Origin: a virus
Direction: 5' to 3' (one strand)
IMG/VR virus record: IMGVR_UViG_3300021093_000007
Length of the DNA stretch: 64,000 nt
Each line of letters opens with the position of its first letter. The first letter of the stretch is position 1. Below the pieces are notes generated by a model. It worked only from the letters and a program-made list of their open reading frames with translations, was not told where the DNA came from and did not search any database. The translations under genes were made by a program, and so were the position numbers. Shown here one piece after another: positions 1 to 64,000 of this stretch.

Positions 1-2
1 CA

Positions 3-281
3 TATGTATTCAATGAAAGTGTAATTGGTGCTGCAAGTAGTGCTAGGGCAAAAGTAAAATCTTGGGATGCTGTCAATCAGGTTCTAAAACTTGGTAATAT
101 TTTAGGGGACTTTATTGCAGGAGAAGCAATAATTGGTCAGTTTAGTGGAGCAGCATATGCAGTTAAGATTCTAAATAAGAATAATATTCCCGAAGACAAA
201 TTTGCTCAAAATCAAGACATTGAAATTGAAGCAGACCAAATAATAGATTTTAGTGAAACAAATCCATTTGGGATTCCATAA
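3..281 (+). CDS. gp14: neck protein gp14, C-terminal part (runs off window start)
   Basis: Open frame ending ...IIDFSETNPFGIP*, typical gp14 C-terminus; directly upstream of gp15. Confidence 0.8.
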   Translation, partial: YVFNESVIGAASSARAKVKSWDAVNQVLKLGNILGDFIAGEAIIGQFSGAAYAVKILNKNNIPEDKFAQNQDIEIEADQIIDFSETNPFGIP

Positions 282-297
282 AGGAGAATTGTAAACA

Positions 298-1287
298 ATG
301 TTTGATCATTTTTATCACCAAGTCTTCAGAAAGACTGTTATTGCATTTGGAACACTTTTTAATGGCATTACCATAAAAAGAGATGGTTCTGGTAATGATC
401 CTTCTGAAGTAATACAAGTCCCTTTAGCTTATGGACCAACTCAAAAATTCTTAGCAAGAATTGAGCAAGAACCAGATTTAAACAAACCAGTACAGATTAG
501 TTTACCCAGGATGTCTTTTGAATTTACTGGGATATCATATGATAATACTAGAAAACTAGCAGCAACACAAGCTTTTACAACTAGTTTAAAAAATGATGGC
601 AAAGAAATACGTAGAATGTATTTTCCAGTTCCATATAATATGGAATTTGAATTGTCAATCATGACTCTTTTGAATGATGATGCACTTCAAATTATTGAAC
701 AAATTCTTCCATACTTTCAACCAAATTTTACTCTTACAATTGATCTTGTTGAGTCTATAGGTGAAAAAAGAGATATTCCAATATCTTTAGAAAATGTATC
801 CTTCCAAGATAATTATGATGGTGATTACAATTCAAGAAGAGTTTTACTTTATACTTTAAAATTTGTTGCTAAAACTTATTTGTTTGGTCCAGTTCCAGAT
901 TCTTCAAAGGACATCATCAAAAAAGTTTCTATTGGTCTTGTTGGTGGAGAGTACAGTACTACAGCATCAAGAGGTTTAATCTACAAAGAACCAATTGCTA
1001 CAAGAAGTTATGCAGGAAATTTAGTGACAAACTTAGCAACTGATATTACAGATACACTAGCAATTCTTGAAGTAAATAATGCGTCAAATATTCCAGAAAA
1101 ATCTTACATTACAATTGATGATGAAACAATATATGTGAGATCAAAAAATAATAATACTTTAACTGTAACAAGAGGTGCTTATAAAACAGACAACGTTGAG
1201 CACGTTGGTGGAAGTGGTATCTATTTAATTTCTTCAGCAGATAATTCATTAATTATTGCTGGTGATGATTTTGGATTCGGTGGATAA
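298..1287 (+). CDS. gp15: tail sheath stabilizer / tail terminator gp15
   Basis: FYHQVFRKTVIAFGTLFN, VPLAYGPTQKF, LPRMSFE, PVPYN motifs; AAGGAG RBS; synteny. Confidence 0.93.
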   Translation: MFDHFYHQVFRKTVIAFGTLFNGITIKRDGSGNDPSEVIQVPLAYGPTQKFLARIEQEPDLNKPVQISLPRMSFEFTGISYDNTRKLAATQAFTTSLKNDGKEIRRMYFPVPYNMEFELSIMTLLNDDALQIIEQILPYFQPNFTLTIDLVESIGEKRDIPISLENVSFQDNYDGDYNSRRVLLYTLKFVAKTYLFGPVPDSSKDIIKKVSIGLVGGEYSTTASRGLIYKEPIATRSYAGNLVTNLATDITDTLAILEVNNASNIPEKSYITIDDETIYVRSKNNNTLTVTRGAYKTDNVEHVGGSGIYLISSADNSLIIAGDDFGFGG

Positions 1288-1291
1288 TATT

Positions 1292-1723
1292 ATGAAAGAT
1301 AAATTTGAGAATCTAAGTAATGCTTTTGATGTTGATTCATCAATTGTAAAAAAAGAGACTGCTGAAATATCTAAAGATATTAAGAGTGATGATTTTGATG
1401 TAACTAAAGATTATGAATATACTAGAGGTAATTTATATTCCATTATAGAAAAGGGTCAAGAGGCACTAGACAGTGCTTTAGAATTAGCAATTGATGGTGG
1501 ACAACCAAGAGCATATGAAGTTGTTGGGCAACTTATAAAAAATGTTGCGGATGCCACGGATAAATTATTAGACCTCCAGAAAAAATTAAAAGACCTTGAT
1601 GATGATAATTCTAGTAGAAAAGGAACAACAAATGTTACTAATAATGCGGTGTTTTTTGGATCTACTGATGAATTATCAAAATTTTTAAAGAAACAAAAGG
1701 GAAATGATCTTCCAGATAAATAG
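1292..1723 (+). CDS. gp16: terminase small subunit gp16
   Basis: DYEYTRGNLY, PRAYEVVGQLIK, NNAVFFGSTDEL motifs; ATG 1292 preferred over the ORF-track start. Confidence 0.93.
   Translation: MKDKFENLSNAFDVDSSIVKKETAEISKDIKSDDFDVTKDYEYTRGNLYSIIEKGQEALDSALELAIDGGQPRAYEVVGQLIKNVADATDKLLDLQKKLKDLDDDNSSRKGTTNVTNNAVFFGSTDELSKFLKKQKGNDLPDK
1717..1722 (+). promoter_or_regulatory. T4-type late promoter core (aTAAATA)
   Basis: GATAAATA overlapping the gp16 stop, just upstream of the 1730 ORF. Confidence 0.6.
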
Positions 1724-1729
1724 AAAAAA

Positions 1730-3148
1730 GTGTTTGTAGAAATGGCAAGTTTTACTATAGAACCCGATGATATTAGATCTGGTCAAAAAGCTGCAAAAAT
1801 AAGGGCTCTTGCAAAACAGGGCGCAACTCCAGGTGAGAGAAGGGCAGCCCAAAGTAAAACAAAGGGTCCTAGTATGCCAAAAGTAAGGGCAGGTGATAAA
1901 AATATTACGGACATTCATGCTGGATATGAACCATCATTAGCGGAAATCGTTCTTGGTGAAGAAATGTGTGGTAAAGGGCACTATTGGTGCAACACTGATA
2001 GACAGTGTAAAAAGATTCCTTCAGGATTTAAGATTGATGGTCAACCAATGGGGACTAAAAGAACTGAGGTTGGAATTGGTAAACCAGTTGCTGAGCAGAC
2101 TACCTGTAATCATACTAAAAAAGGAAATAACTGTCCTGTTCATGGGACAAAAGATTGTTCGGTTAAAGAAGAGAGTGTAACTATTGAAGATATGTTTGGT
2201 AATAAGTTTGTTGAATTTATTGATTTAATTAAACCACAAGATGTAGTGGATGAGAAAATGGGTTTATGGGATAATATCCATGCTCGCAGAGAAGCAGGAA
2301 AACCACGCAAAAAACCAGGACAAAAAGGTTATCCAAAAACATTAAATGTTGAAAATCATATTGATGTTGCTATGGGTAAAGAATTGGATGATGAGGGGTC
2401 AATGATTCTCAATCAACTCAATCAACTTGAAATGCATTGCAAGAGAATGAGAGAAGTTATCAAAGATCCTAAAATGCAGATTCCTGCATGGGTACAATCC
2501 AAAGTAACTCTTGCAACTGATTATATGGATGCAGTTGCCAATTATATGTCTGCTAAAAATGAAGAGTATGAAATTGATGAGGCAGTAAGACTTCCTTCAG
2601 AATATGGTAATTTGATTGCTGCAATTGTAATGTGGAGAGGTAGATCACAACAACTTACATTATTCTTCCCCCAAGCAAAAATGCCATCTAAAAAAGATGT
2701 TCAGAGAGAAGTCGAAAAGATTTATCCTGGTGGCAAAGTTATTACTTTTGGTTTAACCGATATTGCAAGTAACTACTCCGCAATTGATGCTCCGATTGTT
2801 AGGGTTGGATATTATGGTGGAAATCTTGGTAAACCAGGCCCAAATAAGAATTATGTAAAACCAATGGGAGAAGAAGTTGAAGTTGACGAAGATTGGCAAT
2901 CAGTCAATCGTAAAGATAAAACTGATGGTATGAGTAAAGCAGCAGTAGATGCATATCGCCGTGAAAATCCCAAATCTAAATTAAAAACGGCAGTTACTGA
3001 GAAAAAACCAACTGGTAAAAGAGCAAAACGTCGTTCTTCATTTTGCAGCAGAATGAAGGGCATGAAGTCCAAGTTAACTTCCGCAAAAACTGCAAGAGAC
3101 CCAGATTCAAGAATCAACAGAGCCCTTCGTCGTTGGAACTGTAACTAG
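1730..3148 (+). CDS. modular Lys/Arg-rich hypothetical protein, probable internal head protein processed by gp21 (start GTG 1730 or ATG 1742)
   Basis: 472 aa string of short basic or Cys-containing modules separated by EE/VDE/IDE; lies between gp16 and gp17. Confidence 0.6.
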   Translation: MFVEMASFTIEPDDIRSGQKAAKIRALAKQGATPGERRAAQSKTKGPSMPKVRAGDKNITDIHAGYEPSLAEIVLGEEMCGKGHYWCNTDRQCKKIPSGFKIDGQPMGTKRTEVGIGKPVAEQTTCNHTKKGNNCPVHGTKDCSVKEESVTIEDMFGNKFVEFIDLIKPQDVVDEKMGLWDNIHARREAGKPRKKPGQKGYPKTLNVENHIDVAMGKELDDEGSMILNQLNQLEMHCKRMREVIKDPKMQIPAWVQSKVTLATDYMDAVANYMSAKNEEYEIDEAVRLPSEYGNLIAAIVMWRGRSQQLTLFFPQAKMPSKKDVQREVEKIYPGGKVITFGLTDIASNYSAIDAPIVRVGYYGGNLGKPGPNKNYVKPMGEEVEVDEDWQSVNRKDKTDGMSKAAVDAYRRENPKSKLKTAVTEKKPTGKRAKRRSSFCSRMKGMKSKLTSAKTARDPDSRINRALRRWNCN

Positions 3149-3167
3149 TAAAATTTAATTAATTATT

Positions 3168-4814
3168 ATGGCAGTTGATCATTATCTTGGTAATCCTTTA
3201 TTAAAAAGGGCAAACACACCTCAAGGATTTACCGAAGAACAAATTATAGAGTTTGCCAAATGTATAGACGACCCAGTTTATTTTGCAAAAAATTATATCC
3301 ATATTGTTACCCTGGACTATGGATTGCAGACATTTAATCCATATCCATTCCAGGAAAAAATGCTTGATCGATTTCATAATAATCGATTCAATATTTGCAA
3401 ACTTCCTAGACAGTCTGGTAAGTCTACAATCGTGGTCTCGTATCTTTTACATTATGCAATTTTTAATGATAACGTAAATATTGCAATTCTTGCTAACAAA
3501 GCATCAACTGCAAAAGACTTATTAGACCGCCTTCAAACAGCGTATGAGAACCTTCCTAAGTGGTTACAGCAGGGCGTTCTAACATGGAACAAAGCATCTC
3601 TTGAACTAGAGAACGGTTCTAAGATTATTGCAGCGTCTACATCTGCATCAGCAGTTCGTGGTGGTTCATACAATATCATCTTTCTGGACGAATTTGCGTT
3701 CGTTGCAAACCATATTGCAGACCAATTCTTCAGCTCAGTATACCCAACAATTTCATCAGGTAAAAATACAAAGGTTATAATTGTTTCTACCCCACACGGT
3801 ATGAATCATTTTTATAAACTTTGGCACGATGCTGAGAGGGGTAAAAATGAATATATCCCAACTGAAGTTCATTGGAGTGATGTTCCTGGAAGAGATGATG
3901 CTTGGAAGAAGCAAACTATTGCCAACACATCTGAGCAACAATTTAGAGTTGAGTTTGAATGCGAATTCCTAGGATCTGTTGATACTCTAATTAGTCCAAG
4001 CAAATTAAGGAACTTGGTTTATGAATCCCCAGCAATTAGTAATCAAGGACTTGATGTTTTTGAAGATTGTAAAGAAGAACATAATTACATTATAACTGTT
4101 GATGTTGCCAGAGGTGTTGGTAATGATTACTCAGCATTTACTGTTATTGATATAACTCAATTCCCACATACATTAGTGGCAAAGTATAGGGATAATGAAA
4201 TAAAACCAATGCTATTTCCCAGCATTATTCATGAGGTTGCTAAAAATTATAATGAAGCTTATGTGTTATGTGAAGTAAATGACGTTGGTGACCAAGTTGC
4301 TAGTATTTTACAATATGACTTAGAATATAATAATCTTCTTATGTGCTCAATGAGAGGTAGAGCAGGGCAAATTGTTGGACAAGGATTCTCTGGCAAAAAG
4401 ACTCAACTTGGAGTCAAAATGTCAAAAACTGTCAAAAAAGTTGGTTGCCTTAATCTGAAGACTCTAGTTGAAGAAAGTAAACTTCTTTTTAAAGACTATG
4501 ACATTATTAGTGAATTAACTACTTTTATTCAAAAGTCAAATTCTTTTGAGGCAGAAGATGGTTGTAATGATGACCTAGCAATGTGCTTGGTAATCTATGC
4601 TTGGTTAGTTTTACAAGATTACTTTAAAGAACTTACAGACCAAGATGTAAGAAAAAAATTATATGAAGAACAAAAAAATCAAATTGAACAAGATATGGCA
4701 CCATTTGGATTTATTGTGGATGGGTTAGATTCAAATAGTTTTGTTGATGGTGATGGTGACCGATGGTTTACTGATGAATACGGTGATATGTCTTATATGT
4801 GGGAGTATCAATAA
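3168..4814 (+). CDS. gp17: terminase large subunit gp17
   Basis: Walker A PRQSGKST, Walker B IIFLDEFAF, VDVARG nuclease motif, NDDLAM. Confidence 0.98.
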   Translation: MAVDHYLGNPLLKRANTPQGFTEEQIIEFAKCIDDPVYFAKNYIHIVTLDYGLQTFNPYPFQEKMLDRFHNNRFNICKLPRQSGKSTIVVSYLLHYAIFNDNVNIAILANKASTAKDLLDRLQTAYENLPKWLQQGVLTWNKASLELENGSKIIAASTSASAVRGGSYNIIFLDEFAFVANHIADQFFSSVYPTISSGKNTKVIIVSTPHGMNHFYKLWHDAERGKNEYIPTEVHWSDVPGRDDAWKKQTIANTSEQQFRVEFECEFLGSVDTLISPSKLRNLVYESPAISNQGLDVFEDCKEEHNYIITVDVARGVGNDYSAFTVIDITQFPHTLVAKYRDNEIKPMLFPSIIHEVAKNYNEAYVLCEVNDVGDQVASILQYDLEYNNLLMCSMRGRAGQIVGQGFSGKKTQLGVKMSKTVKKVGCLNLKTLVEESKLLFKDYDIISELTTFIQKSNSFEAEDGCNDDLAMCLVIYAWLVLQDYFKELTDQDVRKKLYEEQKNQIEQDMAPFGFIVDGLDSNSFVDGDGDRWFTDEYGDMSYMWEYQ

Positions 4815-5044
4815 TGGAATTAGACAAGCAGATAAAGCTGAGTCATTTATTGCTTGTAGATAGAAGATGTAGAGTATGTGGAGAGAATAAAAATTTAATT
4901 GATGGATTTTACAGAACTCGTAAAAAAAGGGGGACAGTTGCTTCTTCATATTCTTATGAATGTAAAGATTGCACTGTAAAAAGGATTACTAGTTCTAGAA
5001 AAAATACTATTAAAGTTATGGAATGGGAATATCCAGATTGGTGA
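4814..5044 (+). CDS. small zinc-finger hypothetical protein
   Basis: CRVC...YECKDC Cys pairs; WEYPDW C-terminus; TAATG coupling with gp17. Confidence 0.7.
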   Translation: MELDKQIKLSHLLLVDRRCRVCGENKNLIDGFYRTRKKRGTVASSYSYECKDCTVKRITSSRKNTIKVMEWEYPDW

Positions 5045-5088
5045 TATTTGTTCACCCACAATTTCCCCCATGTAATTACCCATTTTCC

Positions 5089-5094
5089 TAAATA
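5089..5094 (+). promoter_or_regulatory. late promoter for gp18
   Basis: CTAAATA upstream of the AAGGAG RBS of gp18. Confidence 0.65.
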
Positions 5095-5131
5095 TTTTCA
5101 GATAAACTGAGACTTTTAAGGAGAATTATCC

Positions 5132-7927
5132 ATGGCGACTCCTCAATTATCTCCTGGTGTACTGACTAGAGAGGTTGATTTAACCGTAGGAAGAGCTGAC
5201 AATGTATTAGATAACATTGGAGGTATTGCAGGACCCTTTGAACTTGGTCCAGTAAACGAACCAATTACTGTTTCTACTGAACAGGAACTAATTAGCATTT
5301 TTGGTAAACCCCAAACCGCAGACAACCAATACGAGTATTGGATGAGTGCATCATCATACTTATCGTATGGTGGAGTCCTATCTGTTATTAGAACTGATGG
5401 TGCAAACCTTAAGAATGCTAACTGTGGTGTTGGAACAACTAGCGTAACAAATGTAAAAATTAAAAACTTTGATGACTTCAATGCTAATTATAGCAATACA
5501 GCAGCAAACTTTTATTATGCTGCTAAGAACCCAGGTACATGGGCAAATGGTTTGAAGATTTGCTATATTGACGATCTTGGAGACCAAATTCTTGGTATTG
5601 CAACAACTTCTTTGTCGAGCATTGGTGCTCAAGTTGGATATGCAGTAACTGTAGATGTTAGTGGTCAAGTTATTCCTGGCACAGGAACAACATCAGTCTT
5701 CCAAGGTTATTTAAAGGGAGTTATTACTCAAGCGATTGATTCTCCAGAAACAGGTGTCAGTGCTTTAGTTGTAAAAATCCATTCTAGAGTTTCTACTGGT
5801 GGTACAGAACCAGGTAGACAATATAGAACACATTATACACAAAATAGTTCGTTTGCATCTTTCTTAAAAGATCAAAGAGTTACAATTATTGATCCCAATG
5901 GATTAGTTGTCTCACCAACCGATTCAATTTCTGCAGTCGGAATTACTTCCTCCACCGCAATTAATGGTCAACAAGGACAAGCATATGCTGGAGTTGGTGG
6001 AACAACTGCAGGAACTGGATCTGGAGCAACATTTACTATTACCAGAAATAATACTGATGGTAACGTTCTAACTGCAGCAATTGTAAATGCTGGTTTAGGA
6101 TATACTGTTGGCGACACAGTATCAATTGCTGGAACTGCTGTTGGTGGTTACAATTTATCTCAAGGTGTTATTAACAACATTGGACTTACAACTGCTCCTG
6201 TAGTTGCACCAGCATCTAATGGTGTATATCTTGCTGTTGCTGGAGTAAGCACAGTTGGTTCTGGTGTATCCTTCAATGTTTACAGAAATGCTTCTGGTGG
6301 AATTGGAACTGTTACAATGGTCAATCCTGGATTGGGATATGGATCAAATACAGTGGTTACTATTCCTGGAGCATCAATTGGTGGAGTTACTCCTGGAGAT
6401 AATGCAACATTAACAGTTTCTTCTTTAAGAAATGATAAGGTTATTCTCACAGTAACAAATAGCAATTCAAGAGTTGTTATTGCTGGTGTTGATGATTGGT
6501 ACGATTCTCAAACTTTGGGACTCGATAATTCAACAATTTACTGGAGAACAATTGCACCAAAACCAGGAACATCAAACTATGTTGATGAGCGTGGTGGATA
6601 CAATGATGAATTACATCTTGTTGTAGTTGACGATGATGGAACTTTGACAGGAGTTAAAGGCAACATCCTTGAGAAGCATTTATTCTTATCGAAAGCAAAA
6701 GATACTGTATCGGAAGTTAATTCTCCACAAAAAATGTGGTATAAGAATTATCTTGCAAATTATTCAAACTACATTTATGCTGGTGCAAATCAATCAACAC
6801 AAAATGATTCTACCTGGAATACATTTCCAACAGGTATTAACTTCAACTTAGCAGATTCAGCTACAATTTACAACTTGGCAGATCCAAACACGGTATTTAG
6901 TGTTCCATCACTACCATCTCTTATTTGGGACAGAGATTCAAAAGATGCTTGGTTTTCTTCTATCGGTAGAGTTACTTATGATCTCGGAAATGGCAAAAAT
7001 TATACTACTCAAGGCAATTTAAAATCCACCTTAGGTGATATTATGGAATCTTATGAATTATTCAATAATAAAGAAGAAATTGCGGTAGATTACTTAATGA
7101 TGGGTCCTGGATTAGATTCGCTTAGTGATTCTCAAGCAAAAGCAAATAAACTGATTTCTATCGCAGATGGTAGAAAGGACTGTGTTGCAGTACTGTCTCC
7201 ACATAGAGGATCCGTTGTTGATCTATCAAATCCAATTGTTCAAACTAACAATGTTATTGAATTCTTTGGTCCTCTTCAATCTTCATCATATGCAGTTTTT
7301 GATAGTGGATATAAGTACACCTACGACAGATTCAATAACTTATTCCGTTATATTCCTTGCAACCCAGATGTTGCTGGATTAATGGCAAGAACAAATCTGA
7401 TTGCTTATCCATGGTTCTCACCTGCTGGTCAGCAAAGAGGTGTTTTAAAGAATGCTATTAAACTAGCATTTAATCCAAATAAATCTCAAAGAGATTCTTT
7501 ATATTCTGCAAGAGTTAATTCAATTGTCAATCAAACTGGAGCAGGCGTAATTCTTTTTGGAGATAAGACTGCACTAGCTTATGCATCTGCTTTTGATAGA
7601 ATTAACGTTCGTAGATTATTCTTAACAGTTGAGCAAGCTCTGGAGAGAGCTGCTGAAGCACAACTCTTTGAATTTAACGATCAGATTACAAGATCTAATT
7701 TTGTAAACATTGTTGAACCTTACTTACGTGATATTCAAGCTAAGCGAGGAATTTATGATTATCTTGTAATTTGCGATGAAACCAACAACACTCCAGATAT
7801 TATTGATAATAACGAATTTAGAGCTGATATCTTCCTGAAACCAGCTAAATCTATTAACTATATTACTCTAACATTTGTTGCGACCAGAACTGGAGTCAGT
7901 TTTGAAGAAGTCGCTGGTAGAGTTTGA
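5132..7927 (+). CDS. gp18: tail sheath protein gp18 with inserted duplicated beta domain
   Basis: SPGVLTREVDLT N-terminus, WFSPAG, FDRINVRRLF, KPAKSINYITLTFVA. Confidence 0.97.
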   Translation: MATPQLSPGVLTREVDLTVGRADNVLDNIGGIAGPFELGPVNEPITVSTEQELISIFGKPQTADNQYEYWMSASSYLSYGGVLSVIRTDGANLKNANCGVGTTSVTNVKIKNFDDFNANYSNTAANFYYAAKNPGTWANGLKICYIDDLGDQILGIATTSLSSIGAQVGYAVTVDVSGQVIPGTGTTSVFQGYLKGVITQAIDSPETGVSALVVKIHSRVSTGGTEPGRQYRTHYTQNSSFASFLKDQRVTIIDPNGLVVSPTDSISAVGITSSTAINGQQGQAYAGVGGTTAGTGSGATFTITRNNTDGNVLTAAIVNAGLGYTVGDTVSIAGTAVGGYNLSQGVINNIGLTTAPVVAPASNGVYLAVAGVSTVGSGVSFNVYRNASGGIGTVTMVNPGLGYGSNTVVTIPGASIGGVTPGDNATLTVSSLRNDKVILTVTNSNSRVVIAGVDDWYDSQTLGLDNSTIYWRTIAPKPGTSNYVDERGGYNDELHLVVVDDDGTLTGVKGNILEKHLFLSKAKDTVSEVNSPQKMWYKNYLANYSNYIYAGANQSTQNDSTWNTFPTGINFNLADSATIYNLADPNTVFSVPSLPSLIWDRDSKDAWFSSIGRVTYDLGNGKNYTTQGNLKSTLGDIMESYELFNNKEEIAVDYLMMGPGLDSLSDSQAKANKLISIADGRKDCVAVLSPHRGSVVDLSNPIVQTNNVIEFFGPLQSSSYAVFDSGYKYTYDRFNNLFRYIPCNPDVAGLMARTNLIAYPWFSPAGQQRGVLKNAIKLAFNPNKSQRDSLYSARVNSIVNQTGAGVILFGDKTALAYASAFDRINVRRLFLTVEQALERAAEAQLFEFNDQITRSNFVNIVEPYLRDIQAKRGIYDYLVICDETNNTPDIIDNNEFRADIFLKPAKSINYITLTFVATRTGVSFEEVAGRV

Positions 7928-7965
7928 CCTACTGGATTATTAAATAAAAAGGAGGAACCCTAACA

Positions 7966-8565
7966 ATGGCAAGAGCAATCAGAACTATCACCGACTTCAA
8001 AGCAAAACTTCAAGGCGGTGCAGCAAGACCAAACCTATTTGAGGTCAGTATCCCAAGATTCCCATCTTCTGTAAGTGGTTGGGACGATGAAACTTTTAAT
8101 TTCCTTTGCAAATCCGCTGCTCTTCCAGCATCAAACGTTGCATCAATCGACGTTCCTTTTAGAGGAAGAATTTTAAAAGTCGCTGGAGATCGTACATTTG
8201 ATGTTTGGACAGTCACAGTTATCAATGATGAAGACTTTAAACTAAGAACTTCATTTGAACAGTGGATGAACCAAATTAGTAAATTGAGCAATGCTACTGG
8301 AGCAACCAGTCCAGCATCATATATGGTTGATGCATATGTTCATCAACTAGGTAGAGGACAAACTAGGTTTTCAACTGCCAATACTTCATCAACCACAAAT
8401 ACTCCACTGAGATCATACAGACTTTATGATATATTCCCAACTAATGTATCACAAATTGATCTCTCATATGATACATCAGATACTATTGAGGAATATACTG
8501 TAGACTTCCAAGTTCAGTGGTGGCAAGCTGAGAGTAATGATCAAACTACAACTGCTATTACCTAA
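7966..8565 (+). CDS. gp19: tail tube protein gp19
   Basis: GGAARPNLFEV, VPFRGRILKVAGDRTF, IEEYTVDF; TAAATA 7941-7946 and GGAGG RBS upstream. Confidence 0.96.
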   Translation: MARAIRTITDFKAKLQGGAARPNLFEVSIPRFPSSVSGWDDETFNFLCKSAALPASNVASIDVPFRGRILKVAGDRTFDVWTVTVINDEDFKLRTSFEQWMNQISKLSNATGATSPASYMVDAYVHQLGRGQTRFSTANTSSTTNTPLRSYRLYDIFPTNVSQIDLSYDTSDTIEEYTVDFQVQWWQAESNDQTTTAIT

Positions 8566-8599
8566 TAAATAGTATAACAGTTTAAATTACTTACATATA

Positions 8600-10246
8600 A
8601 TGGCAAAATTGTTTGGATTCTCTATTGAGGATAGTAATAAAAAACCATCAGGATTGGTCTCCCCCGTTCCTCAGAATAATGAGGACGGGGCCGACTATTA
8701 TCTTACTAGTGGATTTTTTGGTTCTTATGTAGATATTGAAGGTGTTTATCGAAGTGAATTTGATTTAATCAAACGTTATAGAGAAATGGCACTTCATCCT
8801 GAAGTGGATGGTGCAATTGAAGATATTGTCAATGAAGCGATTGTTAGTGATACTAACGATAGTCCAGTTCAAATTGACCTTGATAATTTAAATGCCAGTG
8901 ACGGACTTAAAAAAAAGGTAAGAGAAGAATTTAAACATATTTTAGAATTAATGGACTTTGATAAAAAGTGCCATGAAATTTATAGGAATTGGTATGTTGA
9001 TGGTAGACTTTATTATCACAAACTTATTGATTTAAAAAATCCTCAAGACGGAATTCAAGAATTAAGATATATTGATGCCTTAAAAATGCGTCATGTTAGA
9101 CAAGCATCTAAAGGCAATAAGAATGATGCAAGACTTGGACCAAATGGAGAAAAGGATCCGATGGATTCTGGATTCCCAGATATCCAAGAATATTTTATTT
9201 ACAATGCGTCAGCAAATCAGATAGGAACAATCAATAATAGTTCAAATCAAGTTAATCAGGGAACTAAGTTTTCAAAAGATTCTATTACTTATTGCACATC
9301 TGGATTAGTTGACAGAAATAAAAATCTAACTCTTTCATATCTTCATAAAGCAATTAAATCTCTCAATCAACTCCGTATGATTGAGGATTCTCTTGTTATC
9401 TATCGTTTATCAAGAGCACCAGAGAGAAGAATTTTTTATATCGACGTAGGTAATCTCCCCAAAATTAAAGCGGAACAATATCTCCGTGATGTTATGATGC
9501 GTTATCGTAATAAACTAGTGTATGATGCTAATACTGGTGAAATTCGTGACGATAAAAAATATATGAGTATGCTTGAAGATTTTTGGTTGCCAAGAAGAGA
9601 AGGTGGTAGAGGAACTGAAATCTCCACTCTTCCTGGAGGTCAAAATTTAGGGGAGCTATCTGATATTAAATACTTCCAAGAAAAATTATATCGTTCTTTA
9701 AATGTCCCATCTTCTAGAATTGGTGGTCAGGAAGGATTTAATCTTGGAAGATCTTCAGAAATTTTAAGAGACGAACTTAAATTTACTAAATTTGTTGGTA
9801 GATTAAGAAAGCGTTTTTCCAACATGTTTAATGACATGTTAAGAACTCAACTTCTTCTTAAAAATATTATTACTCCAGAAGATTGGGAGTTGATGGAAGA
9901 GCATATTCAATATGACTTCTTATATGACAATCATTTTGCAGAATTAAAAGATGCGGAATTAATGACAGAAAGACTGAATATTGCAGCAACTGCAGAACCA
10001 TATATTGGTAAATATTACTCACAAGATTATGTAAGACGTAAGATTCTTCGTCAAACTGATGAAGAAATTATTGAACAAGATAAACTTATTAAGAAAGAAA
10101 TTGCTGCTGGAATCATTCCAGATCCAAACGCACCTATTGATCCAGCAACTGGTCAACCACTCGCAGCAGATCAAAATCTTGGGGCACCAATTAACGAACC
10201 AAACTTGGATAGTCAAAGTAAAACTGTAGAACCGCCACAAATTTAA
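8600..10246 (+). CDS. gp20: portal protein gp20
   Basis: YRLSRAPERRIFYIDVGNLPK, EDFWLPRREGGRGTEISTLPGG; TAAATA 8566-8571 upstream. Confidence 0.98.
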   Translation: MAKLFGFSIEDSNKKPSGLVSPVPQNNEDGADYYLTSGFFGSYVDIEGVYRSEFDLIKRYREMALHPEVDGAIEDIVNEAIVSDTNDSPVQIDLDNLNASDGLKKKVREEFKHILELMDFDKKCHEIYRNWYVDGRLYYHKLIDLKNPQDGIQELRYIDALKMRHVRQASKGNKNDARLGPNGEKDPMDSGFPDIQEYFIYNASANQIGTINNSSNQVNQGTKFSKDSITYCTSGLVDRNKNLTLSYLHKAIKSLNQLRMIEDSLVIYRLSRAPERRIFYIDVGNLPKIKAEQYLRDVMMRYRNKLVYDANTGEIRDDKKYMSMLEDFWLPRREGGRGTEISTLPGGQNLGELSDIKYFQEKLYRSLNVPSSRIGGQEGFNLGRSSEILRDELKFTKFVGRLRKRFSNMFNDMLRTQLLLKNIITPEDWELMEEHIQYDFLYDNHFAELKDAELMTERLNIAATAEPYIGKYYSQDYVRRKILRQTDEEIIEQDKLIKKEIAAGIIPDPNAPIDPATGQPLAADQNLGAPINEPNLDSQSKTVEPPQI

Positions 10247-10248
10247 TT

Positions 10249-10911
10249 ATGAATCGTTATCATAGATTTTTGAATATTGGAGATTACATTCCTAATATTG
10301 ATACTTCAAAGTATCAAACTGAGGGTATGAGATGGCCAGAATTCCATAAGCAACTTCAATTTAAAGACCTAGGTAATGATAAAATTTTACCTTGGTTAAA
10401 TAGTTTAGGATTCACATCTCATTGGATAGAATTTTTCTATACCCCACCACACGATGATGGTGTTATACATTCCGATAACGTATATTATGCTGATTGGGCA
10501 AAGTTGATATTCCAATTTGGTGCTAAAGGAAGCACTATGAGATGGTGGACATCTGACATGGTTTTGAGAGTAAGCACTAGTGCGGAACAAGTTTGCTCAA
10601 CAGTTATTCCAGAACGTAGTCAATATACTGTTGGAGATAGAACTAATGATCATTATCATGGTCAAGTTTTAGTTAGTAGAGAAGAATACTGCAAAAAAGA
10701 ATATGAAGTTGAGATAGGGTCTTGCGGATTAATTAATGTTGGACCTTTACATAGTTCTTATAATCCAACAGATGATAAAAGATTTACGGTGACTATTGCT
10801 CTAATTGATAAGAATAAAGATTACGAGCATCGTATTTTATGGGATGAGGCAGTAGAGGCATTTAAACCCTACATAGTTGATTCTTCAATAGACCTTTGCG
10901 CCGTAAAATAA
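10249..10911 (+). CDS. hypothetical protein, cupin/2OG-Fe(II)-like
   Basis: IHSD ... PLHS ... KRFTVTI resembles the HxD...H...R pattern of a double-stranded beta-helix. Confidence 0.5.
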   Translation: MNRYHRFLNIGDYIPNIDTSKYQTEGMRWPEFHKQLQFKDLGNDKILPWLNSLGFTSHWIEFFYTPPHDDGVIHSDNVYYADWAKLIFQFGAKGSTMRWWTSDMVLRVSTSAEQVCSTVIPERSQYTVGDRTNDHYHGQVLVSREEYCKKEYEVEIGSCGLINVGPLHSSYNPTDDKRFTVTIALIDKNKDYEHRILWDEAVEAFKPYIVDSSIDLCAVK

Positions 10912-12634
10912 ACACGGTATGAGGATCGTTTTTATCGAAGGATTTAAATTCAGTATCTACTTTGTATGTCGCGTTTTCACATGTTAGATAAAATGGATAT
11001 TCAGTTTTTTCATCAAAGATAAATGCACGTTGTAAAGATATAATATCTGTTGTGATTGAGTTTAATGTTTGTGTTGCCTTTTCTACAAGTTTAAAAATTT
11101 GGTCCTTATTGGTAAACATAAAGGCAAAACTTCCAGCATGTAGAGTATGCCCATGCTTGCCTTTATTTAATATTTTTCCAGTTTTCATGTAATGATTTAC
11201 TGCAGATTCAATTTCCCTATAGTGCTCCCCTATTACACCAGAATCTGATTTTATGAATTCAAATAAAGTATCATAAAATTGACGATAAGATATATTTAAA
11301 CTTTCATAATAATGTTTAGCAACTATTTGTGTATATCCAGCAATATGGAATTGAACAATTAACCACCCATACATATACGCTTGAATTAATTCATCATTTG
11401 ACATTGTATTAGTTTCCGAGATTAACTCGATAGTTTCTGTAACACCATCATAATCTCGATCATTTCCGAAAGATACATAATCTTCCGCTTTGATTGTTTT
11501 TATCCCATATACTTCTCTTGAGGTTGCACTGTTTAATTCAGTATCTCCAAACATTTGACAGAACCAGACATCAATTGATTCATGCTGACCACACTCAAGA
11601 ATTTTAGAAAATCCTTCCTTCCAAGTATCTAAAGTTTCTTCAGGCAATCCAAGAATCAATTCAGTATAAGTTTTTACCCCATACTCTTTACTTTTATCAA
11701 TTTGTTCAGATATTTTATTAATACTCATATTCTTTCTTTTAATCGCTTTAAGTGTTGGTTCATTCATAGTCTGCACACTTAAAGTTACACCTCTACTAAT
11801 ATCTCCAAGTATTTTTGCAATTTCAAAAATTACTTCAGTAGAGTTTTTAGAATATTGGATGTTTATTGCTTCAAGGTTACCCTCATCTGCTGCTTCTCTG
11901 AATATCTTTGCAATTTCCAAGTCGCGTTCTTTAAACATACCAAAGTTTGCATCAGCATTAAAAATAAATCCAACATTATTCTTTCTAGCCCAATCAATAT
12001 CATCTCTAACTCGTTGAATATCAAAGTGTCTAACTTTTGTATATGTTAATCCACCCCAGTCACAATAAGTGCATCTATGAGGACAACCTCTATTAGTTTC
12101 CATAGTCATTGCCCATAAAACACCTGGATTATCTTCAATAATTCTATCAAATACTCCAATCTGATAAGGACTTGGAAAATTTAAATCTTCAATTCTTTTT
12201 TTTGCATAGATTCTATCAATTGTTTCGCTGTTGTTTACTTTCCTTAAAAAATCTAAAAATGCTTCCTCACCCTCAGATACAATAATACAGTCGATAAAAT
12301 CATAATCATTTAATCTATGAGTTGCTTGAGGACCACCAAATTCAATAATACAATTTGGATATTTTTCTTTGATTAGTTTTGCTACATGTAAGTTATATTG
12401 TTCATTCCAAACATAACAACTAAATGCACAAATTGCAGGATTATCTAACCTATCAATTAAATCTTCTGGGTCTTCTCTTCGGAATATAAGATCTTTTAAT
12501 TCATAGGAATCTTGTATATCTTTAAATTGAGAACAATATGCCCACAAACATCCTACGCTATAAGGTAACCAATAAGTATCTTCTTTTCTAATCTCAACCG
12601 CATATTGTGGTTGAAACATATAAAGGTTTTTCAT
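10862..12634 (-). CDS. B12-binding radical SAM protein (paralog 2)
   Basis: N-terminal cobalamin-binding-type domain (FSCYVWN...GGPQ...EGEE), ETNRGCPHRCTYCDWG CxxxCxxC, DANFG, ELILGLPEET. Confidence 0.9.
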   Translation of the reverse strand: MKNLYMFQPQYAVEIRKEDTYWLPYSVGCLWAYCSQFKDIQDSYELKDLIFRREDPEDLIDRLDNPAICAFSCYVWNEQYNLHVAKLIKEKYPNCIIEFGGPQATHRLNDYDFIDCIIVSEGEEAFLDFLRKVNNSETIDRIYAKKRIEDLNFPSPYQIGVFDRIIEDNPGVLWAMTMETNRGCPHRCTYCDWGGLTYTKVRHFDIQRVRDDIDWARKNNVGFIFNADANFGMFKERDLEIAKIFREAADEGNLEAINIQYSKNSTEVIFEIAKILGDISRGVTLSVQTMNEPTLKAIKRKNMSINKISEQIDKSKEYGVKTYTELILGLPEETLDTWKEGFSKILECGQHESIDVWFCQMFGDTELNSATSREVYGIKTIKAEDYVSFGNDRDYDGVTETIELISETNTMSNDELIQAYMYGWLIVQFHIAGYTQIVAKHYYESLNISYRQFYDTLFEFIKSDSGVIGEHYREIESAVNHYMKTGKILNKGKHGHTLHAGSFAFMFTNKDQIFKLVEKATQTLNSITTDIISLQRAFIFDEKTEYPFYLTCENATYKVDTEFKSFDKNDPHTVFILRRKGLLKNQLCRV

Positions 12635-14436
12635 AATTTTACCATTGTATTTTTTGTAAGATATTTTCTTTTAATTACAAATAAATCATATCTTTCATCT
12701 TCTGTTCTTTCATTCTCTATAGAATATTGAGTATCTTTTTTCTCCCAAGTATCTAAATCAAAAGGTAATACCTCTACATGAGGATAATTTATGTTTGGAT
12801 CATACACAAATTTTCTTTGGATGTCAAAAATACTTTTTTCTATATCAAAAGTGTTACGTGCAAAATCTTCAATAAAGTCTAATATTTTATCTTTATTTTC
12901 AAATCTTGATAAAGTATCATTTGGCATACCAACACCCAGTCCATGTCCACTTGAATGATTAGAAGGGACTTTTCCAGTATCAAAATATTCAGTTATTGCT
13001 TTTAAGTATTCTCTAAATTCAGTTCCCAAAAATCCAGAGTCATTCATTGTATATTCATATAAAGATTCATAAAATTTTCTATAACTTACTCCCAATACAT
13101 ATCGACAATACTTAGATAAAATTTGTGTATATCCAACATAATGAAATTTAATTGTTATCCAAGAAAACATATGGGCATCAAAAAAGTCTTGTTTAGACAT
13201 CGTATCAGTCTCACAAATTAATTCAATGTATTCTTTTGTATTATCAAATTCATCATTACAGAACGATATGTAATCTTCTGCTTTAACAGTTTTTATACCA
13301 TAAGTCTTTCTACTAAATTCACTACCTAACTCAGCATTTTCAAATACTTGACAGAACCAAGAGTCTACAGAAAAATGTTGTCCGTTTTCCATTAATAAAT
13401 CAATTCCATCTTTCCAAGAATCCACTGTTTCTTCGGGCATTCCTAAAATTAAATCCGTATATAATTTTACATTATGTTTTTTTGCCAATTCAACATGTCC
13501 AGCAATATCTTTTACGTGAAGATTCTTTCTTTTGATCGCTTTAAGTGTTGGCATATTCATACTTTGAACACTTAAAGTGACACCTCTTCTAGAATATTCT
13601 CCCATAATCTTTGCAATTTCAAATGAGGCTTCATTTGAATTTTTTGAGTATTGTAAATCTATATTATCTAACATTAAACTATTTTCTGCTGCTTTACGTA
13701 GCATCTTTGCAATTTCAATATCACGTTCTTTAAATATTCCAAAATTTGCATCCGCACATAAAACATAAGCAACTTTATGTGTTCTTATCCATTCAATATC
13801 TTCAGCAATTCTTTCCAATTCAAATTTATTAATTTTACTCATAGTTGTACCACCCCAGTCACAAAAAGTACATCTATGTGGACAACCCCTGTTGGTTTCT
13901 AAAATTGCTGCCCAAATAACATCTGGATTTTTTTTAGATAACCAATCAAAAACTCCAGATTGGTAAGGACTTTTAAAATCTAAAGAATCTATTCTTTTTC
14001 TTTCATGGACTTTGTTGATTGAATTACCAGTATTAATGCTTCTCAATAATTCTAAAAATGCTTCTTCACCTTCACCAAGGATAACACAATCAATGAATGG
14101 ATTTTTTTCCATCATTTTTGTAGTTACTTGAGGACCACCAAATTCAATAATGCAGTTTGGGTATTTTTCTTTTATCAATTTAGCTAAGTATAAATTATAC
14201 TGCTCATTCCATAGATAACAACTAAATGCACAAATTGTAGGATTATCTATTTTTTCTAGTAACTGTTCTGGATTTTCTCTTCTAAAAATAATATCTTTTA
14301 ATTCAAATGATTCTTCTATATCTTTAAACTGTTTACAATAACTCCATAAACAAGAAACACTATAAGGCATCCAATAATTTTTAGTGTCCCTTACATTAAC
14401 GCTATATTGTGGTTGAATGAAGTATATATTTTTCAT
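12631..14436 (-). CDS. B12-binding radical SAM protein (paralog 1)
   Basis: Same architecture; ETNRGCPHRCTFCDWG; 4-bp overlap with its neighbour. Confidence 0.9.
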   Translation of the reverse strand: MKNIYFIQPQYSVNVRDTKNYWMPYSVSCLWSYCKQFKDIEESFELKDIIFRRENPEQLLEKIDNPTICAFSCYLWNEQYNLYLAKLIKEKYPNCIIEFGGPQVTTKMMEKNPFIDCVILGEGEEAFLELLRSINTGNSINKVHERKRIDSLDFKSPYQSGVFDWLSKKNPDVIWAAILETNRGCPHRCTFCDWGGTTMSKINKFELERIAEDIEWIRTHKVAYVLCADANFGIFKERDIEIAKMLRKAAENSLMLDNIDLQYSKNSNEASFEIAKIMGEYSRRGVTLSVQSMNMPTLKAIKRKNLHVKDIAGHVELAKKHNVKLYTDLILGMPEETVDSWKDGIDLLMENGQHFSVDSWFCQVFENAELGSEFSRKTYGIKTVKAEDYISFCNDEFDNTKEYIELICETDTMSKQDFFDAHMFSWITIKFHYVGYTQILSKYCRYVLGVSYRKFYESLYEYTMNDSGFLGTEFREYLKAITEYFDTGKVPSNHSSGHGLGVGMPNDTLSRFENKDKILDFIEDFARNTFDIEKSIFDIQRKFVYDPNINYPHVEVLPFDLDTWEKKDTQYSIENERTEDERYDLFVIKRKYLTKNTMVKL

Positions 14437-15341
14437 AACGTAGATATAAATTTATTATGTTGTTCAATTCCTCTTTTATAAAAATATTTATCGTCCCATC
14501 GTTTAATATCTCGTTCCATTAGATTATCATTTAATTTTCCAAAATTAAAAAAATCATTCAAGCTAAAATTATCTTTATCGTTTTCCCACCATTCTTTATA
14601 TGCTTCATAGCAACAAATAAAAGATTTCATTGGATACCATTCTGTAATGTGAGTTGAACCTTTGAAAAAAGGATTACACGGAATCAATGGTATTGTATAA
14701 GTATTCCCAGTTTGACATAAAAAATAATCTGGAGTTCCTGCAAGATCATTAAAAAAATAACCATCACCTATTCCAGATTCTCTATTAATATAAATTGAGT
14801 TTGCCACAACTCCAGTAAATTTATATTTACCATCAACATAAAAAAGTTCTAAAAGTTTTTCAACATGAGTTCTTTTTAATAATACTGGACCAAGAGAATA
14901 ATTACTCTGAACTGGATGTAAATAAAATCTAACTATGTCTGGACATTCATGCCCCAATTGTATAGCATCCCAATCATAAGGAAGATATGTTAGTAAATTG
15001 TCCCAAGTAAAGTGCCAGTAATCGATAAAACTTAAATCATAATCATCTTCCATTACTATGACATAAGGTTCATTTGTTTCAAAATACCAATTTTTTAAAG
15101 TATCAATTAAAAAATAATTATACGCCAAACATCTTTTAGATGCTAATTCAGAGTGAACATTTAATATTTTTTCCTCTAAGTTCTTTGGAAATCCAAATGG
15201 CATCAAAATTTTTGTAAAGGTGATTCCATAAAACTTAAATTGATTTTCCATGTATTTTTGTCTTTTTACTTCATTTTCCAAAGTAAAATAAAATACATGA
15301 GGAAAGTTTTTTAATTTATCACATCCCATAATCAAATACAT
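14433..15341 (-). CDS. glycosyltransferase family 25-like protein
   Basis: VFYFTL...RQKYMENQF, VMEDDYDL, LPYDWDAIQL; same family as the five genes at 46713-51017. Confidence 0.75.
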   Translation of the reverse strand: MYLIMGCDKLKNFPHVFYFTLENEVKRQKYMENQFKFYGITFTKILMPFGFPKNLEEKILNVHSELASKRCLAYNYFLIDTLKNWYFETNEPYVIVMEDDYDLSFIDYWHFTWDNLLTYLPYDWDAIQLGHECPDIVRFYLHPVQSNYSLGPVLLKRTHVEKLLELFYVDGKYKFTGVVANSIYINRESGIGDGYFFNDLAGTPDYFLCQTGNTYTIPLIPCNPFFKGSTHITEWYPMKSFICCYEAYKEWWENDKDNFSLNDFFNFGKLNDNLMERDIKRWDDKYFYKRGIEQHNKFISTL

Positions 15342-15353
15342 TTTACTCGTTCT

Positions 15354-15370
15354 GTATTTATTCTAAATAC
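15354..15370. promoter_or_regulatory. back-to-back divergent late promoters (GTATTTA-TTC-TAAATAC)
   Basis: TATTTA 15355-15360 (TAAATA on minus strand, upstream of the GT/radical SAM operon) and TAAATA 15364-15369 on plus strand; perfect 7-bp inverted repeat. Confidence 0.7.
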
Positions 15371-15393
15371 TAGAGTAATTCATGAGAATAACA

Positions 15394-15552
15394 ATGGAAG
15401 AACTTCTAGATATGATTGTTGGTGATGAAGCACCATCTGCAATCTCTGATAAGATTAAAGACTTACTGTATACTCGCTCAGCTGAAAAAATTGAAGTGTT
15501 GAGACCTTCAGTATCAAATTCAATGTTTAATGCTGCTACAGATGCAGAATAA
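15394..15552 (+). CDS. small conserved head-module hypothetical protein (52 aa, not in ORF track)
   Basis: MEELLDMIVGDEAPSAISDKIKDLLYTRSAEKIEVLRPSVSNSMF...; resembles the small gene that usually follows gp20 in cyanomyoviruses. Confidence 0.75.
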   Translation: MEELLDMIVGDEAPSAISDKIKDLLYTRSAEKIEVLRPSVSNSMFNAATDAE

Positions 15553-15592
15553 TAAAGAACAATAAATAACTAAATAAAAAGTTTCTTTATTA

Positions 15593-15859
15593 ATGATGAT
15601 TACTAAAATTGTATCTACACAACAAGATACTGCAATTACTGCTGGAACAGCATCAAGTATTAGTGATGCCACAGCTGTTCGTTTGTATAACAATACTGTA
15701 GGAGTAGTCACTGTAGGAGTAAGTTCTGCAGTTGGTGCTGCATCTACTAGTTATTTTGCAATGCCTGCAGGGTCTGTTGAATTTTTGGCAAAACTTCCAA
15801 CTGATGTTATTTGGTCATCATCAGCAATTAGAGCAAACAAAGTAGCATTCACAAACTAA
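15593..15859 (+). CDS. small conserved hypothetical protein upstream of gp21
   Basis: 88 aa, ATAVRLYN...VEFLAK...KVAFTN; tandem TAAATA motifs upstream. Confidence 0.75.
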   Translation: MMITKIVSTQQDTAITAGTASSISDATAVRLYNNTVGVVTVGVSSAVGAASTSYFAMPAGSVEFLAKLPTDVIWSSSAIRANKVAFTN

Positions 15860-15860
15860 A

Positions 15861-16514
15861 ATGAAACTCATCAGAGAAGAGATCGAAAAGGTTGAAGTTA
15901 TCACCGAGAGCATTGGTGGTAAAAAGCAAATGTATATCCAAGGAGTCTTTCTCCAAAGTGAGATGGTTAATCGCAATGGTAGAATGTATCCATTCTCCAT
16001 TATGGAAAGAGAAGTAAAAAGATATACAAATGATTATGTAAAAAAAGGTAGAGCATTAGGTGAACTCGGACACCCTGATGGTCCCACTGTAAATCTCGAC
16101 AGAGTATCCCATAAAATTACTGAACTAAAGCAAGACGGTAATAACTTCGTAGGTAAAGCACAAATTCTGCATACTCCAATGGGTAAAATTGCAGAAGCAC
16201 TTCTTAAAGATGGAGTAACTCTCGGCGTTTCTTCTCGTGGTATTGGATCATTAAGAGAAAATATCAAAGGTGGTTATAAGGAAGTTGGTGAAGACTTCAT
16301 GCTTGCAACTGCAGCAGATATTGTTGCAGATCCATCAGCACCTGATGCTTTTGTTCAGGGAATTATGGAAGGAAAAGAGTGGGTGTGGGATGGTGGAATT
16401 CTCCGTGAGAAGATTGCAAATCAAACCAGACAAAGAATTGAAGATCTTTCTAGAAGAAGAGAACTAGAAGAGCACAAGTTGAATTTATTTAATGACTTTT
16501 TAAATTCACTTTGA
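15861..16514 (+). CDS. gp21: prohead protease gp21
   Basis: NRNGRMYP, ALGELGHP, LGVSSRGIGSL, DIVADPSAPDAFV. Confidence 0.97.
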   Translation: MKLIREEIEKVEVITESIGGKKQMYIQGVFLQSEMVNRNGRMYPFSIMEREVKRYTNDYVKKGRALGELGHPDGPTVNLDRVSHKITELKQDGNNFVGKAQILHTPMGKIAEALLKDGVTLGVSSRGIGSLRENIKGGYKEVGEDFMLATAADIVADPSAPDAFVQGIMEGKEWVWDGGILREKIANQTRQRIEDLSRRRELEEHKLNLFNDFLNSL

Positions 16515-16588
16515 CCATATATAGGTAAAAATTCTAATTTAATAAATAAATATAGATTAAATTCATTAAGGTTAATCGGAGAGTCCAA

Positions 16589-17848
<1,260 letters not shown>

Positions 17849-17897
17849 ATTTAATATAATTCAAACAAAACCAAACACGTTACAAAGGTAAAAGCAA

Positions 17898-19307
17898 ATG
17901 TTCCAATCCGAGCATCTGCAGGAAAAGTGGGCACCACTTCTCGACTATGATGGTCTTGATCCAATCAAAGATTCACACAGAAGAGCAGTAACCGCTGTCC
18001 TGTTAGAAAACCAAGAAAAATTCCTGAGAGAGCAATCTGCTTTCTCAAACGGAATTCTGATGGAATCACCAACCAATAGCGCAAACGCTGCTGGTGCTTC
18101 AGGTGGATTCTCAGGTTCCGCTGCAGCAGCAGGTCCTGTTGCAGGTTTTGATCCAGTTCTGATCTCACTCATCAGACGTGCAATGCCTAACCTGGTCGCT
18201 TATGACCTCGCAGGTGTTCAACCAATGAGTGGTCCTACTGGACTCATCTTCGCAATGCGTTCACGCTACACCAATCAGAGCGGCACCGAAGCTCTGTTTG
18301 ATGAAGCAGATACCGTATTCTCTGGTCAGAATTCAGGTATCGGTCTTACCGCTGCATCAAACGTTAATGCTGGTATGGGTACTACTACCCAGTATGGCAG
18401 CAACCCAGGTCTCCTGAACCCAGTTGGTACTGGTGCTTCAACTGGTTCTGGTGGTTATAACGTTGGTCAGGGTATGTTTACTGGAGATTCAGAGAATCTC
18501 GGTAACGGTGCTGGCAACCAATTCAACGAGATGGCATTCTCAATCGAGAAGGTTCTTGTTGAAGCCAAGTCAAGAGCACTGAAGGCAGAATACAGCCTTG
18601 AGCTTGCACAAGACCTGAAGGCAATTCACGGTCTGAATGCAGAAGCAGAACTTGCTAACATTCTCTCAACTGAGATCCTCGCTGAAATCAACAGAGAAGT
18701 TATCAGAACCATCTATAAGGTTGCTGAGCAAGGCGCTGCTGCTAACACTGCTACCGCTGGTATCTTCGACCTCGACATCGACTCCAACGGTCGTTGGTCA
18801 GTTGAGAAGTTCAAAGGTCTCCTGTTCCAAATCGAGCGCGACGCTAACGCAATCGCACAAAGAACTCGTAGAGGAAAGGGCAACGTTGTAATGTGTTCCG
18901 CAGACGTTGCTTCTGCACTGAGCATGGCTGGTGTACTTGATTACACTCCTGCTCTGAACGCAAACCTCAACGTTGATGACACTGGCAATACCTTCGCTGG
19001 TGTTCTGCTTGGTAAGTATCGCGTATATATCGATCCTTATTCAGCAAACGTATCTGCTAACCAATACTATGTTGTTGGTTATAAGGGTTCTTCACCTTAT
19101 GACGCAGGTCTGTTCTATTGCCCATATGTTCCTCTCCAAATGGTTCGTGCCGTTGGTGAGAACACCTTCCAGCCTAAGATTGGCTTTAAGACCAGATACG
19201 GTCTTGTTGCTAACCCATTCGCTGAAGGCACCACTCAGGGTCTCGGCAGACTTCAAGTTAACGCAAACCGTTACTACAGAAGAGTTCAAATCAAGAACCT
19301 CATGTGA
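17898..19307 (+). CDS. gp23: major capsid protein gp23
   Basis: FDPVLISLIRRAMPNL, VQPMSGPTGLIFAMR, ELAQDLKAIHGL, FQPKIGFKTRYG. Confidence 0.99.
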   Translation: MFQSEHLQEKWAPLLDYDGLDPIKDSHRRAVTAVLLENQEKFLREQSAFSNGILMESPTNSANAAGASGGFSGSAAAAGPVAGFDPVLISLIRRAMPNLVAYDLAGVQPMSGPTGLIFAMRSRYTNQSGTEALFDEADTVFSGQNSGIGLTAASNVNAGMGTTTQYGSNPGLLNPVGTGASTGSGGYNVGQGMFTGDSENLGNGAGNQFNEMAFSIEKVLVEAKSRALKAEYSLELAQDLKAIHGLNAEAELANILSTEILAEINREVIRTIYKVAEQGAAANTATAGIFDLDIDSNGRWSVEKFKGLLFQIERDANAIAQRTRRGKGNVVMCSADVASALSMAGVLDYTPALNANLNVDDTGNTFAGVLLGKYRVYIDPYSANVSANQYYVVGYKGSSPYDAGLFYCPYVPLQMVRAVGENTFQPKIGFKTRYGLVANPFAEGTTQGLGRLQVNANRYYRRVQIKNLM

Positions 19308-19326
19308 GTCTGGTCACAACTTAATC

Positions 19327-19353
19327 AAGAGACCCGAAAGGGTCTCTTTTTTT
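19327..19353 (+). terminator. rho-independent terminator after gp23
   Basis: AAGAGACCC-GAAA-GGGTCTCTT followed by T run; TAAATA 19357-19362 restarts late transcription. Confidence 0.92.
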
Positions 19354-19373
19354 ATCTAAATAGTTAAAAAACG

Positions 19374-19937
19374 ATGGCAACTGGTAATCTTTATAGTAGT
19401 CAAATCCAAAATAGAAATTTTTTATCCTCTATTGGATTTAAATTTACTTTGAATAGAGCGCGTAAAGTATCGTTCTTTTCAAACTCAGCTAACATACCAG
19501 GAATGACTTTAGGTGTTGCGGAGCAACCAACTTACCTAAAAAACATTGATATTCCAGGTGACAAAATTGTATTCCAAGATTTTACTCTGCGATTTATTGT
19601 AGATGAAAATCTAGAGAACTACATGGAAATTCAAAGATGGATGCGCGGTCTTGGATTCCCAGAATCACTGGATGAAATTTACAATTTACAAAGAGAAGAT
19701 AATACTCAATTGGGATTTGATAGCAAATCCATGAACATCTATTCTGATGGAACTTTACAGATTTTAAACAGCAATCAAAGACCACAGTTTGATGTCATTT
19801 TTAAAGACATGTTTCCATACGACTTGTCAGAATTAACTTTTGATGCTACCAACCCAGACGTAGAATACTTTACTGCAGAGGTATCTTTCAAGTATACTAT
19901 TTACGATATATATGATCCAAAAGGAAATAAATTATGA
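19374..19937 (+). CDS. gp3: tail completion / tube terminator gp3
   Basis: NRNFLSSIGFKF, RFIVDENLENYMEI, YFTAEVSFKYTIY. Confidence 0.9.
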   Translation: MATGNLYSSQIQNRNFLSSIGFKFTLNRARKVSFFSNSANIPGMTLGVAEQPTYLKNIDIPGDKIVFQDFTLRFIVDENLENYMEIQRWMRGLGFPESLDEIYNLQREDNTQLGFDSKSMNIYSDGTLQILNSNQRPQFDVIFKDMFPYDLSELTFDATNPDVEYFTAEVSFKYTIYDIYDPKGNKL

Positions 19938-20371
19938 TTCTTGACCTTGAACAAATCCAACAAATGTGGGAAAAAGATGCTCACATTGACATGGATAATC
20001 TACATACTGAATCAACTAACATCCCCCTTTTACATGCTAAATACTTTGAGATTTACAACAATGTAATTCTTCTTAAAAAGAAAGCAGAACAACAAAGAAA
20101 GAATATTCGTCACGAACGTTATGAATATTTTACAGGTAAAGCAGATCCTGAAGTATACGTAGAAGATCCATTCCCTAAAAAAATTAGAGATAAAGATACT
20201 TTACAAAAATACTTAGATGCAGATCAAAAGTTGTCTCAAATTAATTTAAAGGTTGAGTATTACGAAACAATTTTAAACTATCTAGAAAGTATTCTAAAGG
20301 TAATTCAAAATAGAACTTACCAAATAAAGAATGCTATTGAATTCTTAAAATTCCAAGCAGGATATGGTTGA
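19934..20371 (+). CDS. uvsY: recombination mediator UvsY
   Basis: IPLLHAKY, YFTGKADP, NRTYQIKNAIE. Confidence 0.92.
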   Translation: MILDLEQIQQMWEKDAHIDMDNLHTESTNIPLLHAKYFEIYNNVILLKKKAEQQRKNIRHERYEYFTGKADPEVYVEDPFPKKIRDKDTLQKYLDADQKLSQINLKVEYYETILNYLESILKVIQNRTYQIKNAIEFLKFQAGYG

Positions 20372-21836
20372 TAACTTTGATCTTTTGATTCAGAAATCAA
20401 ACGAAGTATATTTAAAGATTACATGTGAACCTCACATAGAATATGAACTAAGAGATTATTTTAAGTTTGAGGTTCCAAACGCAAAATTTATGCCTCAATA
20501 TAGAGGTAGAAATTGGAATGGAGAAATTCATTTATTTGATCTAAGGACCAAACAACTCTACGTAGGTTTGTTAGATAAATTAATTTCTTTTTGTAGTAAC
20601 TATAATTACAACTATAAATTTGAAGAAAATAAATTTTATGGAATGCCCTTTGAGGTTAACGATGGCATTTCATATGAAGGTGTTAAAGATTATATGAAGT
20701 CTATTTGTTTTCATGTTCCGAGAGATTATCAAATAGAGGGAGTATACGATGCATTAAAACATAATAGAAAGTTATTGATAAGTCCCACTGCATCTGGCAA
20801 ATCTTTGATGATTTATTCTCTCGTAAGATATTATGTGGAGAAAGGGCAAAAAATTCTTGTAGTTGTTCCAACGACATCTCTTGTAGAGCAGATGTATAAG
20901 GACTTCCAAGATTATGGTTTTGATTCGGAATCATATTGTCACAAAATATATTCTGGTAGAGAAAAAACATCAGAGTATCCAGTAACTATTACAACCTGGC
21001 AATCAATATACAAACTTGATAGAAGTTTTTTTGAAAACTATGGTGTAGTTATTGGAGATGAAGCTCATCTATTTAAATCTAAATCATTGATACAAATCAT
21101 GACAAAGTTACATCATGCTAAGTATAGATTTGGATTTACTGGAACCTTAGATGGAACACAAACCCATAAATGGGTTCTTGAAGGATTGTTTGGTCCATCA
21201 TATAAAATTATAAGAACATCAGAATTGATGGAGAAAGGTCATGTATCAAAACTAGACATTAGATGTTTAGTATTAAAACATAAACCAAGAATATTTGCAA
21301 CCTATGAAGATGAAGTTCAATTTATAATTTCTCATGATAAGAGGAATAACTTCATTAAAAATTTATCCCTCGATTTAAAAGGTAATACTTTAATTTTATT
21401 CTCAAGAGTTGAGACTCATGGTAAACCATTATATGAATTAATAAACACTGCTAAAAAAACAAATAGAAAAGTATTTTTTATTCATGGTGGAGTTGATACT
21501 GAAGAAAGAGAAATTGTTAGGGAGATTACAGAAAGAGAAAAAGATGCAATCATCATTGCTTCATACGGTGTATTTTCTACTGGAATAAATATAAGAAACC
21601 TACACAATGTAATTTTTGCTTCTCCTAGTAAATCAAGAATTCGTAATCTACAATCCATCGGAAGAGTTCTTAGGAAAGGCAAAAATAAAACTAAAGCAAT
21701 GTTATATGACATATCTGATGATTGTACATATAATTCAAGAAAGAATTACACTTTAAATCATTTAATAGAAAGAATTAAAATCTACAATGAAGAACAGTTT
21801 AATTATGAAATAATAACAATTAATTTAAAGGAATAA
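20364..21836 (+). CDS. uvsW: RNA-DNA/DNA-DNA helicase UvsW
   Basis: SPTASGKS, GDEAH, GFTGT, QSIGRVLR. Confidence 0.96.
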   Translation: MVDNFDLLIQKSNEVYLKITCEPHIEYELRDYFKFEVPNAKFMPQYRGRNWNGEIHLFDLRTKQLYVGLLDKLISFCSNYNYNYKFEENKFYGMPFEVNDGISYEGVKDYMKSICFHVPRDYQIEGVYDALKHNRKLLISPTASGKSLMIYSLVRYYVEKGQKILVVVPTTSLVEQMYKDFQDYGFDSESYCHKIYSGREKTSEYPVTITTWQSIYKLDRSFFENYGVVIGDEAHLFKSKSLIQIMTKLHHAKYRFGFTGTLDGTQTHKWVLEGLFGPSYKIIRTSELMEKGHVSKLDIRCLVLKHKPRIFATYEDEVQFIISHDKRNNFIKNLSLDLKGNTLILFSRVETHGKPLYELINTAKKTNRKVFFIHGGVDTEEREIVREITEREKDAIIIASYGVFSTGINIRNLHNVIFASPSKSRIRNLQSIGRVLRKGKNKTKAMLYDISDDCTYNSRKNYTLNHLIERIKIYNEEQFNYEIITINLKE

Positions 21837-21838
21837 TT

Positions 21839-22246
21839 ATGGAAGACGACTTTTATGCAACAGTTAAGTTAAAAAGTGGAGAAGAGATATTTTCAAAGGT
21901 TATGCCTTGTTTTGAAAACAATAAAACTTTATTACTTATAACAAACCCAATTACAATATCTGAAGTTACAACCAGAGGTGGATCAACAGGATACAAACTA
22001 GAACCCTGGTTAAAAACAACAAAAGAAGATATGTTTATTCTCGATATGGATGATGTCCTTACGTTAAGTGAATCAAAAGACCTTGAAATGATTATGATGT
22101 ATCAATCATGGATTAGAGACTCTACTGATTTTGATCCTAAGGATAATCCACATGGTATTAGGAAAAAGATCAATAGAAAGATGGGATACATCTCTAATGT
22201 TAATGATGCTAAAGAGATCTTAGAAAAACTCTATAAAAATAGTTAA
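21839..22246 (+). CDS. conserved hypothetical protein (Sm-like fold family)
   Basis: VKLKSGEEI...NPI...EPWL pattern shared with ORFs at 33373, 39223, 39575. Confidence 0.7.
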   Translation: MEDDFYATVKLKSGEEIFSKVMPCFENNKTLLLITNPITISEVTTRGGSTGYKLEPWLKTTKEDMFILDMDDVLTLSESKDLEMIMMYQSWIRDSTDFDPKDNPHGIRKKINRKMGYISNVNDAKEILEKLYKNS

Positions 22247-22274
22247 TATATAAACTTGAAAGCGCAACAATGCT

Positions 22275-22303
22275 ATTATATCCATTTTGGATACCTCTGT
22301 CAA
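22275..22303 (-). promoter_or_regulatory. consensus sigma70-type promoter on minus strand, antisense to the 21839 ORF and uvsW
   Basis: Plus strand reads ATTATA(22275-80)-17 nt-TGTCAA(22298-303), i.e. TTGACA-N17-TATAAT on minus. Confidence 0.75.
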
Positions 22304-22306
22304 GCC

Positions 22307-22336
22307 TTGATTCTTTTTGTATAGTAGTGTTATAAT
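22307..22336 (+). promoter_or_regulatory. sigma70-type promoter for gp55
   Basis: TTGATT-N18-TATAAT with extended -10 TG. Confidence 0.65.
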
Positions 22337-22361
22337 TTCAACAATTAATACAGTAATTTTT

Positions 22362-22856
22362 ATGGGTATCCAACCAGTGCCTAAAAGAAAGAGATCAATT
22401 CACTACGTTAATAACAAAGAATTTCTTTTAGCTTTGATTGAGTATAGAAGGCAACTTAGTTTGGCTCAAGAACGGGGAGATCCAAGACCACAGATTACAA
22501 ACTATCTGGGCGAATGCTTTTTAAAGATTGCAACACATTTATCATTCAAACCAAATTTTGTCAACTACATTTTTAAAGATGACATGATTTCTGATGGTAT
22601 TGAAAATTGTGTTATGTATATCCATAATTTTGATCCTGAAAAGTCTCAGAATCCATTTGCATATTTTACGCAAATTATACACTACGCCTTTTTACGTAGA
22701 ATTCAAAAAGAGAAAAAGCAGTTAGAAATTAAAAATAAAATTTTAGAAAGAACTGGATTTGATGAGGTTTTCTTTGATGATAACCTGATTGACGGTATGA
22801 ATTATTCTGACTATAATTCTATCAAGGACAACATTCATTCCAAATCTAGGTATTGA
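22362..22856 (+). CDS. gp55: late sigma factor gp55
   Basis: HYVNNKEFL, DDMISDGIENC, NPFAYFTQIIHYAFLRRIQKEKKQ. Confidence 0.97.
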   Translation: MGIQPVPKRKRSIHYVNNKEFLLALIEYRRQLSLAQERGDPRPQITNYLGECFLKIATHLSFKPNFVNYIFKDDMISDGIENCVMYIHNFDPEKSQNPFAYFTQIIHYAFLRRIQKEKKQLEIKNKILERTGFDEVFFDDNLIDGMNYSDYNSIKDNIHSKSRY

Positions 22857-23899
22857 TGAAAGTAGCAATTATTACAGACCAACATTTTGGTGCTCGTAAA
22901 AACTCTAAACTTTTTCATGATTATTTTTTAAAATTTTATAACGATATTTTTTTTCCAACGTTACTTAAACACGACATTAAAACTGTTGTGGACATGGGCG
23001 ATACTTTTGACAGTAGAAAAGGAATTGACTTTGCAGCTCTTGCTTGGGCAAAAGATAATTATTACGATACCCTAAAAAAACTTGGAGTTACTGTTCATAC
23101 AATAGTTGGTAATCATACAGCATATTATAAAAACACAAATGAAATTAATGCTGTAGATCTTCTGTTGAGAGAATATGAAAATGTAAAAGTATATTCAAAA
23201 CCAACTGAAGTTCAACTTGACAAACTTAAAGTTCTGTTTATCCCTTGGATTAATGAGGGTAATTATGATGAAACTTTTAAGACAGTAAAATCCACAAAAT
23301 GTAAATGTGCCATGGGGCATCTTGAGTTCTCTGGATTTCCTCCATATCGTGGGTTTACCATGCAAGAAGGTATGGATTCCAAGTTGTTTGATAAATTTGA
23401 ATTGGTTTTTTCTGGGCATTATCATACTCGTTCTGATAACGGTAAGATTTTTTATCTAGGAAATCCATATGAGATATATTCCAATGACATTGGAGATACT
23501 CGTGGATTTCATATTTTTAATACAGAGACTCGTTCTTTGCAATCAGTAAATAATCCATATACAATGCATGAGACGATTTATTATGATGATAATGACCATC
23601 AAACGTTTGATGCAAGAAACTATGAGAATAAAATTGTAAAACTTGTAGTTAAAAAAAAGACAAACGAAAAAAAATTTGATAAATTTATTGATAAACTTTA
23701 TCTAACAAATATTGCTGAATTAAAAATTGTAGAATCTTTTGCGGATTCCACAAATCTTAATGAGGAATATGATTTTGAATCGGAGGATACTGTATCTATT
23801 TTGAATAAGTATGTTGACGATTCTGAAGACTCAATAAATAAAGCGTCTATAAAAAGAATTATTCAGCAAGTATATAAACAAGCTTGTGAGATAGTCTAG
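22856..23899 (+). CDS. gp47: recombination endonuclease subunit gp47 (Mre11-like)
   Basis: TDQHFG, MGDTFD, VGNH, FSGHYH phosphoesterase motifs. Confidence 0.96.
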   Translation: MKVAIITDQHFGARKNSKLFHDYFLKFYNDIFFPTLLKHDIKTVVDMGDTFDSRKGIDFAALAWAKDNYYDTLKKLGVTVHTIVGNHTAYYKNTNEINAVDLLLREYENVKVYSKPTEVQLDKLKVLFIPWINEGNYDETFKTVKSTKCKCAMGHLEFSGFPPYRGFTMQEGMDSKLFDKFELVFSGHYHTRSDNGKIFYLGNPYEIYSNDIGDTRGFHIFNTETRSLQSVNNPYTMHETIYYDDNDHQTFDARNYENKIVKLVVKKKTNEKKFDKFIDKLYLTNIAELKIVESFADSTNLNEEYDFESEDTVSILNKYVDDSEDSINKASIKRIIQQVYKQACEIV

Positions 23900-23900
23900 T

Positions 23901-24170
23901 ATGTACATTCTTACTTTAGAAGGTAGAGAAGAGCAAGGTGCTTATTCTGTAACTAATCAAAAAGGACAACAAATTCTTTACCTCTTTGAAGAAGAAGATG
24001 ATGCCGTAAGATTTGCAATGATGTTGGAAGAAGAAGATTATCCACCAATGACTGTAATTGAAATCGATGATGATTTGATTATAAAAACATGCGAAGTTAA
24101 TCGCTATGAGTATGCAATTATTACTGAAAATGACATTGTAATTCCTCCAGAACAAAATGATATTATTTGA
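23901..24170 (+). CDS. conserved hypothetical protein between gp47 and gp46
   Basis: LYLFEEEDDAVRFAMML...DIVIPP; coupled to neighbours. Confidence 0.8.
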   Translation: MYILTLEGREEQGAYSVTNQKGQQILYLFEEEDDAVRFAMMLEEEDYPPMTVIEIDDDLIIKTCEVNRYEYAIITENDIVIPPEQNDII

Positions 24171-25869
24171 AAAAATTCGCTACAAAAACTTTTTAAGCAC
24201 AGGTAATCAATTTACCGAAATTGACTTGGCGAAGTCACCAACTACTTTAATCATTGGTAACAATGGATCTGGGAAAAGTACGATCCTTGATGCATTGACT
24301 TTTTCATTATTTGGTAAATCTTTTAGAGGAGTTAACAAACCACAATTGATCAATTCTGTAAATGAAAAAGATTGTGTTGTTGAAATTGAATTTAAAATAG
24401 GATCTAATAGTTGGAAAGTTGTTAGAGGACTTAAACCAACAATCTTTGAAATTTATAAAAACGGCGAACTTTTAAATCAAGAATCTGCTAGTAAGGATCA
24501 GCAAACTTGGTTAGAGGGAATTGTTTTGAAAATGAACTATAAGTCATTTACTCAAATTGTTATTTTGGGTAGTAGTAACTTTGTTCCTTTTATGCAATTA
24601 GCAGCAGCTACTAGAAGAGAAGTCATTGAAGATCTTTTAGATATTAAAATCTTTTCTTCAATGAACTCTGTATTAAAAGATCGAGTTAAAACTTGTAGAG
24701 ATGAAATTAAAAATTTAGAATATAAAAGAGAGTCTATTCAAGACAAACTTAACATGCAACAAAGTTTTATTGAACAGATTGAAAATATTGGAAAAAAAGA
24801 TATTCAAAATAAAAATCAAGTAATTAAAAATATAAGACAAGAAAATGAAAAGTTACTAGTTGATTCTCTTTCTTTGGAAGATACGTTAGTTCAAAAACAA
24901 GAACAATTAGTAGATTTTTCTGGTGCAACTGATAAACTTCGTAAACTTGGTAATCTAAAGGGAAAACTATCTCAAAAAATTACAACAGTAATTGAAGACC
25001 ACAAGTTTTTTACTAACAATACGGTTTGCCCAACTTGCACTCAATCTATTGAAGAAGATTTTAGAATAAATAAAATTAGTGACGCCCAAAATAGAGCAAA
25101 AGAGTTGCAGTCTGGTTATAAAGAACTAGAGGAGGCAATTAAAGAGGAGGAAGATCGAGAGCGTCACTTTACTTCACTATCTAAAGAGGTAACTAACCTA
25201 ACGCATGAAATTTCTCAAATCAATACTAAGATCTCTGGATACCAAAGACAAATCGGAGATCTTGAACAAGAAATTCAAACTATTACCGATCAACTTAAAA
25301 ACAGAAATACTGAACACGAAAAGTTAAAGGAATTAGAAGATCAATACGAAGAATTGCGTAAAGAGACTGATTCTAAAAAAGATCTTCTAATTAACTATAA
25401 TTTTGTATCTGATTTACTGAAAGATGGTGGAGTAAAAACTCAAATCATTAAAAAGTATCTACCTGTAATTAATACTCAGGTAAACAAATACTTACAAATG
25501 ATGGAGTTCTTTATTAATTTTAAACTTGATGAAGAATTTAATGAGTCAATTGAATCTCCGATTCATGATGATTTTTCTTACACTTCTTTTAGTGAAGGTG
25601 AAAGAATGCGTATTGACTTAGCACTTCTTTTTACTTGGAGAGAAATTGCAAAACTCAAAAATTCTTTGAACTGTAATTTAATTATATTTGATGAAACATT
25701 TGACTCTTCTCTAGATACATTTGGAACTGATGAGTTTATGAAAATTATTCGTTATGTAATTAAGGATGCAAATACTTTTGTTATCTCACATAAAGAAGGA
25801 ATGCGAGATAAGTTTGCTGAAGTTTTAAAATTTGAAAAAATTAAAGGATTTAGTAAGGTATCATCATGA
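24157..25869 (+). CDS. gp46: recombination endonuclease subunit gp46 (Rad50-like)
   Basis: GNNGSGKS, CPTC zinc hook, FSEGE, IFDETFDSSLD. Confidence 0.97.
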   Translation: MILFEKIRYKNFLSTGNQFTEIDLAKSPTTLIIGNNGSGKSTILDALTFSLFGKSFRGVNKPQLINSVNEKDCVVEIEFKIGSNSWKVVRGLKPTIFEIYKNGELLNQESASKDQQTWLEGIVLKMNYKSFTQIVILGSSNFVPFMQLAAATRREVIEDLLDIKIFSSMNSVLKDRVKTCRDEIKNLEYKRESIQDKLNMQQSFIEQIENIGKKDIQNKNQVIKNIRQENEKLLVDSLSLEDTLVQKQEQLVDFSGATDKLRKLGNLKGKLSQKITTVIEDHKFFTNNTVCPTCTQSIEEDFRINKISDAQNRAKELQSGYKELEEAIKEEEDRERHFTSLSKEVTNLTHEISQINTKISGYQRQIGDLEQEIQTITDQLKNRNTEHEKLKELEDQYEELRKETDSKKDLLINYNFVSDLLKDGGVKTQIIKKYLPVINTQVNKYLQMMEFFINFKLDEEFNESIESPIHDDFSYTSFSEGERMRIDLALLFTWREIAKLKNSLNCNLIIFDETFDSSLDTFGTDEFMKIIRYVIKDANTFVISHKEGMRDKFAEVLKFEKIKGFSKVSS

Positions 25870-26606
25870 AGGTTTTAGTCACTGGACATAGAGGATTTAT
25901 TGGAAGAAATGTATTCGCTGATTGGCAAACCACCCACAATCATTTGGTTGTGGGAATGGATTTTCCGTATGATATTGATAATTTTGTTGGTGATGATTAT
26001 GATTTGATTATTCATTTGGCAGCATTTGCAAATATCAGAGAAAGTCTAGAGAATCCTCAAAAGTTTTATGAGAATAATGTAGTAAAGTCTAAAAAGATAT
26101 TCGACTGGTGTAGAGAGACAAATACTAGACTTTTATATGCTTCCTCTAGTGCTGTAGAGGAAGATTATTGGGAGAATCCTTATGCTATGACAAAGTGGAT
26201 TAATGAACAAATGGCACCACCCAACTCTGTTGGGATGAGATTTACCACTGTTTATGGTCCAGACAGTCGTCCAGATATGATGTATAGGATGCTTGAAGAT
26301 AAAACTGCAACCTACGTAACCAATCATAAAAGAGATTGGATTCATGTTAATGATGTGTGTCGAGCAATTCGTTATCTTGCTAGTAGTGAAATCTGTGGAC
26401 CAGTTCCTGTTGGATCTGGTAAATCTGTCTATGTTAAAGATCTTGCAGAGAAGATGGGGATGGGTCACTTGCCAGTTAAAGAACTGACCCCAGGTGAAAG
26501 ACAAGATAATGTGGCAGATACTATAATCCTAACTAGTATTGGATGGTTCCCAACCATTAACGTTCTGGACACGATCAATGAACACCCCAAATTGGCAACA
26601 TCATAG
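25866..26606 (+). CDS. NAD-dependent epimerase/dehydratase (WcaG-like)
   Basis: VTGHRGFIG, HLAA, YASSS, YAMTK (YxxxK), RFTTVYGP, RDWIHV. Confidence 0.9.
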   Translation: MKVLVTGHRGFIGRNVFADWQTTHNHLVVGMDFPYDIDNFVGDDYDLIIHLAAFANIRESLENPQKFYENNVVKSKKIFDWCRETNTRLLYASSSAVEEDYWENPYAMTKWINEQMAPPNSVGMRFTTVYGPDSRPDMMYRMLEDKTATYVTNHKRDWIHVNDVCRAIRYLASSEICGPVPVGSGKSVYVKDLAEKMGMGHLPVKELTPGERQDNVADTIILTSIGWFPTINVLDTINEHPKLATS

Positions 26607-26751
26607 TAAAAAAGAACAAAAGCGGAAACTTAAACCGCAAGCACTTCGACAAGCAAAGGCACGACTGAGCCACTTCAAAAAGCAGCACATGACCTCCCCC
26701 AAAAAGGGAGGTTCTTCTGTAGTATACGTTCACACGATTCAAATCAAATGA
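26578..26751 (+). CDS. small basic hypothetical protein
   Basis: MNTPNWQHHSKKEQKRKLKPQALRQAKARL, recognisable cyanophage small ORF. Confidence 0.6.
   Translation: MNTPNWQHHSKKEQKRKLKPQALRQAKARLSHFKKQHMTSPKKGGSSVVYVHTIQIK
26667..26725 (+). promoter_or_regulatory. putative early promoter (degenerate palindrome, hairpin, -10 TAGTAT)
   Basis: GAGCCACTTCAAAAAGCAGCAC ~30 nt upstream of TAGTAT; similar element at 29047. Confidence 0.45.
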
Positions 26752-28898
26752 CTGTCCGCCACGAAATCAAGTCTCAACTCGCTAAACTGCTTGCTACCGA
26801 AGACCTTGTGGTTGAGCACAAGAAGGTAGAGACTGCTTGCTTTAATGTCCACACTCGTGTCCTTACTCTTCCTATGTGGGAGAAGGCAAGCAACACTGTG
26901 TACGACCTTCTGGTTGGTCACGAGGTCGGTCACGCTCTCTATACCCCCGATGAGGATTGGTTGAAGGAGCACAAGATTCCCCCGCAGTTTGTGAATGTGG
27001 TGGAAGATGCTCGTATTGAGAAACTGATGAAGCGTCGTTATGCTGGTCTTGCCAAGACCTTCTACAACGGTTATAAGGAACTTGCTGATGATGATTTCTT
27101 CCAACTTAATGACGACAATCTGGAAACCTATAATCTTGCTGACCGCGCAAATCTGTGGTTCAAGATTGGTAACTATGTGGACATTCCTGTTGAGCGTGGC
27201 GAAGAGACTGAAATCATCAACTTGATTGCGGATACCGAGACCTTTGCTGATGTTCTGATTGCAGCAGAAGCACTTTATAAGTATTGCAAGCAAAAGCAGC
27301 AAGAAGAAACCAAGACTCAAATTGACAGTCTTGAATCTCAATCTTCTGGTGCAAGTCAACAACCTGCCTCTGACTTCTCTGATCAGCAGGAAGGTGAGAA
27401 TAATCAAGAACAGCAAGATACTTCTGAATCTCCTGCATCTAGTGAAACTAAGCAAGAGAAGCAACCTAAGAATTCTCCTCAGGGTGGTGAAGAATTTGAA
27501 CCTGAAGTGAAGACGATGGATAATCTTGAGGAAGCTCTTAAGGAACTTGTAGAAAATTCGTCATTTGAAAATATTTACTTGGAACTACCTGAGTTGGATC
27601 TTGACCGAATTATTGTTCCTAATTCTGAGATTCATTCAAAATGTAATGATACTTGGAAAGAATTAATTGAAGATGTTAATCTTCGTGGGAATTCTGTTTT
27701 TGGTGAAGTTGATAAACGATATCAAGAATTTAAAAAGTCTGCTCAAAAAGAAGTTACTTATCTTGTCAAAGAATTTGAATGTCGTAAAGCAGCAGATTCT
27801 TATTCTAGGTCTTCAGTCGCTCGCACTGGTGTTCTAGACTGTTCTAAACTTCATACATATAAGTATAATGAAGATCTTTTTAGAAAAGTAACCACTCTTG
27901 CTGAGGGTAAAAATCATGGATTGGTTTTTATTCTGGATTGGTCTGGTTCAATGTCCGATGTAATGGTAGATACTATTAAGCAGTTGTTTAACTTGATCTG
28001 GTTCTGTAAAAAGGTTGCAATTCCTTTTGAGGTCTATGCGTTCACCACTGATTATCCTTTGGTCAAATATGAACCAGACGGGAAAGCAAATCTTCGTATG
28101 CTATCTTATAAAAAACGTGATGGTCTCATTCAAGTGGGAGAGTGGTTCTCTTTGATGAATATTCTGACTAGTAAAACAAATACGAAGGTTTTGGAAGAAC
28201 AAATGAAAAATATCTTCCGAATTGCACATTGTTTTGACCGTCATTTTTATTGTGGATATAGTATTCCTCCTGGTCTCAGTCTCTCTGGAACCCCATTGAA
28301 TGAATCTTTGATTGCTTTGCATCAGATTCTTCCTAAATTTCAGAAGGAAAATAAACTTCAAAAAGTTCAGTGTGTGGTTCTTACTGATGGGGAGGCTTGT
28401 AATATTGTTTATCATCGTGAAGTAAAGCGTCATTGGGAAGACAACTCGTATTTGGGCACTGCTCATATTGGTCCTAATGCTTATCTGCGAGATCGTAAAA
28501 CAGGTCATACCTATGCTTTTGATGGTAACTATCATATGATTACCGAAGTTCTACTTCAAAATCTTAGAGACAAGTTTTCTAACATTAATTTTATTGGTAT
28601 TCGTATTCTTGAACCGAGGGATGCTGGAAACTTTATCCGTCGTTACTATGGTTGGTATGGTGATGAGTTGGATAAGATGATGAGCGTTTGGAAAAAAGAA
28701 AAAGCATTTACGATCAAGAGATCTGGATATCATTCATATTTTGGTCTCTCTGCTACTGCTCTTGCACAAGGATCTGAATTTTCCATTGAAGGGGATGCAA
28801 CCAAATCTCAAATTAAAAGTGCTTTTGTTAAAAGTCTTAAAACTAAAAAAATGAATAAAAAAATTCTTAATGAGTTCATTGATCTGGTAGCCAAATGA
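26748..28898 (+). CDS. metallopeptidase-like + vWA domain protein (CobT-like partner of CobS)
   Basis: HEVGH (HExxH), NVVEDARIE, acidic linker, LDWSGSM MIDAS, LSGTPL, LTDGE. Confidence 0.88.
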   Translation: MTVRHEIKSQLAKLLATEDLVVEHKKVETACFNVHTRVLTLPMWEKASNTVYDLLVGHEVGHALYTPDEDWLKEHKIPPQFVNVVEDARIEKLMKRRYAGLAKTFYNGYKELADDDFFQLNDDNLETYNLADRANLWFKIGNYVDIPVERGEETEIINLIADTETFADVLIAAEALYKYCKQKQQEETKTQIDSLESQSSGASQQPASDFSDQQEGENNQEQQDTSESPASSETKQEKQPKNSPQGGEEFEPEVKTMDNLEEALKELVENSSFENIYLELPELDLDRIIVPNSEIHSKCNDTWKELIEDVNLRGNSVFGEVDKRYQEFKKSAQKEVTYLVKEFECRKAADSYSRSSVARTGVLDCSKLHTYKYNEDLFRKVTTLAEGKNHGLVFILDWSGSMSDVMVDTIKQLFNLIWFCKKVAIPFEVYAFTTDYPLVKYEPDGKANLRMLSYKKRDGLIQVGEWFSLMNILTSKTNTKVLEEQMKNIFRIAHCFDRHFYCGYSIPPGLSLSGTPLNESLIALHQILPKFQKENKLQKVQCVVLTDGEACNIVYHREVKRHWEDNSYLGTAHIGPNAYLRDRKTGHTYAFDGNYHMITEVLLQNLRDKFSNINFIGIRILEPRDAGNFIRRYYGWYGDELDKMMSVWKKEKAFTIKRSGYHSYFGLSATALAQGSEFSIEGDATKSQIKSAFVKSLKTKKMNKKILNEFIDLVAK

Positions 28899-29059
28899 AT
28901 TTAAAACATGTAGTTAAAGAAGAAACCAAAGAAGTATTGGTTGTGTGTGATAGTGCAATCACTGCTATGGGAGTTGGTGCCTGGGTAAAAAAATATTATC
29001 CAGGATATACTCCTAAAATAATTTCTAAACAAACTTTTGAAGGACTGGGACAATCCTAG
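28895..29059 (+). CDS. small hypothetical protein (54 aa, not in ORF track)
   Basis: MNLKHVVKEETKEVLVVCDSAITAMGVGAWVKKYYPGY...; ATGA overlap with upstream stop. Confidence 0.6.
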   Translation: MNLKHVVKEETKEVLVVCDSAITAMGVGAWVKKYYPGYTPKIISKQTFEGLGQS

Positions 29060-29104
29060 AACCGTCTACTGACAACTCTTCTTTGTCCAAAGTCCTTGTA
29101 TAAT
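29047..29104 (+). promoter_or_regulatory. putative early promoter for cobS
   Basis: GGGACAATCCTAGAACCGTCTAC degenerate palindrome followed ~30 nt later by TATAAT (29099-29104). Confidence 0.55.
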
Positions 29105-29136
29105 TACTTTGTTGAAACAAACCACCTAACTAAATT

Positions 29137-30270
29137 ATGCCTCGCAAACTTGCTTTGAAAGACGAACAACTGATTGCTTCCATTCAAGAACTTTATGGTT
29201 CTGAAATTACTTCTGGTGATCTTAGGGGTTTTTGTGCTTCTCGCGGTTTGAATTATCAGACTGTGACTCGTCGCCTTGAACAATATAAGTCTGCTCGTGG
29301 TCGCTGGAATCTTGAAGTGACTCAGGAGCGAGTTGAAGAGATTGAGCGCACCTTCCAATCACCTGCTGCTCTTCCTGCTATCGAACAAAATCTTATTCCC
29401 GACAAAGATGATACCTTCGTCCAGTTTGGTAATTTTAAAGATGTTAAGCGTATTATTCAATCCAATCTTTTTTATCCGACGTTTATTACGGGTTTGTCGG
29501 GTAACGGTAAAACGTTCAGTGTGGAGCAAGCTTGTGCTCAACTCAAGCGTGAACTCATTCGGGTAAACATTACGATTGAAACTGATGAAGATGACCTTAT
29601 TGGCGGTTTCCGTCTTGTTGATGGTGCCACTGTTTGGCACAACGGTCCAGTTATTGAAGCCCTTGAGCGAGGAGCGATCCTGCTACTTGACGAGGTTGAC
29701 CTTGCCTCCAACAAAATCCTTTGTCTACAATCCGTGCTAGAAGGTAAGGGTGTGTTCCTGAAAAAGATCGGTCGTTTCGTAAAACCTGCTGCTGGTTTCA
29801 ACGTGATTGCCACTGCTAACACCAAAGGTAAGGGTTCTGATGATGGTCGCTTCATCGGCACCAATGTGCTCAACGAAGCATTCCTTGAACGCTTCCCTGT
29901 GACCTTTGAGCAGTCCTATCCTGCTCCTGCTACTGAGCAAAAGATTCTGGAAGGTATTGCTCTGGACCTTGGTGTGGAAGACCGTGACTTCTGCAAGCGT
30001 CTGGTGGACTGGGCGGATATTATCCGCAAGACCTTTTACGATGGTGGTATTGATGAAATCATCAGCACCCGTCGCCTGGTTCATATCATCCGCGCCTATA
30101 GCATCTTCCAAGACAAGGCAAAGGCAATCCAAGTGTGTGTTAATCGTTTTGACGATGAAACCAAACAGTCCTTCCTGGAACTGTATGACAAGGTTGATGC
30201 TGACTTCAAGATGCCTACGGGGGTATCAAATGAAGTTCTTCCTAATATTGACGAACCCAGTCCTTTCTGA
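29137..30270 (+). CDS. cobS: CobS-like / MoxR-type AAA+ ATPase
   Basis: GLSGNGKT, LLLDEVD, ATANTKGKG, NEAFLERF, ISTRRL. Confidence 0.93.
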   Translation: MPRKLALKDEQLIASIQELYGSEITSGDLRGFCASRGLNYQTVTRRLEQYKSARGRWNLEVTQERVEEIERTFQSPAALPAIEQNLIPDKDDTFVQFGNFKDVKRIIQSNLFYPTFITGLSGNGKTFSVEQACAQLKRELIRVNITIETDEDDLIGGFRLVDGATVWHNGPVIEALERGAILLLDEVDLASNKILCLQSVLEGKGVFLKKIGRFVKPAAGFNVIATANTKGKGSDDGRFIGTNVLNEAFLERFPVTFEQSYPAPATEQKILEGIALDLGVEDRDFCKRLVDWADIIRKTFYDGGIDEIISTRRLVHIIRAYSIFQDKAKAIQVCVNRFDDETKQSFLELYDKVDADFKMPTGVSNEVLPNIDEPSPF

Positions 30271-30303
30271 TATAATTGGGGGAGGTCAATATGCCTCCCT
30301 TTT
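30248..30303 (+). promoter_or_regulatory. sigma70-type promoter overlapping the cobS terminator hairpin
   Basis: TTGACG(30248)-N17-TATAAT(30271), then GGGAGG-tcaatatg-CCTCCC-TTTT. Confidence 0.7.
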
Positions 30304-30325
30304 GTACTTTAGTATGAATTAAAAA

Positions 30326-30847
30326 ATGTCTAAAACTTATGATGAAGGACTTCTTGATTTGTCCTCTTTTGCGACTGCAGTAAATCAAGACTTTTGGGAA
30401 GAAGATGGAATTAGTTTGGTTGGTAATCCATTTGCATCTCCAGGTTCTTCTGATACAATTAACTTCTCTACTTCTTATGTTGGTAGTAGAGTTCAGGGTG
30501 GTTCTTACGATGACAAAGTTGAATTTAAATTGACAATGGACAACACGAACGGATTCTGGAAGTATGAGGAAGATAAGACTCTGAAAGAGGTAGAGCAGTA
30601 TCTCTCTAGCACCTATCATTCTCATTACACTTCCGAAACATCTAAAACCCAAACTCTTGATTTGATTGAGAGTATTGGAGATGCAGAAGCATTCACTCGT
30701 TCCAATGCTATCAAGTATCTCTCTCGTTTTGGTAAGAAAAATGGTAAGTCAAAGCAAGACATTCTAAAGGCAATTCACTATTGCGTTCTTCTTTATCACT
30801 TTGCTGGTCTTCATAATGAAAATAAGGGAACCTATGAAACTTTCTGA
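30326..30847 (+). CDS. DUF3310-like protein (T7 gp1.7 nucleotide-kinase-like)
   Basis: SHY...QTLDLIE...SNAIKYLSRFGKK...QDILKAIHY. Confidence 0.7.
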   Translation: MSKTYDEGLLDLSSFATAVNQDFWEEDGISLVGNPFASPGSSDTINFSTSYVGSRVQGGSYDDKVEFKLTMDNTNGFWKYEEDKTLKEVEQYLSSTYHSHYTSETSKTQTLDLIESIGDAEAFTRSNAIKYLSRFGKKNGKSKQDILKAIHYCVLLYHFAGLHNENKGTYETF

Positions 30848-31499
30848 TAAAACTCTCAATCTTCTTAAGAACTTTTCTAACATTAATCAATCTATCCTTT
30901 TTAAAAAAGGTAGAAAACTTCGTACCATCAGTGTTATGAAGAACATTCTTGCTGAAGCGGATATTACCGAAGAGATTCCTAAAGACTTTGGAATCTATGA
31001 TCTCAACCAATTCTTGAATGGACTAGATCTTCATAAAGATCCTGCTCTTGATTTTGCTAATGACAGTTATGTTGTGATTCGTGAAGGTAAAACTCGATCC
31101 AATTACTTCTTTGCTGATCCGAATGTAATCATTACTCCTCCAGAAAAAGAACTTATTCTTCCTTCTGAAGATGTATCATTTAGTATTACTTCTGATCAAC
31201 TGACTCGTCTTATCAAAGCTGCAAATATCTTCCAACTTCCAGACTTGTCCGTTATTGGTGAAGCAGGTGTTGTAAAGATTGTAGTTCGTGACAAAAAGAA
31301 CGATACCTCTAATGACTTTCAAGTTATTGTTGGTGAGACTGAACTTAACTTCTGCTTTAACTTTAAGGTAGAAAACATTAAGATCATTCCTGGAAACTAT
31401 CAGGTCAGTATCTCAAGTAAACTTTTGTCACGCTTTGACAGTAAAGACTATGACCTGAAGTATTATATTGCTCTGGAACCTGATTCAACATTCAAATGA
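30834..31499 (+). CDS. gp45: sliding clamp gp45
   Basis: LLKNFSNINQSI, FGIYDLNQFL, YYIALEPDS. Confidence 0.96.
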   Translation: MKLSDKTLNLLKNFSNINQSILFKKGRKLRTISVMKNILAEADITEEIPKDFGIYDLNQFLNGLDLHKDPALDFANDSYVVIREGKTRSNYFFADPNVIITPPEKELILPSEDVSFSITSDQLTRLIKAANIFQLPDLSVIGEAGVVKIVVRDKKNDTSNDFQVIVGETELNFCFNFKVENIKIIPGNYQVSISSKLLSRFDSKDYDLKYYIALEPDSTFK

Positions 31500-32008
31500 A
31501 CATTTTTGTAACCTCTCCTTGGCCTGCTGAAAGTGCTGTCTGTCTTCCTGACAAACACATTGTCAAAATGCCATTAGAGTGCTGTCAGATGCTCTCTATC
31601 GTGGCATCTGACAAATGGGGACATGGATACGGAACTCTTCCAAAGTCTGATGGAACGCCATATAAGACAGAGAAAGGAGCATTCCGCAATCATCCATGCA
31701 CCAAATGGGCAATGGAAACGATCCATAATGCCTATTGGTTAATCAAGTGGGGTCTTAACTTGTCAGATGAGTATGCCCTTCGTTACAATAAGATTCACTC
31801 TTGCTATAAAACACTTGTGGATGCTTATTATCTCTTTCCTAAGGGGAAGGTTACTGAAGTAACATCGTTTGCGAGAGCAATGCCAGATGAGTATAAACTT
31901 GACACAAGCATTGACACTTTTACTGCTTACAAGATGTATATCGCATCCAAACCTTGGGTTGCATCTAATTATCTTCGTATGCCAGAACGAAAACCTGAAT
32001 GGGTATAA
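31496..32008 (+). CDS. pyrimidine-dimer DNA glycosylase family-like protein
   Basis: MNIF...DKHIVKMPLECCQMLS, HPCTKW, AMPDEYK. Confidence 0.65.
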   Translation: MNIFVTSPWPAESAVCLPDKHIVKMPLECCQMLSIVASDKWGHGYGTLPKSDGTPYKTEKGAFRNHPCTKWAMETIHNAYWLIKWGLNLSDEYALRYNKIHSCYKTLVDAYYLFPKGKVTEVTSFARAMPDEYKLDTSIDTFTAYKMYIASKPWVASNYLRMPERKPEWV

Positions 32009-32010
32009 TC

Positions 32011-32268
32011 ATGTCAAGTACTGATAAATTTATTCACCCACAATATCCAAGACTTAGTTGGTTAAGAATTGTTGGTAATTCTTTTTTTATTTTCGGATAT
32101 GCAGTAATTCTATTTAATAGTGTTCAATTTGGAATTTATTTTCGATTATTTGGTAATCTTTTGTCTTTCCCCTATTTTTATCGAGTAAGAATGTGGGATA
32201 TGATGACTATTCGCAGTTTTTTTGCTATTATTGAATTGGTTAAGTTAATTCAGATTTTGTTTTTTTAA
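32011..32268 (+). CDS. small membrane hypothetical protein
   Basis: Hydrophobic Phe/Ile-rich helices; fills the gap before gp44. Confidence 0.6.
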   Translation: MSSTDKFIHPQYPRLSWLRIVGNSFFIFGYAVILFNSVQFGIYFRLFGNLLSFPYFYRVRMWDMMTIRSFFAIIELVKLIQILFF

Positions 32269-32270
32269 TT

Positions 32271-33218
32271 ATGAGTCGTGATGAATTTTTGTGGGTTGAG
32301 AAGTATCGACCCAAAACAATTGAAGATTGTATTCTCCCAGAGGGAATTAAAAAAACATTTAAAGATTTTCTAAATAAAGGTGAAGTGCCTAATTTACTTC
32401 TTGCTGGACCTGCTGGATGCGGCAAGACAACAGTAGCAAAAGCACTCTGTAATGAACTTGGGGTAGATGTTTATGTCATCAATGGATCCGATGAGGGTAG
32501 ATTCCTCGATACTGTCCGAAACAATGCGAAGAACTTCGCTTCGACCGTCTCACTTTCGTCAACTGCTAAACACAAAGTCATCCTCATTGATGAGGCAGAT
32601 AACACAACCAACGATGTACAACTCCTCCTACGGGCGTCTATTGAGGAATTTGCTAACAACTGCCGATTCATCTTCACCTGTAACTACAAAAACAAAATCA
32701 TCGAACCCCTCCACTCACGATGTGCCGTTGTGGAGTTTGGAATCAAGTCAAAAGAAAAACCAAAACTTGCTGCGTCATTTTTTACAAGACTTCAAGATAT
32801 TCTTCAAAAAGAATCTATCCAATATGATCAAAAAGTATTGATTGAATTGGTTAATAAACACTTCCCAGATTGGAGGAGAGTTCTTAATGAGTGCCAACGC
32901 TACGCTGTTGGTGGAAAGATTGACACAGGAATTCTTGCATCATTCTCTGATACTAATGTCAATGAACTTATTAAAAATCTCAAAACTAAAAACTTTACTG
33001 AAGTCCGAAAGTGGGTGGTCGGGAACTTGGACAACGATGCTAGTAGTTTACTTCGCAGGGTTTATGACACCGCTATTGATGATCTTTCACCAGCATCTAT
33101 CCCTGCTGCCGTTCTTGTTATTGCTAAGTATCAATACCAATGTGCGTTCGTGGCTGACCAAGAAATAAATCTCCTTGCAGCATTGACTGAACTTATGGTG
33201 GAGTGTGAATTCAAATGA
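32271..33218 (+). CDS. gp44: clamp loader large subunit gp44
   Basis: LWVEKYRP, GPAGCGKT, IDEAD, PLHSRC. Confidence 0.97.
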   Translation: MSRDEFLWVEKYRPKTIEDCILPEGIKKTFKDFLNKGEVPNLLLAGPAGCGKTTVAKALCNELGVDVYVINGSDEGRFLDTVRNNAKNFASTVSLSSTAKHKVILIDEADNTTNDVQLLLRASIEEFANNCRFIFTCNYKNKIIEPLHSRCAVVEFGIKSKEKPKLAASFFTRLQDILQKESIQYDQKVLIELVNKHFPDWRRVLNECQRYAVGGKIDTGILASFSDTNVNELIKNLKTKNFTEVRKWVVGNLDNDASSLLRRVYDTAIDDLSPASIPAAVLVIAKYQYQCAFVADQEINLLAALTELMVECEFK

Positions 33219-33376
33219 AAAACAAACATAATCAAGTAAAATCTAAATGGTATTATATTTTTTGGGGATCAATGGCAGTTGCCGTTGTTACTGGTCAGGT
33301 GTATATTGGTCTAGGTTATAAAGAAATGGCAAATGCCTTTAAATCAATTCAAATTCATGTAGGATGTTCACAATGA
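33215..33376 (+). CDS. small single-TM hypothetical protein (53 aa, not in ORF track)
   Basis: MKNKHNQVKSKWYYIFWGSMAVAVVTGQVYIGLGY...; ATGA overlaps at both ends. Confidence 0.65.
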   Translation: MKNKHNQVKSKWYYIFWGSMAVAVVTGQVYIGLGYKEMANAFKSIQIHVGCSQ

Positions 33377-33660
33377 ATGTAAAACTTATTAGACTGAATA
33401 GCGGTGAAGATGTTATCGCTGATTTGATTAGTCAATCTGATGAAGACCTTGTTATCTCAAATCCAATCGTTGCTGTTCCTTCTGGTAGGGGTGAACTGGG
33501 ATTTGCACCATGGTCGCCTCTTCTCAGTAAAGATGTAAAAGAGATTACGATTAATAGGCATTACATCGTTTACATTTCTGAGACTCAAGATCAAATTGTT
33601 GAACAATACAATCAAATCTTTAGTCCTATTATCACACCTAACAAACAACTGTCCCTTTGA
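33373..33660 (+). CDS. conserved hypothetical protein (Sm-like fold family)
   Basis: MNVKLIRLNSGEDVIA...NPI...FAPWSP...QYNQIFSPIITP. Confidence 0.8.
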   Translation: MNVKLIRLNSGEDVIADLISQSDEDLVISNPIVAVPSGRGELGFAPWSPLLSKDVKEITINRHYIVYISETQDQIVEQYNQIFSPIITPNKQLSL

Positions 33661-33676
33661 TTTTTTTTATTTTATT

Positions 33677-34234
33677 ATGAGTATTGATTTTTCTCGCGTT
33701 AATTTTGAAAGATTTTTTGGATGGGTAAATGCATCCAATACAAAACAAATGAAAAGTTCCTCCTTTAGGGGACTTCGCGCCCACTATACTGAGAAATCTT
33801 TTTGTAAGTGGTCTGATGATCAATTGACCCATGTGGGACTTTTTGATAATGGTAGAGATTTTATTATAAAAGAAACTGGCGAATCTGTTGAAATGAAAAG
33901 TCAACTTAGCATGTTTAAGACAAAGAAAGGTTATCATGGCGACTGCAAATCATTTGTACTGAAAAATTTTCATCCTTCTAACAAAGACAGGAAAAACTGG
34001 AAGAAAGAAGATTTAATTAAAACATTTGATTACTTGCTTTTAATTGATACGAAATCCATGTCTGTGGGTTATACTACCTGGGATAAAGTTTACGAATGTG
34101 TCGATGAGACTGCAAATGATCCCAAATGTATATTGAAGAAGGGTGATTATACTTTAATTGTTGACAACGTTACTCCTGCCGAAAAAGATTGTGATGTTGA
34201 TGGTATGTTTTCTTCGATTGAGGAGCATCTTTGA
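33677..34234 (+). CDS. putative PD-(D/E)XK endonuclease
   Basis: E...GRDF...SVEMKS, TFDYLLLID; stop overlaps dam start. Confidence 0.5.
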   Translation: MSIDFSRVNFERFFGWVNASNTKQMKSSSFRGLRAHYTEKSFCKWSDDQLTHVGLFDNGRDFIIKETGESVEMKSQLSMFKTKKGYHGDCKSFVLKNFHPSNKDRKNWKKEDLIKTFDYLLLIDTKSMSVGYTTWDKVYECVDETANDPKCILKKGDYTLIVDNVTPAEKDCDVDGMFSSIEEHL

Positions 34235-35076
34235 TGAAATCTCTTAAGACGCCTTTGAGGTATCCAGGTGGTAAGTCCCGTGCTTGCGTCAAGATGGATC
34301 CTTACTTTCCTGACCTTCGCAACTATGATGAATTCCGTGAACCATTTCTTGGGGGAGGAAGTGTTGCGATTTATATCACAAAAAAATATCCTTACCTAGA
34401 TATTTGGGTGAACGATTTGTATGAACCCCTAGTAAATTTCTGGCAGCAACTCCAGATGTTTGGATATGAGATAAAAAGTGAACTTGTTGATCTGAAGAAA
34501 GCAAATAATACTCCAGACAAAGCAAGAGAACTTTTCCTCCAATCAAAGGAACGGATCAATGACAAAACCGTGTCAAATTTTGATCGTGCTGTGGATTTCT
34601 ATGTTGTCAATAAATGTTCTTTTTCTGGTCTCACAGAGAGTTCATCATTTTCAGAACAAGCCTCCAATGCCAACTTTAGTTTGCGGGGCATCGAAAAATT
34701 GCCTGCGTATTCTGAATTAATCGCAAATTGGCGTATAACTAATTACTCCTACGATTATCTAATGGATGGAAACATGGGTGCTTTTATGTATCTCGATCCT
34801 CCTTATGATATTAAGGATAATCTCTATGGGCGTAAGGGATCAATGCACAAAGGATTTGATCACGATAAGTTTGCTGCTGACTGCGATGCTAATCCTATGG
34901 ACCAAATGATTAGTTATAATTCGGATCAATTAGTAAAAGAAAGATTTAAAGGTTGGTTTGCAGCAGAATTTGATTTGACTTATACAATGCGTTCTGTTGG
35001 TGAATATATGCGTGAGCAAAAAACTAGAAAAGAATTGCTTTTGATGAATTATGAAATGTCAGGTAACCTTGTATAA
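34234..35076 (+). CDS. dam: DNA adenine methyltransferase (Dam/D12 class)
   Basis: LRYPGGKS, EPFLGGGSV, YLDPPY. Confidence 0.95.
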   Translation: MKSLKTPLRYPGGKSRACVKMDPYFPDLRNYDEFREPFLGGGSVAIYITKKYPYLDIWVNDLYEPLVNFWQQLQMFGYEIKSELVDLKKANNTPDKARELFLQSKERINDKTVSNFDRAVDFYVVNKCSFSGLTESSSFSEQASNANFSLRGIEKLPAYSELIANWRITNYSYDYLMDGNMGAFMYLDPPYDIKDNLYGRKGSMHKGFDHDKFAADCDANPMDQMISYNSDQLVKERFKGWFAAEFDLTYTMRSVGEYMREQKTRKELLLMNYEMSGNLV

Positions 35077-35191
35077 GGCAGGAACTGTCTTTAAGGAAGA
35101 GGTGATTGCAAAGGATTATCAAGATGCGAGACAAGTTGCTCTTGCTCGTAATCCTGGTGCAAAAGTTGTTAGTGTAACGTTTGTATTTTAA
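35051..35191 (+). CDS. small conserved hypothetical protein (46 aa, not in ORF track)
   Basis: MKCQVTLYKAGTVFKEEVIAKDYQDARQVALARNPGAKVVSV, recognisable cyanophage small ORF. Confidence 0.75.
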   Translation: MKCQVTLYKAGTVFKEEVIAKDYQDARQVALARNPGAKVVSVTFVF

Positions 35192-35204
35192 TAGGAGAAT
35201 TGTT

Positions 35205-35921
35205 ATGTTTAGTTATGACTATAGATTTACCCCACATATTAATCCTGGAATAATCGAATTTAAACTATACAAATACCATATGGATTTGTTGTGGTCGTAT
35301 ATTAAAAAATCCACAGTCAATGATGGTTGGGAAATTGATAAAGATAATAATGTTGTTAAAAGAGGACCTTATCAACAATGGTCTCTTTATGATACAACTA
35401 GACTTTTTGAGAATGAAGTATTAGTCCCTGCAGTTAATGCTTATATTGAACGTTGGGGATTTCCAATGACATGTAAATCTACACATTATCCAGTTCCTCG
35501 CCTTCATAGATTTTGGACTAGAATTTCAAAAGCTGGGGAGTATCAACCAATGCACTTTCATCAGTCTATTTGGAGTTTTATTATTTGGATGAAAATACCT
35601 TTTGAGCATCAAGATGAACAAACAGAAGAACTTACAGAGTTATATCCAGAATCTGGAAATATGACCATCTGTTATCTTGATTCTATTGGAAGACTTGCAA
35701 AACAACCCTTTAGGTTAGGTAAAGAATATGAAGGAACTATGCTTTTGTTTCCTGGAGATTTTAATCACATAGTTTATCCATTTCATACCAGTGATGAATA
35801 TAGAATTAGTATTGCGGGGGATATTTCAGTTGATAGTATGCAAACTGCTGAACCGCTACCTGTAAATAGTTCTGGTGATTTTAAATATAGTAATTTTTAC
35901 GATAATAATGAGGAAGTTTGA
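35205..35921 (+). CDS. putative 2OG-Fe(II) oxygenase (paralog A)
   Basis: YQPMHFH...SFIIW...LLFPGDFNHIVYP...YRISIAGD; AGGAG RBS. Confidence 0.75.
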   Translation: MFSYDYRFTPHINPGIIEFKLYKYHMDLLWSYIKKSTVNDGWEIDKDNNVVKRGPYQQWSLYDTTRLFENEVLVPAVNAYIERWGFPMTCKSTHYPVPRLHRFWTRISKAGEYQPMHFHQSIWSFIIWMKIPFEHQDEQTEELTELYPESGNMTICYLDSIGRLAKQPFRLGKEYEGTMLLFPGDFNHIVYPFHTSDEYRISIAGDISVDSMQTAEPLPVNSSGDFKYSNFYDNNEEV

Positions 35922-36632
35922 ATGACTTACGAATATAGTTACACTGATCACATCAATCCTGGAATACTTAGTTTTAAACTAAGTAAGGAAGATATGGATA
36001 TGATTTGGGGTTATATTAAAAAATCTGCATATAAAGGATGGACATTTGATGAGAATAATAAAGTCATTACAAATGCAAAACATCAACAGTGGTCTCTATA
36101 TGATACCACTAGAAAATTTGAACATGAAATTTTAATTCCTGCAGTAAATTCATATGTTGATAAGTGGGGATACCCAATTAATATAAAAAATACACATTGG
36201 CCTATTCCAGAATTTAATAGATTTTGGTGTAGATTTTCAAATTCTAGTGAATATCAAAGTCTTCATGATCACCAAGCTGTTTGGAGTTTTGTAATTTGGA
36301 TGAATATTCCAACCTCTTGGGAAGACGAGCAAGAAGGAAAACTTGGAGAATCTCATCCATGTGCATCTAATTTTTGTTTTTGTTATACTGATTCTGTTGG
36401 TCGTATAAGACAACAAACCTATAAATTAGATAGAAGTGGTGAAGGAACCATGCTACTTTTTCCAAGTGACTTTTTACACCAAGTATATCCTCATTTTACA
36501 TCTAAAGAGTTTAGAGTAAGTGTCGCTGGCGATGTTGCAATATCTAGCATGATGCATTTGGAACAAATTCCAACCATGACCCCAGCAGACCTTGAAGCAA
36601 GAAACTTTATTGATATTGTGCGAGATGACTGA
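35922..36632 (+). CDS. putative 2OG-Fe(II) oxygenase (paralog B)
   Basis: YQSLHDH...SFVIW...LLFPSDFLHQVYP...FRVSVAGD; tandem paralog of A. Confidence 0.75.
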   Translation: MTYEYSYTDHINPGILSFKLSKEDMDMIWGYIKKSAYKGWTFDENNKVITNAKHQQWSLYDTTRKFEHEILIPAVNSYVDKWGYPINIKNTHWPIPEFNRFWCRFSNSSEYQSLHDHQAVWSFVIWMNIPTSWEDEQEGKLGESHPCASNFCFCYTDSVGRIRQQTYKLDRSGEGTMLLFPSDFLHQVYPHFTSKEFRVSVAGDVAISSMMHLEQIPTMTPADLEARNFIDIVRDD

Positions 36633-37011
36633 ATTAAAAGATTGGTTGAATTCAATTAATAATACAAAAGATAATTTAGTGTCTGATGATCCAACTTTAA
36701 TTAAAAGTTATCCACCCTATATTATTAATAGGTGTTTATCATCACATATTGATGCGATCCTCTTTGCGAATGAGATGAATAAAAATCATCACCTTGATAA
36801 AGAACTGCAATATTCTTTTTATCTAAATAGTTTGAGGAAAAAGAAGAGATTCTCTCCTTGGCTCCGAAAGGATAAAGTTAACGACCTTGATATTGTAAAA
36901 CAATACTATAATTATAGTAATGACAAAGCAATGCAAGCACTGAAGATTTTATCTAGAGAACAACTGGATTTTATTAAACAAAGACTTGATACTGGTGGAA
37001 CAAACAAATGA
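36625..37011 (+). CDS. gp62: clamp loader small subunit gp62
   Basis: ELKDWLNSIN, YPPYIINRCLS, RKKKRFSPW. Confidence 0.93.
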   Translation: MTELKDWLNSINNTKDNLVSDDPTLIKSYPPYIINRCLSSHIDAILFANEMNKNHHLDKELQYSFYLNSLRKKKRFSPWLRKDKVNDLDIVKQYYNYSNDKAMQALKILSREQLDFIKQRLDTGGTNK

Positions 37012-37448
37012 CTAATAATACTATTGAACCTCAGGTTAATTGGACACCTAATATGATGGTGGAGGTCGTTCTAAATGAACCTGATGATTTTCTTAAAGTT
37101 CGTGAAACTTTAACTCGCATCGGAGTTGCATCGCGCAAGGAAAAAAAACTCTATCAATCTTGCCACATTCTTCACAAGCAAGGTAGATATTATATTACTC
37201 ACTTTAAAGAACTGTTTGCTCTGGATGGTAAACATGCAAATCTTACTGTGAATGATATTCAGAGAAGAAATAGAATTGCAAGACTTCTTTCAGACTGGGG
37301 TCTGATTAGTGTTGTGAATGGAGATTCTATTAGCGACATCGCACCTTTGAATCAAATTAAAGTTCTCTCTTACAAGGACAAGGGGGATTGGATCTTAGAG
37401 CAAAAATATAATATTGGATCTAAGAAAAAACCATCTGTCGATGAATGA
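37008..37448 (+). CDS. regA: translational repressor RegA
   Basis: DDFLKVRETLTRIGVASR, LYQSCHILHKQGRYYITHFKELF. Confidence 0.98.
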   Translation: MTNNTIEPQVNWTPNMMVEVVLNEPDDFLKVRETLTRIGVASRKEKKLYQSCHILHKQGRYYITHFKELFALDGKHANLTVNDIQRRNRIARLLSDWGLISVVNGDSISDIAPLNQIKVLSYKDKGDWILEQKYNIGSKKKPSVDE

Positions 37449-37453
37449 TTCTG

Positions 37454-37488
37454 GAGGGGTTGACACCCCTCTTTTTTTGTGGTATGAT
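37454..37488 (+). promoter_or_regulatory. regA terminator hairpin whose loop region carries the -35 box of a sigma70 promoter
   Basis: GAGGGGT-TGAC-ACCCCTC-TTTTTTT; TTGACA 37460-65, N17, TATGAT 37483-88 with extended TG. Confidence 0.8.
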
Positions 37489-37552
37489 AAATGAATCGAT
37501 ATAAAACTTTTGTTTAAATGTCGATAAAAAGCAAACTTGCTATTTTTCAATC

Positions 37553-38560
37553 ATGTCTCAAATCATTTCTTTTTACACGAATAGTGTAACAAATTGGAGT
37601 GCAGTGCTATCTAACTCCACCTTTAAATCTCTAGAACCTCCAGTATTTGCTTGTGCAGATTATATCCAGATTGAAGTAAAAAACTGGATTGATCTTAATA
37701 TTCAACAACCAACAAACAAAGCACGATCTGGCGGTGTTGATACAAATAACATTAATGGACTAATTCCCGAACTTCAGTCTGGATATCGTGTTACGGAACT
37801 TCCACCAATTTTAATGATTCTTCCAAATGGAGATCAAGAAGTTTGGGATGGATACAATCGGTATAACGCATGTTATGAACTTGGAATTCCTGACTATCCG
37901 TTTTTAGTTTATCGTTTAAAAGAAGATTGGGTAACTTCTTTGGAAGATGCCTATGATATTGTCGCTCTTGGTGCTAATAATCATAGAGTAGCGAAACGTC
38001 ATACAATTAACGATTTTGTGAATCGTGGTGTTTGTTATTGCAAGCGTCATGGTAGTAACCTTTCAAAAAATGAAATCAAAACCTGGGTGGATTCTATCAG
38101 CAATACATTTACACCTAAGCAAATAAGTGATATTGTTGACAAAGTTTATCAACAAACTACTATTGCTGTGAACATTGCTCCATATGTTCACCCTAAAAAT
38201 GCTCAACAAAAAGTATCTGAAATTGTTCAGACTGGATCTTCTATAAACCCAGTAATTATTTGTTGTAAAGAAGATACTTATATTGAACGCGGATTTCTTC
38301 AGATTATGAAAAATCTCGTTGAAAATGGTATTTCCGAAACTGATGTTGTAACTTACACCAAAGGATGTGAAACTGCGGAAGAAGTGGTAAAGCAACGTCA
38401 ATCGGCCGTTGAATACTTAAAAAAACTCGATGCACTTGTTATACAGTATGTTACAAAAAGATTTACTTCACAATTGCCATCTTATACAATTTCAGGATCT
38501 CTTCCACAACTTATTGGAATCGAAGATCCTCAATCTTTAGTTAATTCTGAAAATGAGTAA
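37553..38560 (+). CDS. ParB/Srx-like domain hypothetical protein
   Basis: LPPILM...EVWDGYNRYNACYELG resembles ParB DGxHR motif; own promoter and terminator. Confidence 0.6.
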   Translation: MSQIISFYTNSVTNWSAVLSNSTFKSLEPPVFACADYIQIEVKNWIDLNIQQPTNKARSGGVDTNNINGLIPELQSGYRVTELPPILMILPNGDQEVWDGYNRYNACYELGIPDYPFLVYRLKEDWVTSLEDAYDIVALGANNHRVAKRHTINDFVNRGVCYCKRHGSNLSKNEIKTWVDSISNTFTPKQISDIVDKVYQQTTIAVNIAPYVHPKNAQQKVSEIVQTGSSINPVIICCKEDTYIERGFLQIMKNLVENGISETDVVTYTKGCETAEEVVKQRQSAVEYLKKLDALVIQYVTKRFTSQLPSYTISGSLPQLIGIEDPQSLVNSENE

Positions 38561-38576
38561 AACCGAATAAAAAGGT

Positions 38577-38601
38577 GCGGGGAATAACACCCCGCTTTTT
38601 T
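38577..38601 (+). terminator. rho-independent terminator
   Basis: GCGGGG-AATAACA-CCCCGC-TTTTTT. Confidence 0.85.
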
Positions 38602-38678
38602 ATGCTTTCTTGTATAATTAATAATGGATGCCGAAAGGGTCCACAAAACACAAACTCGCTTTTAAAGGAGCTACCATA

Positions 38679-39119
38679 ATGACTAACCTTGCAACCTCAC
38701 GGTTTACAACTGCGGATCTTCCTGCCTTGATGGATAGGATTACTCGCAATAGTATTGGAATGGATGAATATCTTGATCGATTTTTTAATATCCATGAAAC
38801 AACTTCAAATTATCCCCCATATAATCTTGTTCAAGTTAGTAACGTAGAATCACGACTTGAACTTGCACTTGCTGGATTTAAAAAGGAGGAAGTACATGTA
38901 TACACAGAGTATGGAAAACTTTTTGTCGAAGGGCAAAGGGAAGACAAGGAATCTGATACCAACTACGTCCATAAGGGACTGGCGCAACGATCCTTCAAAA
39001 GGGCATGGGCACTATCCGACGACACGGAAGTGCGGGAAGTGGCATTTGAGGATGGACTGTTAACAGTTAGACTTGGTAAGATTGTTCCTGAACATCATAC
39101 TCGTAAAGATTATCTATAA
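38679..39119 (+). CDS. hsp20: small heat shock protein Hsp20
   Basis: NYPPYNL, LALAGF, HKGLAQRSFKRAW, FEDGLL; AAGGAG RBS. Confidence 0.97.
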   Translation: MTNLATSRFTTADLPALMDRITRNSIGMDEYLDRFFNIHETTSNYPPYNLVQVSNVESRLELALAGFKKEEVHVYTEYGKLFVEGQREDKESDTNYVHKGLAQRSFKRAWALSDDTEVREVAFEDGLLTVRLGKIVPEHHTRKDYL

Positions 39120-39189
39120 ATATAATTGAATATCGTCGGCGCAAGGGTGGGGTCTGGCAAATATCAGATCTTGCCCCATTTTCTTTTTT
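39115..39189 (+). other. late promoter TATAAATA followed by a GC-rich structured element and U-tract (terminator or candidate small RNA)
   Basis: TATAAATA 39115-22; GCAAGGGTGGGGTCTG-gcaaatat-CAGATCTTGCCCCA-TTTTCTTTTTT. Confidence 0.5.
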
Positions 39190-39222
39190 GTGCTAATATT
39201 TAAATAAAGTTTTATCAAAATT

Positions 39223-39573
39223 ATGGCAATTAAATTAGCTGTTGTAAAAACAGGAGAACAGATTGTTACCAAAGTTGAGGAAATGCTTCTTGAAGATAAA
39301 GTAGTTGGATACTTCTTTATCAAACCTTGTTTGGTTGAAACCAGTGATCCAAAAGTTAATGAGGAAACTGGTAAGGCATCCTTTGACATTAAATTGAGTC
39401 CATGGATTCCACTGGGCAAGGGGATTAGATTCCCAGTTCCTCTTGACTGGATCGTTACTTTTATTGATCCAGTGGATGAACTGTATAAAATGTATACTGT
39501 AGATATTCTTAGAGAAACTGAAGAAACTCAAGAACAATCTATTATTTTAACCGATTCATGTGAGGATTGCTGA
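39223..39573 (+). CDS. conserved hypothetical protein (Sm-like fold family)
   Basis: IKLAVVKTGEQIV...KPCLV...SPWIPL...DWIVTFIDP. Confidence 0.8.
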   Translation: MAIKLAVVKTGEQIVTKVEEMLLEDKVVGYFFIKPCLVETSDPKVNEETGKASFDIKLSPWIPLGKGIRFPVPLDWIVTFIDPVDELYKMYTVDILRETEETQEQSIILTDSCEDC

Positions 39574-39574
39574 T

Positions 39575-39835
39575 ATGGCAAAAGATGCAAAGGTAATTAT
39601 TTTCCAATCTGGAGGAACTTTAATTTCTCAAATTGAAGAACTAGAATCTGCAGATCTTGGAGAACCAGATTGCAAACTTATAGAACCATTTAATATTGTT
39701 TCTGATGGAACGTTGCAACCTTGGTTAGGAGAACTGACCAAGCAGAATGAGTTCATAATTCATTCCGACAAAATCTTGACGATTGCCGAACCCAATGCTA
39801 GAATCAAAGAACTATATGAAAGCTTGACTAAGTAA
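39575..39835 (+). CDS. conserved hypothetical protein (Sm-like fold family)
   Basis: LISQIEE...GEPDCKLIEPF...LQPWL...SDKILTIAEP. Confidence 0.8.
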   Translation: MAKDAKVIIFQSGGTLISQIEELESADLGEPDCKLIEPFNIVSDGTLQPWLGELTKQNEFIIHSDKILTIAEPNARIKELYESLTK

Positions 39836-42330
39836 TGAGGTTTTATACCAACGTCCAAATGGTCGGGGATCAATTTCTCGTAAGAGGATATGAAGATGGA
39901 AAACACTTCATGACTCGTGAGAAGTTCACCCCGACCCTTTTTGTTACTGCAAATAAAAAAACAAATTATAAAACTTTATCTGGGGAATATGTAGATGCTA
40001 TTAAACCTGGATTTGTAAGAGAATGTAGGGAGTTCATAAAAAAATATGAAGGTGTAGATGGATTTAAAGTCTACGGGAATGAAAGATATATCTACCAATA
40101 CATATCAGACAAGTATCCACAATCTGAAATTAAATTTGATATTAGTAAAATTAAACTGTTTACGATTGATATTGAGGTTGCATCTGAGAACGGATTTCCA
40201 GATGTAGAAAATGCAGCAGAAGAAGTTTTACTTATCACAATTCAAGATTATACAACAAAAGAGATCATCACCTGGGGTCAAGGACCATTTAAGTTGAATA
40301 AGGGTAATCTTTATTACAAGAGATTTAATAATGAATATGATCTTTTGAACGACTTTATCAATTGGTGGATGGAAAATACTCCAGAAGTTATTACTGGATG
40401 GAATAGTAAGTTGTATGACATTCCATATATTGTCCGTCGATTAGATAGAGTCCTTGGTGAGAAGTTGATGAAGAGATTGTCTCCTTGGGGACTGGTAACA
40501 GAACAAGAGATTTTTGTCACTGGAAGAAAACAAATATCTTATGATATTGGTGGAATCTCTCAGTTAGATTATCTGGATTTGTATAAGAAGTTTACTTACA
40601 CCAACCAAGAGTCTTATCGTCTTGACCATATTGCAAGTGTGGAACTTGGGCAGAAAAAACTAGACCACTCTGAGTTTGATACTTTTAAAGACTTTTACAC
40701 TAAAGGTTGGCAAAAGTTTGTAGAATACAACATCGTTGACGTGGAACTTGTTGACCGTTTGGAAGACAAGATGAAACTGATTGAACTTGCTCTTACAATG
40801 GCATATGACGCCAAAGTGAACTATGAGGATGTGTTCTATCAAGTTAGGATGTGGGATACAATTATCTTTAATTATTTGAAGGAGAGGAATATTGTGATTC
40901 CTCCCAAAGAACGTTCAGGTAAGGACTCCAAGTATGCTGGAGCATATGTAAAAGAACCTATTCCTGGAAAGTATGATTGGGTGGTAAGTTTTGACTTGAA
41001 TTCTCTATATCCTCACCTCATTATGCAATACAACATCTCACCAGAAACTCTTCTGGAAGAGAAACATCCAAACGTAACTGTTGATAAAATTTTAAATCAA
41101 GACATTACTTTTGAATTGTATAAAGATAAAGCGGTTTGTGCTAACGGAGCAATGTTCCGTAAGGATGTGCGAGGATTTCTCCCAGAACTGATGGAGAAGA
41201 TTTATAAAGATCGAACCATCTACAAAAAGAAGATGCTTGAAGCAAAGCAAGAGTATGAAAAGAAAAAGACAAAAGAATTGGAAAAGGAGATTGCTCGATG
41301 TAACAACATTCAAATGGCAAGGAAGATTCAACTTAACTCTGCCTATGGTGCTATTGGTAATCAGTATTTTCGCTATTACAAACTAGCAAATGCTGAAGCA
41401 ATTACATTATCTGGTCAGGTATCGATCCGCTGGATTGAAAACAAAATGAATTCTTATCTTAATAAACTTTTGAAGACAGAAGAAGAAGACTATGTTATTG
41501 CTGCAGATACTGACTCCATTTATCTTAATATGGGTCCTTTGGTTGAAACTGTATACAAGGGAAGAGAGAAAACTACTGAAGGCGTTGTCACGTTCCTTGA
41601 TAAGGTCTGTAAAGTGGAACTTGAAAACTATATTGAAGGTTGCTACCAAGAACTGGCTACGTATGTAAATGCATATGACCAGAAGATGCAGATGAAACGT
41701 GAGAACATTGCAGAACGTGGAATCTGGACTGCCAAGAAGCGTTACATTTTGAATGTCTGGGATAGTGAAGGTGTCCGTTATGAAGAACCCAAACTCAAGA
41801 TGATGGGTATTGAGGCAGTCAAGTCTTCTACACCTGCCCCTTGCCGCAAAATGATTAAGGATGGACTTAAGTTGATGATGAGTGGAACAGAAGAAGATGT
41901 AATCAACTTTATTGATAAATGTAGAACTGAGTTTAAATCCCTTCCTCCAGAACAAATTGCTTTTCCACGAACTGCTTCTGATGTTCGTAAGTATCAATCT
42001 TCATCGGACATTTATATAAAAGGAACTCCAATTCATATTCGTGGAGCACTTCTCTTCAATCATTATATCAAACAGAAAAAACTAACCAATAAGTATTCTC
42101 TAATTGGTAATGGTGAAAAAATTAAGTTTGTGTATTTAAAGAAACCGAATATCATTCAGGAGAATATCATTTCCTTTATTCAAGATTTTCCAAAGGAACT
42201 TGGCCTTGACAAATACATTGATTATGAACTACAATTTGAGAAGAGCTTTGTAGAACCACTCAAATCTATTCTCGACTCGATTGGGTGGAACGTAGAAAAA
42301 ACTGTAAACCTTGAACTCTTTTTTGCATAA
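39835..42330 (+). CDS. gp43: family B DNA polymerase gp43
   Basis: DIEV exo I, SFDLNSLYP, KIQLNSAYG, DTDS, KKRY; no intein or intron. Confidence 0.99.
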   Translation: MRFYTNVQMVGDQFLVRGYEDGKHFMTREKFTPTLFVTANKKTNYKTLSGEYVDAIKPGFVRECREFIKKYEGVDGFKVYGNERYIYQYISDKYPQSEIKFDISKIKLFTIDIEVASENGFPDVENAAEEVLLITIQDYTTKEIITWGQGPFKLNKGNLYYKRFNNEYDLLNDFINWWMENTPEVITGWNSKLYDIPYIVRRLDRVLGEKLMKRLSPWGLVTEQEIFVTGRKQISYDIGGISQLDYLDLYKKFTYTNQESYRLDHIASVELGQKKLDHSEFDTFKDFYTKGWQKFVEYNIVDVELVDRLEDKMKLIELALTMAYDAKVNYEDVFYQVRMWDTIIFNYLKERNIVIPPKERSGKDSKYAGAYVKEPIPGKYDWVVSFDLNSLYPHLIMQYNISPETLLEEKHPNVTVDKILNQDITFELYKDKAVCANGAMFRKDVRGFLPELMEKIYKDRTIYKKKMLEAKQEYEKKKTKELEKEIARCNNIQMARKIQLNSAYGAIGNQYFRYYKLANAEAITLSGQVSIRWIENKMNSYLNKLLKTEEEDYVIAADTDSIYLNMGPLVETVYKGREKTTEGVVTFLDKVCKVELENYIEGCYQELATYVNAYDQKMQMKRENIAERGIWTAKKRYILNVWDSEGVRYEEPKLKMMGIEAVKSSTPAPCRKMIKDGLKLMMSGTEEDVINFIDKCRTEFKSLPPEQIAFPRTASDVRKYQSSSDIYIKGTPIHIRGALLFNHYIKQKKLTNKYSLIGNGEKIKFVYLKKPNIIQENIISFIQDFPKELGLDKYIDYELQFEKSFVEPLKSILDSIGWNVEKTVNLELFFA

Positions 42331-42494
42331 TGGATCTTCCTATTACTGATGAAGAACTGAATACAATCGTTAAATCACTCACACTTGGTGGTGATACTAA
42401 ACTTTATCAAAAATTAAAACTTGTAAGTGAACTCCGCGAGCAAGGACTTCCTTATAAAAAAATACTTCGTGAACAATATGGGATGGTTGCCTGA
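42330..42494 (+). CDS. small hypothetical protein (54 aa, not in ORF track)
   Basis: MDLPITDEELNTIVKSLTLGGDTKLYQKLKLV...; TAATG and TGATG coupling. Confidence 0.7.
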   Translation: MDLPITDEELNTIVKSLTLGGDTKLYQKLKLVSELREQGLPYKKILREQYGMVA

Positions 42495-43501
42495 TGGACT
42501 TTCTTAAAGAAATCGTAAAAGAAGTGGGTGGTGAGTATACCAAACTCGCTTCCGACATTGATGAGACTGAAACTTATGTTGACACGGGTTCGTATATCTT
42601 TAATGCACTGGTTTCAGGTAGTATATTTGGTGGTGTTTCTGGTAATAAAATTACTGCTATTGCTGGAGAGTCTTCTACTGGAAAGACTTTCTTTTCTCTC
42701 GCTGTGGTTAAGAATTTTCTTAATACTCACCCCGATGGTTATTGTCTCTACTTTGATACTGAAGCCGCTGTTAATAAGTCCTTGATTGAGTCTCGTGGTA
42801 TTGATACCTCTCGCTTTGTTGTGGTGAATGTTGTTACTATTGAGGAGTTTCGTAGTAAAGCACTTAAAGCAGTTGATATATATCTTAAGAAGTCATTAGA
42901 AGAACGCAAACCCTGTATTTTTGTACTAGACTCTCTGGGTATGCTTTCCACTGAGAAAGAAATCACTGACGCACTAAACGACAAACAAGTTCGTGACATG
43001 ACCAAATCTCAACTGGTCAAAGGTGCGTTCCGAATGCTCACACTCAAACTAGGTCAAGCAAATGTCCCGCTCATTGTCACAAATCATACATACGATGTCA
43101 TCGGAGCTTATGTACCAACGAAAGAAATGGGGGGAGGTTCTGGACTCAAATACGCAGCAAGTACGATCATTTATCTCAGCAAAAAGAAAGAAAAGGATGG
43201 AACGGAAGTGGTCGGAAATATTATCAAAGCTAAGACTGCTAAATCGCGTTTGAGTAAGGAGAACAAAGATGTTGAGATCCGTTTGTATTATGATGAGCGC
43301 GGCCTTGATCGTTACTATGGTCTTTTGGAACTTGGTGAGATTGGTGGACTCTGGAAGAATGTAGCAGGACGATATGAGATTAATGGTAAGAAAATTTACG
43401 GTAAGGAGATTCTAAAAAACCCAGATCAATATTTTACGGAAGAAGTAATGCAGCAACTTGATGCTGCCGCGAAAAAAGAATTCTCTTATGGAACGAATTG
43501 A
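42494..43501 (+). CDS. uvsX: RecA-like recombinase UvsX
   Basis: AGESSTGKT, FDTE, LDSLGML, MGGGSGLKYAAS. Confidence 0.96.
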   Translation: MDFLKEIVKEVGGEYTKLASDIDETETYVDTGSYIFNALVSGSIFGGVSGNKITAIAGESSTGKTFFSLAVVKNFLNTHPDGYCLYFDTEAAVNKSLIESRGIDTSRFVVVNVVTIEEFRSKALKAVDIYLKKSLEERKPCIFVLDSLGMLSTEKEITDALNDKQVRDMTKSQLVKGAFRMLTLKLGQANVPLIVTNHTYDVIGAYVPTKEMGGGSGLKYAASTIIYLSKKKEKDGTEVVGNIIKAKTAKSRLSKENKDVEIRLYYDERGLDRYYGLLELGEIGGLWKNVAGRYEINGKKIYGKEILKNPDQYFTEEVMQQLDAAAKKEFSYGTN

Positions 43502-44870
43502 GACAACTATTCTCAGAAATTTAGTATTTAATGAAGATTACTCTAGAAAAGTTATTCCGTTTATTCAACCAACTTATTTTGATAAAGTTACTGAGAAGAT
43601 AATTTTTGAAGAGGTTGTTCAATTTATTGTTAAGTATGGTTCTGCGATTACCTTAGAAGCACTTGGTATTGAATTAGAAAATCGCACAGATCTTACAGAG
43701 ACTGAAGTTAAAGAAATCAGAGAAATTAGTAATTCTCTCAATGATGCTCCTGTAGATCAACAGTGGTTACTTGATACAACTGAAAAGTGGTGTCGTGATC
43801 GTGCTATCTATCTTGCTCTTATGGAATCAATCCATATTGCAGATGGTAATGATGAGAAAAAAACTAGAGATGCTATTCCAAATATTCTATCGGATGCATT
43901 AGCAGTATCTTTTGATAACAACATTGGTCATGATTATCTACAAAATTATGAAGAACGATTTGAGTTTTATCACAGAAAGGAAGACAAAATCGAATTCGAT
44001 TTGGAGTACTTCAACAAAATCACAAAAGGTGGTTTACCTAATAAGACTCTCAATGTCGCTTTGGCTGGTACAGGTGTCGGAAAAAGTCTCTTTATGTGCC
44101 ATGTTGCTGCTTCCGTCTTATTGCAAGGCAGGAACGTTTTGTACATCACTCTTGAAATGGCGGAGGAACGAATTGCTGAACGAATTGATGCCAACCTTCT
44201 TAATGTCCCGATTCAAGAATTAGTTAATTTACCAAAACAAATTTTTGAAAACAAAATTAATACCCTTGTAAACAAAACAAAGGGACATCTTATAATTAAA
44301 GAATATCCAACTGCATCTGCCCATAGTGGACACTTTAAGTCATTGCTTAATGAACTTGCACTTAAGAAGTCATTTAGACCTGATATTATTTTCATTGACT
44401 ACCTTAATATTTGTGCTTCCAGCAGGTATAGGGCAAACTTGTCTGTCAATTCTTATTCTTATATCAAAGCAATTGCTGAAGAACTTAGGGGACTCGCCGT
44501 CGAGTTTAATGTCCCAATTGTCTCCGCTACTCAGACCACCCGTTCAGGTTATGGTAATAGTGATGTTGAACTTACTGATACTAGTGAGTCCTTTGGTCTC
44601 CCTGCTACTGCTGATCTTATGTTTGCCCTTATTAGCACTGAAGAGCTTGAGCAGTTGGGACAGATTATGGTAAAGCAACTTAAGAATAGATATAATGATC
44701 CTACTGTGTTTAAAAGATTTGTCTTGGGTATTGACAGAGCAAAAATGAGGTTGTATGATTGTGAACAAAGTGCTCAGAACAATATTACCGATAGTGGTCA
44801 AGAAGAAGAATATGAGTATGAAGAAAAAAAATCTTCGCTAAAAGATAAATTTGGTGCGTTTACATTTTAA
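43488..44870 (+). CDS. gp41: replicative helicase gp41
   Basis: AGTGVGKS, TLEMAEE, IFIDYL, SATQTTR, SESFGLPATAD, KQLKNRY. Confidence 0.98.
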   Translation: MERIETTILRNLVFNEDYSRKVIPFIQPTYFDKVTEKIIFEEVVQFIVKYGSAITLEALGIELENRTDLTETEVKEIREISNSLNDAPVDQQWLLDTTEKWCRDRAIYLALMESIHIADGNDEKKTRDAIPNILSDALAVSFDNNIGHDYLQNYEERFEFYHRKEDKIEFDLEYFNKITKGGLPNKTLNVALAGTGVGKSLFMCHVAASVLLQGRNVLYITLEMAEERIAERIDANLLNVPIQELVNLPKQIFENKINTLVNKTKGHLIIKEYPTASAHSGHFKSLLNELALKKSFRPDIIFIDYLNICASSRYRANLSVNSYSYIKAIAEELRGLAVEFNVPIVSATQTTRSGYGNSDVELTDTSESFGLPATADLMFALISTEELEQLGQIMVKQLKNRYNDPTVFKRFVLGIDRAKMRLYDCEQSAQNNITDSGQEEEYEYEEKKSSLKDKFGAFTF

Positions 44871-44871
44871 T

Positions 44872-45405
44872 ATGAAAGTAAAAAGAATCGATTCTAACAT
44901 AATTGGAGATTATGTTAATATAGAATATCCAGATAGGAGGCAATTTCCTGATGATGAAACCGTTAATCGGTGGAAATCATTGGGACATTTGTATGTAAAT
45001 TATACTGGACTTCTTCGGGAAGAATATAGAGGTGTTCCTGAGTGGTGTCATAACATTGTGGATGTGTTTAAAAAAAAGTATATTCAAGATGGTGATGAAT
45101 GGTTATTTATTAAAGACACTTCCTTGTCTCTTTATTGTATGCCTCCAGGAACAATAATGCCCGAGCATCAAGATAATTATCCTAAGTTTAGAGAAATTTA
45201 CAATGAACCAGATGTAAATAAAATTTGTAGGATTTTAATTTTCCTTGATGATTGGAAAAGCGGACATTATTTTGAATTGGATGGAGAACCATATGTAAAA
45301 TGGTCAAAGGGAGATTATTTGTGGTGGAGAGGAAACACACCACACATGGCGGCAAATCTAGGTAATGAAAATAGATATACTATGCAGATAACCGCAACAT
45401 TATGA
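44872..45405 (+). CDS. putative 2OG-Fe(II) oxygenase
   Basis: MPEHQD...HMAAN...RYTMQIT (HxD...H...R). Confidence 0.65.
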   Translation: MKVKRIDSNIIGDYVNIEYPDRRQFPDDETVNRWKSLGHLYVNYTGLLREEYRGVPEWCHNIVDVFKKKYIQDGDEWLFIKDTSLSLYCMPPGTIMPEHQDNYPKFREIYNEPDVNKICRILIFLDDWKSGHYFELDGEPYVKWSKGDYLWWRGNTPHMAANLGNENRYTMQITATL

Positions 45406-46130
45406 AAAGAAGAGCAGTTATAGATGATGTTGTAGAGCAGTATACAAAGTATTGCTCATCATTTTCTTTTAAATTACAAAAAGGAATAAAGGGTCAAGAA
45501 ATACATAAGGAGGGGTTTGTCAATTGTTATTGGGCAAAAGACTATAAGTTAGTTTACATGCACGTTGATAAATGTGGAAGCACTTCTGTAACAACAGCAT
45601 TTAATTTAAATTGTTCTCAATTTATTCCTCTAGATAAATTACCAAGAGCAAAAAATCCAGATTTTTTATCTCAGTATTTTGTAGAATCAAACCATACATT
45701 TTTTGCTATAACAAGAGAACCAGGAAAAAGATGGGTATCTGGATTAAATGAGTTTATGTGTAGATATAGACCACCAGTAGAATGGGTAGTTAAGGAAATT
45801 AAGAATAAAAAATATATCTATGATGAACATACTGCACCTCAAAAAGTTTTTTTAAGATTGTGTTTTGAACATGGTGGTAATTTAAAATTAATAAAACTGG
45901 ATGGAAATCTTACTGAGAATGTTAATAATTTTATAAAAGATAATATTGAAGATACGGAGCAAAGAGAAAAATATGAATCGTTTAAAATACCACATTTAAG
46001 AGACTCAAAATATTTTTATCCTAATTATACTTCAATATGCACTTACTTATACGAGAACTTTGTATTTGATTGTGAAGAATTCAAGGAACTTTATGCGGAG
46101 GATTTTAAGTTATATGAAAGTGGGATTTGA
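45402..46130 (+). CDS. sulfotransferase family 2-like protein
   Basis: HVDKCGSTS (5'-PSB-like), TREPGKRWVSG (3'-PB-like), DEHTAPQ, LYAEDFKLY. Confidence 0.7.
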   Translation: MKRRAVIDDVVEQYTKYCSSFSFKLQKGIKGQEIHKEGFVNCYWAKDYKLVYMHVDKCGSTSVTTAFNLNCSQFIPLDKLPRAKNPDFLSQYFVESNHTFFAITREPGKRWVSGLNEFMCRYRPPVEWVVKEIKNKKYIYDEHTAPQKVFLRLCFEHGGNLKLIKLDGNLTENVNNFIKDNIEDTEQREKYESFKIPHLRDSKYFYPNYTSICTYLYENFVFDCEEFKELYAEDFKLYESGI

Positions 46131-46716
46131 TACTGTATCTGAGTTTGAAAGATTAATCGCAAACTATTTTAATGCACCATATGCGGTTGCAACAGATTGC
46201 TGCACACATGCAATCGAATTGTGTTTGCGATACGAGAAATATGACGATATTCAAATACCAGAACAAACTTATATTTCGATCCCATTCACTGCAGAGAAGT
46301 TGGGAATAAAGTGGACATGGAAAAAGAATTATATTTGGAATGACTATTATTATCTTTGGAACACTAATATAATTGACGCGGCAGTTTTATGGGAAAAGGA
46401 TTCATATCTTCCAGGAACATATATGTGTTTGAGTTTTCAATTTAGAAAACATTTAAATCTTGGTAGAGGTGGAATGATATTATTGGATAATTTAGAGGCA
46501 TACAATTGCCTTAAAAAGATGGTTTATGATGGTAGAACTAATGATAAACCTTGGGGTGAACAAGACATAGATATGATAGGGTATCACTATTATATGACTC
46601 CAGAAACAGCATCTCTAGGAATTGAAAAATTTAAAGAAGTTGCTTTTAAAGAACCAAAAAGATATCAATATCTTGACTATCCGTTTTTGCCAGATATGCG
46701 AGTATTTAAAAAATGA
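46114..46716 (+). CDS. DegT/DnrJ/EryC1/StrS-type PLP aminotransferase, shortened (200 aa)
   Basis: FERLIANYF...AVATDCCTHAIEL, IIDAA, SFQFRKHL..GRGGMI, GYHYYM. Confidence 0.8.
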   Translation: MKVGFDTVSEFERLIANYFNAPYAVATDCCTHAIELCLRYEKYDDIQIPEQTYISIPFTAEKLGIKWTWKKNYIWNDYYYLWNTNIIDAAVLWEKDSYLPGTYMCLSFQFRKHLNLGRGGMILLDNLEAYNCLKKMVYDGRTNDKPWGEQDIDMIGYHYYMTPETASLGIEKFKEVAFKEPKRYQYLDYPFLPDMRVFKK

Positions 46717-47591
46717 ATTTAGATAATAAACTAAAAGGATTACCACCAATTTTTTATTTAAACCTAGACCATCGACTTGATAGAAAGGAACATATTGAAG
46801 GTCAGTTCAAAAAATGGGGAATTACAGACTTCACACGAGTTTCTGCATCTAGATTCTCTACGGCAAAAATTGATGAGTGGGCACATAAACTTGATTTGAT
46901 GCTTCTTGCACCGTCGGATGCTTCAATTGTTATGAATGAGTTCACTACTTTGATTGAGTGGTATCAATCTGGAATCTCAGAAGTTTGCATGATTGTTCAA
47001 GATGACCTTTGTTTAGACCTTGTTGAATATTGGCCGTTTGATTGGCAAACTGTGATGAAGAGACTTCCTTATAACTGGGACATTGTTCAGTTTTATCATT
47101 GTCATGACCATGTATTAAAGATGCATTTAAACCCAAGAGAATGGCATTGCTCTTCTGCTGCTTGTTTTATTGTTAATAGACTTTTTGTTGAAAAATTAAT
47201 TAAAATACATTTACAACCAGATGGAAGTTTTAAACTTAATAATAGTCTTAGAGATTTAAAAGTTCCTAGAGAGTCATATAGTAGCGATGATTTTTTAATT
47301 TATCAGGTAGGAAAATCTTATACATTACCTCTTGTTTGTTTAGACCCTAAACTTGCTGTTGCCCCCGATAATAAGATTGAAAATATTGAAGAGGATGAAG
47401 AATATGATCCAATTATTAGTGCATATCACAACAAGATATATGACATTCTTGCAACATCATGTATTAAAAAATGGTGGGAAAATAATAGTCAAAAATATAC
47501 TGCGGATGATATTCTGAGTTATGGTGGTGCTGTTCATGAGATGATGCAGGTGCAACTACCACAATATGATAGGAAGGTGCTACCAAAATGA
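46713..47591 (+). CDS. glycosyltransferase family 25-like (cluster copy 1)
   Basis: IFYLNLDHRLDR, RVSA, VQDDL, LPYNWDIVQF. Confidence 0.75.
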   Translation: MNLDNKLKGLPPIFYLNLDHRLDRKEHIEGQFKKWGITDFTRVSASRFSTAKIDEWAHKLDLMLLAPSDASIVMNEFTTLIEWYQSGISEVCMIVQDDLCLDLVEYWPFDWQTVMKRLPYNWDIVQFYHCHDHVLKMHLNPREWHCSSAACFIVNRLFVEKLIKIHLQPDGSFKLNNSLRDLKVPRESYSSDDFLIYQVGKSYTLPLVCLDPKLAVAPDNKIENIEEDEEYDPIISAYHNKIYDILATSCIKKWWENNSQKYTADDILSYGGAVHEMMQVQLPQYDRKVLPK

Positions 47592-48469
47592 TTGAAGAAT
47601 TAGAACTTAATTGTAAAACTAATTTTAGTAAAGTTAGTGATATTCCGAAGATAATTTATCTTAATGATGAGAGTGATGTTGAGAAAAGGGATTATATGGA
47701 ATCTCAATTCTCTGGATGGGAAATTGTAAATTATTCCAGATATCAAAAAAAATACAAAGCAGAAAATTATGATGATTGGAAGAATTTAATTTTAGATAAA
47801 GATCTTGTTCAGTCACCAGAAGAACTAGCATTAACTCTCAATGTCTTGCAGTCAATTATTGATTGGTATGATTCTGATGATTCTGAAGTTTGTATTTTTA
47901 TGGAAGATTATGTAAAATTTGATATTATTAATGATTGGTTTTTTGATTGGAACTTTTTAATTGAACACCTTCCATACAATTGGGATTGTATTCAACTGTT
48001 TAGTTCTGCAGAAAGAAGAATTAAAATGCATTTACATCCTTGGGAAAGGGATAGTGGGTCTTGTCATTGCTATATGATAACTAGATACTTTGCTAAAAGA
48101 ATCAAGCACTATCATTATAGAAATGGTAAGTTTATATTACATTATTCCACTCCTGATAAATCTATTCCAGATTTTGAATTTGGAAGTTTACATAACTTCT
48201 TTTATGACCTTGGAATAACTTATACTCTTCCAATATTTAATTTAAACAATAAATTTATTGAGGGTGAAACTGTCAACGAAGTTATGGATAAATTGTCCTC
48301 AGAAGCAATAGAATATTGGTGGTCAATTAGAAGTAAGTCATATTCTAATTTTGAATTTTTTCATTACAATAAAGAAGATGAATGGAAAATGGAAGTTATG
48401 TTTGATATATCAACAAAAAGACCGTATGTATTCAAAGATAGAACAGAAGGTTTATTAATATGGATTTGA
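47588..48469 (+). CDS. glycosyltransferase family 25-like (copy 2)
   Basis: IIYLND...KRDYMESQF, FMEDYV, LPYNWDCIQL. Confidence 0.72.
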   Translation: MIEELELNCKTNFSKVSDIPKIIYLNDESDVEKRDYMESQFSGWEIVNYSRYQKKYKAENYDDWKNLILDKDLVQSPEELALTLNVLQSIIDWYDSDDSEVCIFMEDYVKFDIINDWFFDWNFLIEHLPYNWDCIQLFSSAERRIKMHLHPWERDSGSCHCYMITRYFAKRIKHYHYRNGKFILHYSTPDKSIPDFEFGSLHNFFYDLGITYTLPIFNLNNKFIEGETVNEVMDKLSSEAIEYWWSIRSKSYSNFEFFHYNKEDEWKMEVMFDISTKRPYVFKDRTEGLLIWI

Positions 48470-49362
48470 GTGAAAAACTAGTTGATATGCCAAAGGTCTA
48501 TTTTTTTAACTTAGATAATAGAGAAGATAGAAAAAAATGGATGGTGAAGCAATTTGACAAATATAATATTGAGTATGAAAGAGTTTCTGGAACAAAATAT
48601 CTTGCTTCTCAAAATTCTACTTGGAAGCATTTAATTGTAGATATTGATGAATATAAGTTATTAGTTCCAATTGCTGCTAATGCAATAACCCATTTAGACT
48701 TTTTAAAAAATTGGTATAATACAACTCAAGACGAATATGTTATTTTGATGGAGGATGATTATGATCTAGGTTTAATTAGATATTGGCATTTTAATTGGAA
48801 TGAGATGATTGAAAGATTACCTTATGATTGGGATTGTATTTTAATGGGATTTGAAAATCCCGTTGAAGTTAGATTTCATTTACATCCAATTGAAGCAGCC
48901 CATGATTTTGGACCTGTTCTTTTAAATAGAAATTTTGTTGAGAAGTTACTAGACATTCATTGTGTTGGTGATGCATATAAGTTAGTCAATACGGTCTCAA
49001 ATGAAGCATGGAATAGGCAGTCCGACGTATCTGGATCTGGCACTGTAGATTATTTTATGGTTCATTCTGGCAGAACGTATTGTTTACCACTAATAAGTAT
49101 CAATCCAAACTTTGGAAGTTTTGAGAATAATAGTATTATCCAAAGATTTTATAGAAGTGAAGGTGATATAATTGCAAGAAATACTTATTATTTTTGGTGG
49201 CAACATGAGCGTGATAATTATTCATTAGATGATTTTTTTACTTTTGGATCCAAAACTCATGAAAAGATGAAATTAAAACCAGATAGATTTAGAACATATG
49301 ACATAACAAATAAGGCATATCAGTTATATGGTCAAATGTATTTGGATTATTTCCTCAAATAA
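48460..49362 (+). CDS. glycosyltransferase family 25-like (copy 3)
   Basis: YFFNLDNREDR, RVSG, THL, LMEDDYDL, LPYDWDCI. Confidence 0.78.
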   Translation: MDLSEKLVDMPKVYFFNLDNREDRKKWMVKQFDKYNIEYERVSGTKYLASQNSTWKHLIVDIDEYKLLVPIAANAITHLDFLKNWYNTTQDEYVILMEDDYDLGLIRYWHFNWNEMIERLPYDWDCILMGFENPVEVRFHLHPIEAAHDFGPVLLNRNFVEKLLDIHCVGDAYKLVNTVSNEAWNRQSDVSGSGTVDYFMVHSGRTYCLPLISINPNFGSFENNSIIQRFYRSEGDIIARNTYYFWWQHERDNYSLDDFFTFGSKTHEKMKLKPDRFRTYDITNKAYQLYGQMYLDYFLK

Positions 49363-49368
49363 CAGAGA

Positions 49369-49374
49369 TAAATA
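49369..49374 (+). promoter_or_regulatory. late promoter core inside the glycosyltransferase cluster
   Basis: GATAAATA in the only sizeable intergenic gap of the cluster (49363-49410). Confidence 0.55.
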
Positions 49375-49410
49375 TTTTTAATAGAATAATGAAGTGTTGT
49401 TCAAATTATT

Positions 49411-50211
49411 ATGGATTTAAAGAATAAGTTAAAAGGTATACCAAAAATATATTACTTTAATTACTTAGAGAATCGTCATTTAGACGAACATATGGATCGC
49501 AATCTAAGTAATTTGAGAGTTGAGAATTATGAAAGAGTTCCTATTCAGTATGATAGGGTTAATGTAACTGATTGGAAACATCTTTTATTAAATCCTAAAG
49601 AATATAAACTACCCATATCTACGGCAGCATATGCAATAACTGTATTGGAGTTTTTAAAAAACTGGTATAATAATACTGAAGAAGATACTCTGATAATATC
49701 CAAAGATACAATAGATTTTGGATTAGAACTTTACTGGAAGTTTGATTGGGAATATTTAATGAGTAGACTTCCCTATGATTGGGATTCTTTGCTGCTTGGA
49801 TTTGAGAATATTAATTATATCCCATTTTACCTGCATCCAATTATGCCAGCACATACCTTTGGTATATCAATGTTAAACCGTAGGTATGTTAAAAAATTAA
49901 TAAGACTTCATTGTATAGAAGAAAAGTATAGTCTTACAAATTATATTGCAAATAAAAATTATGGATCTCATTCTGGAACAGTTGATTACTTTTTAGGTCA
50001 TTGTGGAAAGACATACTGTTTACCAATGCTTCCAAATCATACTGACTTTTTTGATAAAACAACAAAGAGATATACAATTATAAAAGCGTGTAGATTGGCG
50101 TATTATGATTGGTGGAGAAACGATAGCAAGAGACATAATTTTGAAGAAATATTTACTTATGGAAAACAGAACGATATAGGAATGCTCAAAAAAACATATA
50201 AGTATTTTTGA
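49411..50211 (+). CDS. glycosyltransferase family 25-like (copy 4, acidic motif degenerate)
   Basis: IYYFNY, ISKDTIDF in place of MEDDYDL, LPYDWDSL. Confidence 0.7.
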   Translation: MDLKNKLKGIPKIYYFNYLENRHLDEHMDRNLSNLRVENYERVPIQYDRVNVTDWKHLLLNPKEYKLPISTAAYAITVLEFLKNWYNNTEEDTLIISKDTIDFGLELYWKFDWEYLMSRLPYDWDSLLLGFENINYIPFYLHPIMPAHTFGISMLNRRYVKKLIRLHCIEEKYSLTNYIANKNYGSHSGTVDYFLGHCGKTYCLPMLPNHTDFFDKTTKRYTIIKACRLAYYDWWRNDSKRHNFEEIFTYGKQNDIGMLKKTYKYF

Positions 50212-50213
50212 TT

Positions 50214-51017
50214 ATGATTGATCCGTTAAAAAAATTAGATAACTTTCCACATATTTACTATGTAAATTTGGACAATAGAACTGATCGTAAACAATATATG
50301 GAAGACCAGTTTGATTATTGGAGATTGAACTTTACAAGGATATCCGCATCCAAGTTTTTAGCTTCTGAATTGGATCAATGGGGTTCACATTATGTTGTTG
50401 GTAAGGTAACTGGTATTCCAGCGTATGCTCTTGGCAATGCAATTACTCATCTTGAGTTTATGAAAAAATGGATAAACACCAGAGATGATGATTATCTGTT
50501 ATTAATGGAAGATGATTATGATTTAAATTTGTTGGAGTATTGGAATTTTAATTGGAATTATTTGATGAGTAGACTTCCTTATGATTGGGATTGTATACAA
50601 CTTGGATTTGAATCTGAAGAATTTATTCCTTTCTTTTTACACCCAAAATTGAGGCATAGTTACTTTGGTCCAGTAATGATGACAAGAGACTATGTTGAAA
50701 AAATATTAGATCTGCATTGTTATGGTGAAAAATATAGATTCGATAAAACAATCGCACTTAACAAATTTAATAAAAGTTCTACAACTGTGGATTACTTTAT
50801 TGGACATACGGGTAGAACTTATTCAATACCATTGATAACCACAAATATAATTTCAACAAGCACAGAGTTTGGAATAGAAATTAATAGAATACATCACAAA
50901 AAATCTAGATGTGCATATTATTATTGGTGGATGAAGGAGCATTTAAAATTTACTTTAGACGACTTCTTCACTTATGGAAAAGAAAATGATCACAAAATGG
51001 TTTTAACTACGAGTTAA
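50214..51017 (+). CDS. glycosyltransferase family 25-like (copy 5)
   Basis: YYVNLDNRTDR, RISA, THL, LMEDDYDL, LPYDWDCIQL. Confidence 0.78.
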   Translation: MIDPLKKLDNFPHIYYVNLDNRTDRKQYMEDQFDYWRLNFTRISASKFLASELDQWGSHYVVGKVTGIPAYALGNAITHLEFMKKWINTRDDDYLLLMEDDYDLNLLEYWNFNWNYLMSRLPYDWDCIQLGFESEEFIPFFLHPKLRHSYFGPVMMTRDYVEKILDLHCYGEKYRFDKTIALNKFNKSSTTVDYFIGHTGRTYSIPLITTNIISTSTEFGIEINRIHHKKSRCAYYYWWMKEHLKFTLDDFFTYGKENDHKMVLTTS

Positions 51018-51019
51018 TT

Positions 51020-51985
51020 ATGTACGCAAAAAATGAATGGGATAAACTAAAAAAAGTTATTGTTGGTGTCGCGGACCATGCAACGATTCCACCAATGGAT
51101 AAGAGTCTAAGAACAATTAATTATGCGGGAATTCAAGATGTCTCGGATGTAAAATCTGGTTTATATCCCCAACAAGTTATTGATGAAGCAAATGAGGATC
51201 TTGATACCTTCTGTAATTTTTTACAAGGAGAAGGTGTGGAAGTTTTAAGACCTAAAAGAGAACTGACAAAGTATTATAATTATTGTCCAAGAGATTCTGT
51301 ATTTGTTCATGGTGAATTGTCTTTGGCGACTCCGCAACCATTAAGGGCAAGACGGGGCAACTGGAGATCATTTGCTCATCATATACCAGACACTATAGAA
51401 GTTCCTTGTTCTTATCATGAGGATTTGTATGATGAATCTTGTATTGGTGATCCAGATATTTTAGCTCTAACTGAATTGACTCCAGCATTTGATGCTGCTA
51501 ATGCTATAAGAGCAAACGAAGAGGTTTTATATTTGGTATCAAACAGTGGTAATGTTGCAGGTGCAACGATACTTCAAAATTATCTAGGGTCTTCGGCAAC
51601 AGTGAGAATTGTAAAAGACATTTATACTTTTGTTCATATTGATACTACGATTGCATTTTTAAGAGAAGGTTTGTTGATGGTAAATCCAACAAGAGTGAAG
51701 GATAAAGAGATGCTCCCATATCCATTCAATACTTGGGATATTATTAATGCACCAGATCCAGTGGACATTGGTTATTATCCAGGTTATAATAATGCTTCAG
51801 AGTGGTGTAACATGAATTTGTTCAGTGTTTCTCCAAATCTAGTTGCCCTTGAAGAACATCAACATCCAACTAGAAAAATTTTAGAAACATATGGCATTGA
51901 ATGTGCAATGCTTCCAATGAGGCATCAAAGAACTCTTAGTGGTGGATTTCACTGTGTAACTTTAGATTTAAAAAGAGAAGCATGA
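51020..51985 (+). CDS. amidinotransferase (glycine / inosamine-phosphate amidinotransferase family)
   Basis: NEWDKLKKVIVG, YCPRDS, FDAAN, HIDTT, LSGGFHCVTLD (catalytic Asp/His/Cys). Confidence 0.9.
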   Translation: MYAKNEWDKLKKVIVGVADHATIPPMDKSLRTINYAGIQDVSDVKSGLYPQQVIDEANEDLDTFCNFLQGEGVEVLRPKRELTKYYNYCPRDSVFVHGELSLATPQPLRARRGNWRSFAHHIPDTIEVPCSYHEDLYDESCIGDPDILALTELTPAFDAANAIRANEEVLYLVSNSGNVAGATILQNYLGSSATVRIVKDIYTFVHIDTTIAFLREGLLMVNPTRVKDKEMLPYPFNTWDIINAPDPVDIGYYPGYNNASEWCNMNLFSVSPNLVALEEHQHPTRKILETYGIECAMLPMRHQRTLSGGFHCVTLDLKREA

Positions 51986-53208
51986 ACATTGGATTTATTG
52001 GACTTGGTAAATTGGGTCTCCCATGTGCGTCAGAGATTGCTGCTAAAAATCATAATGTTTATGGGTATGATGTTGAAGTAAGAAAAAGTAATACCTTTAC
52101 AATTTGCTCTACAATAGAAGAAGTTGTAAAAAAGAGTAGGATTATTTTCATTGCTGTTCCAACTCCCCATGATCCAGACTATGATGGAAGTTCTCCATCT
52201 ATGCATTTAGAACCAAAAGATTTTGATTATTCGATTGTCAAAGATTGCCTTACACAAGTAAATTCGGTAGCAAACGGTCAATTAGTTGTTTTGATTTCTA
52301 CTGTTCTTCCTGGTACAACACGAGAACAGTTTAAACCCCTAATGACAAATGCAAGATTTGTCTATAATCCATATCTAATTGCTATGGGCACAGTTGGATG
52401 GGATATGGTCAATCCCGAAATGGTTATGATTGGAACAGAAGATGGTACAACAACTGGTGATGCAAATGAATTGATCAACTTCTACAAAACCATCATGGAA
52501 AACTCACCAAAGTATTTTGTTGGGACTTGGGATGAGTGTGAGTGTATAAAGGTTTTTTATAATACTTTTATTAGCACTAAGATTGGATTTGTGAATATGA
52601 TTCAAGATGTTGCAATGCGTCAGGGCAATATCAATGTAGATGTAGTTACAAACGCTCTTTGCTCTGCTAACACCCGAATTATTAATTCATCTTACATGAC
52701 TGCTGGTATGGGTGACGGGGGTGCTTGTCATCCAAGAGATAATATTGCACTCAGGTATTTGTCTAAAAAATTAGATCTTGGTTATGATATTTTTGAATCT
52801 GTTATGGGATCCAGAGAAGGTCAAGCTAAGAATCTAGCAAAATATTTGGTAGAATTATCTGAGAAGAATAATCTACCAATTATTATTCATGGTAAGTCAT
52901 ACAAACCAAGAGTGTCTCATCTTGATGGAAGTTACAGTTTATTGGTGGGGTATTATTGTTTGGAGTATGGTAGGACTGTAACTTATGTGGATAGTTGCAC
53001 TGGAGATAATTATCAACCAGAATCTCCAGCAGTATTTTTGTTAGCACATAGCGCAACGACTACTTATAAGTATTGGGATGCTCCAGAAAGTGATGAGTTA
53101 TATTGCAGCATACCTAAGGGGAGTATTGTTGTTGATCCTTGGAGGAAATTTAAATCAGATCATTTAAAAGTTATACACTACGGAAATACAAGAAATGTTA
53201 CATGCTAA
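51982..53208 (+). CDS. UDP-glucose/GDP-mannose dehydrogenase family protein
   Basis: IGLGKLG, IAVPTP, STVLPGTT, IKVFYNTF, GDGGACHPRD. Confidence 0.92.
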   Translation: MNIGFIGLGKLGLPCASEIAAKNHNVYGYDVEVRKSNTFTICSTIEEVVKKSRIIFIAVPTPHDPDYDGSSPSMHLEPKDFDYSIVKDCLTQVNSVANGQLVVLISTVLPGTTREQFKPLMTNARFVYNPYLIAMGTVGWDMVNPEMVMIGTEDGTTTGDANELINFYKTIMENSPKYFVGTWDECECIKVFYNTFISTKIGFVNMIQDVAMRQGNINVDVVTNALCSANTRIINSSYMTAGMGDGGACHPRDNIALRYLSKKLDLGYDIFESVMGSREGQAKNLAKYLVELSEKNNLPIIIHGKSYKPRVSHLDGSYSLLVGYYCLEYGRTVTYVDSCTGDNYQPESPAVFLLAHSATTTYKYWDAPESDELYCSIPKGSIVVDPWRKFKSDHLKVIHYGNTRNVTC

Positions 53209-53737
53209 AACTTTATTCAGTATAACTATTTTAAAATATTCTGTTCCAAACTGGCAGGATAAAAAAATAAAGTTACTGGATTTGATTGATAATAAATCAA
53301 ATCTATTACTTGATGAGTGTCAAACTGATTATTTTAGTTCTTCTGGTAGAGCTTCTTATTTTGATGAGTGGTATTCTATTTTGGGTGAAGACATTCAGAA
53401 TTGTTTAAATAGAATAAACTTACCGTTCTCTTCTCCTGAAGACTGGCAACTTTGGTCTCAAAAATATTATTTTGGAGAATATCATTCAGTACATACCCAT
53501 GGGTTGGGTAATTTATCTGCAGTTTTATATGTTGAATTTGATCCAGATGAACATGTTTCAACACGATTTTATTCTCCGTTTGCCGATCCTTTTTTTGGTA
53601 GTCTTGAAAGTCAAACATTGACAGATATTCAGGAAGGTGATATTATATTCTTTCCTGCCATGTTAATGCATGAATCGCCACCCCAAAAATCTGAAAAGGT
53701 CAGAACAGTTATGTCTTTTAATATTCCAATAAAATAA
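53195..53737 (+). CDS. putative 2OG-Fe(II) oxygenase
   Basis: YHSVHTH...SAVLY...FFPAMLMHES...RTVMSFN. Confidence 0.8.
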   Translation: MLHAKTLFSITILKYSVPNWQDKKIKLLDLIDNKSNLLLDECQTDYFSSSGRASYFDEWYSILGEDIQNCLNRINLPFSSPEDWQLWSQKYYFGEYHSVHTHGLGNLSAVLYVEFDPDEHVSTRFYSPFADPFFGSLESQTLTDIQEGDIIFFPAMLMHESPPQKSEKVRTVMSFNIPIK

Positions 53738-53741
53738 CCTA

Positions 53742-54215
53742 ATGACAATTACAATTTCAAAAAAAGAAAACACTGATGGTTCTCTTGAATTTACTATGAC
53801 CGAAAATAAAGTTATTGATAGTAATAAGTATATTGATTTTGTTCGCCAAACTACCAGTCCTGCTAGTAGCGAACTATCTAATCTTTTGTCTCGTCTTACA
53901 GAACTTGAGGCATCAACAGATGCAGATGTTCCTCGTCTTTTGACCGCTGCTTTGGGTATGACTGCTGAAGCAGGTGAATTTACTGAGGTTGTTAAAAAAA
54001 TCTTCCTTCAAGGCAAATCATATAATGATGAAAATGCATTTCACCTAAAGAGAGAACTTGGTGATATTTGTTGGTATATTGCTCAAGCATGTATGGCACT
54101 GGGAACCAACTTTGAGGAAATTCTTCAAATGAACTATGAAAAATTGAGTGCTCGTTATCCTGAAGGTGCATTTGATGTATATCGTTCAGAAAATAGAGTA
54201 AAAGGAGATCTATGA
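53742..54215 (+). CDS. mazG: MazG-like NTP pyrophosphohydrolase
   Basis: LLTAALGMTAEAGEFTEVVKK, KRELGDICWY, NYEKLSARYP. Confidence 0.94.
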   Translation: MTITISKKENTDGSLEFTMTENKVIDSNKYIDFVRQTTSPASSELSNLLSRLTELEASTDADVPRLLTAALGMTAEAGEFTEVVKKIFLQGKSYNDENAFHLKRELGDICWYIAQACMALGTNFEEILQMNYEKLSARYPEGAFDVYRSENRVKGDL

Positions 54216-55699
54216 TAACTAAGAGTATTTGTATTCTTGGTGGTGGGACGGCAGGGTTTATGTGCGCTGCAGTCCTTTCTCAGTATGTTAAAAACAATAA
54301 TGTTGATTTAAAAATTAAGTGTGTTTATTCTTCTAAAATTGGAATTATAGGAGTAGGAGAATCGACGCAACTTGCAATTAATGGCATCTTTCAATTTTTA
54401 AGACTATCTGATAAAAATTGGATGCCAAAATGTAATGCAACATATAAAACAAATGTTAGATTTGAAAATTGGGCAGAAGAACCTTACTACTATCCTTTTG
54501 GTGATATGACAGGTGAAGATGTATCTCAATTTTTGGTTATGATGGATTTGTTTCCAGAGGAAATTAAAAAAACTCAGTTTGCTAGACATGTTAGAGGAAG
54601 TTCTAGGTTTGCTGAGTTGAATAGATTGAGTGATGAAGGTTGGGATTTTAATGAACTTACTTCGTATCATTTTGATACTCATAAATTATCATCTCTTCTT
54701 TATGACATTGGTGTAAAAAATGGAGTTGAATATATTGATGATATCTACTTAGATTCATCTTTAAACAAAGATGGTGGGATTGATTTTATCACTTGCGAAG
54801 AAACAGGAAATCATGCTGCTGATTTGTTTATTGATTGTACTGGTTTTAAATCACTTCTTCTCGGACAAAAACTCAATGTCGAATATATTTCATATGCAGA
54901 TACTTTAATTAATGATAGAGTAATTAGTGCTAAAATTCCTTATGAAAATAAAGAAGAGCAGCTAAAAAGTTACACTAATAATGTTGCAATGGAAAATGGA
55001 TGGTGTTGGGAGATTCCATTATGGGATGGATTATCTGTTGGATATGTTCATAGCACCAAGTTTTCTACAGAAGAAGAAATATATAAAGAATTTGTAGATA
55101 GATATTCTGTAGAACCAAATGCACCAATTTATTTTAAGACAGGAAGATATAAAAATTCTTGGGTTAAAAACGTTGTTGCTGTTGGTCTTTCTTGGGGATT
55201 TATTGAACCATTAGAAGCAACTGGTCTTGCTTCAGTAGTTAATAATATTTTTAGATTGTTAGAAACATTATCAACAAATTTAGCAATTAATTCATTTGAT
55301 AAACATGCTTATAATCGTGCGTGTAATTTGGAATTGGATGGTTTAAAAACTTTTATTGATATGCACTATGCAGCAGTGCATAGAGAAGATACGGAATATT
55401 GGAATTATGTTACTAATGTTGTTGAGTATCCATGGGATCAACGAAACTGTGGAAGATCAATTGAATTGATTATGGGGGATAGAGATTTTTCCAATAGACA
55501 GATCAATGGTGGACTTCCATTTATTTTAGTAGGATCTGGATATGGACCTAATTCTCCTGGATTTATATCTTCTTTGGGTGATAAAAAACATTATGAAAGG
55601 TTTAAGGACGCTTGGTTGTCTTATGACTCAGAAATGACTGAGGTATTTTTAAACTTCCCAACAACTTTTGAATATACCAATAAGAAGTTGTATGAGTAA
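54212..55699 (+). CDS. flavin-dependent halogenase (tryptophan halogenase PrnA-like)
   Basis: GGGTAG, IGVGEST, ATYK, FIDCTGF, GWCWEIP (WxWxIP), FIEPLEATG. Confidence 0.9.
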   Translation: MITKSICILGGGTAGFMCAAVLSQYVKNNNVDLKIKCVYSSKIGIIGVGESTQLAINGIFQFLRLSDKNWMPKCNATYKTNVRFENWAEEPYYYPFGDMTGEDVSQFLVMMDLFPEEIKKTQFARHVRGSSRFAELNRLSDEGWDFNELTSYHFDTHKLSSLLYDIGVKNGVEYIDDIYLDSSLNKDGGIDFITCEETGNHAADLFIDCTGFKSLLLGQKLNVEYISYADTLINDRVISAKIPYENKEEQLKSYTNNVAMENGWCWEIPLWDGLSVGYVHSTKFSTEEEIYKEFVDRYSVEPNAPIYFKTGRYKNSWVKNVVAVGLSWGFIEPLEATGLASVVNNIFRLLETLSTNLAINSFDKHAYNRACNLELDGLKTFIDMHYAAVHREDTEYWNYVTNVVEYPWDQRNCGRSIELIMGDRDFSNRQINGGLPFILVGSGYGPNSPGFISSLGDKKHYERFKDAWLSYDSEMTEVFLNFPTTFEYTNKKLYE

Positions 55700-56324
55700 A
55701 TTTTTGTCCTATGAAAGTATCCATTCAAATCTGTCTTTGTTAAATGATAATTATGATAAAATTTTGGATGAATATAAATCTAATTTAAGCAAGTTAGAAT
55801 TTAGAGACTTTACTGAACAACAAAATAATTATATTAAAAAGCAAAATAGAGGGTATCCTATTGGATATTCCTCTTATTTTTCTGCAAATAAAAGAGATAC
55901 CTCTAAACCTGGATGGCATCTTGCCCCTCTTTTTGCAGAAAGAAATCCTATTCTTTTTAATACTTCACTGATGCCATTCTTAACAAATGTTTTGTTAGAA
56001 GTTGGATTAACTGATGCTTGTGCTATTAATGCGTTAGATCCTGGGCAATCTTTAAATTGGCACATTGATCAAGATTATATTCCAGGTGTTCAGTTACTTA
56101 GAATTATTTGGGGGTTGGATATTGACCCAAATGACCCAGAAGATGCTATAATACAAATAATGGATGAGGACGGGAAGATCGAAACAAGATCTTTTACCAA
56201 CAAATCATTCTACATATTTCATCCTATGTCTAAACATAGAGTTGAAAATAAAATGAAATCTTGCAGATCAGTTCTGTGTATAGACTATATCACAGATAAA
56301 AATTATTCTGTTGGATTTTTGTAA
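55692..56324 (+). CDS. aspartyl/asparaginyl beta-hydroxylase-like 2OG-Fe(II) oxygenase
   Basis: GWHLAPL, LDPGQSLNWHID, HRVEN...RSVLCID. Confidence 0.72.
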   Translation: MSKFLSYESIHSNLSLLNDNYDKILDEYKSNLSKLEFRDFTEQQNNYIKKQNRGYPIGYSSYFSANKRDTSKPGWHLAPLFAERNPILFNTSLMPFLTNVLLEVGLTDACAINALDPGQSLNWHIDQDYIPGVQLLRIIWGLDIDPNDPEDAIIQIMDEDGKIETRSFTNKSFYIFHPMSKHRVENKMKSCRSVLCIDYITDKNYSVGFL

Positions 56325-56325
56325 T

Positions 56326-56408
56326 GCCCAGTTGGCGGAATTGGTAGACGCGACAGGTTTAGGTCCTGTTATCTTTATGGTGTGTAGGTTCAAGTCCTAT
56401 ACTGGGTA
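56326..56408 (+). tRNA. trnL: tRNA-Leu (anticodon UAG)
   Basis: Acceptor GCCCAGT/ACTGGGT-A; D arm TGGCGGAATTGGTAGACGC; anticodon arm ACAGG-TTTAGGT-CCTGT; long variable arm; T arm GTAGG-TTCAAGT-CCTAT; no encoded CCA. Confidence 0.95.
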
Positions 56409-56434
56409 TCTAAATAAAAAAAACCATTATATAG

Positions 56435-57517
56435 ATGGCACAAAGTAATCCTGGTAATTATACTGCAGATACAATATATCGTCTTTTAAATGAAAAAATC
56501 TCTGATGGTAAAATAAAACTTGTAAAAGACCAATTCCCTACTTTAAAAAATTCTGTAGAGTACGCCAGAATTTTAGTGAGATCTGATAATCGAGTATCAA
56601 CTTTTGAACTAGTTGACGAAGTTTTAAATGATCTTAATATTCCCTTTCGTGAAGATCGAATACGTGGGTCAACATTTAAAGCAATTGTGATTGATAATTA
56701 TTATAAAATTGGCAAGAAAGAAAAAGGCATTAGAATATTTTTTAAATATGCTAATGGTAGAGACTTTATAAACACTTTTATTTGGAACAGTTTACTTCAA
56801 GAAGTTTTTAAAAACCATCCAAGTTTAAAGAGAACTCCTAGAGATAGAACAGAAGTTGATGTTTTAAAAGTTCTTAATGAAAAGATCCAGGAACTTGGCA
56901 ATAATATGCCAGTTACTTTACGTATTAGAAATAAGTATTATTTTAACGTTGCTGGATTTGTTGGTGGAATAGGAACCAGGAAAGCCGACTTTGTAATTGT
57001 GGATTATAGTGGAAATGAGATAGGATTTTTATCTTATAAAAAGGGAGATACTGCCACAGACTTCCAACAGTATGGTGGAATAACAGAACGTGCAGGAACT
57101 GATATAGTCAATCATTCTGAAGTTGAGGATTTTAAAGAAGTCGTTGTCGATAACTGGGACACTTATAAAAAAGATTATGCTTCTGTCTGGAGAGAGATTC
57201 AAGATAATAATTTAAAAAAACAATCTGTATTTGGTAAAGATTTTTCTAGATCATCGGGACATGATAGTGTAGACTTTTTTGTTCAGGGTAGACCAAACTT
57301 TACATTTAATGGTAAAATTGTAAGTTTACGATTTACTACTAAAACAGTTAGAAAAGGTAATCTTACCTCTCTACAAGGTGATTATGAACCAGTTCTTGGT
57401 GCTCGTGGCGGAGAAAGATCGCGTAGAATTAAGATAAAAACAAGGTCTATATATGGTGTGCGTGGCGGTATTTGGACTCGCGGATACATCACAAAACGTA
57501 GAGACAAGGAAATTTGA
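56435..57517 (+). CDS. hypothetical protein, possible PD-(D/E)XK-variant nuclease
   Basis: KADFVIV...FLSYKKG...FQQYGGIT; basic C-terminus; TAAATA 56411-16 upstream. Confidence 0.5.
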   Translation: MAQSNPGNYTADTIYRLLNEKISDGKIKLVKDQFPTLKNSVEYARILVRSDNRVSTFELVDEVLNDLNIPFREDRIRGSTFKAIVIDNYYKIGKKEKGIRIFFKYANGRDFINTFIWNSLLQEVFKNHPSLKRTPRDRTEVDVLKVLNEKIQELGNNMPVTLRIRNKYYFNVAGFVGGIGTRKADFVIVDYSGNEIGFLSYKKGDTATDFQQYGGITERAGTDIVNHSEVEDFKEVVVDNWDTYKKDYASVWREIQDNNLKKQSVFGKDFSRSSGHDSVDFFVQGRPNFTFNGKIVSLRFTTKTVRKGNLTSLQGDYEPVLGARGGERSRRIKIKTRSIYGVRGGIWTRGYITKRRDKEI

Positions 57518-57547
57518 TTTAATAAATATTTGTATATCAAAACAATT

Positions 57548-58159
57548 ATGAAAACATACTCTCAGTTTGTAAAAGAGTCTAAGTCTCTTGCCTCTATTCA
57601 TGGCAGGAGATTGGGTCTTGTGCCAGATGGGCATGGTGGTTATCATGATAAAAATACTGGAGAATTTGTCGCTAAAAACGTTGCTGGACGATTAAAGTTT
57701 TATAATCAAAATCAAATTGTTGGTGGTCAAGACCCCGCTCAAGTTAGAACAGCAGCAAATCAACGACCAGTTGCCACACAAAATCCAAGTTTTAGGAAGA
57801 AGAACACTGTCAAAATTAATCCCACAGAATCTATTGATAGGGATCAAGAACGTAAACTTAGAGAGCAGTATATTGCTGGAGAAATTTTTAGAGAAGATAC
57901 ATTTGTCCAGAATATAAAAACTGGAATGATTGGTAAAATTGTTCGGAGAGGAACCAATCATTTAATCTGTGTTACTGAAGATGAGCAAATGTTTAAGTCT
58001 TGGATTCGGGATGTAAAAGAATGGACTGAAGTATCTGGAGTTCCTGCAACTCAGAGAGAAGTTGGAACGGATGCCTTTAGAGAATATGTTATGAGAATGT
58101 CCAATACAAAGAAAATTAGAAATTTCATAAATAAGTATAAGGTAAAAAATAAGCAGTAA
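57548..58159 (+). CDS. hypothetical protein matching the N- and C-terminal parts of the cyanophage 'cytidyltransferase' but lacking its catalytic domain
   Basis: LGLVPDGHGGY..GEFVAK...LKFYN joined via a short linker to LREQYIAGEIF...IVRRGTNHLICVTED..MFKSWI; no GRFNPPTxGH motif; TAAATA 57523-28. Confidence 0.55.
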   Translation: MKTYSQFVKESKSLASIHGRRLGLVPDGHGGYHDKNTGEFVAKNVAGRLKFYNQNQIVGGQDPAQVRTAANQRPVATQNPSFRKKNTVKINPTESIDRDQERKLREQYIAGEIFREDTFVQNIKTGMIGKIVRRGTNHLICVTEDEQMFKSWIRDVKEWTEVSGVPATQREVGTDAFREYVMRMSNTKKIRNFINKYKVKNKQ

Positions 58160-58171
58160 CTAATTAGAGTA

Positions 58172-60607
58172 ATGGCAAATTTACAGCATATCGTCACCGA
58201 TCTTTATCAAGTTTACTTGACTGAAATGGAGGCGCAAATTAAACCTCAATTAGGAAAGAAATCAGAATCTTCCAGTGGATCTGGCGGTGATAAAAAGTCT
58301 GTTGGTGGTGGCGGGGAAGATAATATTAAAAAGCAAGCAAGACAACTTGCGTATGACACAAGATATAAAGCAAGAAGAGAAGGTATTCCTCTAGAGAGAG
58401 CATTCACCCAATCACTCCAAAACTCTAAGGCTTCTGCTCCTGTTAAGGATGCTGCAAAAGCAATGCTTTTTAGTGGCGGTGTAAGGGAAGAAATTGATAT
58501 TGATGAATCAGAAGGTAAGGAAAAAGTTTTAGTAACTCCAGTAAAAGGATATGGAAAACCATATCGTAGATATGTAACTAGAGCTAAAAAACACCAGTTA
58601 AGATCGAATCCTCAGATTCAATCTGTAACTCCAACTTCATATGGAACTCCTTATGAAGGTGAGCGCACACAAGGAAAGCAAACCTCCGCTGCACTACAGT
58701 CCAAACCTAAAAATAAAAAGTCTGGTTCAAAACCAGATTTTCTTGATTTGGATAAAGATGGCAACAAAAAAGAACCAATGAAGAAGGCTTTAAAAGATAA
58801 AAAGAAAGTTGAAGAAGCAAATGATGGTAATCTTGCAAACAACTATCCTCCATATGATAAAGTAACCAGAGGAGATGTAATTGCTGGTGCAACTGGTAAA
58901 GACCAGATGGGTGGTAAGAAAAAGAAAAAAGGAATTGAAGAAGGATATTCTGATTGGAGAGAAGATCTTTGTGAAGTAATTAATAACTCCACTAATAAGG
59001 ACGTTAAAAAAATTACAGAGAAAAGTGTAAGTAATACAATTGTCATTAATCCAGATCTTAAAGAAGAGGTTATTCTGGAAGCAGTTGATGTTGCATCGGA
59101 GTATTTTTATCAAGAAGGTTTAAATTCTACTGGAGTAGATATTTTAATTGAAGAACTTGGTATTGAAGATTTTGTTCAATTTGTATTTGAATTAACCGAA
59201 GAGTATAATTTAACTGAAGCAAGAGCAGGTGGAGCAAGGGTAGAACCAAAAACAAAAGCGGGCAAATCTGTAGGTTCTCTTAAAGGTGGTGCAAAAACTG
59301 CTGCTATTTCTAGACTTCGCAAAGAAAAGCAGGCAAGAAGAGATGCTGAATCAAAAACATCTGCTTCAAAACCATCTGGAATGACAGCAGCACTTAAAAG
59401 ACAATCTGCCGTTGCAAATGCTAAAAAGCAGCAACCTGCTAAGAAACCATTAAAAGATAGAATTGCAAAGGGTGTTCTTGGTGCTGTTAAAGCATACCAG
59501 CAAGGCATGGAGCGTCATAGAGCAGCAACTGCAACTGCTGGTAAGGTAGTGAAGGTAGCAGCAAAAGGAGCATCTGAATTTGGTAAAGGTGTTGCTTCTG
59601 GTGTAAAGGCAACTGGAAAAGTTGCAAGAGATGTTCATAAGGTTCTTAAAAATTCTTATGAAATGGATGAGGCAGTTTATGGTGGTGAAAAGAAAGAACC
59701 AGAAGACAACAGAATGGTAGTTACTGCTGCAGATAAAAAAGGAAATACCAAAGCATATCAAAATTATAAAGCAGGTCATCCCGCATATAAGGCAGCTGCA
59801 CATCTACAAAATTCTTCTTTTGAACCAGAAGGTGATAGTGTTGATGAAGGTCTTGCACAAGCACGTAAAAATGTGGGTGCGAGCAAGTGTTGGCCTGGTA
59901 AAGTTGCCAAAGGAACAAAAATGAAGAATGGTCGTGAAGTTCCAAATTGTGTTGATGAAGGTCTTGCACAAGCACGTAAAAATGTGGGTGCGAGCAAGTG
60001 TTGGCCTGGTAAAGTTGCCAAAGGAACAAAAATGAAGAATGGTCGTGAAGTTCCAAATTGTGTAGATGAAAAAGCAAGAGAACCTTATGCAATTGGTACG
60101 GCAGCAGCAATGAATTCAACTGGTGATACTCCACCACTGAAAAAGTCCACTATTAAAAAAGCACATAAGATTGCTAAAAAAATTGAAGCAACAGAAGCAG
60201 TAGATCCTCAATCATCTTTATCACCAAAACAAAAAGATACTGAACAGCAGCAAACTTTGAATGCTAAAGCAAAGTTAGAAAAAATTCTAGCAACACGCAA
60301 GGGTGCATATAGAGAAGAAACTGAACTTGATGAATTGAATAGAGTTGAAAGGGAAACTGGCATTAACACTAAGACTGGTAGACCTACTCAAACTGGTGGT
60401 GCCAAAGATGACAAGGCATTTACTCATGTGAAAAGAATGATACGTGGAATGGAAGGAACTCCAGCTGGTCAACGTAAAAAAGTTCCTGGTAAGAAACCAC
60501 CTGCTGCTGGTGAATTTGGCGGTCCAAGATCTCCTGCACAAAAAGTAGCAAAGCGTCGTGCTGATGCTCAGAGGGCACAGGACCTGATGCATTCTCCAAG
60601 AGACTGA
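58172..60607 (+). CDS. large modular Lys/Arg-rich hypothetical protein, probable gp21-processed internal head polyprotein
   Basis: 811 aa of basic modules separated by LTE/IDE/VEE/MDE/VDE/LDE; EF-hand-like DLDKDGN; TAAATA 58128-33 upstream. Confidence 0.6.
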   Translation: MANLQHIVTDLYQVYLTEMEAQIKPQLGKKSESSSGSGGDKKSVGGGGEDNIKKQARQLAYDTRYKARREGIPLERAFTQSLQNSKASAPVKDAAKAMLFSGGVREEIDIDESEGKEKVLVTPVKGYGKPYRRYVTRAKKHQLRSNPQIQSVTPTSYGTPYEGERTQGKQTSAALQSKPKNKKSGSKPDFLDLDKDGNKKEPMKKALKDKKKVEEANDGNLANNYPPYDKVTRGDVIAGATGKDQMGGKKKKKGIEEGYSDWREDLCEVINNSTNKDVKKITEKSVSNTIVINPDLKEEVILEAVDVASEYFYQEGLNSTGVDILIEELGIEDFVQFVFELTEEYNLTEARAGGARVEPKTKAGKSVGSLKGGAKTAAISRLRKEKQARRDAESKTSASKPSGMTAALKRQSAVANAKKQQPAKKPLKDRIAKGVLGAVKAYQQGMERHRAATATAGKVVKVAAKGASEFGKGVASGVKATGKVARDVHKVLKNSYEMDEAVYGGEKKEPEDNRMVVTAADKKGNTKAYQNYKAGHPAYKAAAHLQNSSFEPEGDSVDEGLAQARKNVGASKCWPGKVAKGTKMKNGREVPNCVDEGLAQARKNVGASKCWPGKVAKGTKMKNGREVPNCVDEKAREPYAIGTAAAMNSTGDTPPLKKSTIKKAHKIAKKIEATEAVDPQSSLSPKQKDTEQQQTLNAKAKLEKILATRKGAYREETELDELNRVERETGINTKTGRPTQTGGAKDDKAFTHVKRMIRGMEGTPAGQRKKVPGKKPPAAGEFGGPRSPAQKVAKRRADAQRAQDLMHSPRD
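59838..60063 (+). repeat. perfect 111-bp tandem duplication (two copies of a 37-aa module)
   Basis: GTGTTGATGAAGGTCTTGCACAAGC... at 59838 and 59949; encodes VDEGLAQARKNVGASKCWPGKVAKGTKMKNGREVPNC twice. Confidence 0.97.
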
Positions 60608-60649
60608 TTACTAAATAGGACAGGATACTCTCTTCACACGGAGGACATC

Positions 60650-60823
60650 ATGGGCGCAGTAGTAGCAGTGGTAAAACCACTTTTGATTCAAATTGCTACA
60701 CATCCAGCAGTTAAGAATCTTGTTCTCGACTTACTTAAAAAGTATGTTGATAGCACAGATAACACGATTGATAATGTTGTTTATGAGTTGGTTAAAGAAA
60801 AACTCTTTATATCACAAGTATGA
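60650..60823 (+). CDS. small hypothetical protein (57 aa, not in ORF track)
   Basis: GGAGG RBS, TAAATA 60612-17; MGAVVAVVKPLLIQIATHPAVKNLVLDLLKKYVDSTDNTIDNVV... Confidence 0.75.
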   Translation: MGAVVAVVKPLLIQIATHPAVKNLVLDLLKKYVDSTDNTIDNVVYELVKEKLFISQV

Positions 60824-60984
60824 TTACGTGTTTTGTAACTAACTGGGGAGTTACATTTGCTCTTGGTTTTCTGTTAACTGCCTCTGAGTGGTTGGCAAAA
60901 ACCAAAAAATTTAAGGAGAATGGGTTATTAGATTTGACCACAAATTTTTTAAAGACGGTCTTAAATAAGAGAGATCAAAAATAA
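60820..60984 (+). CDS. small single-TM protein (54 aa, not in ORF track)
   Basis: MITCFVTNWGVTFALGFLLTASEWLAKTKKFKENGLL...; ATGA overlap. Confidence 0.7.
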   Translation: MITCFVTNWGVTFALGFLLTASEWLAKTKKFKENGLLDLTTNFLKTVLNKRDQK

Positions 60985-60999
60985 CGATCTCTCTTTTTT
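60967..60999 (+). terminator. rho-independent terminator
   Basis: AAGAGAGATC-N9-GATCTCTCTT-TTTT. Confidence 0.8.
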
Positions 61000-61055
61000 C
61001 TACCTCTAGGTTTTTATAAATAAATTATAGAAAATAGTTATCTTAGGCAATCAAC

Positions 61056-61826
61056 ATGGCACTCTGGGGAAATAATGACGCTAAGTTTTCAGGGGGAACA
61101 GTCTCTCTGAATTACGCTACTCGTGTTGTTACTGGTTCGGGAACTACATTTGGTCAAGTTGGTGCTGCTGCCACTGGGGATGTAATTAGATTTGGTAGTA
61201 GAACTGATAGCACTTATGTTGGCGATGCTGTAATTCTTTCAATTACTAATGGTACTACATTATCAATTGCATCAACTGCTGGTTTAAGTGGTGCAGCAAT
61301 CTCTGGATTGGCATTTGATATTAGTGAACTGCCAAAATATACCGTTATTGATAGCAATTATACTCAATATAATGTTCAGAGTAACTCTGCAGAGACTACA
61401 GTTGTTGTTCAAACAAGCGTTGCCGCTACTGCTGCTGTTGGTGTAGCAACTGTTGCAATCGCATCAACTTCTGGAATTATCGCTGGAAATACTTTTGTAA
61501 GTGGTAGTGTTTCAAAAGTAATTGTTTCAATTGCTTCTACAACAGTCTCCTTCGGTTCAACCATTGCAAGTTCTCTTGCTTCTGGTGCTGCTGTAAATAT
61601 CACCAGATCAAGTGGCACTTATGGCAAGAGTGTTTATGGTGTTGCCGCTGGTGGAATGCAAGGATCTGCAGCAACTGCTTATGAATTAACTCATGCTGGA
61701 TGGGTTGGTGTTACCACCTATGTTGATCAGCACGGCAATCTTAGAGTTAAAAAAGAAACTTTAGTTGCAATGTCTGGTATTACAACTGGTAATACTCCAA
61801 TCTATGATGGCAATCCACTTGCATGA
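61056..61826 (+). CDS. probable virion structural protein (Ala/Gly/Ser/Thr-rich)
   Basis: MALWGNND...HAGWVGVTTYVDQHGNLRVKKETLVAMS; full TATAAATA late promoter at 61015-22. Confidence 0.75.
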   Translation: MALWGNNDAKFSGGTVSLNYATRVVTGSGTTFGQVGAAATGDVIRFGSRTDSTYVGDAVILSITNGTTLSIASTAGLSGAAISGLAFDISELPKYTVIDSNYTQYNVQSNSAETTVVVQTSVAATAAVGVATVAIASTSGIIAGNTFVSGSVSKVIVSIASTTVSFGSTIASSLASGAAVNITRSSGTYGKSVYGVAAGGMQGSAATAYELTHAGWVGVTTYVDQHGNLRVKKETLVAMSGITTGNTPIYDGNPLA

Positions 61827-61840
61827 TAGATAGATAAAAT

Positions 61841-62230
61841 ATGAATTTTACTGAGTTGAATGAAGATAATTTTTTATTATTTGCTATAAAGAATTATGAG
61901 AACCCTCAAGCGGTCACAAAAGATGATTTTGATAAGGACCTAAATCATTTTAAGTATATCAAAAGATTGCTTAAGAGATATAGAAATAATGGTCAATTAA
62001 AAACTCATCTTTTAATTAATCATTTTATAATTCTTTATAATATTTTTGGAGAAGCAGCTACACCAATGCTGTTTTATAAGATAGAAAGGGATTTATGGGA
62101 TGTAATGAAGACATTCATTATATTTTTAAATCGACTCCCAGAATATCCTAAAACTTATATTCACGATATTCCTGTTGACATTCATTGTTTAGCAGAACTA
62201 CGGAAGGTTTATAAAGATGAGTCCACTTGA
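61841..62230 (+). CDS. conserved T4-like phage hypothetical protein
   Basis: FTELNEDNFLLFAIKNYENP, FKYIKRLL, LINHFIILYNIFG. Confidence 0.85.
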   Translation: MNFTELNEDNFLLFAIKNYENPQAVTKDDFDKDLNHFKYIKRLLKRYRNNGQLKTHLLINHFIILYNIFGEAATPMLFYKIERDLWDVMKTFIIFLNRLPEYPKTYIHDIPVDIHCLAELRKVYKDEST

Positions 62231-62417
62231 TAAGGTTATTCAAATCATCCGAGAGAATATGGTTGCTAATGCACCAGGAACGAGTGGTGGGTATACATCA
62301 AAGGGAGACCCTACAACGGTCGCTGGATATGATCCTGTGATGGATGGAAGATCCAAAGTTATGAGAAGATTGCCAAAAGAGTATAGTAAATTTTTAAGGA
62401 AAACTAAGAAGGGGTAA
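62217..62417 (+). CDS. small hypothetical protein
   Basis: IIRE followed by NMVANAPG...AGYDPVM; basic tail. Confidence 0.7.
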   Translation: MSPLDKVIQIIRENMVANAPGTSGGYTSKGDPTTVAGYDPVMDGRSKVMRRLPKEYSKFLRKTKKG

Positions 62418-62418
62418 C

Positions 62419-62829
62419 ATGTTCTCTCCAGATTCAAAAATAGCGGTGCTTGAATCTAAACTCGGAATTTATGAGGATTTGTCTCGTGAAATGTTGGCTA
62501 AATTAGAAACGGCAGTCGATAAGATTTCCGAAGGCAATTCTCGCATTGCGACAATCCTTGCAAAGCACGACGAAAGAATTGAGCAAAGCATGAAGAATGA
62601 TGACCTTCTCATCAAAATGATTGATGAGATGAAGGAAGATAATGATAGAGAGCATCAAGAAATAGAGAAGAAGTTTGAAAAAATAGAATTAAAGTTAGAA
62701 GAAATATCCAAATTTAGATGGCAAGCAGGAGGTGTGCTTGCAGTCTTTGTTTTAGGTCTTACGATATTCAACGGGTTCATACCAAAACCACCAGCAGCAC
62801 AACCAGTTGCAGTAGAGCGCACAAAATAA
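62419..62829 (+). CDS. coiled-coil protein with C-terminal TM helix
   Basis: Heptad-rich region, ILAKHDERIE, FRWQAGGVLAVFVLGLTIF. Confidence 0.75.
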   Translation: MFSPDSKIAVLESKLGIYEDLSREMLAKLETAVDKISEGNSRIATILAKHDERIEQSMKNDDLLIKMIDEMKEDNDREHQEIEKKFEKIELKLEEISKFRWQAGGVLAVFVLGLTIFNGFIPKPPAAQPVAVERTK

Positions 62830-62852
62830 ATAATCATGGTCTTGTTAGAACC

Positions 62853-62990
62853 ATGATTAAAAAACAACACAAGAACCTTGACTCAGTTTACTGTCTTCAA
62901 GAATTAACAAACACCGTTATTAAATGGACTAGTGTTATCAGCGTCTGTTTAATGGATTTGGAGGTTGACAGTAGGTTCTGGGGATGGTAG
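62853..62990 (+). CDS. possible small late ORF (45 aa) whose start is sequestered in a hairpin
   Basis: ATG 62853 lies in the 3' arm of TAATCATGGT-N9-ACCATGATTA; TAAATA 62827-32 upstream. Confidence 0.4.
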   Translation: MIKKQHKNLDSVYCLQELTNTVIKWTSVISVCLMDLEVDSRFWGW

Positions 62991-62993
62991 TAT
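62965..62993 (+). promoter_or_regulatory. sigma70-type promoter for gp61
   Basis: TTGACA-N17-TAGTAT with extended -10 TG; implies the true gp61 start is ATG 63016. Confidence 0.8.
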
Positions 62994-63015
62994 TGGACCA
63001 CTGAAATTAGTTGTT

Positions 63016-63987
63016 ATGGATTATGTTGACGTTAGGTTTATTAACCTAATAGCTCCTCGTCTTCAAAAATTTAAGTTTGTAAAAAAAGACCTGTATAATT
63101 TTAGATGCCCAATCTGTGGAGATTCTCAAAAGAATAAAACTAAAGCGCGTGGATATATCTACAACGTAAAAAATAATGCAAATTATAAGTGTCATAATTG
63201 TGGCGTAAGTTTATCATTTAATGCATTCCTAAAAAAAGTTGATTCTGAACTTCATAAAAAATATATTTTAGAGAAGTTCAAAGAAGGTCATACTGGGAAA
63301 AATTTTACAGCAGAAGAACCAAAGTTTGAGTTTGATAAACCAGTCTTCAAGAAAAAACTCAATCTACCCAAAGCATCAGAAAATCAAGTAGCAAAAAATT
63401 ATTTGGAAAGGAGGCAACTTGATCCTGAAAAGTTTTATTTTGCTGACAAATTTAAAGAATGGACAAACACTCAAAAAGTTACATTTGACACTATCGGTAG
63501 GGATGAGAGTCGCATTATTATACCAATGTATGATACTGACAGTAACTTGATTGGTTTTCAGGGAAGAGCACTCGGTCCTAACCCTGTTAAATATATTACT
63601 GTAATGCTTAGTGAGGATGCCCCAAAAATTTATGGACTCAATCAAATACAAAAAGATAAAACTGTCTACGTCACAGAAGGTCCGTTCGATTCCACTTTCA
63701 TTCCAAACTCGATTGCTCTTTGTGGAGCTGACGGTGATCTTGGTAAGTGGGGGATTAGCAATCCTGTTTGGATCTATGATAACGAACCACGTAATGCCGA
63801 AATCGTCTCCCGCATTGCCCGTACTATTGATCGAGGAGAAAGAATCGTCATCTGGCCCTCTAGTGTAAAAGAGAAGGATATTAATGATATGGTTTTATCT
63901 GGACTTGATGTTAAGTCCATGATAGAATTAAATACTTATTCTGGATTAGAAGCAAAACTTAAATTTACTACTTGGAAGAAAATATGA
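63016..63987 (+). CDS. gp61: DNA primase gp61
   Basis: FRCPICGDS...KCHNCG zinc finger, TEGPFDS, YDNEPRN, KDINDM. Confidence 0.97.
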   Translation: MDYVDVRFINLIAPRLQKFKFVKKDLYNFRCPICGDSQKNKTKARGYIYNVKNNANYKCHNCGVSLSFNAFLKKVDSELHKKYILEKFKEGHTGKNFTAEEPKFEFDKPVFKKKLNLPKASENQVAKNYLERRQLDPEKFYFADKFKEWTNTQKVTFDTIGRDESRIIIPMYDTDSNLIGFQGRALGPNPVKYITVMLSEDAPKIYGLNQIQKDKTVYVTEGPFDSTFIPNSIALCGADGDLGKWGISNPVWIYDNEPRNAEIVSRIARTIDRGERIVIWPSSVKEKDINDMVLSGLDVKSMIELNTYSGLEAKLKFTTWKKI

Positions 63988-64000
63988 GCAACGGAATTAA
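63984..64000 (+). CDS. nrdA: start of ribonucleotide reductase alpha subunit (truncated by window end)
   Basis: ATGAGCAACGGAATT (MSNGI) overlapping the gp61 stop; gp61-nrdA synteny; only 5 codons visible. Confidence 0.55.

Follow-up and report, generated by a model that had tools for sequence, protein, structure and literature searches.

A conserved island of twin cobalamin-type radical SAM proteins, a glycosyltransferase and a probable oxygenase in the head module of an uncultured T4-like cyanophage

Background

TokK and ThnK, sequential methylases of carbapenem C6 (7kdx, 7kdy), combine a Rossmann cobalamin N-domain, a CxxxCxxC core and a C-terminal domain, and the two radical SAM proteins (rSAM_A and rSAM_B) of the phage locus described here share this arrangement. 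TokK is a Streptomyces enzyme that acts on a pantetheinylated carbapenam, whereas the phage proteins are approximately 80 residues shorter, occur as a paralogous pair and are encoded in a head module. CysS, the iterative methylase of the cystobactamid alkoxy group, uses an aryl methoxy group as substrate; it is similar to the phage proteins in sequence, and both of their characteristic Trp residues are common to CysS (bioRxiv 10.1101/2021.07.10.451909). The sugar and aminoglycoside C-methylases of the GenK, GenD1 and Fom3 type are not the nearest to the phage proteins by sequence. The role proposed here is one that we take to resemble theirs, namely methylation of an unactivated carbon on a sugar-derived scaffold, amid sugar aminotransferases and dehydratases.

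Glycosyltransferase (GT) genes of mycobacteriophages have been associated with glycosylation of the phages' own virion proteins (Freeman et al. 2023, PMC10527164, as summarised in PMC12801897). Those systems belong to actinophages, and neither radical SAM nor cobalamin enzymes are part of them. The locus also resembles LH3/COLGALT1 and mimivirus R655 in that a GT fold and an Fe(II)/2-oxoglutarate (2OG) oxygenase-like protein, orf220, occur in one island; unlike in the collagen systems, the likeness of the GT is at the fold level only, and the window (the whole stretch of DNA analysed, 64,000 nt) yielded neither a collagen-like protein nor another obvious acceptor. The ORF301-310 island of phage S-SCSM2R (PMC12801897) likewise holds GT25-like paralogues, a DegT/AHBA-synthase-like gene, an amidinotransferase and 2OG oxygenases. 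However, its radical SAM protein is of the small SPASM/maturase type and is not cobalamin-dependent, and the island lies in a hypervariable region on the main strand, whereas the cyanophage cassette lies in the head module behind its own predicted late promoter.

In this study, the window from an uncultured T4-like cyanophage (IMG/VR record IMGVR_UViG_3300021093_000007) was analysed, and the gene structure, family assignment and conservation of the cassette, its mosaic evolution and the conservation of its promoter motif were established.

Results

Layout of the island

The genes of the island and its surroundings are as follows.

8600-10246: gp20 (portal), PF07230, 9e-193
10249..10911, plus strand: orf220, probable Fe(II)/2-oxoglutarate oxygenase, DSBH fold
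10862..12634, minus strand: rSAM_B, 590 aa, cobalamin-type radical SAM enzyme, TokK/CysS-like
12631..14436, minus strand: rSAM_A, 601 aa, cobalamin-type radical SAM enzyme, paralogue of rSAM_B
14433..15341, minus strand: GT, 302 aa, glycosyltransferase with a GT-A fold and a remote likeness to GT25; opens the operon
15861, 16589 and 17898 (starts): prohead protease, scaffold and major capsid protein, respectively
22317-22856: gp55, phrog_234, 5.5e-66

An earlier note on this DNA had described a coupled, inverted three-gene operon between gp20 and the prohead genes, and this description was borne out: GT, rSAM_A and rSAM_B are coupled through 4-bp ATGA overlaps, and in relatives the rSAM-rSAM junction has a 4-bp overlap in 23 of 24 distinct cases. 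After overlap filtering, the minus-strand open reading frames of the 64 kb comprise the cassette and one 55-aa frame (26575-26742). rSAM_B and orf220 converge, their 3' ends overlapping by 50 bp (10862..10911); among related distinct junctions the overlap is 50 bp in 16 and 35 bp in 3. Terminator-like sites were absent between 10000 and 16000, including the rSAM_B/orf220 convergence. Purifying selection acts on the cassette genes: dN/dS against close relatives is 0.05-0.10 (0.06 for rSAM_B). In the gp20-gp21 interval, for which a genome comparison had been suggested, the back-to-back promoter cores recur at the same junction in relatives, and the island between gp20 and gp21 is a lineage-specific insertion that includes orf220 as well as the minus-strand trio. 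The fourth gene of the island, orf220 (10249-10911, plus strand), had been overlooked in the earlier note.

Back-to-back late-promoter cores

Two cores abut upstream of the cassette.

15355..15362, minus strand: core AATAAATA, read from 15362 to 15355; predicted cassette transcription start near 15349
15362..15369, plus strand: core TCTAAATA, serving small prohead-core-like genes and gp21; 12 nt upstream of the ATG at 15382

The proposal that these are two late-promoter cores placed back-to-back agrees with the uniqueness of the pair in the window (TATTTA-TT-CTAAATA, 15355-15369), its retention at the same junction in approximately 44 related viral loci with diverged flanks, and the presence of gp55. 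At least one chance match to the back-to-back motif was found in 21 of 100 shuffles; a single match is therefore not rare, and the weight rests on position and conservation. In nearly all of the approximately 44 loci the minus-strand core reads [AGC]ATAAATA or CTAAATA, and the spacer varies from 0 to 3 nt. On the minus strand, the cassette core is the sole intergenic NATAAATA, and the ATG of GT lies 21 nt from the start of the motif, within the 19-45 nt range of motif-to-gene spacing for the plus-strand structural genes. Seven of the ten plus-strand CTAAATA sites are intergenic, though intergenic DNA accounts for just 2.8% of the window, and the plus-strand core TCTAAATA has the spacing of the cores ahead of other late genes. 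In T4, late promoters function without a -35 element and in either polarity, and many of them naturally have A at -13 (PMC2988020). The cassette core has the traits of this type, being an 8-bp TATAAATA-type core approximately 6 nt before the predicted start in a genome that encodes gp55. Evolutionarily conserved control of the cassette by a late promoter is plausible from these motifs, and we infer that the cassette is transcribed late.

The twin radical SAM proteins

rSAM_A and rSAM_B are 52% identical, and the cobalamin-type N-domain and CxxxCxxC motif previously noted in both were recovered by profile searches. PF04055 (radical SAM) matched both above the cut-off (1.4e-15 for rSAM_A and 2.8e-15 for rSAM_B), and the B12-type N-domain PF02310 matched rSAM_A above its gathering cut-off of 32.1 (36.3 bits, 5.8e-9) and rSAM_B below it (25.1 bits, 1.7e-5). 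A family profile covering both proteins aligns with the cobalamin domain of TokK from residue 22, and its best solved relatives in the PDB are TokK (7kdx, 1.5e-89) and CysS (9n1b, 2.6e-48). The TokK alignment spans residues 22-485 of approximately 600 (22-507 of 681 in TokK), leaving the C-terminal 110 or so residues unaligned. The CxxxCxxC cysteines (C185, C189 and C192) are invariant in 16 sequences; W76 and W194 are also invariant and align with W76 and W215 of TokK in the HMM alignment. The TokK/ThnK/CysS group is marked by two Trp residues, one under the corrin (TokK W76) and one in the active site (W215) (bioRxiv 10.1101/2021.07.10.451909, Fig. S1). By sequence, rSAM_A and rSAM_B are radical SAM proteins of the class-B type, within which they resemble TokK and CysS, and their chemistry would be methylation. 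The best NCBIfam match is the KedN5 family NF033712 (179.1 and 184.8 bits, 1e-52 to 1e-54; rSAM_B 1.2e-52); membership was rejected because both scores lie far under the 700-bit cut-off.

The glycosyltransferase and orf220

The cassette GT matches the phrog_2835 glucosyltransferase family (3.8e-28). It had been assigned to family GT25, and this assignment holds at the level of fold and remote homology but not as a Pfam match: at E <= 0.01 nothing in Pfam, PF01755 included, matched GT (14433-15341). PF01755 is carried by homologues of 24-39% identity, so the relation to GT25 is remote. The AF2 model (pLDDT 89.6) has COLGALT1 (9evj, 8zgc), mimivirus R655 (9crz) and a beta-1,4-GalT (8xlz) as its best Foldseek matches (E 1e-7 to 1e-6), those to COLGALT1 and R655 being at TM 0.41-0.45 and 13-16% identity (for COLGALT1, TM 0.42-0.45 and E about 1e-6). 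The acidic, DxD-type metal-binding motif E98-D99-D100 is invariant among the homologues. On the modelled structure, GT is a GT-A fold enzyme that is GT25-like at the remote-homology and fold level only. Its best cultured-phage match (35%) lies in the S-SCSM2R glycan island, adjoining the radical SAM gene.

orf220 starts 3 nt past gp20 and is therefore probably co-transcribed with it. It has no Pfam or PHROG match, and tblastn against GenBank phages at E <= 1e-5 returned nothing. Every top structural match of its AF2 model (pLDDT 82) is a 2OG oxygenase, with VIA Z of 8-10 across many, including 10.0 to 7v4m and 9.9 to proline 3-hydroxylase 1e5r, as well as PHD2, FIH and NO66. H74-x-D76, H168 and R178 are invariant in 17 homologues and match, at the sequence level, the HxD...H triad for iron and the basic residue for 2OG. 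The model and these residues make orf220 a probable Fe(II)/2-oxoglutarate oxygenase.

Distribution and mosaic evolution

Homologues of the rSAMs or orf220 were absent from 50,697 GenBank phage records, and at least 533 loci were found in IMG/VR. Across T4-like loci, rSAM_B is 63-93% identical and forms one tight clade, whereas the rSAM_A tree has deep, incongruent clades, and rSAM_A and GT are replaced as diverged alleles within a backbone of 85-91% identity. By these comparisons, rSAM_B is the conserved copy, inherited vertically, and rSAM_A is the variable, exchanged copy; GT is likewise variable. Several cassettes lack GT but are otherwise identical, which makes the rSAM pair the conserved core, not dependent on this GT, and GT an accessory.

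Sugar genes and candidate partners

Around the rSAM of non-T4 viral contigs lie GT-like genes and genes for a DegT-like aminotransferase and an NDP-sugar 4,6-dehydratase/epimerase; its place among nucleotide-sugar genes in unrelated viruses suggests a sugar substrate. The earlier suggestion that the rSAMs act on the glycan made by GT gains from these carbohydrate neighbourhoods and loses from the cassettes that lack GT. Two genes of the window are probable partners in the pathway.

44851..45405, plus strand: w44851, probable pathway partner, possible oxygenase-like protein
46060..46716, plus strand: DegT/DnrJ-type aminotransferase-like gene (PF01041, 1.5e-14), within the glycan island and probably a partner in the pathway

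Of 23 distinct non-T4 viral loci, 16 have a w44851 homologue at most 4 genes from the TokK-like rSAM, and 13 have a homologue of the DegT/DnrJ-type gene adjoining the rSAM. w44851 is found in both longer cassette-bearing genomes and has a single weak match in GenBank phages; its atlas lead is Asp_Arg_Hydrox, in 19% of a sister cluster. The glycan island of the window also encodes five phrog_2835 GTs that are paralogues of the cassette GT, together with StrB1-like amidinotransferase-like, UDP-glucose dehydrogenase and sulfotransferase-like genes. The cassette is approximately 30 kb from these sugar genes. It speaks against a sugar substrate that the TokK-group enzymes characterised so far have a carbapenam and an aryl methoxy group, not sugars, as their substrates.

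Discussion

We propose, with moderate confidence, that the locus is a late tailoring island in which the rSAMs C-methylate a sugar or glycan whose product is placed on something made late, the virion being favoured. The sugar substrate is suggested by analogy with gene neighbourhoods in other viruses; the argument for the virion as destination consists of gene position and late timing. In the proposed mechanism, gp55-directed RNA polymerase would start late at both abutting cores, giving a leftward message of translationally coupled GT, rSAM_A and rSAM_B and a rightward message of the prohead genes; orf220 would be read through with gp20 from the opposite side, and the transcripts would converge with a 50-bp overlap. 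Both rSAMs would belong to the TokK/ThnK/CysS type of cobalamin-dependent radical SAM C-methyltransferases. In each, C185/C189/C192 would carry a [4Fe-4S] cluster, a base-off corrinoid would lie over W76, and methyl groups would be moved, possibly repeatedly, to an unactivated sp3 carbon. The substrate would most likely be a nucleotide-sugar or glycan from the phage sugar genes at 44.8-53 kb, and the GT25-like enzyme would transfer this sugar or extend it. rSAM_B would perform a fixed step, and the exchanged rSAM_A and GT would supply strain-specific variation.

Several other readings of the same genes were weighed. The module may alter the envelope of the host rather than the virion, acting on LPS, O-antigen or a different surface glycan, perhaps to keep progeny from adsorbing to infected cells and debris or to exclude other phages. 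LPS is the classical setting of GT25 (PF01755 description), the glycan islands of cyanomyoviruses have been interpreted as host-surface modifiers (PMC12801897), and the swapping of GT and rSAM_A alleles would suit any surface glycan under diversifying selection; however, functions in host takeover or exclusion are not usually timed late or placed in a head module, and no membrane, flippase or export gene was annotated in the cassette by Pfam or PHROG, and we consider this reading unlikely. Direct methylation of a virion or prohead protein by the rSAM pair, with orf220 hydroxylating the same target, is an improbable reading. Peptide and protein C-methylases exist among class B radical SAM enzymes (compare PoyC, Mmp10 and QCMT), orf220 resembles the protein hydroxylases PHD2, FIH, NO66 and proline 3-hydroxylase, and the adjoining prohead-core, protease, scaffold and capsid genes share the late-promoter region; but the nearest enzymes by sequence (TokK, CysS and the KedN5 family) use small molecules, unrelated viruses place the rSAM with nucleotide-sugar rather than structural or precursor-peptide genes, and the cassette holds no precursor-like small open reading frame. 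There is likewise only a small chance that the rSAMs and the amidinotransferase/aminotransferase/GT island make a diffusible aminoglycoside-like molecule directed at competitors or host translation, rather than a glycan joined to a macromolecule. The six GT paralogues suggest an oligosaccharide built on an acceptor, genes for export or self-resistance were not recognised, and a late promoter would leave a secreted product little time, even though the StrB1-like amidinotransferase-like, DegT-like, UDP-glucose dehydrogenase and sulfotransferase-like genes are in the island, aminoglycoside pathways include the cobalamin radical SAM C-methylases GenK and GenD1 (bioRxiv 10.1101/2021.07.10.451909), and related genes of S-SCSM2R were labelled 'antibiotic synthesis genes' by its authors (PMC12801897).

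Hypermodification of phage DNA bases by glycosylation and alkylation, as a defence against restriction, is very improbable: DNA-modifying enzymes work at replication and not from late promoters, the GT fold is that of protein and LPS galactosyltransferases rather than the T4 alpha- or beta-glucosyltransferases, and the cassette has no linked hydroxymethylase or transglycosylase. In its favour are the PHROG family name 'glucosyltransferase', the allele turnover, which resembles an arms race, and a GTP cyclohydrolase I near the rSAM in a few non-T4 loci. The statistics of the motif, with chance matches in 21 of 100 shuffles making one match per window unexceptional, would allow the cassette to be passive cargo and the palindrome to serve the prohead genes alone, its minus half being a by-product of symmetry. 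This is highly doubtful given that the minus-strand core is kept in nearly all of the approximately 44 loci despite varying spacers and flanks, that its distance to the first ATG is as in other late genes, and that purifying selection on the cassette genes is strong.

If late sugar tailoring by B12-dependent radical methylases is correct, it is a phage chemistry so far undescribed. In a more elaborate version, which we regard as speculative and rather unlikely, orf220 would hydroxylate, GT would glycosylate and the twin rSAMs would then C-alkylate a virion surface component with host pseudocobalamin, and the rSAM_A/GT alleles would constitute 'serotypes' of alkylated virion glycans; such a cascade would be the first cobalamin-dependent radical chemistry in the building of a virus particle. 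As for the host, which had been described as oxygenic, a related complete genome carries both psbA and psbD, and this supports a cyanobacterial host.

Organisation of the cassette in the gp20–gp21 interval

The window is that of a T4-like cyanomyovirus, and its structural genes share approximately 71–75% nucleotide identity with those of Synechococcus phages S-SCSM1, S-SRM01 and S-SM2. Four genes, namely, orf220, two paralogous cobalamin-type radical SAM genes (rSAM_B and rSAM_A) and a GT25-like glycosyltransferase gene (GT), are inserted after the portal gene gp20 and before small prohead-core-like ORFs.

Features of the gp20–gp21 region and adjoining head genes
8600–10246, portal protein gp20
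10249–10911, plus strand, orf220
10862–12634, minus strand, rSAM_B (590 aa)
12631–14436, minus strand, rSAM_A (601 aa)
14433–15341, minus strand, glycosyltransferase (GT)
15861–16514, prohead protease
16589–17848, scaffold
17898–19307, major capsid protein

The earlier note had described the three minus-strand genes, hereafter the cassette, as a coupled operon between gp20 and the prohead genes and as the only credible minus-strand genes present. Both descriptions were confirmed: ATGA stop/start overlaps couple all three genes, and GT, rSAM_A and rSAM_B are the sole substantial minus-strand ORFs in the 64 kb after overlap filtering. Comparison across genomes placed the inverted cassette between gp20 and gp21 in approximately 45 T4-like viral loci; the cultured relatives S-SCSM1 and S-SRM01, in contrast, lack the four genes and hold small ORFs only in this interval. 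Between close relatives, the dN/dS of the cassette genes was 0.05–0.10 vs 0.03 for gp20 and gp21, and such low values indicate that the three minus-strand genes are real and functional. The GC content was 27–31% in the cassette, 34.5% in the window and 48% in gp23. The GC3 of the cassette (0.16–0.19) was similar to that of gp18 and gp20; the genes are thus compositionally at home rather than recently imported.

rSAM_B and orf220 converge, and their 3′ ends overlap by 50 bp (10862–10911), so that opposite strands of this segment encode the two C-termini. This overlap was kept in distinct related junctions, at 50 bp in 16 and at 35 bp in 3; in loci without orf220, rSAM_B touches gp20 or overlaps it by 0–29 bp. 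The predicted leftward cassette transcript must meet the gp20–orf220 transcript, and at the 50-bp overlap collision or pairing of the predicted late transcripts is unavoidable. A search for terminator-like sites around the cassette found none.

Predicted late promoter

Back-to-back late-promoter cores upstream of the operon, as read in the earlier note, were found at 15355–15369 (TATTTA-TT-CTAAATA; minus strand AATAAATA, plus strand TCTAAATA), inside the 40-bp gap from the GT start (15341) to a plus-strand ATG (15382). Intergenic DNA makes up 2.8% of the window and contained 7 of 10 plus-strand CTAAATA sites and 6 of 15 plus-strand NATAAATA sites; the intergenic sites lay 19–45 nt upstream of tail-sheath, tail-tube, portal, prohead-core, scaffold and other gene starts. 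On the basis of this enrichment and spacing, CTAAATA/NATAAATA is predicted to be the late-promoter motif of the phage. NATAAATA occurred three times on the minus strand, and the cassette site was the sole intergenic one. The distance from the start of this minus-strand core to the GT ATG was 21 nt, a geometry like that at other late genes. A late sigma factor gene was detected at 22317–22856 (phrog_234, 5.5e-66). T4 late promoters have no −35 element and are active in either polarity, and their variant with A at −13, to which the late core of the window corresponds, occurs at nine natural sites (PMC2988020).

At least one back-to-back match arose in 21 of 100 shuffles; a single match in one window is thus not rare per se, and the promoter argument rests on comparison. 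The pair occurred once per locus, at exactly the same junction, in approximately 44 related loci, with a spacer of 0–3 nt and divergent flanks. A sigma-70 promoter for the cassette was also considered and was rejected, because promoter-like sites of this type occurred only at chance level. The same back-to-back TATTTA...TAAATA arrangement was observed between divergent DegT-like and epimerase-like sugar genes at L069:12472–12485 and also in L070; L069 is a 130-kb contig of non-T4 context that carries an rSAM and a remote orf220 homologue too.

Radical SAM enzymes

Cobalamin-dependent radical SAM methylases act in antibiotic, lipid, bacteriochlorophyll and methanogen pathways. The B12-type N-domain and CxxxCxxC motif noticed earlier in both phage proteins were borne out by matches of rSAM_A and rSAM_B alike to PF02310 and PF04055 and by cluster cysteines (C185/C189/C192) that are invariant in the phage family. 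The two proteins are 52% identical, and the top NCBIfam match of both was the KedN5 family of methylcobalamin-dependent C-methyltransferases, with a score (approximately 180 bits against a cut-off of 700) far below membership. The family profile matched the solved structures of TokK (7kdx, 1.5e-89, residues 22–485) and CysS (9n1b, 2.6e-48). According to the TokK structure paper (bioRxiv 10.1101/2021.07.10.451909), TokK, ThnK and CysS share one Trp below the corrin (Trp76) and another in the active site (Trp215), a pair that other characterised cobalamin rSAM methylases lack. In the HMM alignment, the two TokK positions corresponded to W76 and W194, neither of which varies within the phage family. 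Judged by these profile matches, the shared Trp pair and the invariant cysteines, the phage rSAMs lie in the sequence neighbourhood of sequential sp3-carbon methylases; they add new members to a known enzyme group, here in a viral context that is itself new.

The earlier note had regarded an oxygen-sensitive step in an oxygenic host as notable. The point remains interesting but is not paradoxical: NCBIfam includes the cyanobacterial B12-type rSAM slr0320, and radical SAM enzymes thus have a precedent in oxygenic hosts.

Glycosyltransferase and orf220

The cassette GT matched PHROG 2835, a phage 'glucosyltransferase' family, and the window contains six paralogues of this family: the cassette GT itself and a tandem array of five (46713–51017) within the glycan island, a group of sugar genes at 44.8–53 kb. 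The earlier assignment to GT25 stood in part. It is favoured by PF01755 in GT homologues at 24–39% identity and by a structural model (pLDDT 89.6) that resembles human COLGALT1, mimivirus R655 and bacterial beta-1,4-galactosyltransferases, but the Pfam search of GT itself returned no match. The EDD motif of GT was invariant.

Family searches with orf220 gave no match. Its model (pLDDT 82) had structural matches to Fe(II)/2OG oxygenases only, with Z up to 10, and H74-x-D76, H168 and R178 were invariant. Kinship of orf220 with w44851, a glycan-island ORF, or with an Asp/Asn-hydroxylase-like ORF at 55668 was rejected, given that hhalign was not significant and a short H...R[FY]T motif alone was aligned.

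Distribution of the cassette

No meaningful homologue of the rSAMs or orf220 was found among 50,697 GenBank phage records: tblastn with both rSAMs gave two weak matches only (23–27% identity, gut phage contigs), and megablast of the insertion island found nothing in GenBank phages. The rSAM family was represented by at least 533 loci in IMG/VR and by more than 4,000 relatives in a large protein collection, and 50%-identical homologues were present on long contigs of 250–307 kb. A scan of cellular genome contigs with two peptide patterns, a pattern-limited search that does not prove absence from cells, found no relative. Locus comparison covered the best 79 of the at least 533 IMG/VR loci, and approximately 45 of the 79 were T4-like, with gp20 78–97% and gp23 89–98% identical to those of the window. 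One T4-like cassette record, a complete genome of 246.5 kb, has terminal repeats and carries psbA and psbD; the two photosystem genes indicate that the clade infects cyanobacteria. Literature searches on cobalamin-dependent radical SAM proteins in phages and cyanophages turned up neither the cassette nor a viral late-programme role for such enzymes. The cassette is thus a real and conserved feature that is not described in the literature searched.

A different arrangement was observed at L057:10811–19602, where a TokK-like rSAM is followed by seven ORFs, five of which have radical SAM matches (some weak). Two members of this unusually dense cluster are of SPASM type, and another is a second rSAM of B12 type; L057 is an 85.7-kb viral contig (25% complete by CheckV estimate), probably from a jumbo phage.

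Cassette variation and allele exchange

The GT–rSAM_A–rSAM_B architecture was the commonest; other forms comprised two rSAMs alone, an extra third rSAM upstream and, in a few cases, a single rSAM. A 4-bp overlap joins the rSAM genes at 23 of 24 distinct rSAM–rSAM junctions, and the conserved core of the cassette is the rSAM pair rather than GT. The third paralogue in L017 and L021 (approximately 6600–9000) lies upstream of GT, is 50% identical to rSAM_B and yields a four-gene cassette.

In the tree, the gp20-proximal B copies formed one tight clade, whereas the promoter-proximal A copies fell into several deep clades incongruent with B. Locus L033 is one example: nucleotide identity to the window was 85–91% in the flanking DNA, 88% across the promoter block and only 50–75% across rSAM_A and GT, and protein identity was 96% for gp20 and 98% for gp23 vs 56% for rSAM_A and 52% for GT. 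Locus L008 retained the rSAM_A allele of the window (85%) with a different GT (58%). Alleles are therefore replaced in a hypervariable slot (rSAM_A and GT) beside a conserved partner, a pattern that diversifying selection on the product would be expected to leave. Such swaps between near-identical backbones suggest that the product is selected in phage–host or phage–environment interactions.

Substrate and destination of the product

Additional features bearing on the substrate and on B12
26748–28898, 716-aa 'peptidase' adjoining cobS, weak CobT-like match
29137–30270, cobS (phrog_249, 6.5e-139)
44851–45405, w44851, 184-aa ORF, no family match

A sugar substrate is favoured over peptide or DNA, mainly by gene neighbourhoods. 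A single TokK-like rSAM was embedded co-directionally among sugar genes in 23 distinct viral loci outside the T4-like group, with neighbours such as an NDP-sugar 4,6-dehydratase/epimerase, a DegT-like aminotransferase, a GT1-like gene and further rSAMs. A homologue of w44851 was within four genes of the rSAM in 16 of these loci, and one of the DegT-like w46060 in 13. Both w44851 and w46060 sit in the glycan island, together with sulfotransferase-like, amidinotransferase-like and UDP-glucose dehydrogenase genes and the five GT paralogues. The amidinotransferase-like gene is at 51020, and the window also has an epimerase/dehydratase gene at 25866. Present in both longer cassette-bearing genomes and near-absent from GenBank phages (one 28% match, an S-SCSM2R '2OG-Fe(II) oxygenase'), w44851 is likely a pathway partner of the rSAMs.

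The glycan island directly follows the replication genes and has no late motif at its start. The late-type motif GATAAATA occurs in the island only at 49367–49374, 44 nt upstream of an ORF at 49411, and so divides the island in two: one part runs on from the replication genes, and the other has a late-like promoter of its own. Given this arrangement, precursor synthesis may come before a late tailoring step.

Virion decoration fits the predicted late timing, the head-module position, the protein-galactosyltransferase-like fold of GT and the adjacent oxygenase-like orf220; a search of the window for an acceptor found none, and a collagen-like acceptor was rejected because no window ORF contains G-X-Y runs. 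A host-envelope glycan is a less likely reading, and a small-molecule product and direct methylation of protein by the rSAMs appear less probable still.

An uncultured cyanophage clade keeps two cobalamin rSAMs inside its head-gene module under purifying selection. If these enzymes methylate a sugar bound for the virion or cell surface, they would reveal a type of glycan chemistry that is new for phages, tie phage fitness to the scarce marine B12/pseudo-B12 pool and supply enzymology with new TokK-like C-alkylating enzymes that have already been diversified in nature. The cobS gene is common in cyanomyoviruses (PMC9301287) and was also present in both related cassette-bearing genomes; a functional tie between cobS and the B12-dependent rSAMs is speculative. 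In some non-T4 loci, such as L065:12009–13878, GTP cyclohydrolase I and phosphoribosyltransferase genes were observed just downstream of the rSAM/sugar block.

Follow-up and report, generated by a model that had tools for sequence, protein, structure and literature searches.

A T4-like cyanophage, represented here by a 64,000-nucleotide stretch of DNA (the window), carries in the interval from the helicase gene gp41 to mazG an operon-like island of ten genes (44872-53208). The heart of this module is a trio formed by an AspH-type 2OG/Fe(II) oxygenase, a mini-DegT aminotransferase consisting of the PLP domain only, and a StrB1-like amidinotransferase. We consider it an even call whether the island would take a host nucleotide sugar through oxidation, amination and amidination while its five soluble transferases build a glycan of defined structure that may be uronic and sulfated.

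The enzymes that the initial annotation had listed were all confirmed at the positions given below. The 14 ORFs of the 44872-56324 region are all on the + strand and tightly packed, with overlaps of 4-17 nt and a single real intergenic gap (49363-49410), and the island begins 2 nt past the gp41 stop codon. None of the island proteins contains membrane-spanning segments. When compared with S-SRM01, eleven extra genes (44872-53737) separate gp41 from mazG in the window. The features are as follows.

44872..45405, + strand: o1, small AspH-type 2OG/Fe(II) oxygenase of 177 aa, core member
45402..46130, + strand: o2, PAPS-type carbohydrate sulfotransferase (Sulfotransfer_2)
46114..46716, + strand: o3, half-size DegT/StrS-type PLP sugar aminotransferase, core member (Pfam DegT, E 1.5e-14)
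46713..47591, + strand: o4, GT25-like paralogue A, motif QDD (phrog_2835, E 9e-35)
47588..48469, + strand: o5, GT25-like paralogue B, motif EDY (phrog_2835, E 1e-28)
48460..49362, + strand: o6, GT25-like paralogue C, motif EDD (phrog_2835, E 1e-41)
49368..49374, + strand: ATAAATA late-promoter-like motif, in the sole intergenic gap of the array
49411..50211, + strand: o7, GT25-like paralogue D, motif KDT (phrog_2835, E 9e-22)
50208..51017, + strand: o8, GT25-like paralogue E, motif EDD (phrog_2835, E 8e-45)
51020..51985, + strand: o9, StrB1-like L-arginine amidinotransferase, module anchor (phmmer against PDB 1bwd)
51982..53208, + strand: o10, NDP-sugar 6-dehydrogenase of the UDP-Glc/GDP-Man dehydrogenase family (Pfam)
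53195..53737, + strand: o11, 2OG-FeII_Oxy_5 oxygenase, variable neighbour (Pfam, E 8e-12)
53742..54215, + strand: MazG pyrophosphohydrolase, ordinary cyanophage gene near gp41 (Pfam, E 1e-7)
54212..55699, + strand: flavin-dependent (Trp-type) halogenase, variable accessory gene (Pfam Trp_halogenase, E 1e-93)
55668..56324, + strand: o14, Asp/Asn beta-hydroxylase-like 2OG oxygenase, variable neighbour (Pfam Asp_Arg_Hydrox, E 3e-9)
56325-56410: tRNA-Leu, directly past o14
14433..15341, - strand: sixth GT25-like paralogue, motif EDD, in the capsid module (alignment with o4-o8; 26% identical to o4, the reference)

On sequence grounds, o9 is an L-arginine amidinotransferase. Its residues 4-319 align full-length to StrB1 (PDB 1bwd; phmmer E 5e-57) with the PRD, FDAAN, HxD and GGFHC motifs all retained, which confirms the intact Asp/His/Cys motifs noticed initially, and the protein is an estimated 40-45% identical to StrB1 and about 27 residues shorter. 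StrB1 scored 197 bits, versus 106-113 bits for glycine, polyamine and saxitoxin amidinotransferases, HsvA and AGAT being significant matches as well. Relatives of o9 are encoded on 184 IMG/VR contigs, and 4875 proteins matched at E<=1e-20, the best 120 of these 4875 being at least 64% identical; the best cellular relatives found were 36-39% identical, the viral clade standing apart. The linkage of the gene and its closeness to StrB1 suggest that an amino sugar is the acceptor.

The presumed source of the amine, o3, has the PLP residues expected of a DegT-type enzyme, as had been proposed, but at 200 aa it comprises the large domain only, a half size that the initial annotation had missed. In an alignment with AtmS13, its SFQxxK falls on the Schiff-base lysine motif, and D88, S107-F-Q, K112 and GRGG are invariant in 29 orthologues of 195-234 aa. 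The AlphaFold2 model (pLDDT 95.4) retrieved sugar aminotransferases as top Foldseek matches (query-normalised TM about 0.7), including WbpE, KdnA, BtrR and other aminoglycoside aminotransferases, and Flavobacterium phage immuto also has a mini-DegT, within what is clearly a sugar cluster. The C-terminal domain of DegT enzymes normally aids nucleotide-sugar binding, and therefore another substrate, or activity in a complex only, might apply to the mini-DegT, which lacks it. The third member of the trio, o1, had no Pfam match itself; its family shows an invariant HxD...H...R motif in 21 diverse orthologues, 10 of which match Asp_Arg_Hydrox (PF05118; best E 1.4e-7).

Two further enzymes, o10 and o2, are constant members of the window's own island class. 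In o10, the Pfam N-terminal (E 1e-17) and central (E 4e-16) domains were recognized and a profile search for the C-terminal UDP-binding domain detected none, the protein scoring under the NCBIfam cut-offs. The catalytic Cys of its GGACHPRD sequence aligns with that of GGSCFPKD and is retained in 42 of 44 family matches. The sulfotransferase o2 matched positions 6-249 of the 252-position Sulfotransfer_2 profile with E 7e-7 and 30.1 bits, above the cut-off of 22, and its PAPS-binding motifs, K-x-G/A-S-T and R-D/E-P-x-x-R-W-x-S, are retained in all 33 orthologues.

All five GT25-like paralogues claimed for this stretch (o4-o8) matched phrog_2835, with E values from 1e-22 to 1e-45, and o6 also gave a Pfam GT25 match (E 2.7e-4) that falls below the cut-off. 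The number five holds for the array, but a sixth paralogue lies outside it, at 14433-15341 on the - strand, in the same orientation as two B12 radical SAM genes and with an ATAAATA just upstream (15355, - strand); it is possibly related in function to the island. The array members share 25-29% mutual identity, and each has its own conserved orthologue among the relatives, where gene order is retained. The acidic motif is xQDD in 34 of 35 o4 orthologues and MEDD in all 59 of o6. The canonical acidic metal-binding motif is missing in two of the five, since most o5 orthologues have lost the final acidic residue and o7 carries a basic residue in place of the first acid ((R/K)-D-x in 35/35 orthologues, mostly (R/K)D(T/I)). 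This conserved order and the paralogue-specific motifs suggest that the five transferases have distinct roles. The o8 model (AlphaFold2 pLDDT 93.8) had as best Foldseek matches the GT25 enzymes human ColGalT1, mimivirus R655 and a bacterial beta-1,4-galactosyltransferase (E 1e-7 to 1e-9). As for the late promoter initially placed at 49369, an ATAAATA is indeed present at 49368-49374, and about 10 of the 16 relatives that were checked carry one at the matching site, between their o6 and o7 orthologues; as a motif match only, it is a putative promoter.

To follow the inheritance of these genes, 67 related viral loci with adequate flanks were scanned around the amidinotransferase gene; because the loci share ancestry, the counts are not independent events and represent only about three independent arrangements. 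A mini-DegT is found beside the amidinotransferase in 65 of the loci, an o1-type oxygenase near it in 61, and GT25-like transferases also in 61, usually with 4-6 copies in an array (52 of the 63 loci with at least 6 kb upstream). The sulfotransferase occurs at 29/67 loci, only in the after-gp41 class to which the window belongs, and the sugar dehydrogenase at 36/67, a count reckoned to one island class, the L080 type having a dehydrogenase too. The second arrangement, the S-SCSM2R type, contains a P4H-like oxygenase and a radical SAM gene, with a TobZ/NodU-type carbamoyltransferase in some loci, and the third, the L080 type, has dehydrogenase and radical SAM genes and no GT25. Even in this GT25-free class the amidinotransferase and the mini-DegT retain the o1-type oxygenase as a companion. 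Moreover, the trio is present in a distant virus with a DNA polymerase of only about 30% identity, the amidinotransferase and mini-DegT being 65% and 61% identical, and therefore it travels as a module. The co-occurrence of amidinotransferase, DegT and GT25 in other phage contigs, suggested initially as a check, was thus observed, and the genes proved to be co-inherited over three arrangements and distant viruses rather than scattered independently.

The same scan and a comparison with S-SRM01 and P-SSM2 separated the module from its downstream neighbours, which had initially been counted in the pathway. In S-SRM01, mazG is the gene immediately after gp41, in P-SSM2 it comes one gene further on, and the module is missing there in both. 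Of the 67 loci, 1 has a halogenase near the amidinotransferase, P-SSM2 carrying one elsewhere in its genome, while o11 and o14 lie near it in 13 and 15 loci, respectively. MazG, the halogenase and o14 are therefore neighbours and not parts of the module, and o11 probably lies outside it as well. The proposal of a guanidino-sugar pathway is supported by co-inheritance, intact catalytic motifs and closeness to StrB1, with these four genes excluded.

In such a pathway, o10 would oxidise C6 of a host nucleotide sugar to the uronic acid, as its family and retained catalytic Cys suggest, and the oxygenase might, as a guess, turn a ring carbinol into a ketone, a step for which the radical SAM enzyme may substitute in the other island classes. 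The mini-DegT, on the basis of its family and intact PLP residues, would then add an amine, from which the amidinotransferase would make the guanidino group with arginine as donor. Cytoplasmic assembly of a defined oligosaccharide by the five transferases would follow, with o2 sulfating it. This three-step logic resembles that of the streptidine branch, in which oxidation is followed by StsC-type transamination and amidination by StrB1 (L-arginine:inosamine-phosphate amidinotransferase), because o9, with its shared Asp/His/Cys catalytic residues, adjoins an aminotransferase of the DegT/StrS family as well as an oxidising enzyme. In contrast to that branch, the island has no cyclitol synthase or kinase, its aminotransferase is half the size, its oxidant is a 2OG oxygenase (radical SAM in other classes) rather than an NAD dehydrogenase, and the trio is accompanied by GT25 transferases together with a uronic-acid dehydrogenase and a sulfotransferase. 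The WbpA/WbpB/WbpE (UDP-2,3-diacetamido-2,3-dideoxy-uronic acid) and KdnB/KdnA (Kdo8N) systems likewise combine a UGDH-family 6-dehydrogenase, keto-sugar oxidation and a DegT-family transaminase, and yield amino uronic or amino ulosonic acids for bacterial LPS, but their aminotransferases are full-length and their oxidases depend on NAD or a metal, the amine being N-acetylated or receiving an acetamidino group from another enzyme family without any pentein amidinotransferase. The 'LPS' islands of the same virus family (P-SSM2, S-SRM01, S-SCSM2R), whose functions are putative in all cases, also accumulate genes for glycosyltransferases and for sugar-nucleotide enzymes in hypervariable regions, although most of them are without amidinotransferase and mini-DegT and contain a single GT25-like gene instead of five or six. 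The initial statement that no phage pathway with this combination has been characterised holds insofar as only annotation is published, but the combination itself is already in print in S-SCSM2R, whose homologous module (ORF301-310) was labelled "antibiotic synthesis genes" in 2025 by annotation only (PMC12801897).

That label agrees with a different product, a free, diffusible guanidinylated pseudo-oligosaccharide of the aminoglycoside (streptidine) type, which the virus would produce during infection as a secondary metabolite acting on competing phages, bacteria or host translation. The closeness of o9 to StrB1, the fold matches of the mini-DegT to BtrR and other aminoglycoside enzymes, the carbamoyltransferase and radical SAM genes of other classes, which are typical of aminoglycoside tailoring, and the soluble nature of all the proteins without carrier or export machinery are consistent with it. 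Nevertheless, we regard it as distinctly improbable, since neither a cyclitol synthase nor an inositol dehydrogenase nor a sugar/cyclitol kinase turned up in the island genes scanned, a resistance or export gene is absent, the NDP-sugar 6-dehydrogenase and sulfotransferase suggest a glycan, and the island transferases are GT25/GT-A and not the GT-B enzymes of aminoglycoside pathways. There is a small probability that no single pathway exists and that accessory genes merely gathered in a hypervariable region, o9 acting on a small amine such as glycine, lysine or a polyamine. In agreement with this, the gp41-gp61 interval varies among cyanophages, HsvA and AGAT are significant o9 matches, speD is a few kb from the S-SCSM2R module, and 98 isolate records contain single GT25-like genes, only one of these records having close (cyanophage-type) amidinotransferase relatives. 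However, the trio is adjacent in 61-65 of the 67 loci, in three arrangements and across the polymerase divide, the gene overlaps resemble one translationally coupled operon, and multi-copy GT25-like arrays go with the amidinotransferase, S-SCSM2R having four GT25-matching places and every other isolate record listed one.

The remaining alternatives concern the target. Phages glycosylate and aminate DNA bases, T4 glucosylating hydroxymethylcytosine, and the location of the island within the replication module, between gp41 and mazG, would fit hypermodification of phage DNA by a sugar or an amino/guanidino group, as had been considered initially. We judge this very improbable: in a complete 246.5-kb island-bearing relative, neither a ThyA-type hydroxymethylase nor a C5 DNA methyltransferase was found, and no Tet/JBP oxygenase was detected in a search run without a positive control; S-SCSM2R and other classes hold the module far from replication genes; and five or six distinct transferases, GT25-like rather than T4 alpha/beta-GT-like as judged from o8, exceed the need of any known DNA glycosylation system. 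Alternatively, protein side chains could be modified directly with no novel sugar, the oxygenases hydroxylating Lys, Pro or Asp of a phage protein, the GT25 enzymes glycosylating these hydroxyl groups with ordinary UDP-hexoses in the manner of ColGalT1 and mimivirus R655/L230, and o9 making homoarginine from lysine. The top structural matches, a collagen hydroxylysine galactosyltransferase and mimivirus R655 (PMC9546862), suit this option, and so do the late-type motif inside the array and the presence of three oxygenases of AspH or P4H type within or next to the island. It would leave the conserved sugar aminotransferase, dehydrogenase and sulfotransferase unexplained, the o1-type oxygenase keeps to its two partners without GT25 in the L080 class, and no collagen-like protein was found in one complete relative, so that we consider it distinctly unlikely. 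To our knowledge, there is no protein-lysine amidinotransferase.

Returning to the guanidino-sugar pathway, the GT25 structural matches of its transferases, at TM about 0.5, span members acting on proteins and on LOS, and therefore the fold does not settle the acceptor. The ATAAATA in the array, the sixth paralogue behind another ATAAATA in the capsid module, and the ColGalT1/R655 matches hint at late expression or at a protein as the target. Within this reading, a phage (virion) protein is our tentative choice, short of even probability, and is slightly favoured over the core of host LPS or lipo-oligosaccharide, which is rather unlikely; other acceptors take the remaining share. Virus-encoded soluble glycosyltransferases are also found in giant-virus glycan clusters, among the collagen-modifying enzymes of mimivirus (L230, R699, R655) and in the capsid/tail glycosylation of mycobacteriophages, systems that act on virion proteins in the cytoplasm, some with rare amino-sugar pathways, and R655, like human ColGalT1, resembles the phage transferases in fold; a collagen-like acceptor was not found in the complete relative searched here. 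We know of no guanidino sugars from them and of no virion glycan demonstrated for any cyanomyovirus. If the pathway operates as proposed, a guanidino sugar chemistry otherwise known from streptomycin-type antibiotics, and so far uncharacterised in any virus, would be encoded by a gene set widely shared among related viruses.

The genes for gp43, UvsX and gp41 (39835-44870) show a DNA identity of 81% to those of Synechococcus phage S-SRM01 and of 76% to those of Prochlorococcus phage P-SSM2, and they are preceded by portal, prohead protease, scaffold and gp23 genes, on which grounds the window can be assigned to a T4-like cyanomyovirus (Kyanoviridae). In S-SRM01 mazG comes directly after gp41, and in P-SSM2 a single gene separates the two. 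The window carries eleven genes (44872-53737) between gp41 and mazG; after mazG come a halogenase gene, an AspH-like gene and then a tRNA-Leu gene. A search of 50,697 isolate phage records for near-identical DNA matched a mazG piece of 219 nt and nothing more, and therefore the island is absent from these isolates at the DNA level. The fourteen open reading frames of the initial annotation all proved to be real, co-oriented and tightly packed. Searches of Pfam, PHROGs and NCBIfam backed a sulfotransferase, a DegT fragment, an NDP-sugar dehydrogenase, 2OG-FeII_Oxy_5, MazG, Trp_halogenase and Asp_Arg_Hydrox, and no transmembrane segment was found in any island protein.

Island genes and their predicted products
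44872-53208 (+): whole island, o1 to o10; o1, AspH-type 2OG/Fe(II) oxygenase; o2, sulfotransferase; o3, half-size DegT aminotransferase (mini-DegT); o4 to o8, GT25-like paralogues
49411-50211 (+): o7, fourth GT25-like paralogue
50208-51017 (+): o8, fifth GT25-like paralogue
51020-51985 (+): o9, StrB1-like amidinotransferase
51982-53208 (+): o10, NDP-sugar 6-dehydrogenase

The product of o9 matches StrB1 of streptomycin biosynthesis (PDB 1bwd) over residues 4-319 with an E value of 5e-57 (197 bits), ahead of HsvA (1e-31), AGAT (2.5e-30) and SxtG (2e-29), all at 106-113 bits; its score with the Pfam amidinotransferase model is under the cut-off. Compared with the StrB1 catalytic set (Cys332, His227 and Asp108, plus Asp179 and Asp229), the YCPRD, FDAAN, HIDT and GGFHC motifs of o9 match column for column and all catalytic residues are present, and these motifs are invariant in 23 viral sequences. 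By full-length homology and catalytic residues, o9 is thus a predicted pentein-superfamily amidinotransferase of the AGAT/StrB1 type. An arginine-dependent transfer to an amino sugar or cyclitol rather than to a small amine would fit the linkage to sugar genes, which is what bears on the acceptor. In a large protein database, the 120 clusters (at 90% identity) with the best scores each have an identity of 64% or more to o9. Relatives in 185,579 cellular species genomes amount to seven loci, the best full-length matches being 36-39% identical, and no informative gene context was found around these seven.

Close relatives of o9 are encoded by 184 IMG/VR contigs, of which 80 were retrieved with flanks. 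In the 67 loci whose flanks were long enough, every ORF was searched with profiles and the genes were counted. The joint occurrence of amidinotransferase, DegT and GT25 genes in other phage contigs, for which the initial annotation had proposed a scan, was borne out by the mini-DegT (65/67) and GT25-like (61/67) counts.

Genes near the amidinotransferase gene (67 loci)
mini-DegT: 65/67
o1-type oxygenase: 61/67
GT25-like: 61/67
NDP-sugar dehydrogenase: 36/67
MazG: 30/67
sulfotransferase: 29/67
gp41: 20/67
o14 type (AspH-like gene): 15/67
o11 type (gene preceding mazG): 13/67
halogenase: 1/67

Four to six GT25-like copies occur in 52 of the 63 loci with at least 6 kb of upstream sequence, and the loci sort into at least three arrangements.

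Arrangements of the amidinotransferase loci
Window class, after gp41: o1, sulfotransferase, mini-DegT, five or six glycosyltransferases, amidinotransferase, dehydrogenase
S-SCSM2R class: P4H-like oxygenase, glycosyltransferases, mini-DegT, radical SAM, glycosyltransferase, o1-type oxygenase, amidinotransferase
GT25-less class: dehydrogenase, mini-DegT, amidinotransferase, o1-type oxygenase, radical SAM genes

Some loci of the S-SCSM2R class add a NodU/TobZ-type carbamoyltransferase, as in the following case.

L039, 11814-13310 (+): NodU/TobZ-type carbamoyltransferase (Carbam_trans_C, E value 2e-54), one gene downstream of the amidinotransferase; a sugar-tailoring step

The GT25-less class is represented by IMGVR_UViG_3300028384_000991 (4169-13835), which contains no GT25 genes, two radical SAM genes and several genes without a family match, for which Pfam gave no informative match. 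The DNA polymerase of this virus is only about 30% identical to that of the window, whereas the amidinotransferase is 65% and the mini-DegT 61% identical, and the set of four enzymes that includes the o1-type oxygenase and the dehydrogenase falls at 57-65%. Because of this disparity, the core (o1-type oxygenase, mini-DegT and amidinotransferase) must have moved horizontally between viruses as a unit. Since the 67 loci share ancestry, their counts are not independent trials, and the real evidence for one module is its persistence through rearrangement and transfer.

The mini-DegT o3 is 200 amino acids long in the window and 195-234 in 29 diverse viral orthologues. Its SFQFRK motif aligns with SFQALK of AtmS13, which holds the Schiff-base lysine, and D88 (the PLP aspartate, which binds the pyridine nitrogen), S107, K112 and GRGG are invariant in the 29 sequences. 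An AlphaFold2 model of o3 (pLDDT 95.4) aligns structurally with the large domain of GDP-perosamine synthase, ArnB, BtrR, WbpE, KdnA and others; Foldseek gave E 3e-10 and a query-normalised TM of about 0.7 for GDP-perosamine synthase, ArnB, BtrR and others, but a TM normalised to the target of only about 0.38. DegT enzymes have a two-domain architecture of about 360-400 amino acids with a C-terminal small domain, which is missing in every viral orthologue. The mini-DegT is a conserved minimal form and not a pseudogene or broken gene, and as a PLP aminotransferase that nature has minimised it deserves attention by itself. A related mini-DegT lies inside an evident sugar cluster of Flavobacterium phage immuto.

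Although o1 itself has no Pfam match, its family keeps an invariant HxD...H...R pattern and 10 of 21 members match Asp_Arg_Hydrox, so that o1 can be classed as a small 2OG/Fe(II) oxygenase. The o1 family gave no significant hhalign match to o14 or to o11, and no solved relatives of o1 or of the sulfotransferase o2 were found by sequence. The latter scores 30.1 bits with the Sulfotransfer_2 Pfam model (cut-off 22), and its PAPS motifs (5'-PSB and 3'-PB, DKCGSTS and R(D/E)PxxRWxS) are kept in 33/33 orthologues. The dehydrogenase o10 matches the NAD-binding (PF03721, E 1e-17) and central (PF00984, E 4e-16) domains of the UDP-glucose/GDP-mannose 6-dehydrogenase family, with no PF03720 match for the C-terminal UDP-binding domain. 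It scores 154 bits against TIGR03026 (cut-off 189.8), and all equivalogs are far under cut-off, hence no substrate sugar is named. Its GGACHPRD motif aligns with GGSCFPKD, and the catalytic cysteine is kept in 42 of 44 family matches, because of which o10 should yield a uronic acid instead of stopping at the aldehyde. A Cys-less dehydrogenase that stops at the aldehyde and feeds a C6 transamination was considered and rejected, the cysteine being present.

All five of o4 to o8 match phrog_2835 (E 1e-22 to 1e-45), and they are 25-29% identical among themselves and to a sixth copy elsewhere in the window. With the Pfam GT25 model (cut-off 24 bits) the scores are 21.3 bits for o6 and 19 bits for o8, and o4, o5 and o7 have no match; atlas neighbours of the GT25-like proteins carry PF01755. 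The model of o8 (pLDDT 93.8) has a GT-A fold, and its top structural matches (E 1e-7 to 1e-9, TM about 0.5) are ColGalT1 (9evj), the human collagen hydroxylysine galactosyltransferase, mimivirus R655 (9crz) and a bacterial beta-1,4-galactosyltransferase (beta-1,4-GalT, 8xkd). A GT25-like profile search against R655 gave E 5e-4. The D/E-x-D site in the window reads QDD in o4, EDY in o5, EDD in o6, KDT in o7, EDD in o8 and EDD in the sixth copy. Among orthologues the states from o4 to o8 are QDD, (E/D)D-x, EDD, (R/K)D(T/I) and EDD, each conserved in its own orthologues, and the order of the five transferases is kept in relatives. That every transferase has a conserved motif state of its own indicates five distinct, selected roles. 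The o7 orthologues (loci L003-L042) carry (R/K)-D-(T/I) in place of E-D-D in 35/35 cases, and because a basic residue occupies the metal-binding position, the o7 type may be a metal-independent GT-A enzyme and not a dead copy. A GT25 domain in the N-terminal 300 amino acids of the P4H-like oxygenase that heads the S-SCSM2R-type cluster, an idea modelled on bifunctional LH3 or L230, was rejected (hhalign probability 0.2). The sixth copy belongs to a separate operon.

10862-15341 (-): operon between portal gp20 and prohead protease gp21; the sixth GT25-like gene (14433-15341) and two B12-binding radical SAM enzymes of 590 and 601 amino acids
15355 (-): ATAAATA beside this operon

Syntenic copies of the operon occur in two IMG/VR relatives that also have the amidinotransferase island, and tblastn of the twin radical SAM genes in the 50,697 isolate phage records gave no match.

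What the analysis shows directly is which enzyme classes are present, that their catalytic residues are intact and that they are inherited together; these are the observed part of a pathway whose individual reactions have precedents: DegT enzymes aminate keto sugars, StrB1-type enzymes transfer the amidino group of arginine to a primary amine, UGDH-type enzymes having the cysteine yield uronic acids, and GT25 enzymes transfer hexoses from UDP-sugars. In the proposed pathway the oxygenase would supply the ketone, a role in which the radical SAM enzyme may serve in other island classes, and the amine installed by the mini-DegT would be the amidino acceptor. The five transferases would assemble one defined oligosaccharide containing the guanidino amino sugar, and the sulfotransferase would decorate it. 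In a complete relative, genes for SDR-type sugar epimerases/dehydratases lie some 25 kb downstream of the amidinotransferase gene and no nucleotidyltransferase was found, so that the input is presumed to come from host nucleotide-sugar pools. The island is a real, mobile and widespread viral module, most economically read as one that makes a guanidino amino sugar and builds it into a short glycan. The initial annotation had proposed such a pathway from all fourteen genes; the observation held, and the interpretation stood in part, four of the genes (MazG, the halogenase at 1/67, o11 at 13/67 and o14 at 15/67) being bystanders.

A sigma-70 scan of the island was uninformative because 77 sites were found against 70 expected, and the exact T4 late box TATAAATA is not present in the island. 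ATAAATA is depleted in the whole window (18 matches against 31 expected from shuffles), yet many of its matches directly precede gene starts (e.g. 8565, 16542, 49368, 57522, 58127 and 61016), which fits a putative late promoter core. Two genes beyond the tRNA are kept downstream of the island in relatives.

56435-57517 (+): 360-aa protein just past the tRNA, no Pfam match; kept in several relatives at 34-95% identity
58172-60607 (+): 811-aa very lysine-rich protein, no Pfam match, in which a 37-residue segment is perfectly duplicated in tandem; kept in relatives; ATAAATA ahead of it (58127) and of the preceding gene (57522)

Phage DNA, one of the targets named initially, is an unlikely acceptor. 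T4-type DNA glycosylation requires dedicated DNA glycosyltransferases and an attachment site, made either by a hydroxymethylase or by a methyltransferase together with a TET oxygenase, and neither source of the site was found in the complete relative. No ThyA-type hydroxymethylase, C5 methyltransferase or Tet/JBP enzyme was found in five related viral records (one complete), for which reason DNA modification is ranked low. The complete 246.5-kb island-bearing relative gave no match to PF00303, PF00145 or PF12851, the PF12851 search having been run without a positive control. In other phages, moreover, the module is not near replication genes.

A virion protein and the host LPS core are the two candidate acceptors. 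A virion protein is suggested by the late-type ATAAATA in the sole gap of the array, a motif that about 10 of 16 relatives share, by the sixth GT25-like paralogue behind ATAAATA inside the capsid module, by the protein-hydroxylysine transferases among the structural matches of o8, and by the abundance of protein-type oxygenases around the island. A collagen-like acceptor was discarded, no PF01391 match being found in the complete relative. The LPS core is suggested by the fact that GT25 is classically a LOS family, by uronic and sulfated sugars being typical of surface polysaccharides, and by the fact that a LOS core can be extended without carrier or flippase genes. A free streptidine-like guanidinylated glycoside, that is, an aminoglycoside-type viral metabolite released or active in infection, is improbable; the carbamoyltransferase, radical SAM and BtrR-like features do echo aminoglycosides. 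Such a compound, if real, might for example block competing phages or reprogramme translation, and it would represent the first phage-owned antibiotic-class natural product pathway, widespread in aquatic viruses.

A paper on S-SCSM2R puts its homologues, an AHBA synthase-like gene, a radical SAM gene and an inosamine amidinotransferase gene, down as three "antibiotic synthesis genes" never before reported in cyanophages and present for a reason called unclear, with no link drawn to the adjacent transferases and no product proposed (PMC12801897). S-SCSM2R (PQ898602) also encodes, within 17354-21074, a second, distant pentein amidinotransferase, ORF266, which is 23% identical to o9 and adjoins KdsA/KdsB and two 2OG oxygenases. 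Both ORF266 and ORF269 are reported to be part of the virion proteome (PMC12801897). Literature searches brought up no phage pathway that has been characterised and that combines these enzymes. Taken together, the island would belong among the known virus-encoded glycan islands, with a chemistry that would be new for viruses.

Cyanomyovirus glycan gene islands have been known for many years and, to our knowledge, have no demonstrated product or target. The island described here provides a sharply defined and chemically unusual way into them. A sugar that bears a guanidino group shows a diagnostic mass shift of +42.02 Da and reacts positively in the Sakaguchi test, and it could be followed into virions, the host envelope or metabolites. 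The module is not confined to one genome: close relatives of the amidinotransferase are encoded by 184 contigs, and the module has moved between distantly related viruses. Should the product decorate virions or the surface of the host, it would matter for adsorption, for superinfection exclusion and for grazing or immune recognition of the most abundant viruses of marine and freshwater phototrophs. Arginine nitrogen would also be spent on it, in hosts that are often nitrogen-limited.

Follow-up and report, generated by a model that had tools for sequence, protein, structure and literature searches.

The 64,000-nucleotide stretch of IMG/VR virus record IMGVR_UViG_3300021093_000007 that was analysed here, hereafter the window, carries at 58172-60607 on its plus strand an open reading frame (orf811) for a protein of 811 amino acids, with 112 Lys, 90 Ala, 75 Gly and 63 Glu. 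Its neighbours are a GC190-type virion protein, a 360-aa protein of no known function (orf360), small ORFs and a virion protein that resembles a fibre protein. The protein can be divided into modules, which are listed below with the associated features; a slash marks a candidate cut after Glu.

15861..16514, plus strand: gp21 prohead protease, the presumed processing enzyme (phrog_207, E=2e-82; T4 gp21 structure 5JBL, E=3e-27)
57521-57528: NATAAATA motif, 26 nt before the upstream neighbour
57548..58159, plus strand: orf209, the upstream neighbour, 203 aa from the ATG at 57548; a T4-GC190 form (cytidylyltransferase/NMNAT) without the enzyme domain, starting MKTYSQFVKE/S
58126..58133, plus strand: late-promoter-like motif CATAAATA, which fits NATAAATA, 45 nt before the orf811 start codon
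58172..60607, plus strand: orf811, candidate head-cargo polyprotein of 811 aa, modular, with more than 800 metagenomic homologues
58172..58225, plus strand: candidate capsid-targeting propeptide, aa 1-18, ending YQVYLTE/M; predicted helical, resembling YQEFIAE/ of T4 IPII/IPIII
58226..58507, plus strand: module aa 19-112, ending IDIDE/, with a confident helical island at aa 50-100 (pLDDT ~80)
58508..58942, plus strand: module aa 113-257, ending GIEE/; a small beta/alpha island, then a D-x-D-x-D-G stretch and a Lys-rich linker
58943..59218, plus strand: acidic helical block aa 258-349, starting GYSDWREDL and ending NLTE/A; net charge -16
59219..59671, plus strand: strongly basic Ala/Lys/Gly-rich block aa 350-500, ending YEMDE/A; net charge +25
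59672..59848, plus strand: AVYGG / TVTAADKKGNT module aa 501-559, ending SVDE/ (pLDDT ~80)
59838..60070, plus strand: 111-nt tandem array of 2.1 copies (Tandem Repeats Finder), encoding a 37-aa Cys-Trp hairpin module twice, aa 560-596 and 597-633
60071..60334, plus strand: PYAIG module and helical linker aa 634-721, ending TELDE/
60335..60604, plus strand: basic C-terminal module aa 722-811, starting LNRVERETG, shared with S-SCSM1 ORF92 (E=3.7e-7)

A Pfam scan of the 811-aa protein returned no family even at E<=1, and a PDB profile search found zero relatives. The families matched when the protein was compared with PHROG and Pfam are all of unknown function, and none of IPI, IPII, IPIII or Alt was among them. 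The gp22 family, phrog_237, was matched in the PHROG scan by the window's gp22 gene and not by the 811-aa protein, which is without homology to the gp22, gp67 or gp68 families. The AlphaFold model has a mean pLDDT of 51 and is mostly disordered, with small ordered islands. A Foldseek search against BFVD retrieved only uncharacterised cyanophage proteins at TM ~0.1, a result that mirrors sequence rather than fold and is uninformative. Cleavage at the module joints would yield about ten pieces of 2-16 kDa, nine of them in the 4-16 kDa range of T4 internal proteins, with predicted net charges of +3, +16, -16, +25, -2, +5, +5, +4 and +12 in order. As such, the first-pass annotation was right to call the modules mostly basic, and its description of the products as short peptides was overstated.

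By homology and by conserved gene neighbourhood, the protein belongs to a family of modular cyanophage virion proteins (S-SCSM1 ORF92 / T4-GC191 / phrog_3477). ORF92 is its positional counterpart, with the NMNAT gene before it and the primase gene downstream, and it shares modules with the orf811 family (hhalign 99.6%, E=2e-23, over aa 258-349; module HMMs E=1e-17 for that block and 3.7e-7 for the C-terminal module). It is annotated as a virion protein on the basis of published mass spectrometry of CsCl-purified particles, a method that does not separate head from tail or cargo from a sticky protein. The flanking genes correspond as well: both ends of orf209 match ORF91, the virion NMNAT (E=4e-38 and 1e-16), as well as S-SM1 GC190, and the downstream orf256 matches the virion protein ORF95 (E=3e-34); the comparison of orf360 with ORF90 fell below significance. 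Elsewhere, the protein matches P-SSM2 GC191 (E=2.6e-37), with which it has in common the modules aa 19-112 (E=9e-25) and aa 113-257; the basic block aa 350-500 is common to ACG-2014f gene 122 (E=4.5e-21) and the module aa 501-559 to the virion protein S-SCSM1 ORF89 (E=1.9e-6). The corresponding region of S-SM1 encodes the virion proteins GC190, GC1453, GC1454 and GC1455, and the D-rich part of aa 113-257 is common to GC1454 (E=1.7e-5). BLASTP against S-SM1 GC1454, GC1455 and GC119 gave no significant match, the Cys-Trp module alone reaching a marginal E=0.011 against GC119. GC1454 was considered as an orthologue and rejected, because the BLASTP result was null and the hhalign match was short and weak, covering one short module only. 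Collectively, S-SCSM1 ORF92 and ORF89, P-SSM2 T4-GC191, ACG-2014f gene 122 (T4-GC119-like) and PHROGs 3477, 22379 and 28131 are true module-level homologues in the same neighbourhood, and two of them are proven virion proteins. They differ in that each has its own subset and order of modules, and they are annotated simply as hypothetical or virion proteins; in the literature we found no proposal of processing or of modular cargo for them. Cultured phages that carry a member of the family are S-SCSM1 (ORF92), S-T4 (gp136) and P-SSM2 (gp195).

All eleven x-x-Glu motifs reported in the first-pass annotation are present, ending at E18, E112, E215, E257, E303, E349, E500, E559, E596, E633 and E721. 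The whole chain has 19 [LIVM]-x-E motifs where shuffled sequences give 10.4 (p=0.005), and its z-score of 3.0 stands with those of gp22 (4.0) and gp21 (2.9) as the top three of 58 window genes; across 119 homologues the ratio of observed to expected is 1.76, against a background of 1.14. This excess is mostly due to one acidic block, aa 258-349, which holds 9 of the 19 sites where 4.2 are expected. Outside it, 10 sites against 7.2 expected (p=0.16) are not above chance. The conservation of the Glu sites is a stronger signal than their number. If a Glu counts as conserved when 90% or more of the homologues below 65% identity retain it, conserved Glu fall in [LIVM]-x-E in 11/16 against 7/45 (Fisher p=1.6e-4), and outside the acidic block in 7/12 against 2/34 (p=4e-4). 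Specifically, E18, E112, E257, E349, E500, E559 and E721 combine an aliphatic P3 and a variable P2 with an essentially invariant P1 Glu across distant homologues. L/V/M-x-E is kept at site 18 in 41/41 aligned homologues and L/I/V-x-E/A at site 349 in 42/43, and the P1 Glu is found at site 112 in 43/43 (P3 mostly I or L), at site 500 in 42/42 and at site 721 in 43/43, with P3 L, V, I or M in all 43. Of the eleven cut sites proposed at module borders, only seven or eight are conserved: E215 (KVEE) sits in a lineage-specific insert inside aa 113-257 and is kept in 12% of homologues, and the CVDE sites are V-P-E or V-P-K in 39 of 41 aligned homologues. Moreover, [LIVM]-x-E stands before the AVYGG module start in 28 distinct contexts, and the same motif precedes the xFSNWR and LNRYEKETG module starts in many unrelated contexts. 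In the AlphaFold model, low-confidence linkers contain or adjoin seven of the nine boundary sites, whereas E18 and E721 are in predicted helices. Indirectly, this evidence supports module borders that would carry conserved sites of the T4-protease type. The candidate propeptide aa 1-18 fits the sequence pattern of a T4-type targeting peptide (10-19 residues, an L/I-x-Glu end and aromatic/hydrophobic targeting positions).

On balance, and reading from sequence, we lean towards a late gene of a T4-like cyanophage whose product is a head-internal "cargo polyprotein". It is possible, if rather unlikely, that the product is instead a virion protein that stays in one piece, losing at most an N-terminal peptide, its motifs being helix caps or linker features of a flexible DNA-binding or scaffold-like chain. 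The chance-level motif count outside the acidic block and the predicted helical setting of E18 and E721 would suit such a protein, and in SPN3US most head proteins are uncut despite a related protease (PMC10052503). Against it stand the conservation of Glu beside a free P2 in otherwise variable linkers, the recurrence of the same module starts after [LIVM]-x-E in many contexts, and a motif excess like that of gp22 and gp21. A related locus, L059, argues in the same direction: here the last module forms a separate 134-aa gene, in which position 1 of the module HMM aligns to residue 11 (E=5e-7), so that the module begins exactly behind a 10-aa canonical targeting peptide, MKSFKEYITE. Many other apparent gene starts of the propeptide-plus-module kind were discarded as internal methionines of longer ORFs.

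The closest functional parallels come from T4. Like IPI, IPII, IPIII and Alt, the 811-aa protein is basic and late, begins with a short peptide ending in aliphatic-x-Glu, shares its genome with a gp21 homologue, and would place diverse, fast-changing cargo behind a conserved signal. It differs in having no sequence homology to them (none of the T4 internal proteins was found in the 64-kb window) and in its build: each T4 protein is a single product of 8-20 kDa that is cut once or twice, while here about ten modules are joined in a chain of 811 aa and every joint offers a candidate cut. With the T4 core proteins gp22, gp67 and gp68 it has in common many L/I-x-E per chain, an acidic, site-dense helical segment and late expression with head genes, and its overall site excess, which that segment mostly carries, is similar to that of this phage's own gp22. 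T4 gp21 recognises L/I-x-E and cuts core proteins, gp22, gp67 and gp68 among them, into several fragments (PMC9026906). Unlike the core proteins, the protein is mostly strongly basic rather than acidic, and it shows no homology to them. Cyanomyoviruses are without recognisable homologues of gp67 and gp68 (PMC2984593), and the 811-aa protein is therefore possibly an analogue of these proteins and not a member of their families. An extra prohead scaffold or core protein that replaces gp67/gp68, and that is cut up and mostly expelled before DNA packaging as an assembly aid rather than as cargo, nevertheless seems unlikely to us. The site-dense acidic block is scaffold-like, and the family is missing from several virion proteomes as far as these were accessible: it is not among the virion proteins in the available parts of the lists for S-SM1, S-PM2 or Syn9, and T4-GC191 was not found in the accessible part of Table S8 of virion proteins. 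Yet mature virions of S-SCSM1, purified on CsCl, contained the counterpart, by mass the chain is for the most part strongly basic, which is the opposite of the T4 scaffold and closer to DNA-associated internal proteins, and the family is partly dispensable, with modules gained and lost between close strains. More distantly, the head-internal ejection and inner-body proteins of phiKZ-like giant phages (phiKZ, 201phi2-1 and SPN3US) are also cut after Glu, in a three-residue motif, often at several sites and by a distant gp21 relative (gp175/gp245), and they have many paralogues. These giant phages are of a different lineage without sequence similarity to this protein, their motif is S/A-x-E, and cutting serves chiefly to take off long N-terminal propeptides rather than to free a string of modules.

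The upstream neighbour offers further clues to location. Its N-terminus, MKTYSQFVKE, resembles the MKTYQEFIAE of T4 IPII/IPIII (T4 record) and keeps positions 4 and 7 (targeting) and Glu 10 (processing), with a fitting Val for Ile at position 8; these positions of the T4 capsid-targeting peptide are as defined in PMC9026906. A scan for targeting peptides covered the 64-kb window and related loci. The loose N-terminal pattern that orf811 fits was met by 13 of 218 ORFs, including a UvsX-like gene, and was therefore replaced as unspecific by the strict T4 pattern, which only the upstream neighbour fits within the window and which is also seen on the upstream gene of about 25 related loci. Motifs of the NATAAATA type, corresponding to a published late-promoter consensus (PMC2984593), precede gp20 and gp22 as well as orf811 and its neighbour. 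Exact TATAAATA is rare in the window, and ATAAATA is depleted (18 against 31 expected), with 15 of the 18 on the plus strand. A CTAAATA heptamer before orf360, gp18 and gp3 was given little weight because no tie to a published consensus was found.

That the protein was packaged in the head, as had been proposed at first pass, is borne out insofar as it appears late, virion-associated and modular, on the indirect evidence of the ORF92 proteomics, the neighbours, the promoters and L059; the head itself is suggested by inference. It is improbable, to our minds, that it lies outside the head, associated with the tail, baseplate or fibre, or as a late DNA-binding protein made in abundance and adhering to particles as they are purified. 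The place of a protein within the particle cannot be read from virion mass spectrometry, orf256 is homologous to a protein annotated as a tail fibre, and a chain so Lys-rich and disordered would be sticky. These points are countered by the adjacency of orf811 to, and its late-promoter-like motif in common with, a gene bearing the strict T4 capsid-targeting peptide, by the placement of one of its own modules behind such a peptide in L059, and by the position of the ACG-2014f relative, which is flanked by gp16 and gp17 within the block of head and packaging genes.

The perfect 111-bp duplication described in the first-pass annotation (59838-60063) is real, both full copies being identical and each encoding the same 37 aa. 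Tandem Repeats Finder reports period 111 with 2.1 copies and 99% matches over 59838-60070, and the array continues into a third copy for 11 nt, GTGTAGATGAA, one of them mismatched. Among homologues the duplication of the Cys-Trp module is seen only in this lineage. A single-copy allele of 774 aa falls in the same 90% cluster as the 811-aa protein, and the duplication is a population polymorphism, with one-copy and two-copy alleles in natural populations. The annotation had also equated the unit of duplication with a predicted cleavage product. It does copy one module, but a tandem repeat has no fixed phase, and the register matches the module because an exact 11-nt direct repeat, GTGTTGATGAA, flanks the single copy at both borders in a relative (IMG/VR locus L007), which suffices by itself. 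The suggestion that modules are gained and lost like cassettes is borne out by these alleles, by the deletion in the close relative P0133/L007 of aa 634-672 (39 aa, the first part of the PYAIG module) from Glu to next Glu, and by other combinations in other cyanophage virion proteins. The further idea of a RiPP-like multi-core precursor, whose Cys/Trp modules would be modified by the phage halogenase, oxygenases or radical-SAM enzymes and freed as bioactive peptides, is highly implausible. The resemblance is a superficial one of layout, in that protease-type joints recur and a Cys-Trp module of 37 aa is present twice. The chain consists of ten unrelated modules rather than repeated variable cores, save for one recent polymorphic duplication that the 11-nt repeats account for, and the module copied there is conserved, is predicted to form a beta-hairpin and is also present in other cyanophage virion proteins such as S-SM1 GC119. 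The immediate neighbours are virion proteins with no adjacent maturase or recognition-element genes, and the enzyme islands are 2 to 40 kb distant.

Returning to the cargo polyprotein, we infer from sequence its location in the head rather than the tail, each cleavage, and what the resulting pieces do and where they end up. The 18-residue N-terminus (..LYQVYLTE) would act like a T4 capsid-targeting sequence and bring the precursor into the prohead scaffolding core. During head maturation, gp21 would cleave behind the Glu of some seven conserved aliphatic-x-Glu joints (E18, E112, E257, E349, E500, E559 and E721), and in this lineage perhaps also at the V-D-E sites E596 and E633. In T4, an Asp in place of the P1 Glu prevents processing. 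The acidic helical block aa 258-349, with nine further sites, would be shredded like scaffold, while the basic pieces of 4-16 kDa would remain with the head DNA, as T4 internal proteins do, and perhaps pass into the host along with it. On this reading the 811-aa protein would be a variation on the theme of T4 internal and core proteins.

T4-like cyanophages are among the most abundant marine viruses. If the 811-aa protein is head cargo freed by the prohead protease, cyanophages would have an internal-protein system. Combined with the targeting peptide that the NMNAT-type neighbour carries, this would explain the packaging of an enzyme that recurs in virion proteomes. The predicted new N-termini (M19, S113, G258, A350, A501, G560, G597, K634 and L722) can be searched for in existing virion mass-spectrometry data. 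It would also be a natural modular, cuttable delivery vehicle whose content varies among closely related strains. More tentatively, and with considerable doubt, we suggest that cyanophage heads hold a combinatorial set of small basic proteins derived from polyproteins, in which protease joints double as recombination joints and short repeats at V-D-E/x-x-E codons let modules duplicate, delete, split off behind their own targeting peptide and move between genes. Were this so, the packaged and possibly injected cargo would evolve rather like exon shuffling and would differ among co-existing strains.

The 811-aa product of orf811, in which Lys, Ala, Gly and Glu are abundant, is most likely a head-cargo polyprotein, which would be expressed late, targeted to the head as a precursor and then cut into pieces by the prohead protease gp21. 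The layout of the protein, the conservation of its sites, the mosaic distribution of its modules and the occurrence of homologues in virions are shown; its place in the head, the cuts and what becomes of the pieces are inferred. The genome is that of a T4-like cyanomyovirus, with genes for the portal (gp20), protease (gp21), scaffold (gp22) and major head protein (gp23). The features concerned are:

58172-60607, + strand: orf811, candidate head-cargo polyprotein
57548-58159: orf209, the upstream neighbour, 203 aa from its ATG (listed as a TTG ORF from 57530)
56435-57517: orf360, 360 aa, phrog_13937
56325-56410: tRNA-Leu (anticodon TAG), between an Asp/Arg-hydroxylase-like gene and orf360
61056-61826: orf256, 256 aa, rich in Ala/Ser/Thr/Gly, with TATAAATA 41 nt upstream
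15861-16514: gp21, matching the T4 gp21 structure 5JBL (E=3e-27)

The T4 enzyme recognizes L/I-x-E and processes core proteins to several fragments (PMC9026906). In the window's gp21, too, L/I-x-E is over-represented (10 vs 3.3 expected), consistent with the self-processing seen in T4.

All eleven x-x-Glu motifs that the first-pass annotation had listed as cut sites are present in orf811 (E18, E112, E215, E257, E303, E349, E500, E559, E596, E633 and E721). Searches of Pfam and the PDB returned no relative of the protein, and its metagenomic homologues number more than 800. An AlphaFold model built from 40 sequences has a mean pLDDT of 51, with ordered islands at aa 50-100, 115-155 and 510-545 and a predicted hairpin in each copy of the duplicated 37-aa Cys-Trp module; seven of nine boundary sites lie within or next to low-confidence linkers, while E18 and E721 fall inside predicted helices. 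Cutting at these nine sites would yield fragments 18 to 151 aa long; one of them is strongly acidic (-16), and basic ones (up to +25) make up most of the remainder.

Aliphatic-x-Glu sites ([LIVM]-x-E) number 19 in orf811 against 10.4 expected (p=0.005), and among 58 window genes the three highest z-scores belong to scaffold gp22, orf811 and protease gp21. Across 119 homologues the observed/expected ratio is 1.76, compared with a background of 1.14 for the window genes. Nine of the sites, however, fall in an acidic helical block (aa 258-349), and the remainder of the protein is at chance (10 vs 7.2). Conservation is the better test of whether these glutamates punctuate the protein. Among homologues below 65% identity, 11 of 16 conserved glutamates (those present in 90% of sequences or more) have the [LIVM]-x-E context, as against 7 of 45 variable ones (Fisher p=1.6e-4), and the difference persists without the acidic block (7/12 vs 2/34; p=4e-4). 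At seven sites (18, 112, 257, 349, 500, 559 and 721) the Glu preceding the predicted cut is present in 84-100% of homologues (98-100% at six), the residue two before it is mostly aliphatic, and the one between varies freely. Of the other listed sites, KVEE (E215) belongs to an insert specific to this lineage, and CVDE (E633) reads V-P-E or V-P-K in 39 of 41 aligned homologues. Module starts such as AVYGG, xFSNWR, ARAGG and LNRYEKETG are preceded by [LIVM]-x-E across dozens of upstream contexts that are not otherwise related.

The tandem duplication is real: the array at 59838-60070 has a period of 111 and 2.1 copies, with two identical full copies followed by only the 11-nt start of a third. 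Three length forms of orf811 occur in the window's 90% cluster:

811 aa: seen on 13 contigs
774 aa: a single copy of the Cys-Trp module
741 aa: a single Cys-Trp copy, with 39 aa (E633 to E672) deleted

In one close relative, L007 (IMGVR_UViG_3300017788_000221), the single-copy module has the exact 11-nt repeat GTGTTGATGAA at either border, and the duplication is therefore read as a recent event driven by short flanking repeats. The duplicated unit had been equated with a predicted cleavage product; its register does match the V-D-E sites, but this follows from the flanking repeats. L007 likewise lacks the 39 aa exactly from the CVDE Glu to the KKIE Glu (equivalent to window 60071-60187), a second module-sized indel bordered by Glu codons; at its junction, 4 nt of microhomology (TGAA) are all that is shared. 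In other proteins, modules 2-4 are contained in P-SSM2 GC191, and the acidic and basic blocks in ACG-2014f gene 122, between gp16 and gp17; other modules recur in S-SCSM1 ORF89 and ORF92 and S-SM1 GC1454, and DUF3008 or DUF6321 units are added in relatives.

A 172-kb IMG/VR cyanophage contig, L059 (IMGVR_UViG_3300020416_000001; region 2000-6008), has three genes in the same neighbourhood where the window has one:

651 aa: Cys-Trp module (E=8e-14)
147 aa: D-rich module (E=1.7e-9)
134 aa, 5604-6008: MKSFKEYITE|LNRYEKETG...., a canonical 10-aa targeting peptide directly before the module

The start of the 134-aa gene is genuine, lying two codons past a stop. The first position of the last-module HMM (aa 722-811) aligns to its residue 11 (E=5e-7), so that the residue after E721 corresponds to the one at which the mature protein is predicted to begin, just behind a canonical targeting peptide.

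T4 internal-protein propeptides comprise 10-19 residues, positions 4 and 7 serving targeting and 8 and 10 processing (PMC9026906); IPII and IPIII both begin MKTYQEFIAE in the T4 record. The N-terminus of orf209, MKTYSQFVKE, is a near copy; orf209 is the sole ORF in the window fitting the strict T4 pattern, which heads the upstream gene in ~25 related loci. It is a short version of GC190 (cytidylyltransferase/NMNAT), a core virion protein of cyanophages, that has lost the enzyme domain and kept the N-terminal region and C-terminal domain. The orf811 N-terminus, ..LYQVYLTE|M, bears a looser but conserved likeness to the IPII/IPIII signal. Late-promoter-type motifs NATAAATA (consensus from PMC2984593) lie 26 nt before orf209 and 45 nt before orf811, and likewise before gp20 and gp22. 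The heptamer ATAAATA is depleted across the window (18 copies where 31 are expected) and favours the plus strand (15 copies, against 3 on the minus strand), as if stray late promoters were selected against; 8 of the 15 plus-strand copies have a start codon no more than 80 nt downstream, and of the three on the minus strand one (15355) directly precedes the minus-strand operon. The N-terminus of orf360 (..TIYRLLNE|K) resembles a targeting sequence, and a CTAAATA heptamer lies 25 nt before the gene. Since only 12 nt separate it from the next gene, its product may be packaged too, as the third such protein; comparison with the S-SCSM1 virion protein ORF90 gave nothing significant.

The order T4-GC190 'cytidylyltransferase', orf811 family and, further downstream, primase is conserved in cultured cyanophages, being common to P-SSM2, S-T4, S-SM1 and S-SCSM1. 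In S-SCSM1, mass spectrometry of CsCl-purified particles is the basis on which ORFs 89, 90, 91 (NMNAT), 92, 93, 95 and 97 carry a virion-protein annotation. Of these, ORF92 corresponds to orf811 by position and shares modules with it (hhalign 99.6%, E=2e-23; module HMMs 1e-17 and 3.7e-7), and the TVTAADKKGNT module is common to ORF89 (E=1.9e-6). GC190 is reported as newly detected in the S-SM1 virion (PMC3037559), and Table S8 also has GC1453, GC1454, GC1455 and GC119, which map to the same regions in S-SM1. orf256 is homologous (E=3e-34) to the virion protein ORF95, whose annotation is tail fibre, and has an extra central stretch relative to it; a tRNA-Ala occupies the place of the tRNA-Leu in the S-SCSM1 cluster. 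The suggestion of RiPP-like substrates for tailoring enzymes found no support, the neighbours of orf811 being virion proteins.

Literature searches returned no paper proposing a processing or modular-cargo role for the orf811 family; the S-SCSM1 and S-CREM2 papers go no further than remarking on the repeated occurrence of NMNAT-like proteins in virion proteomes. The targeting peptide of orf209 may explain why such proteins recur in cyanophage virions.
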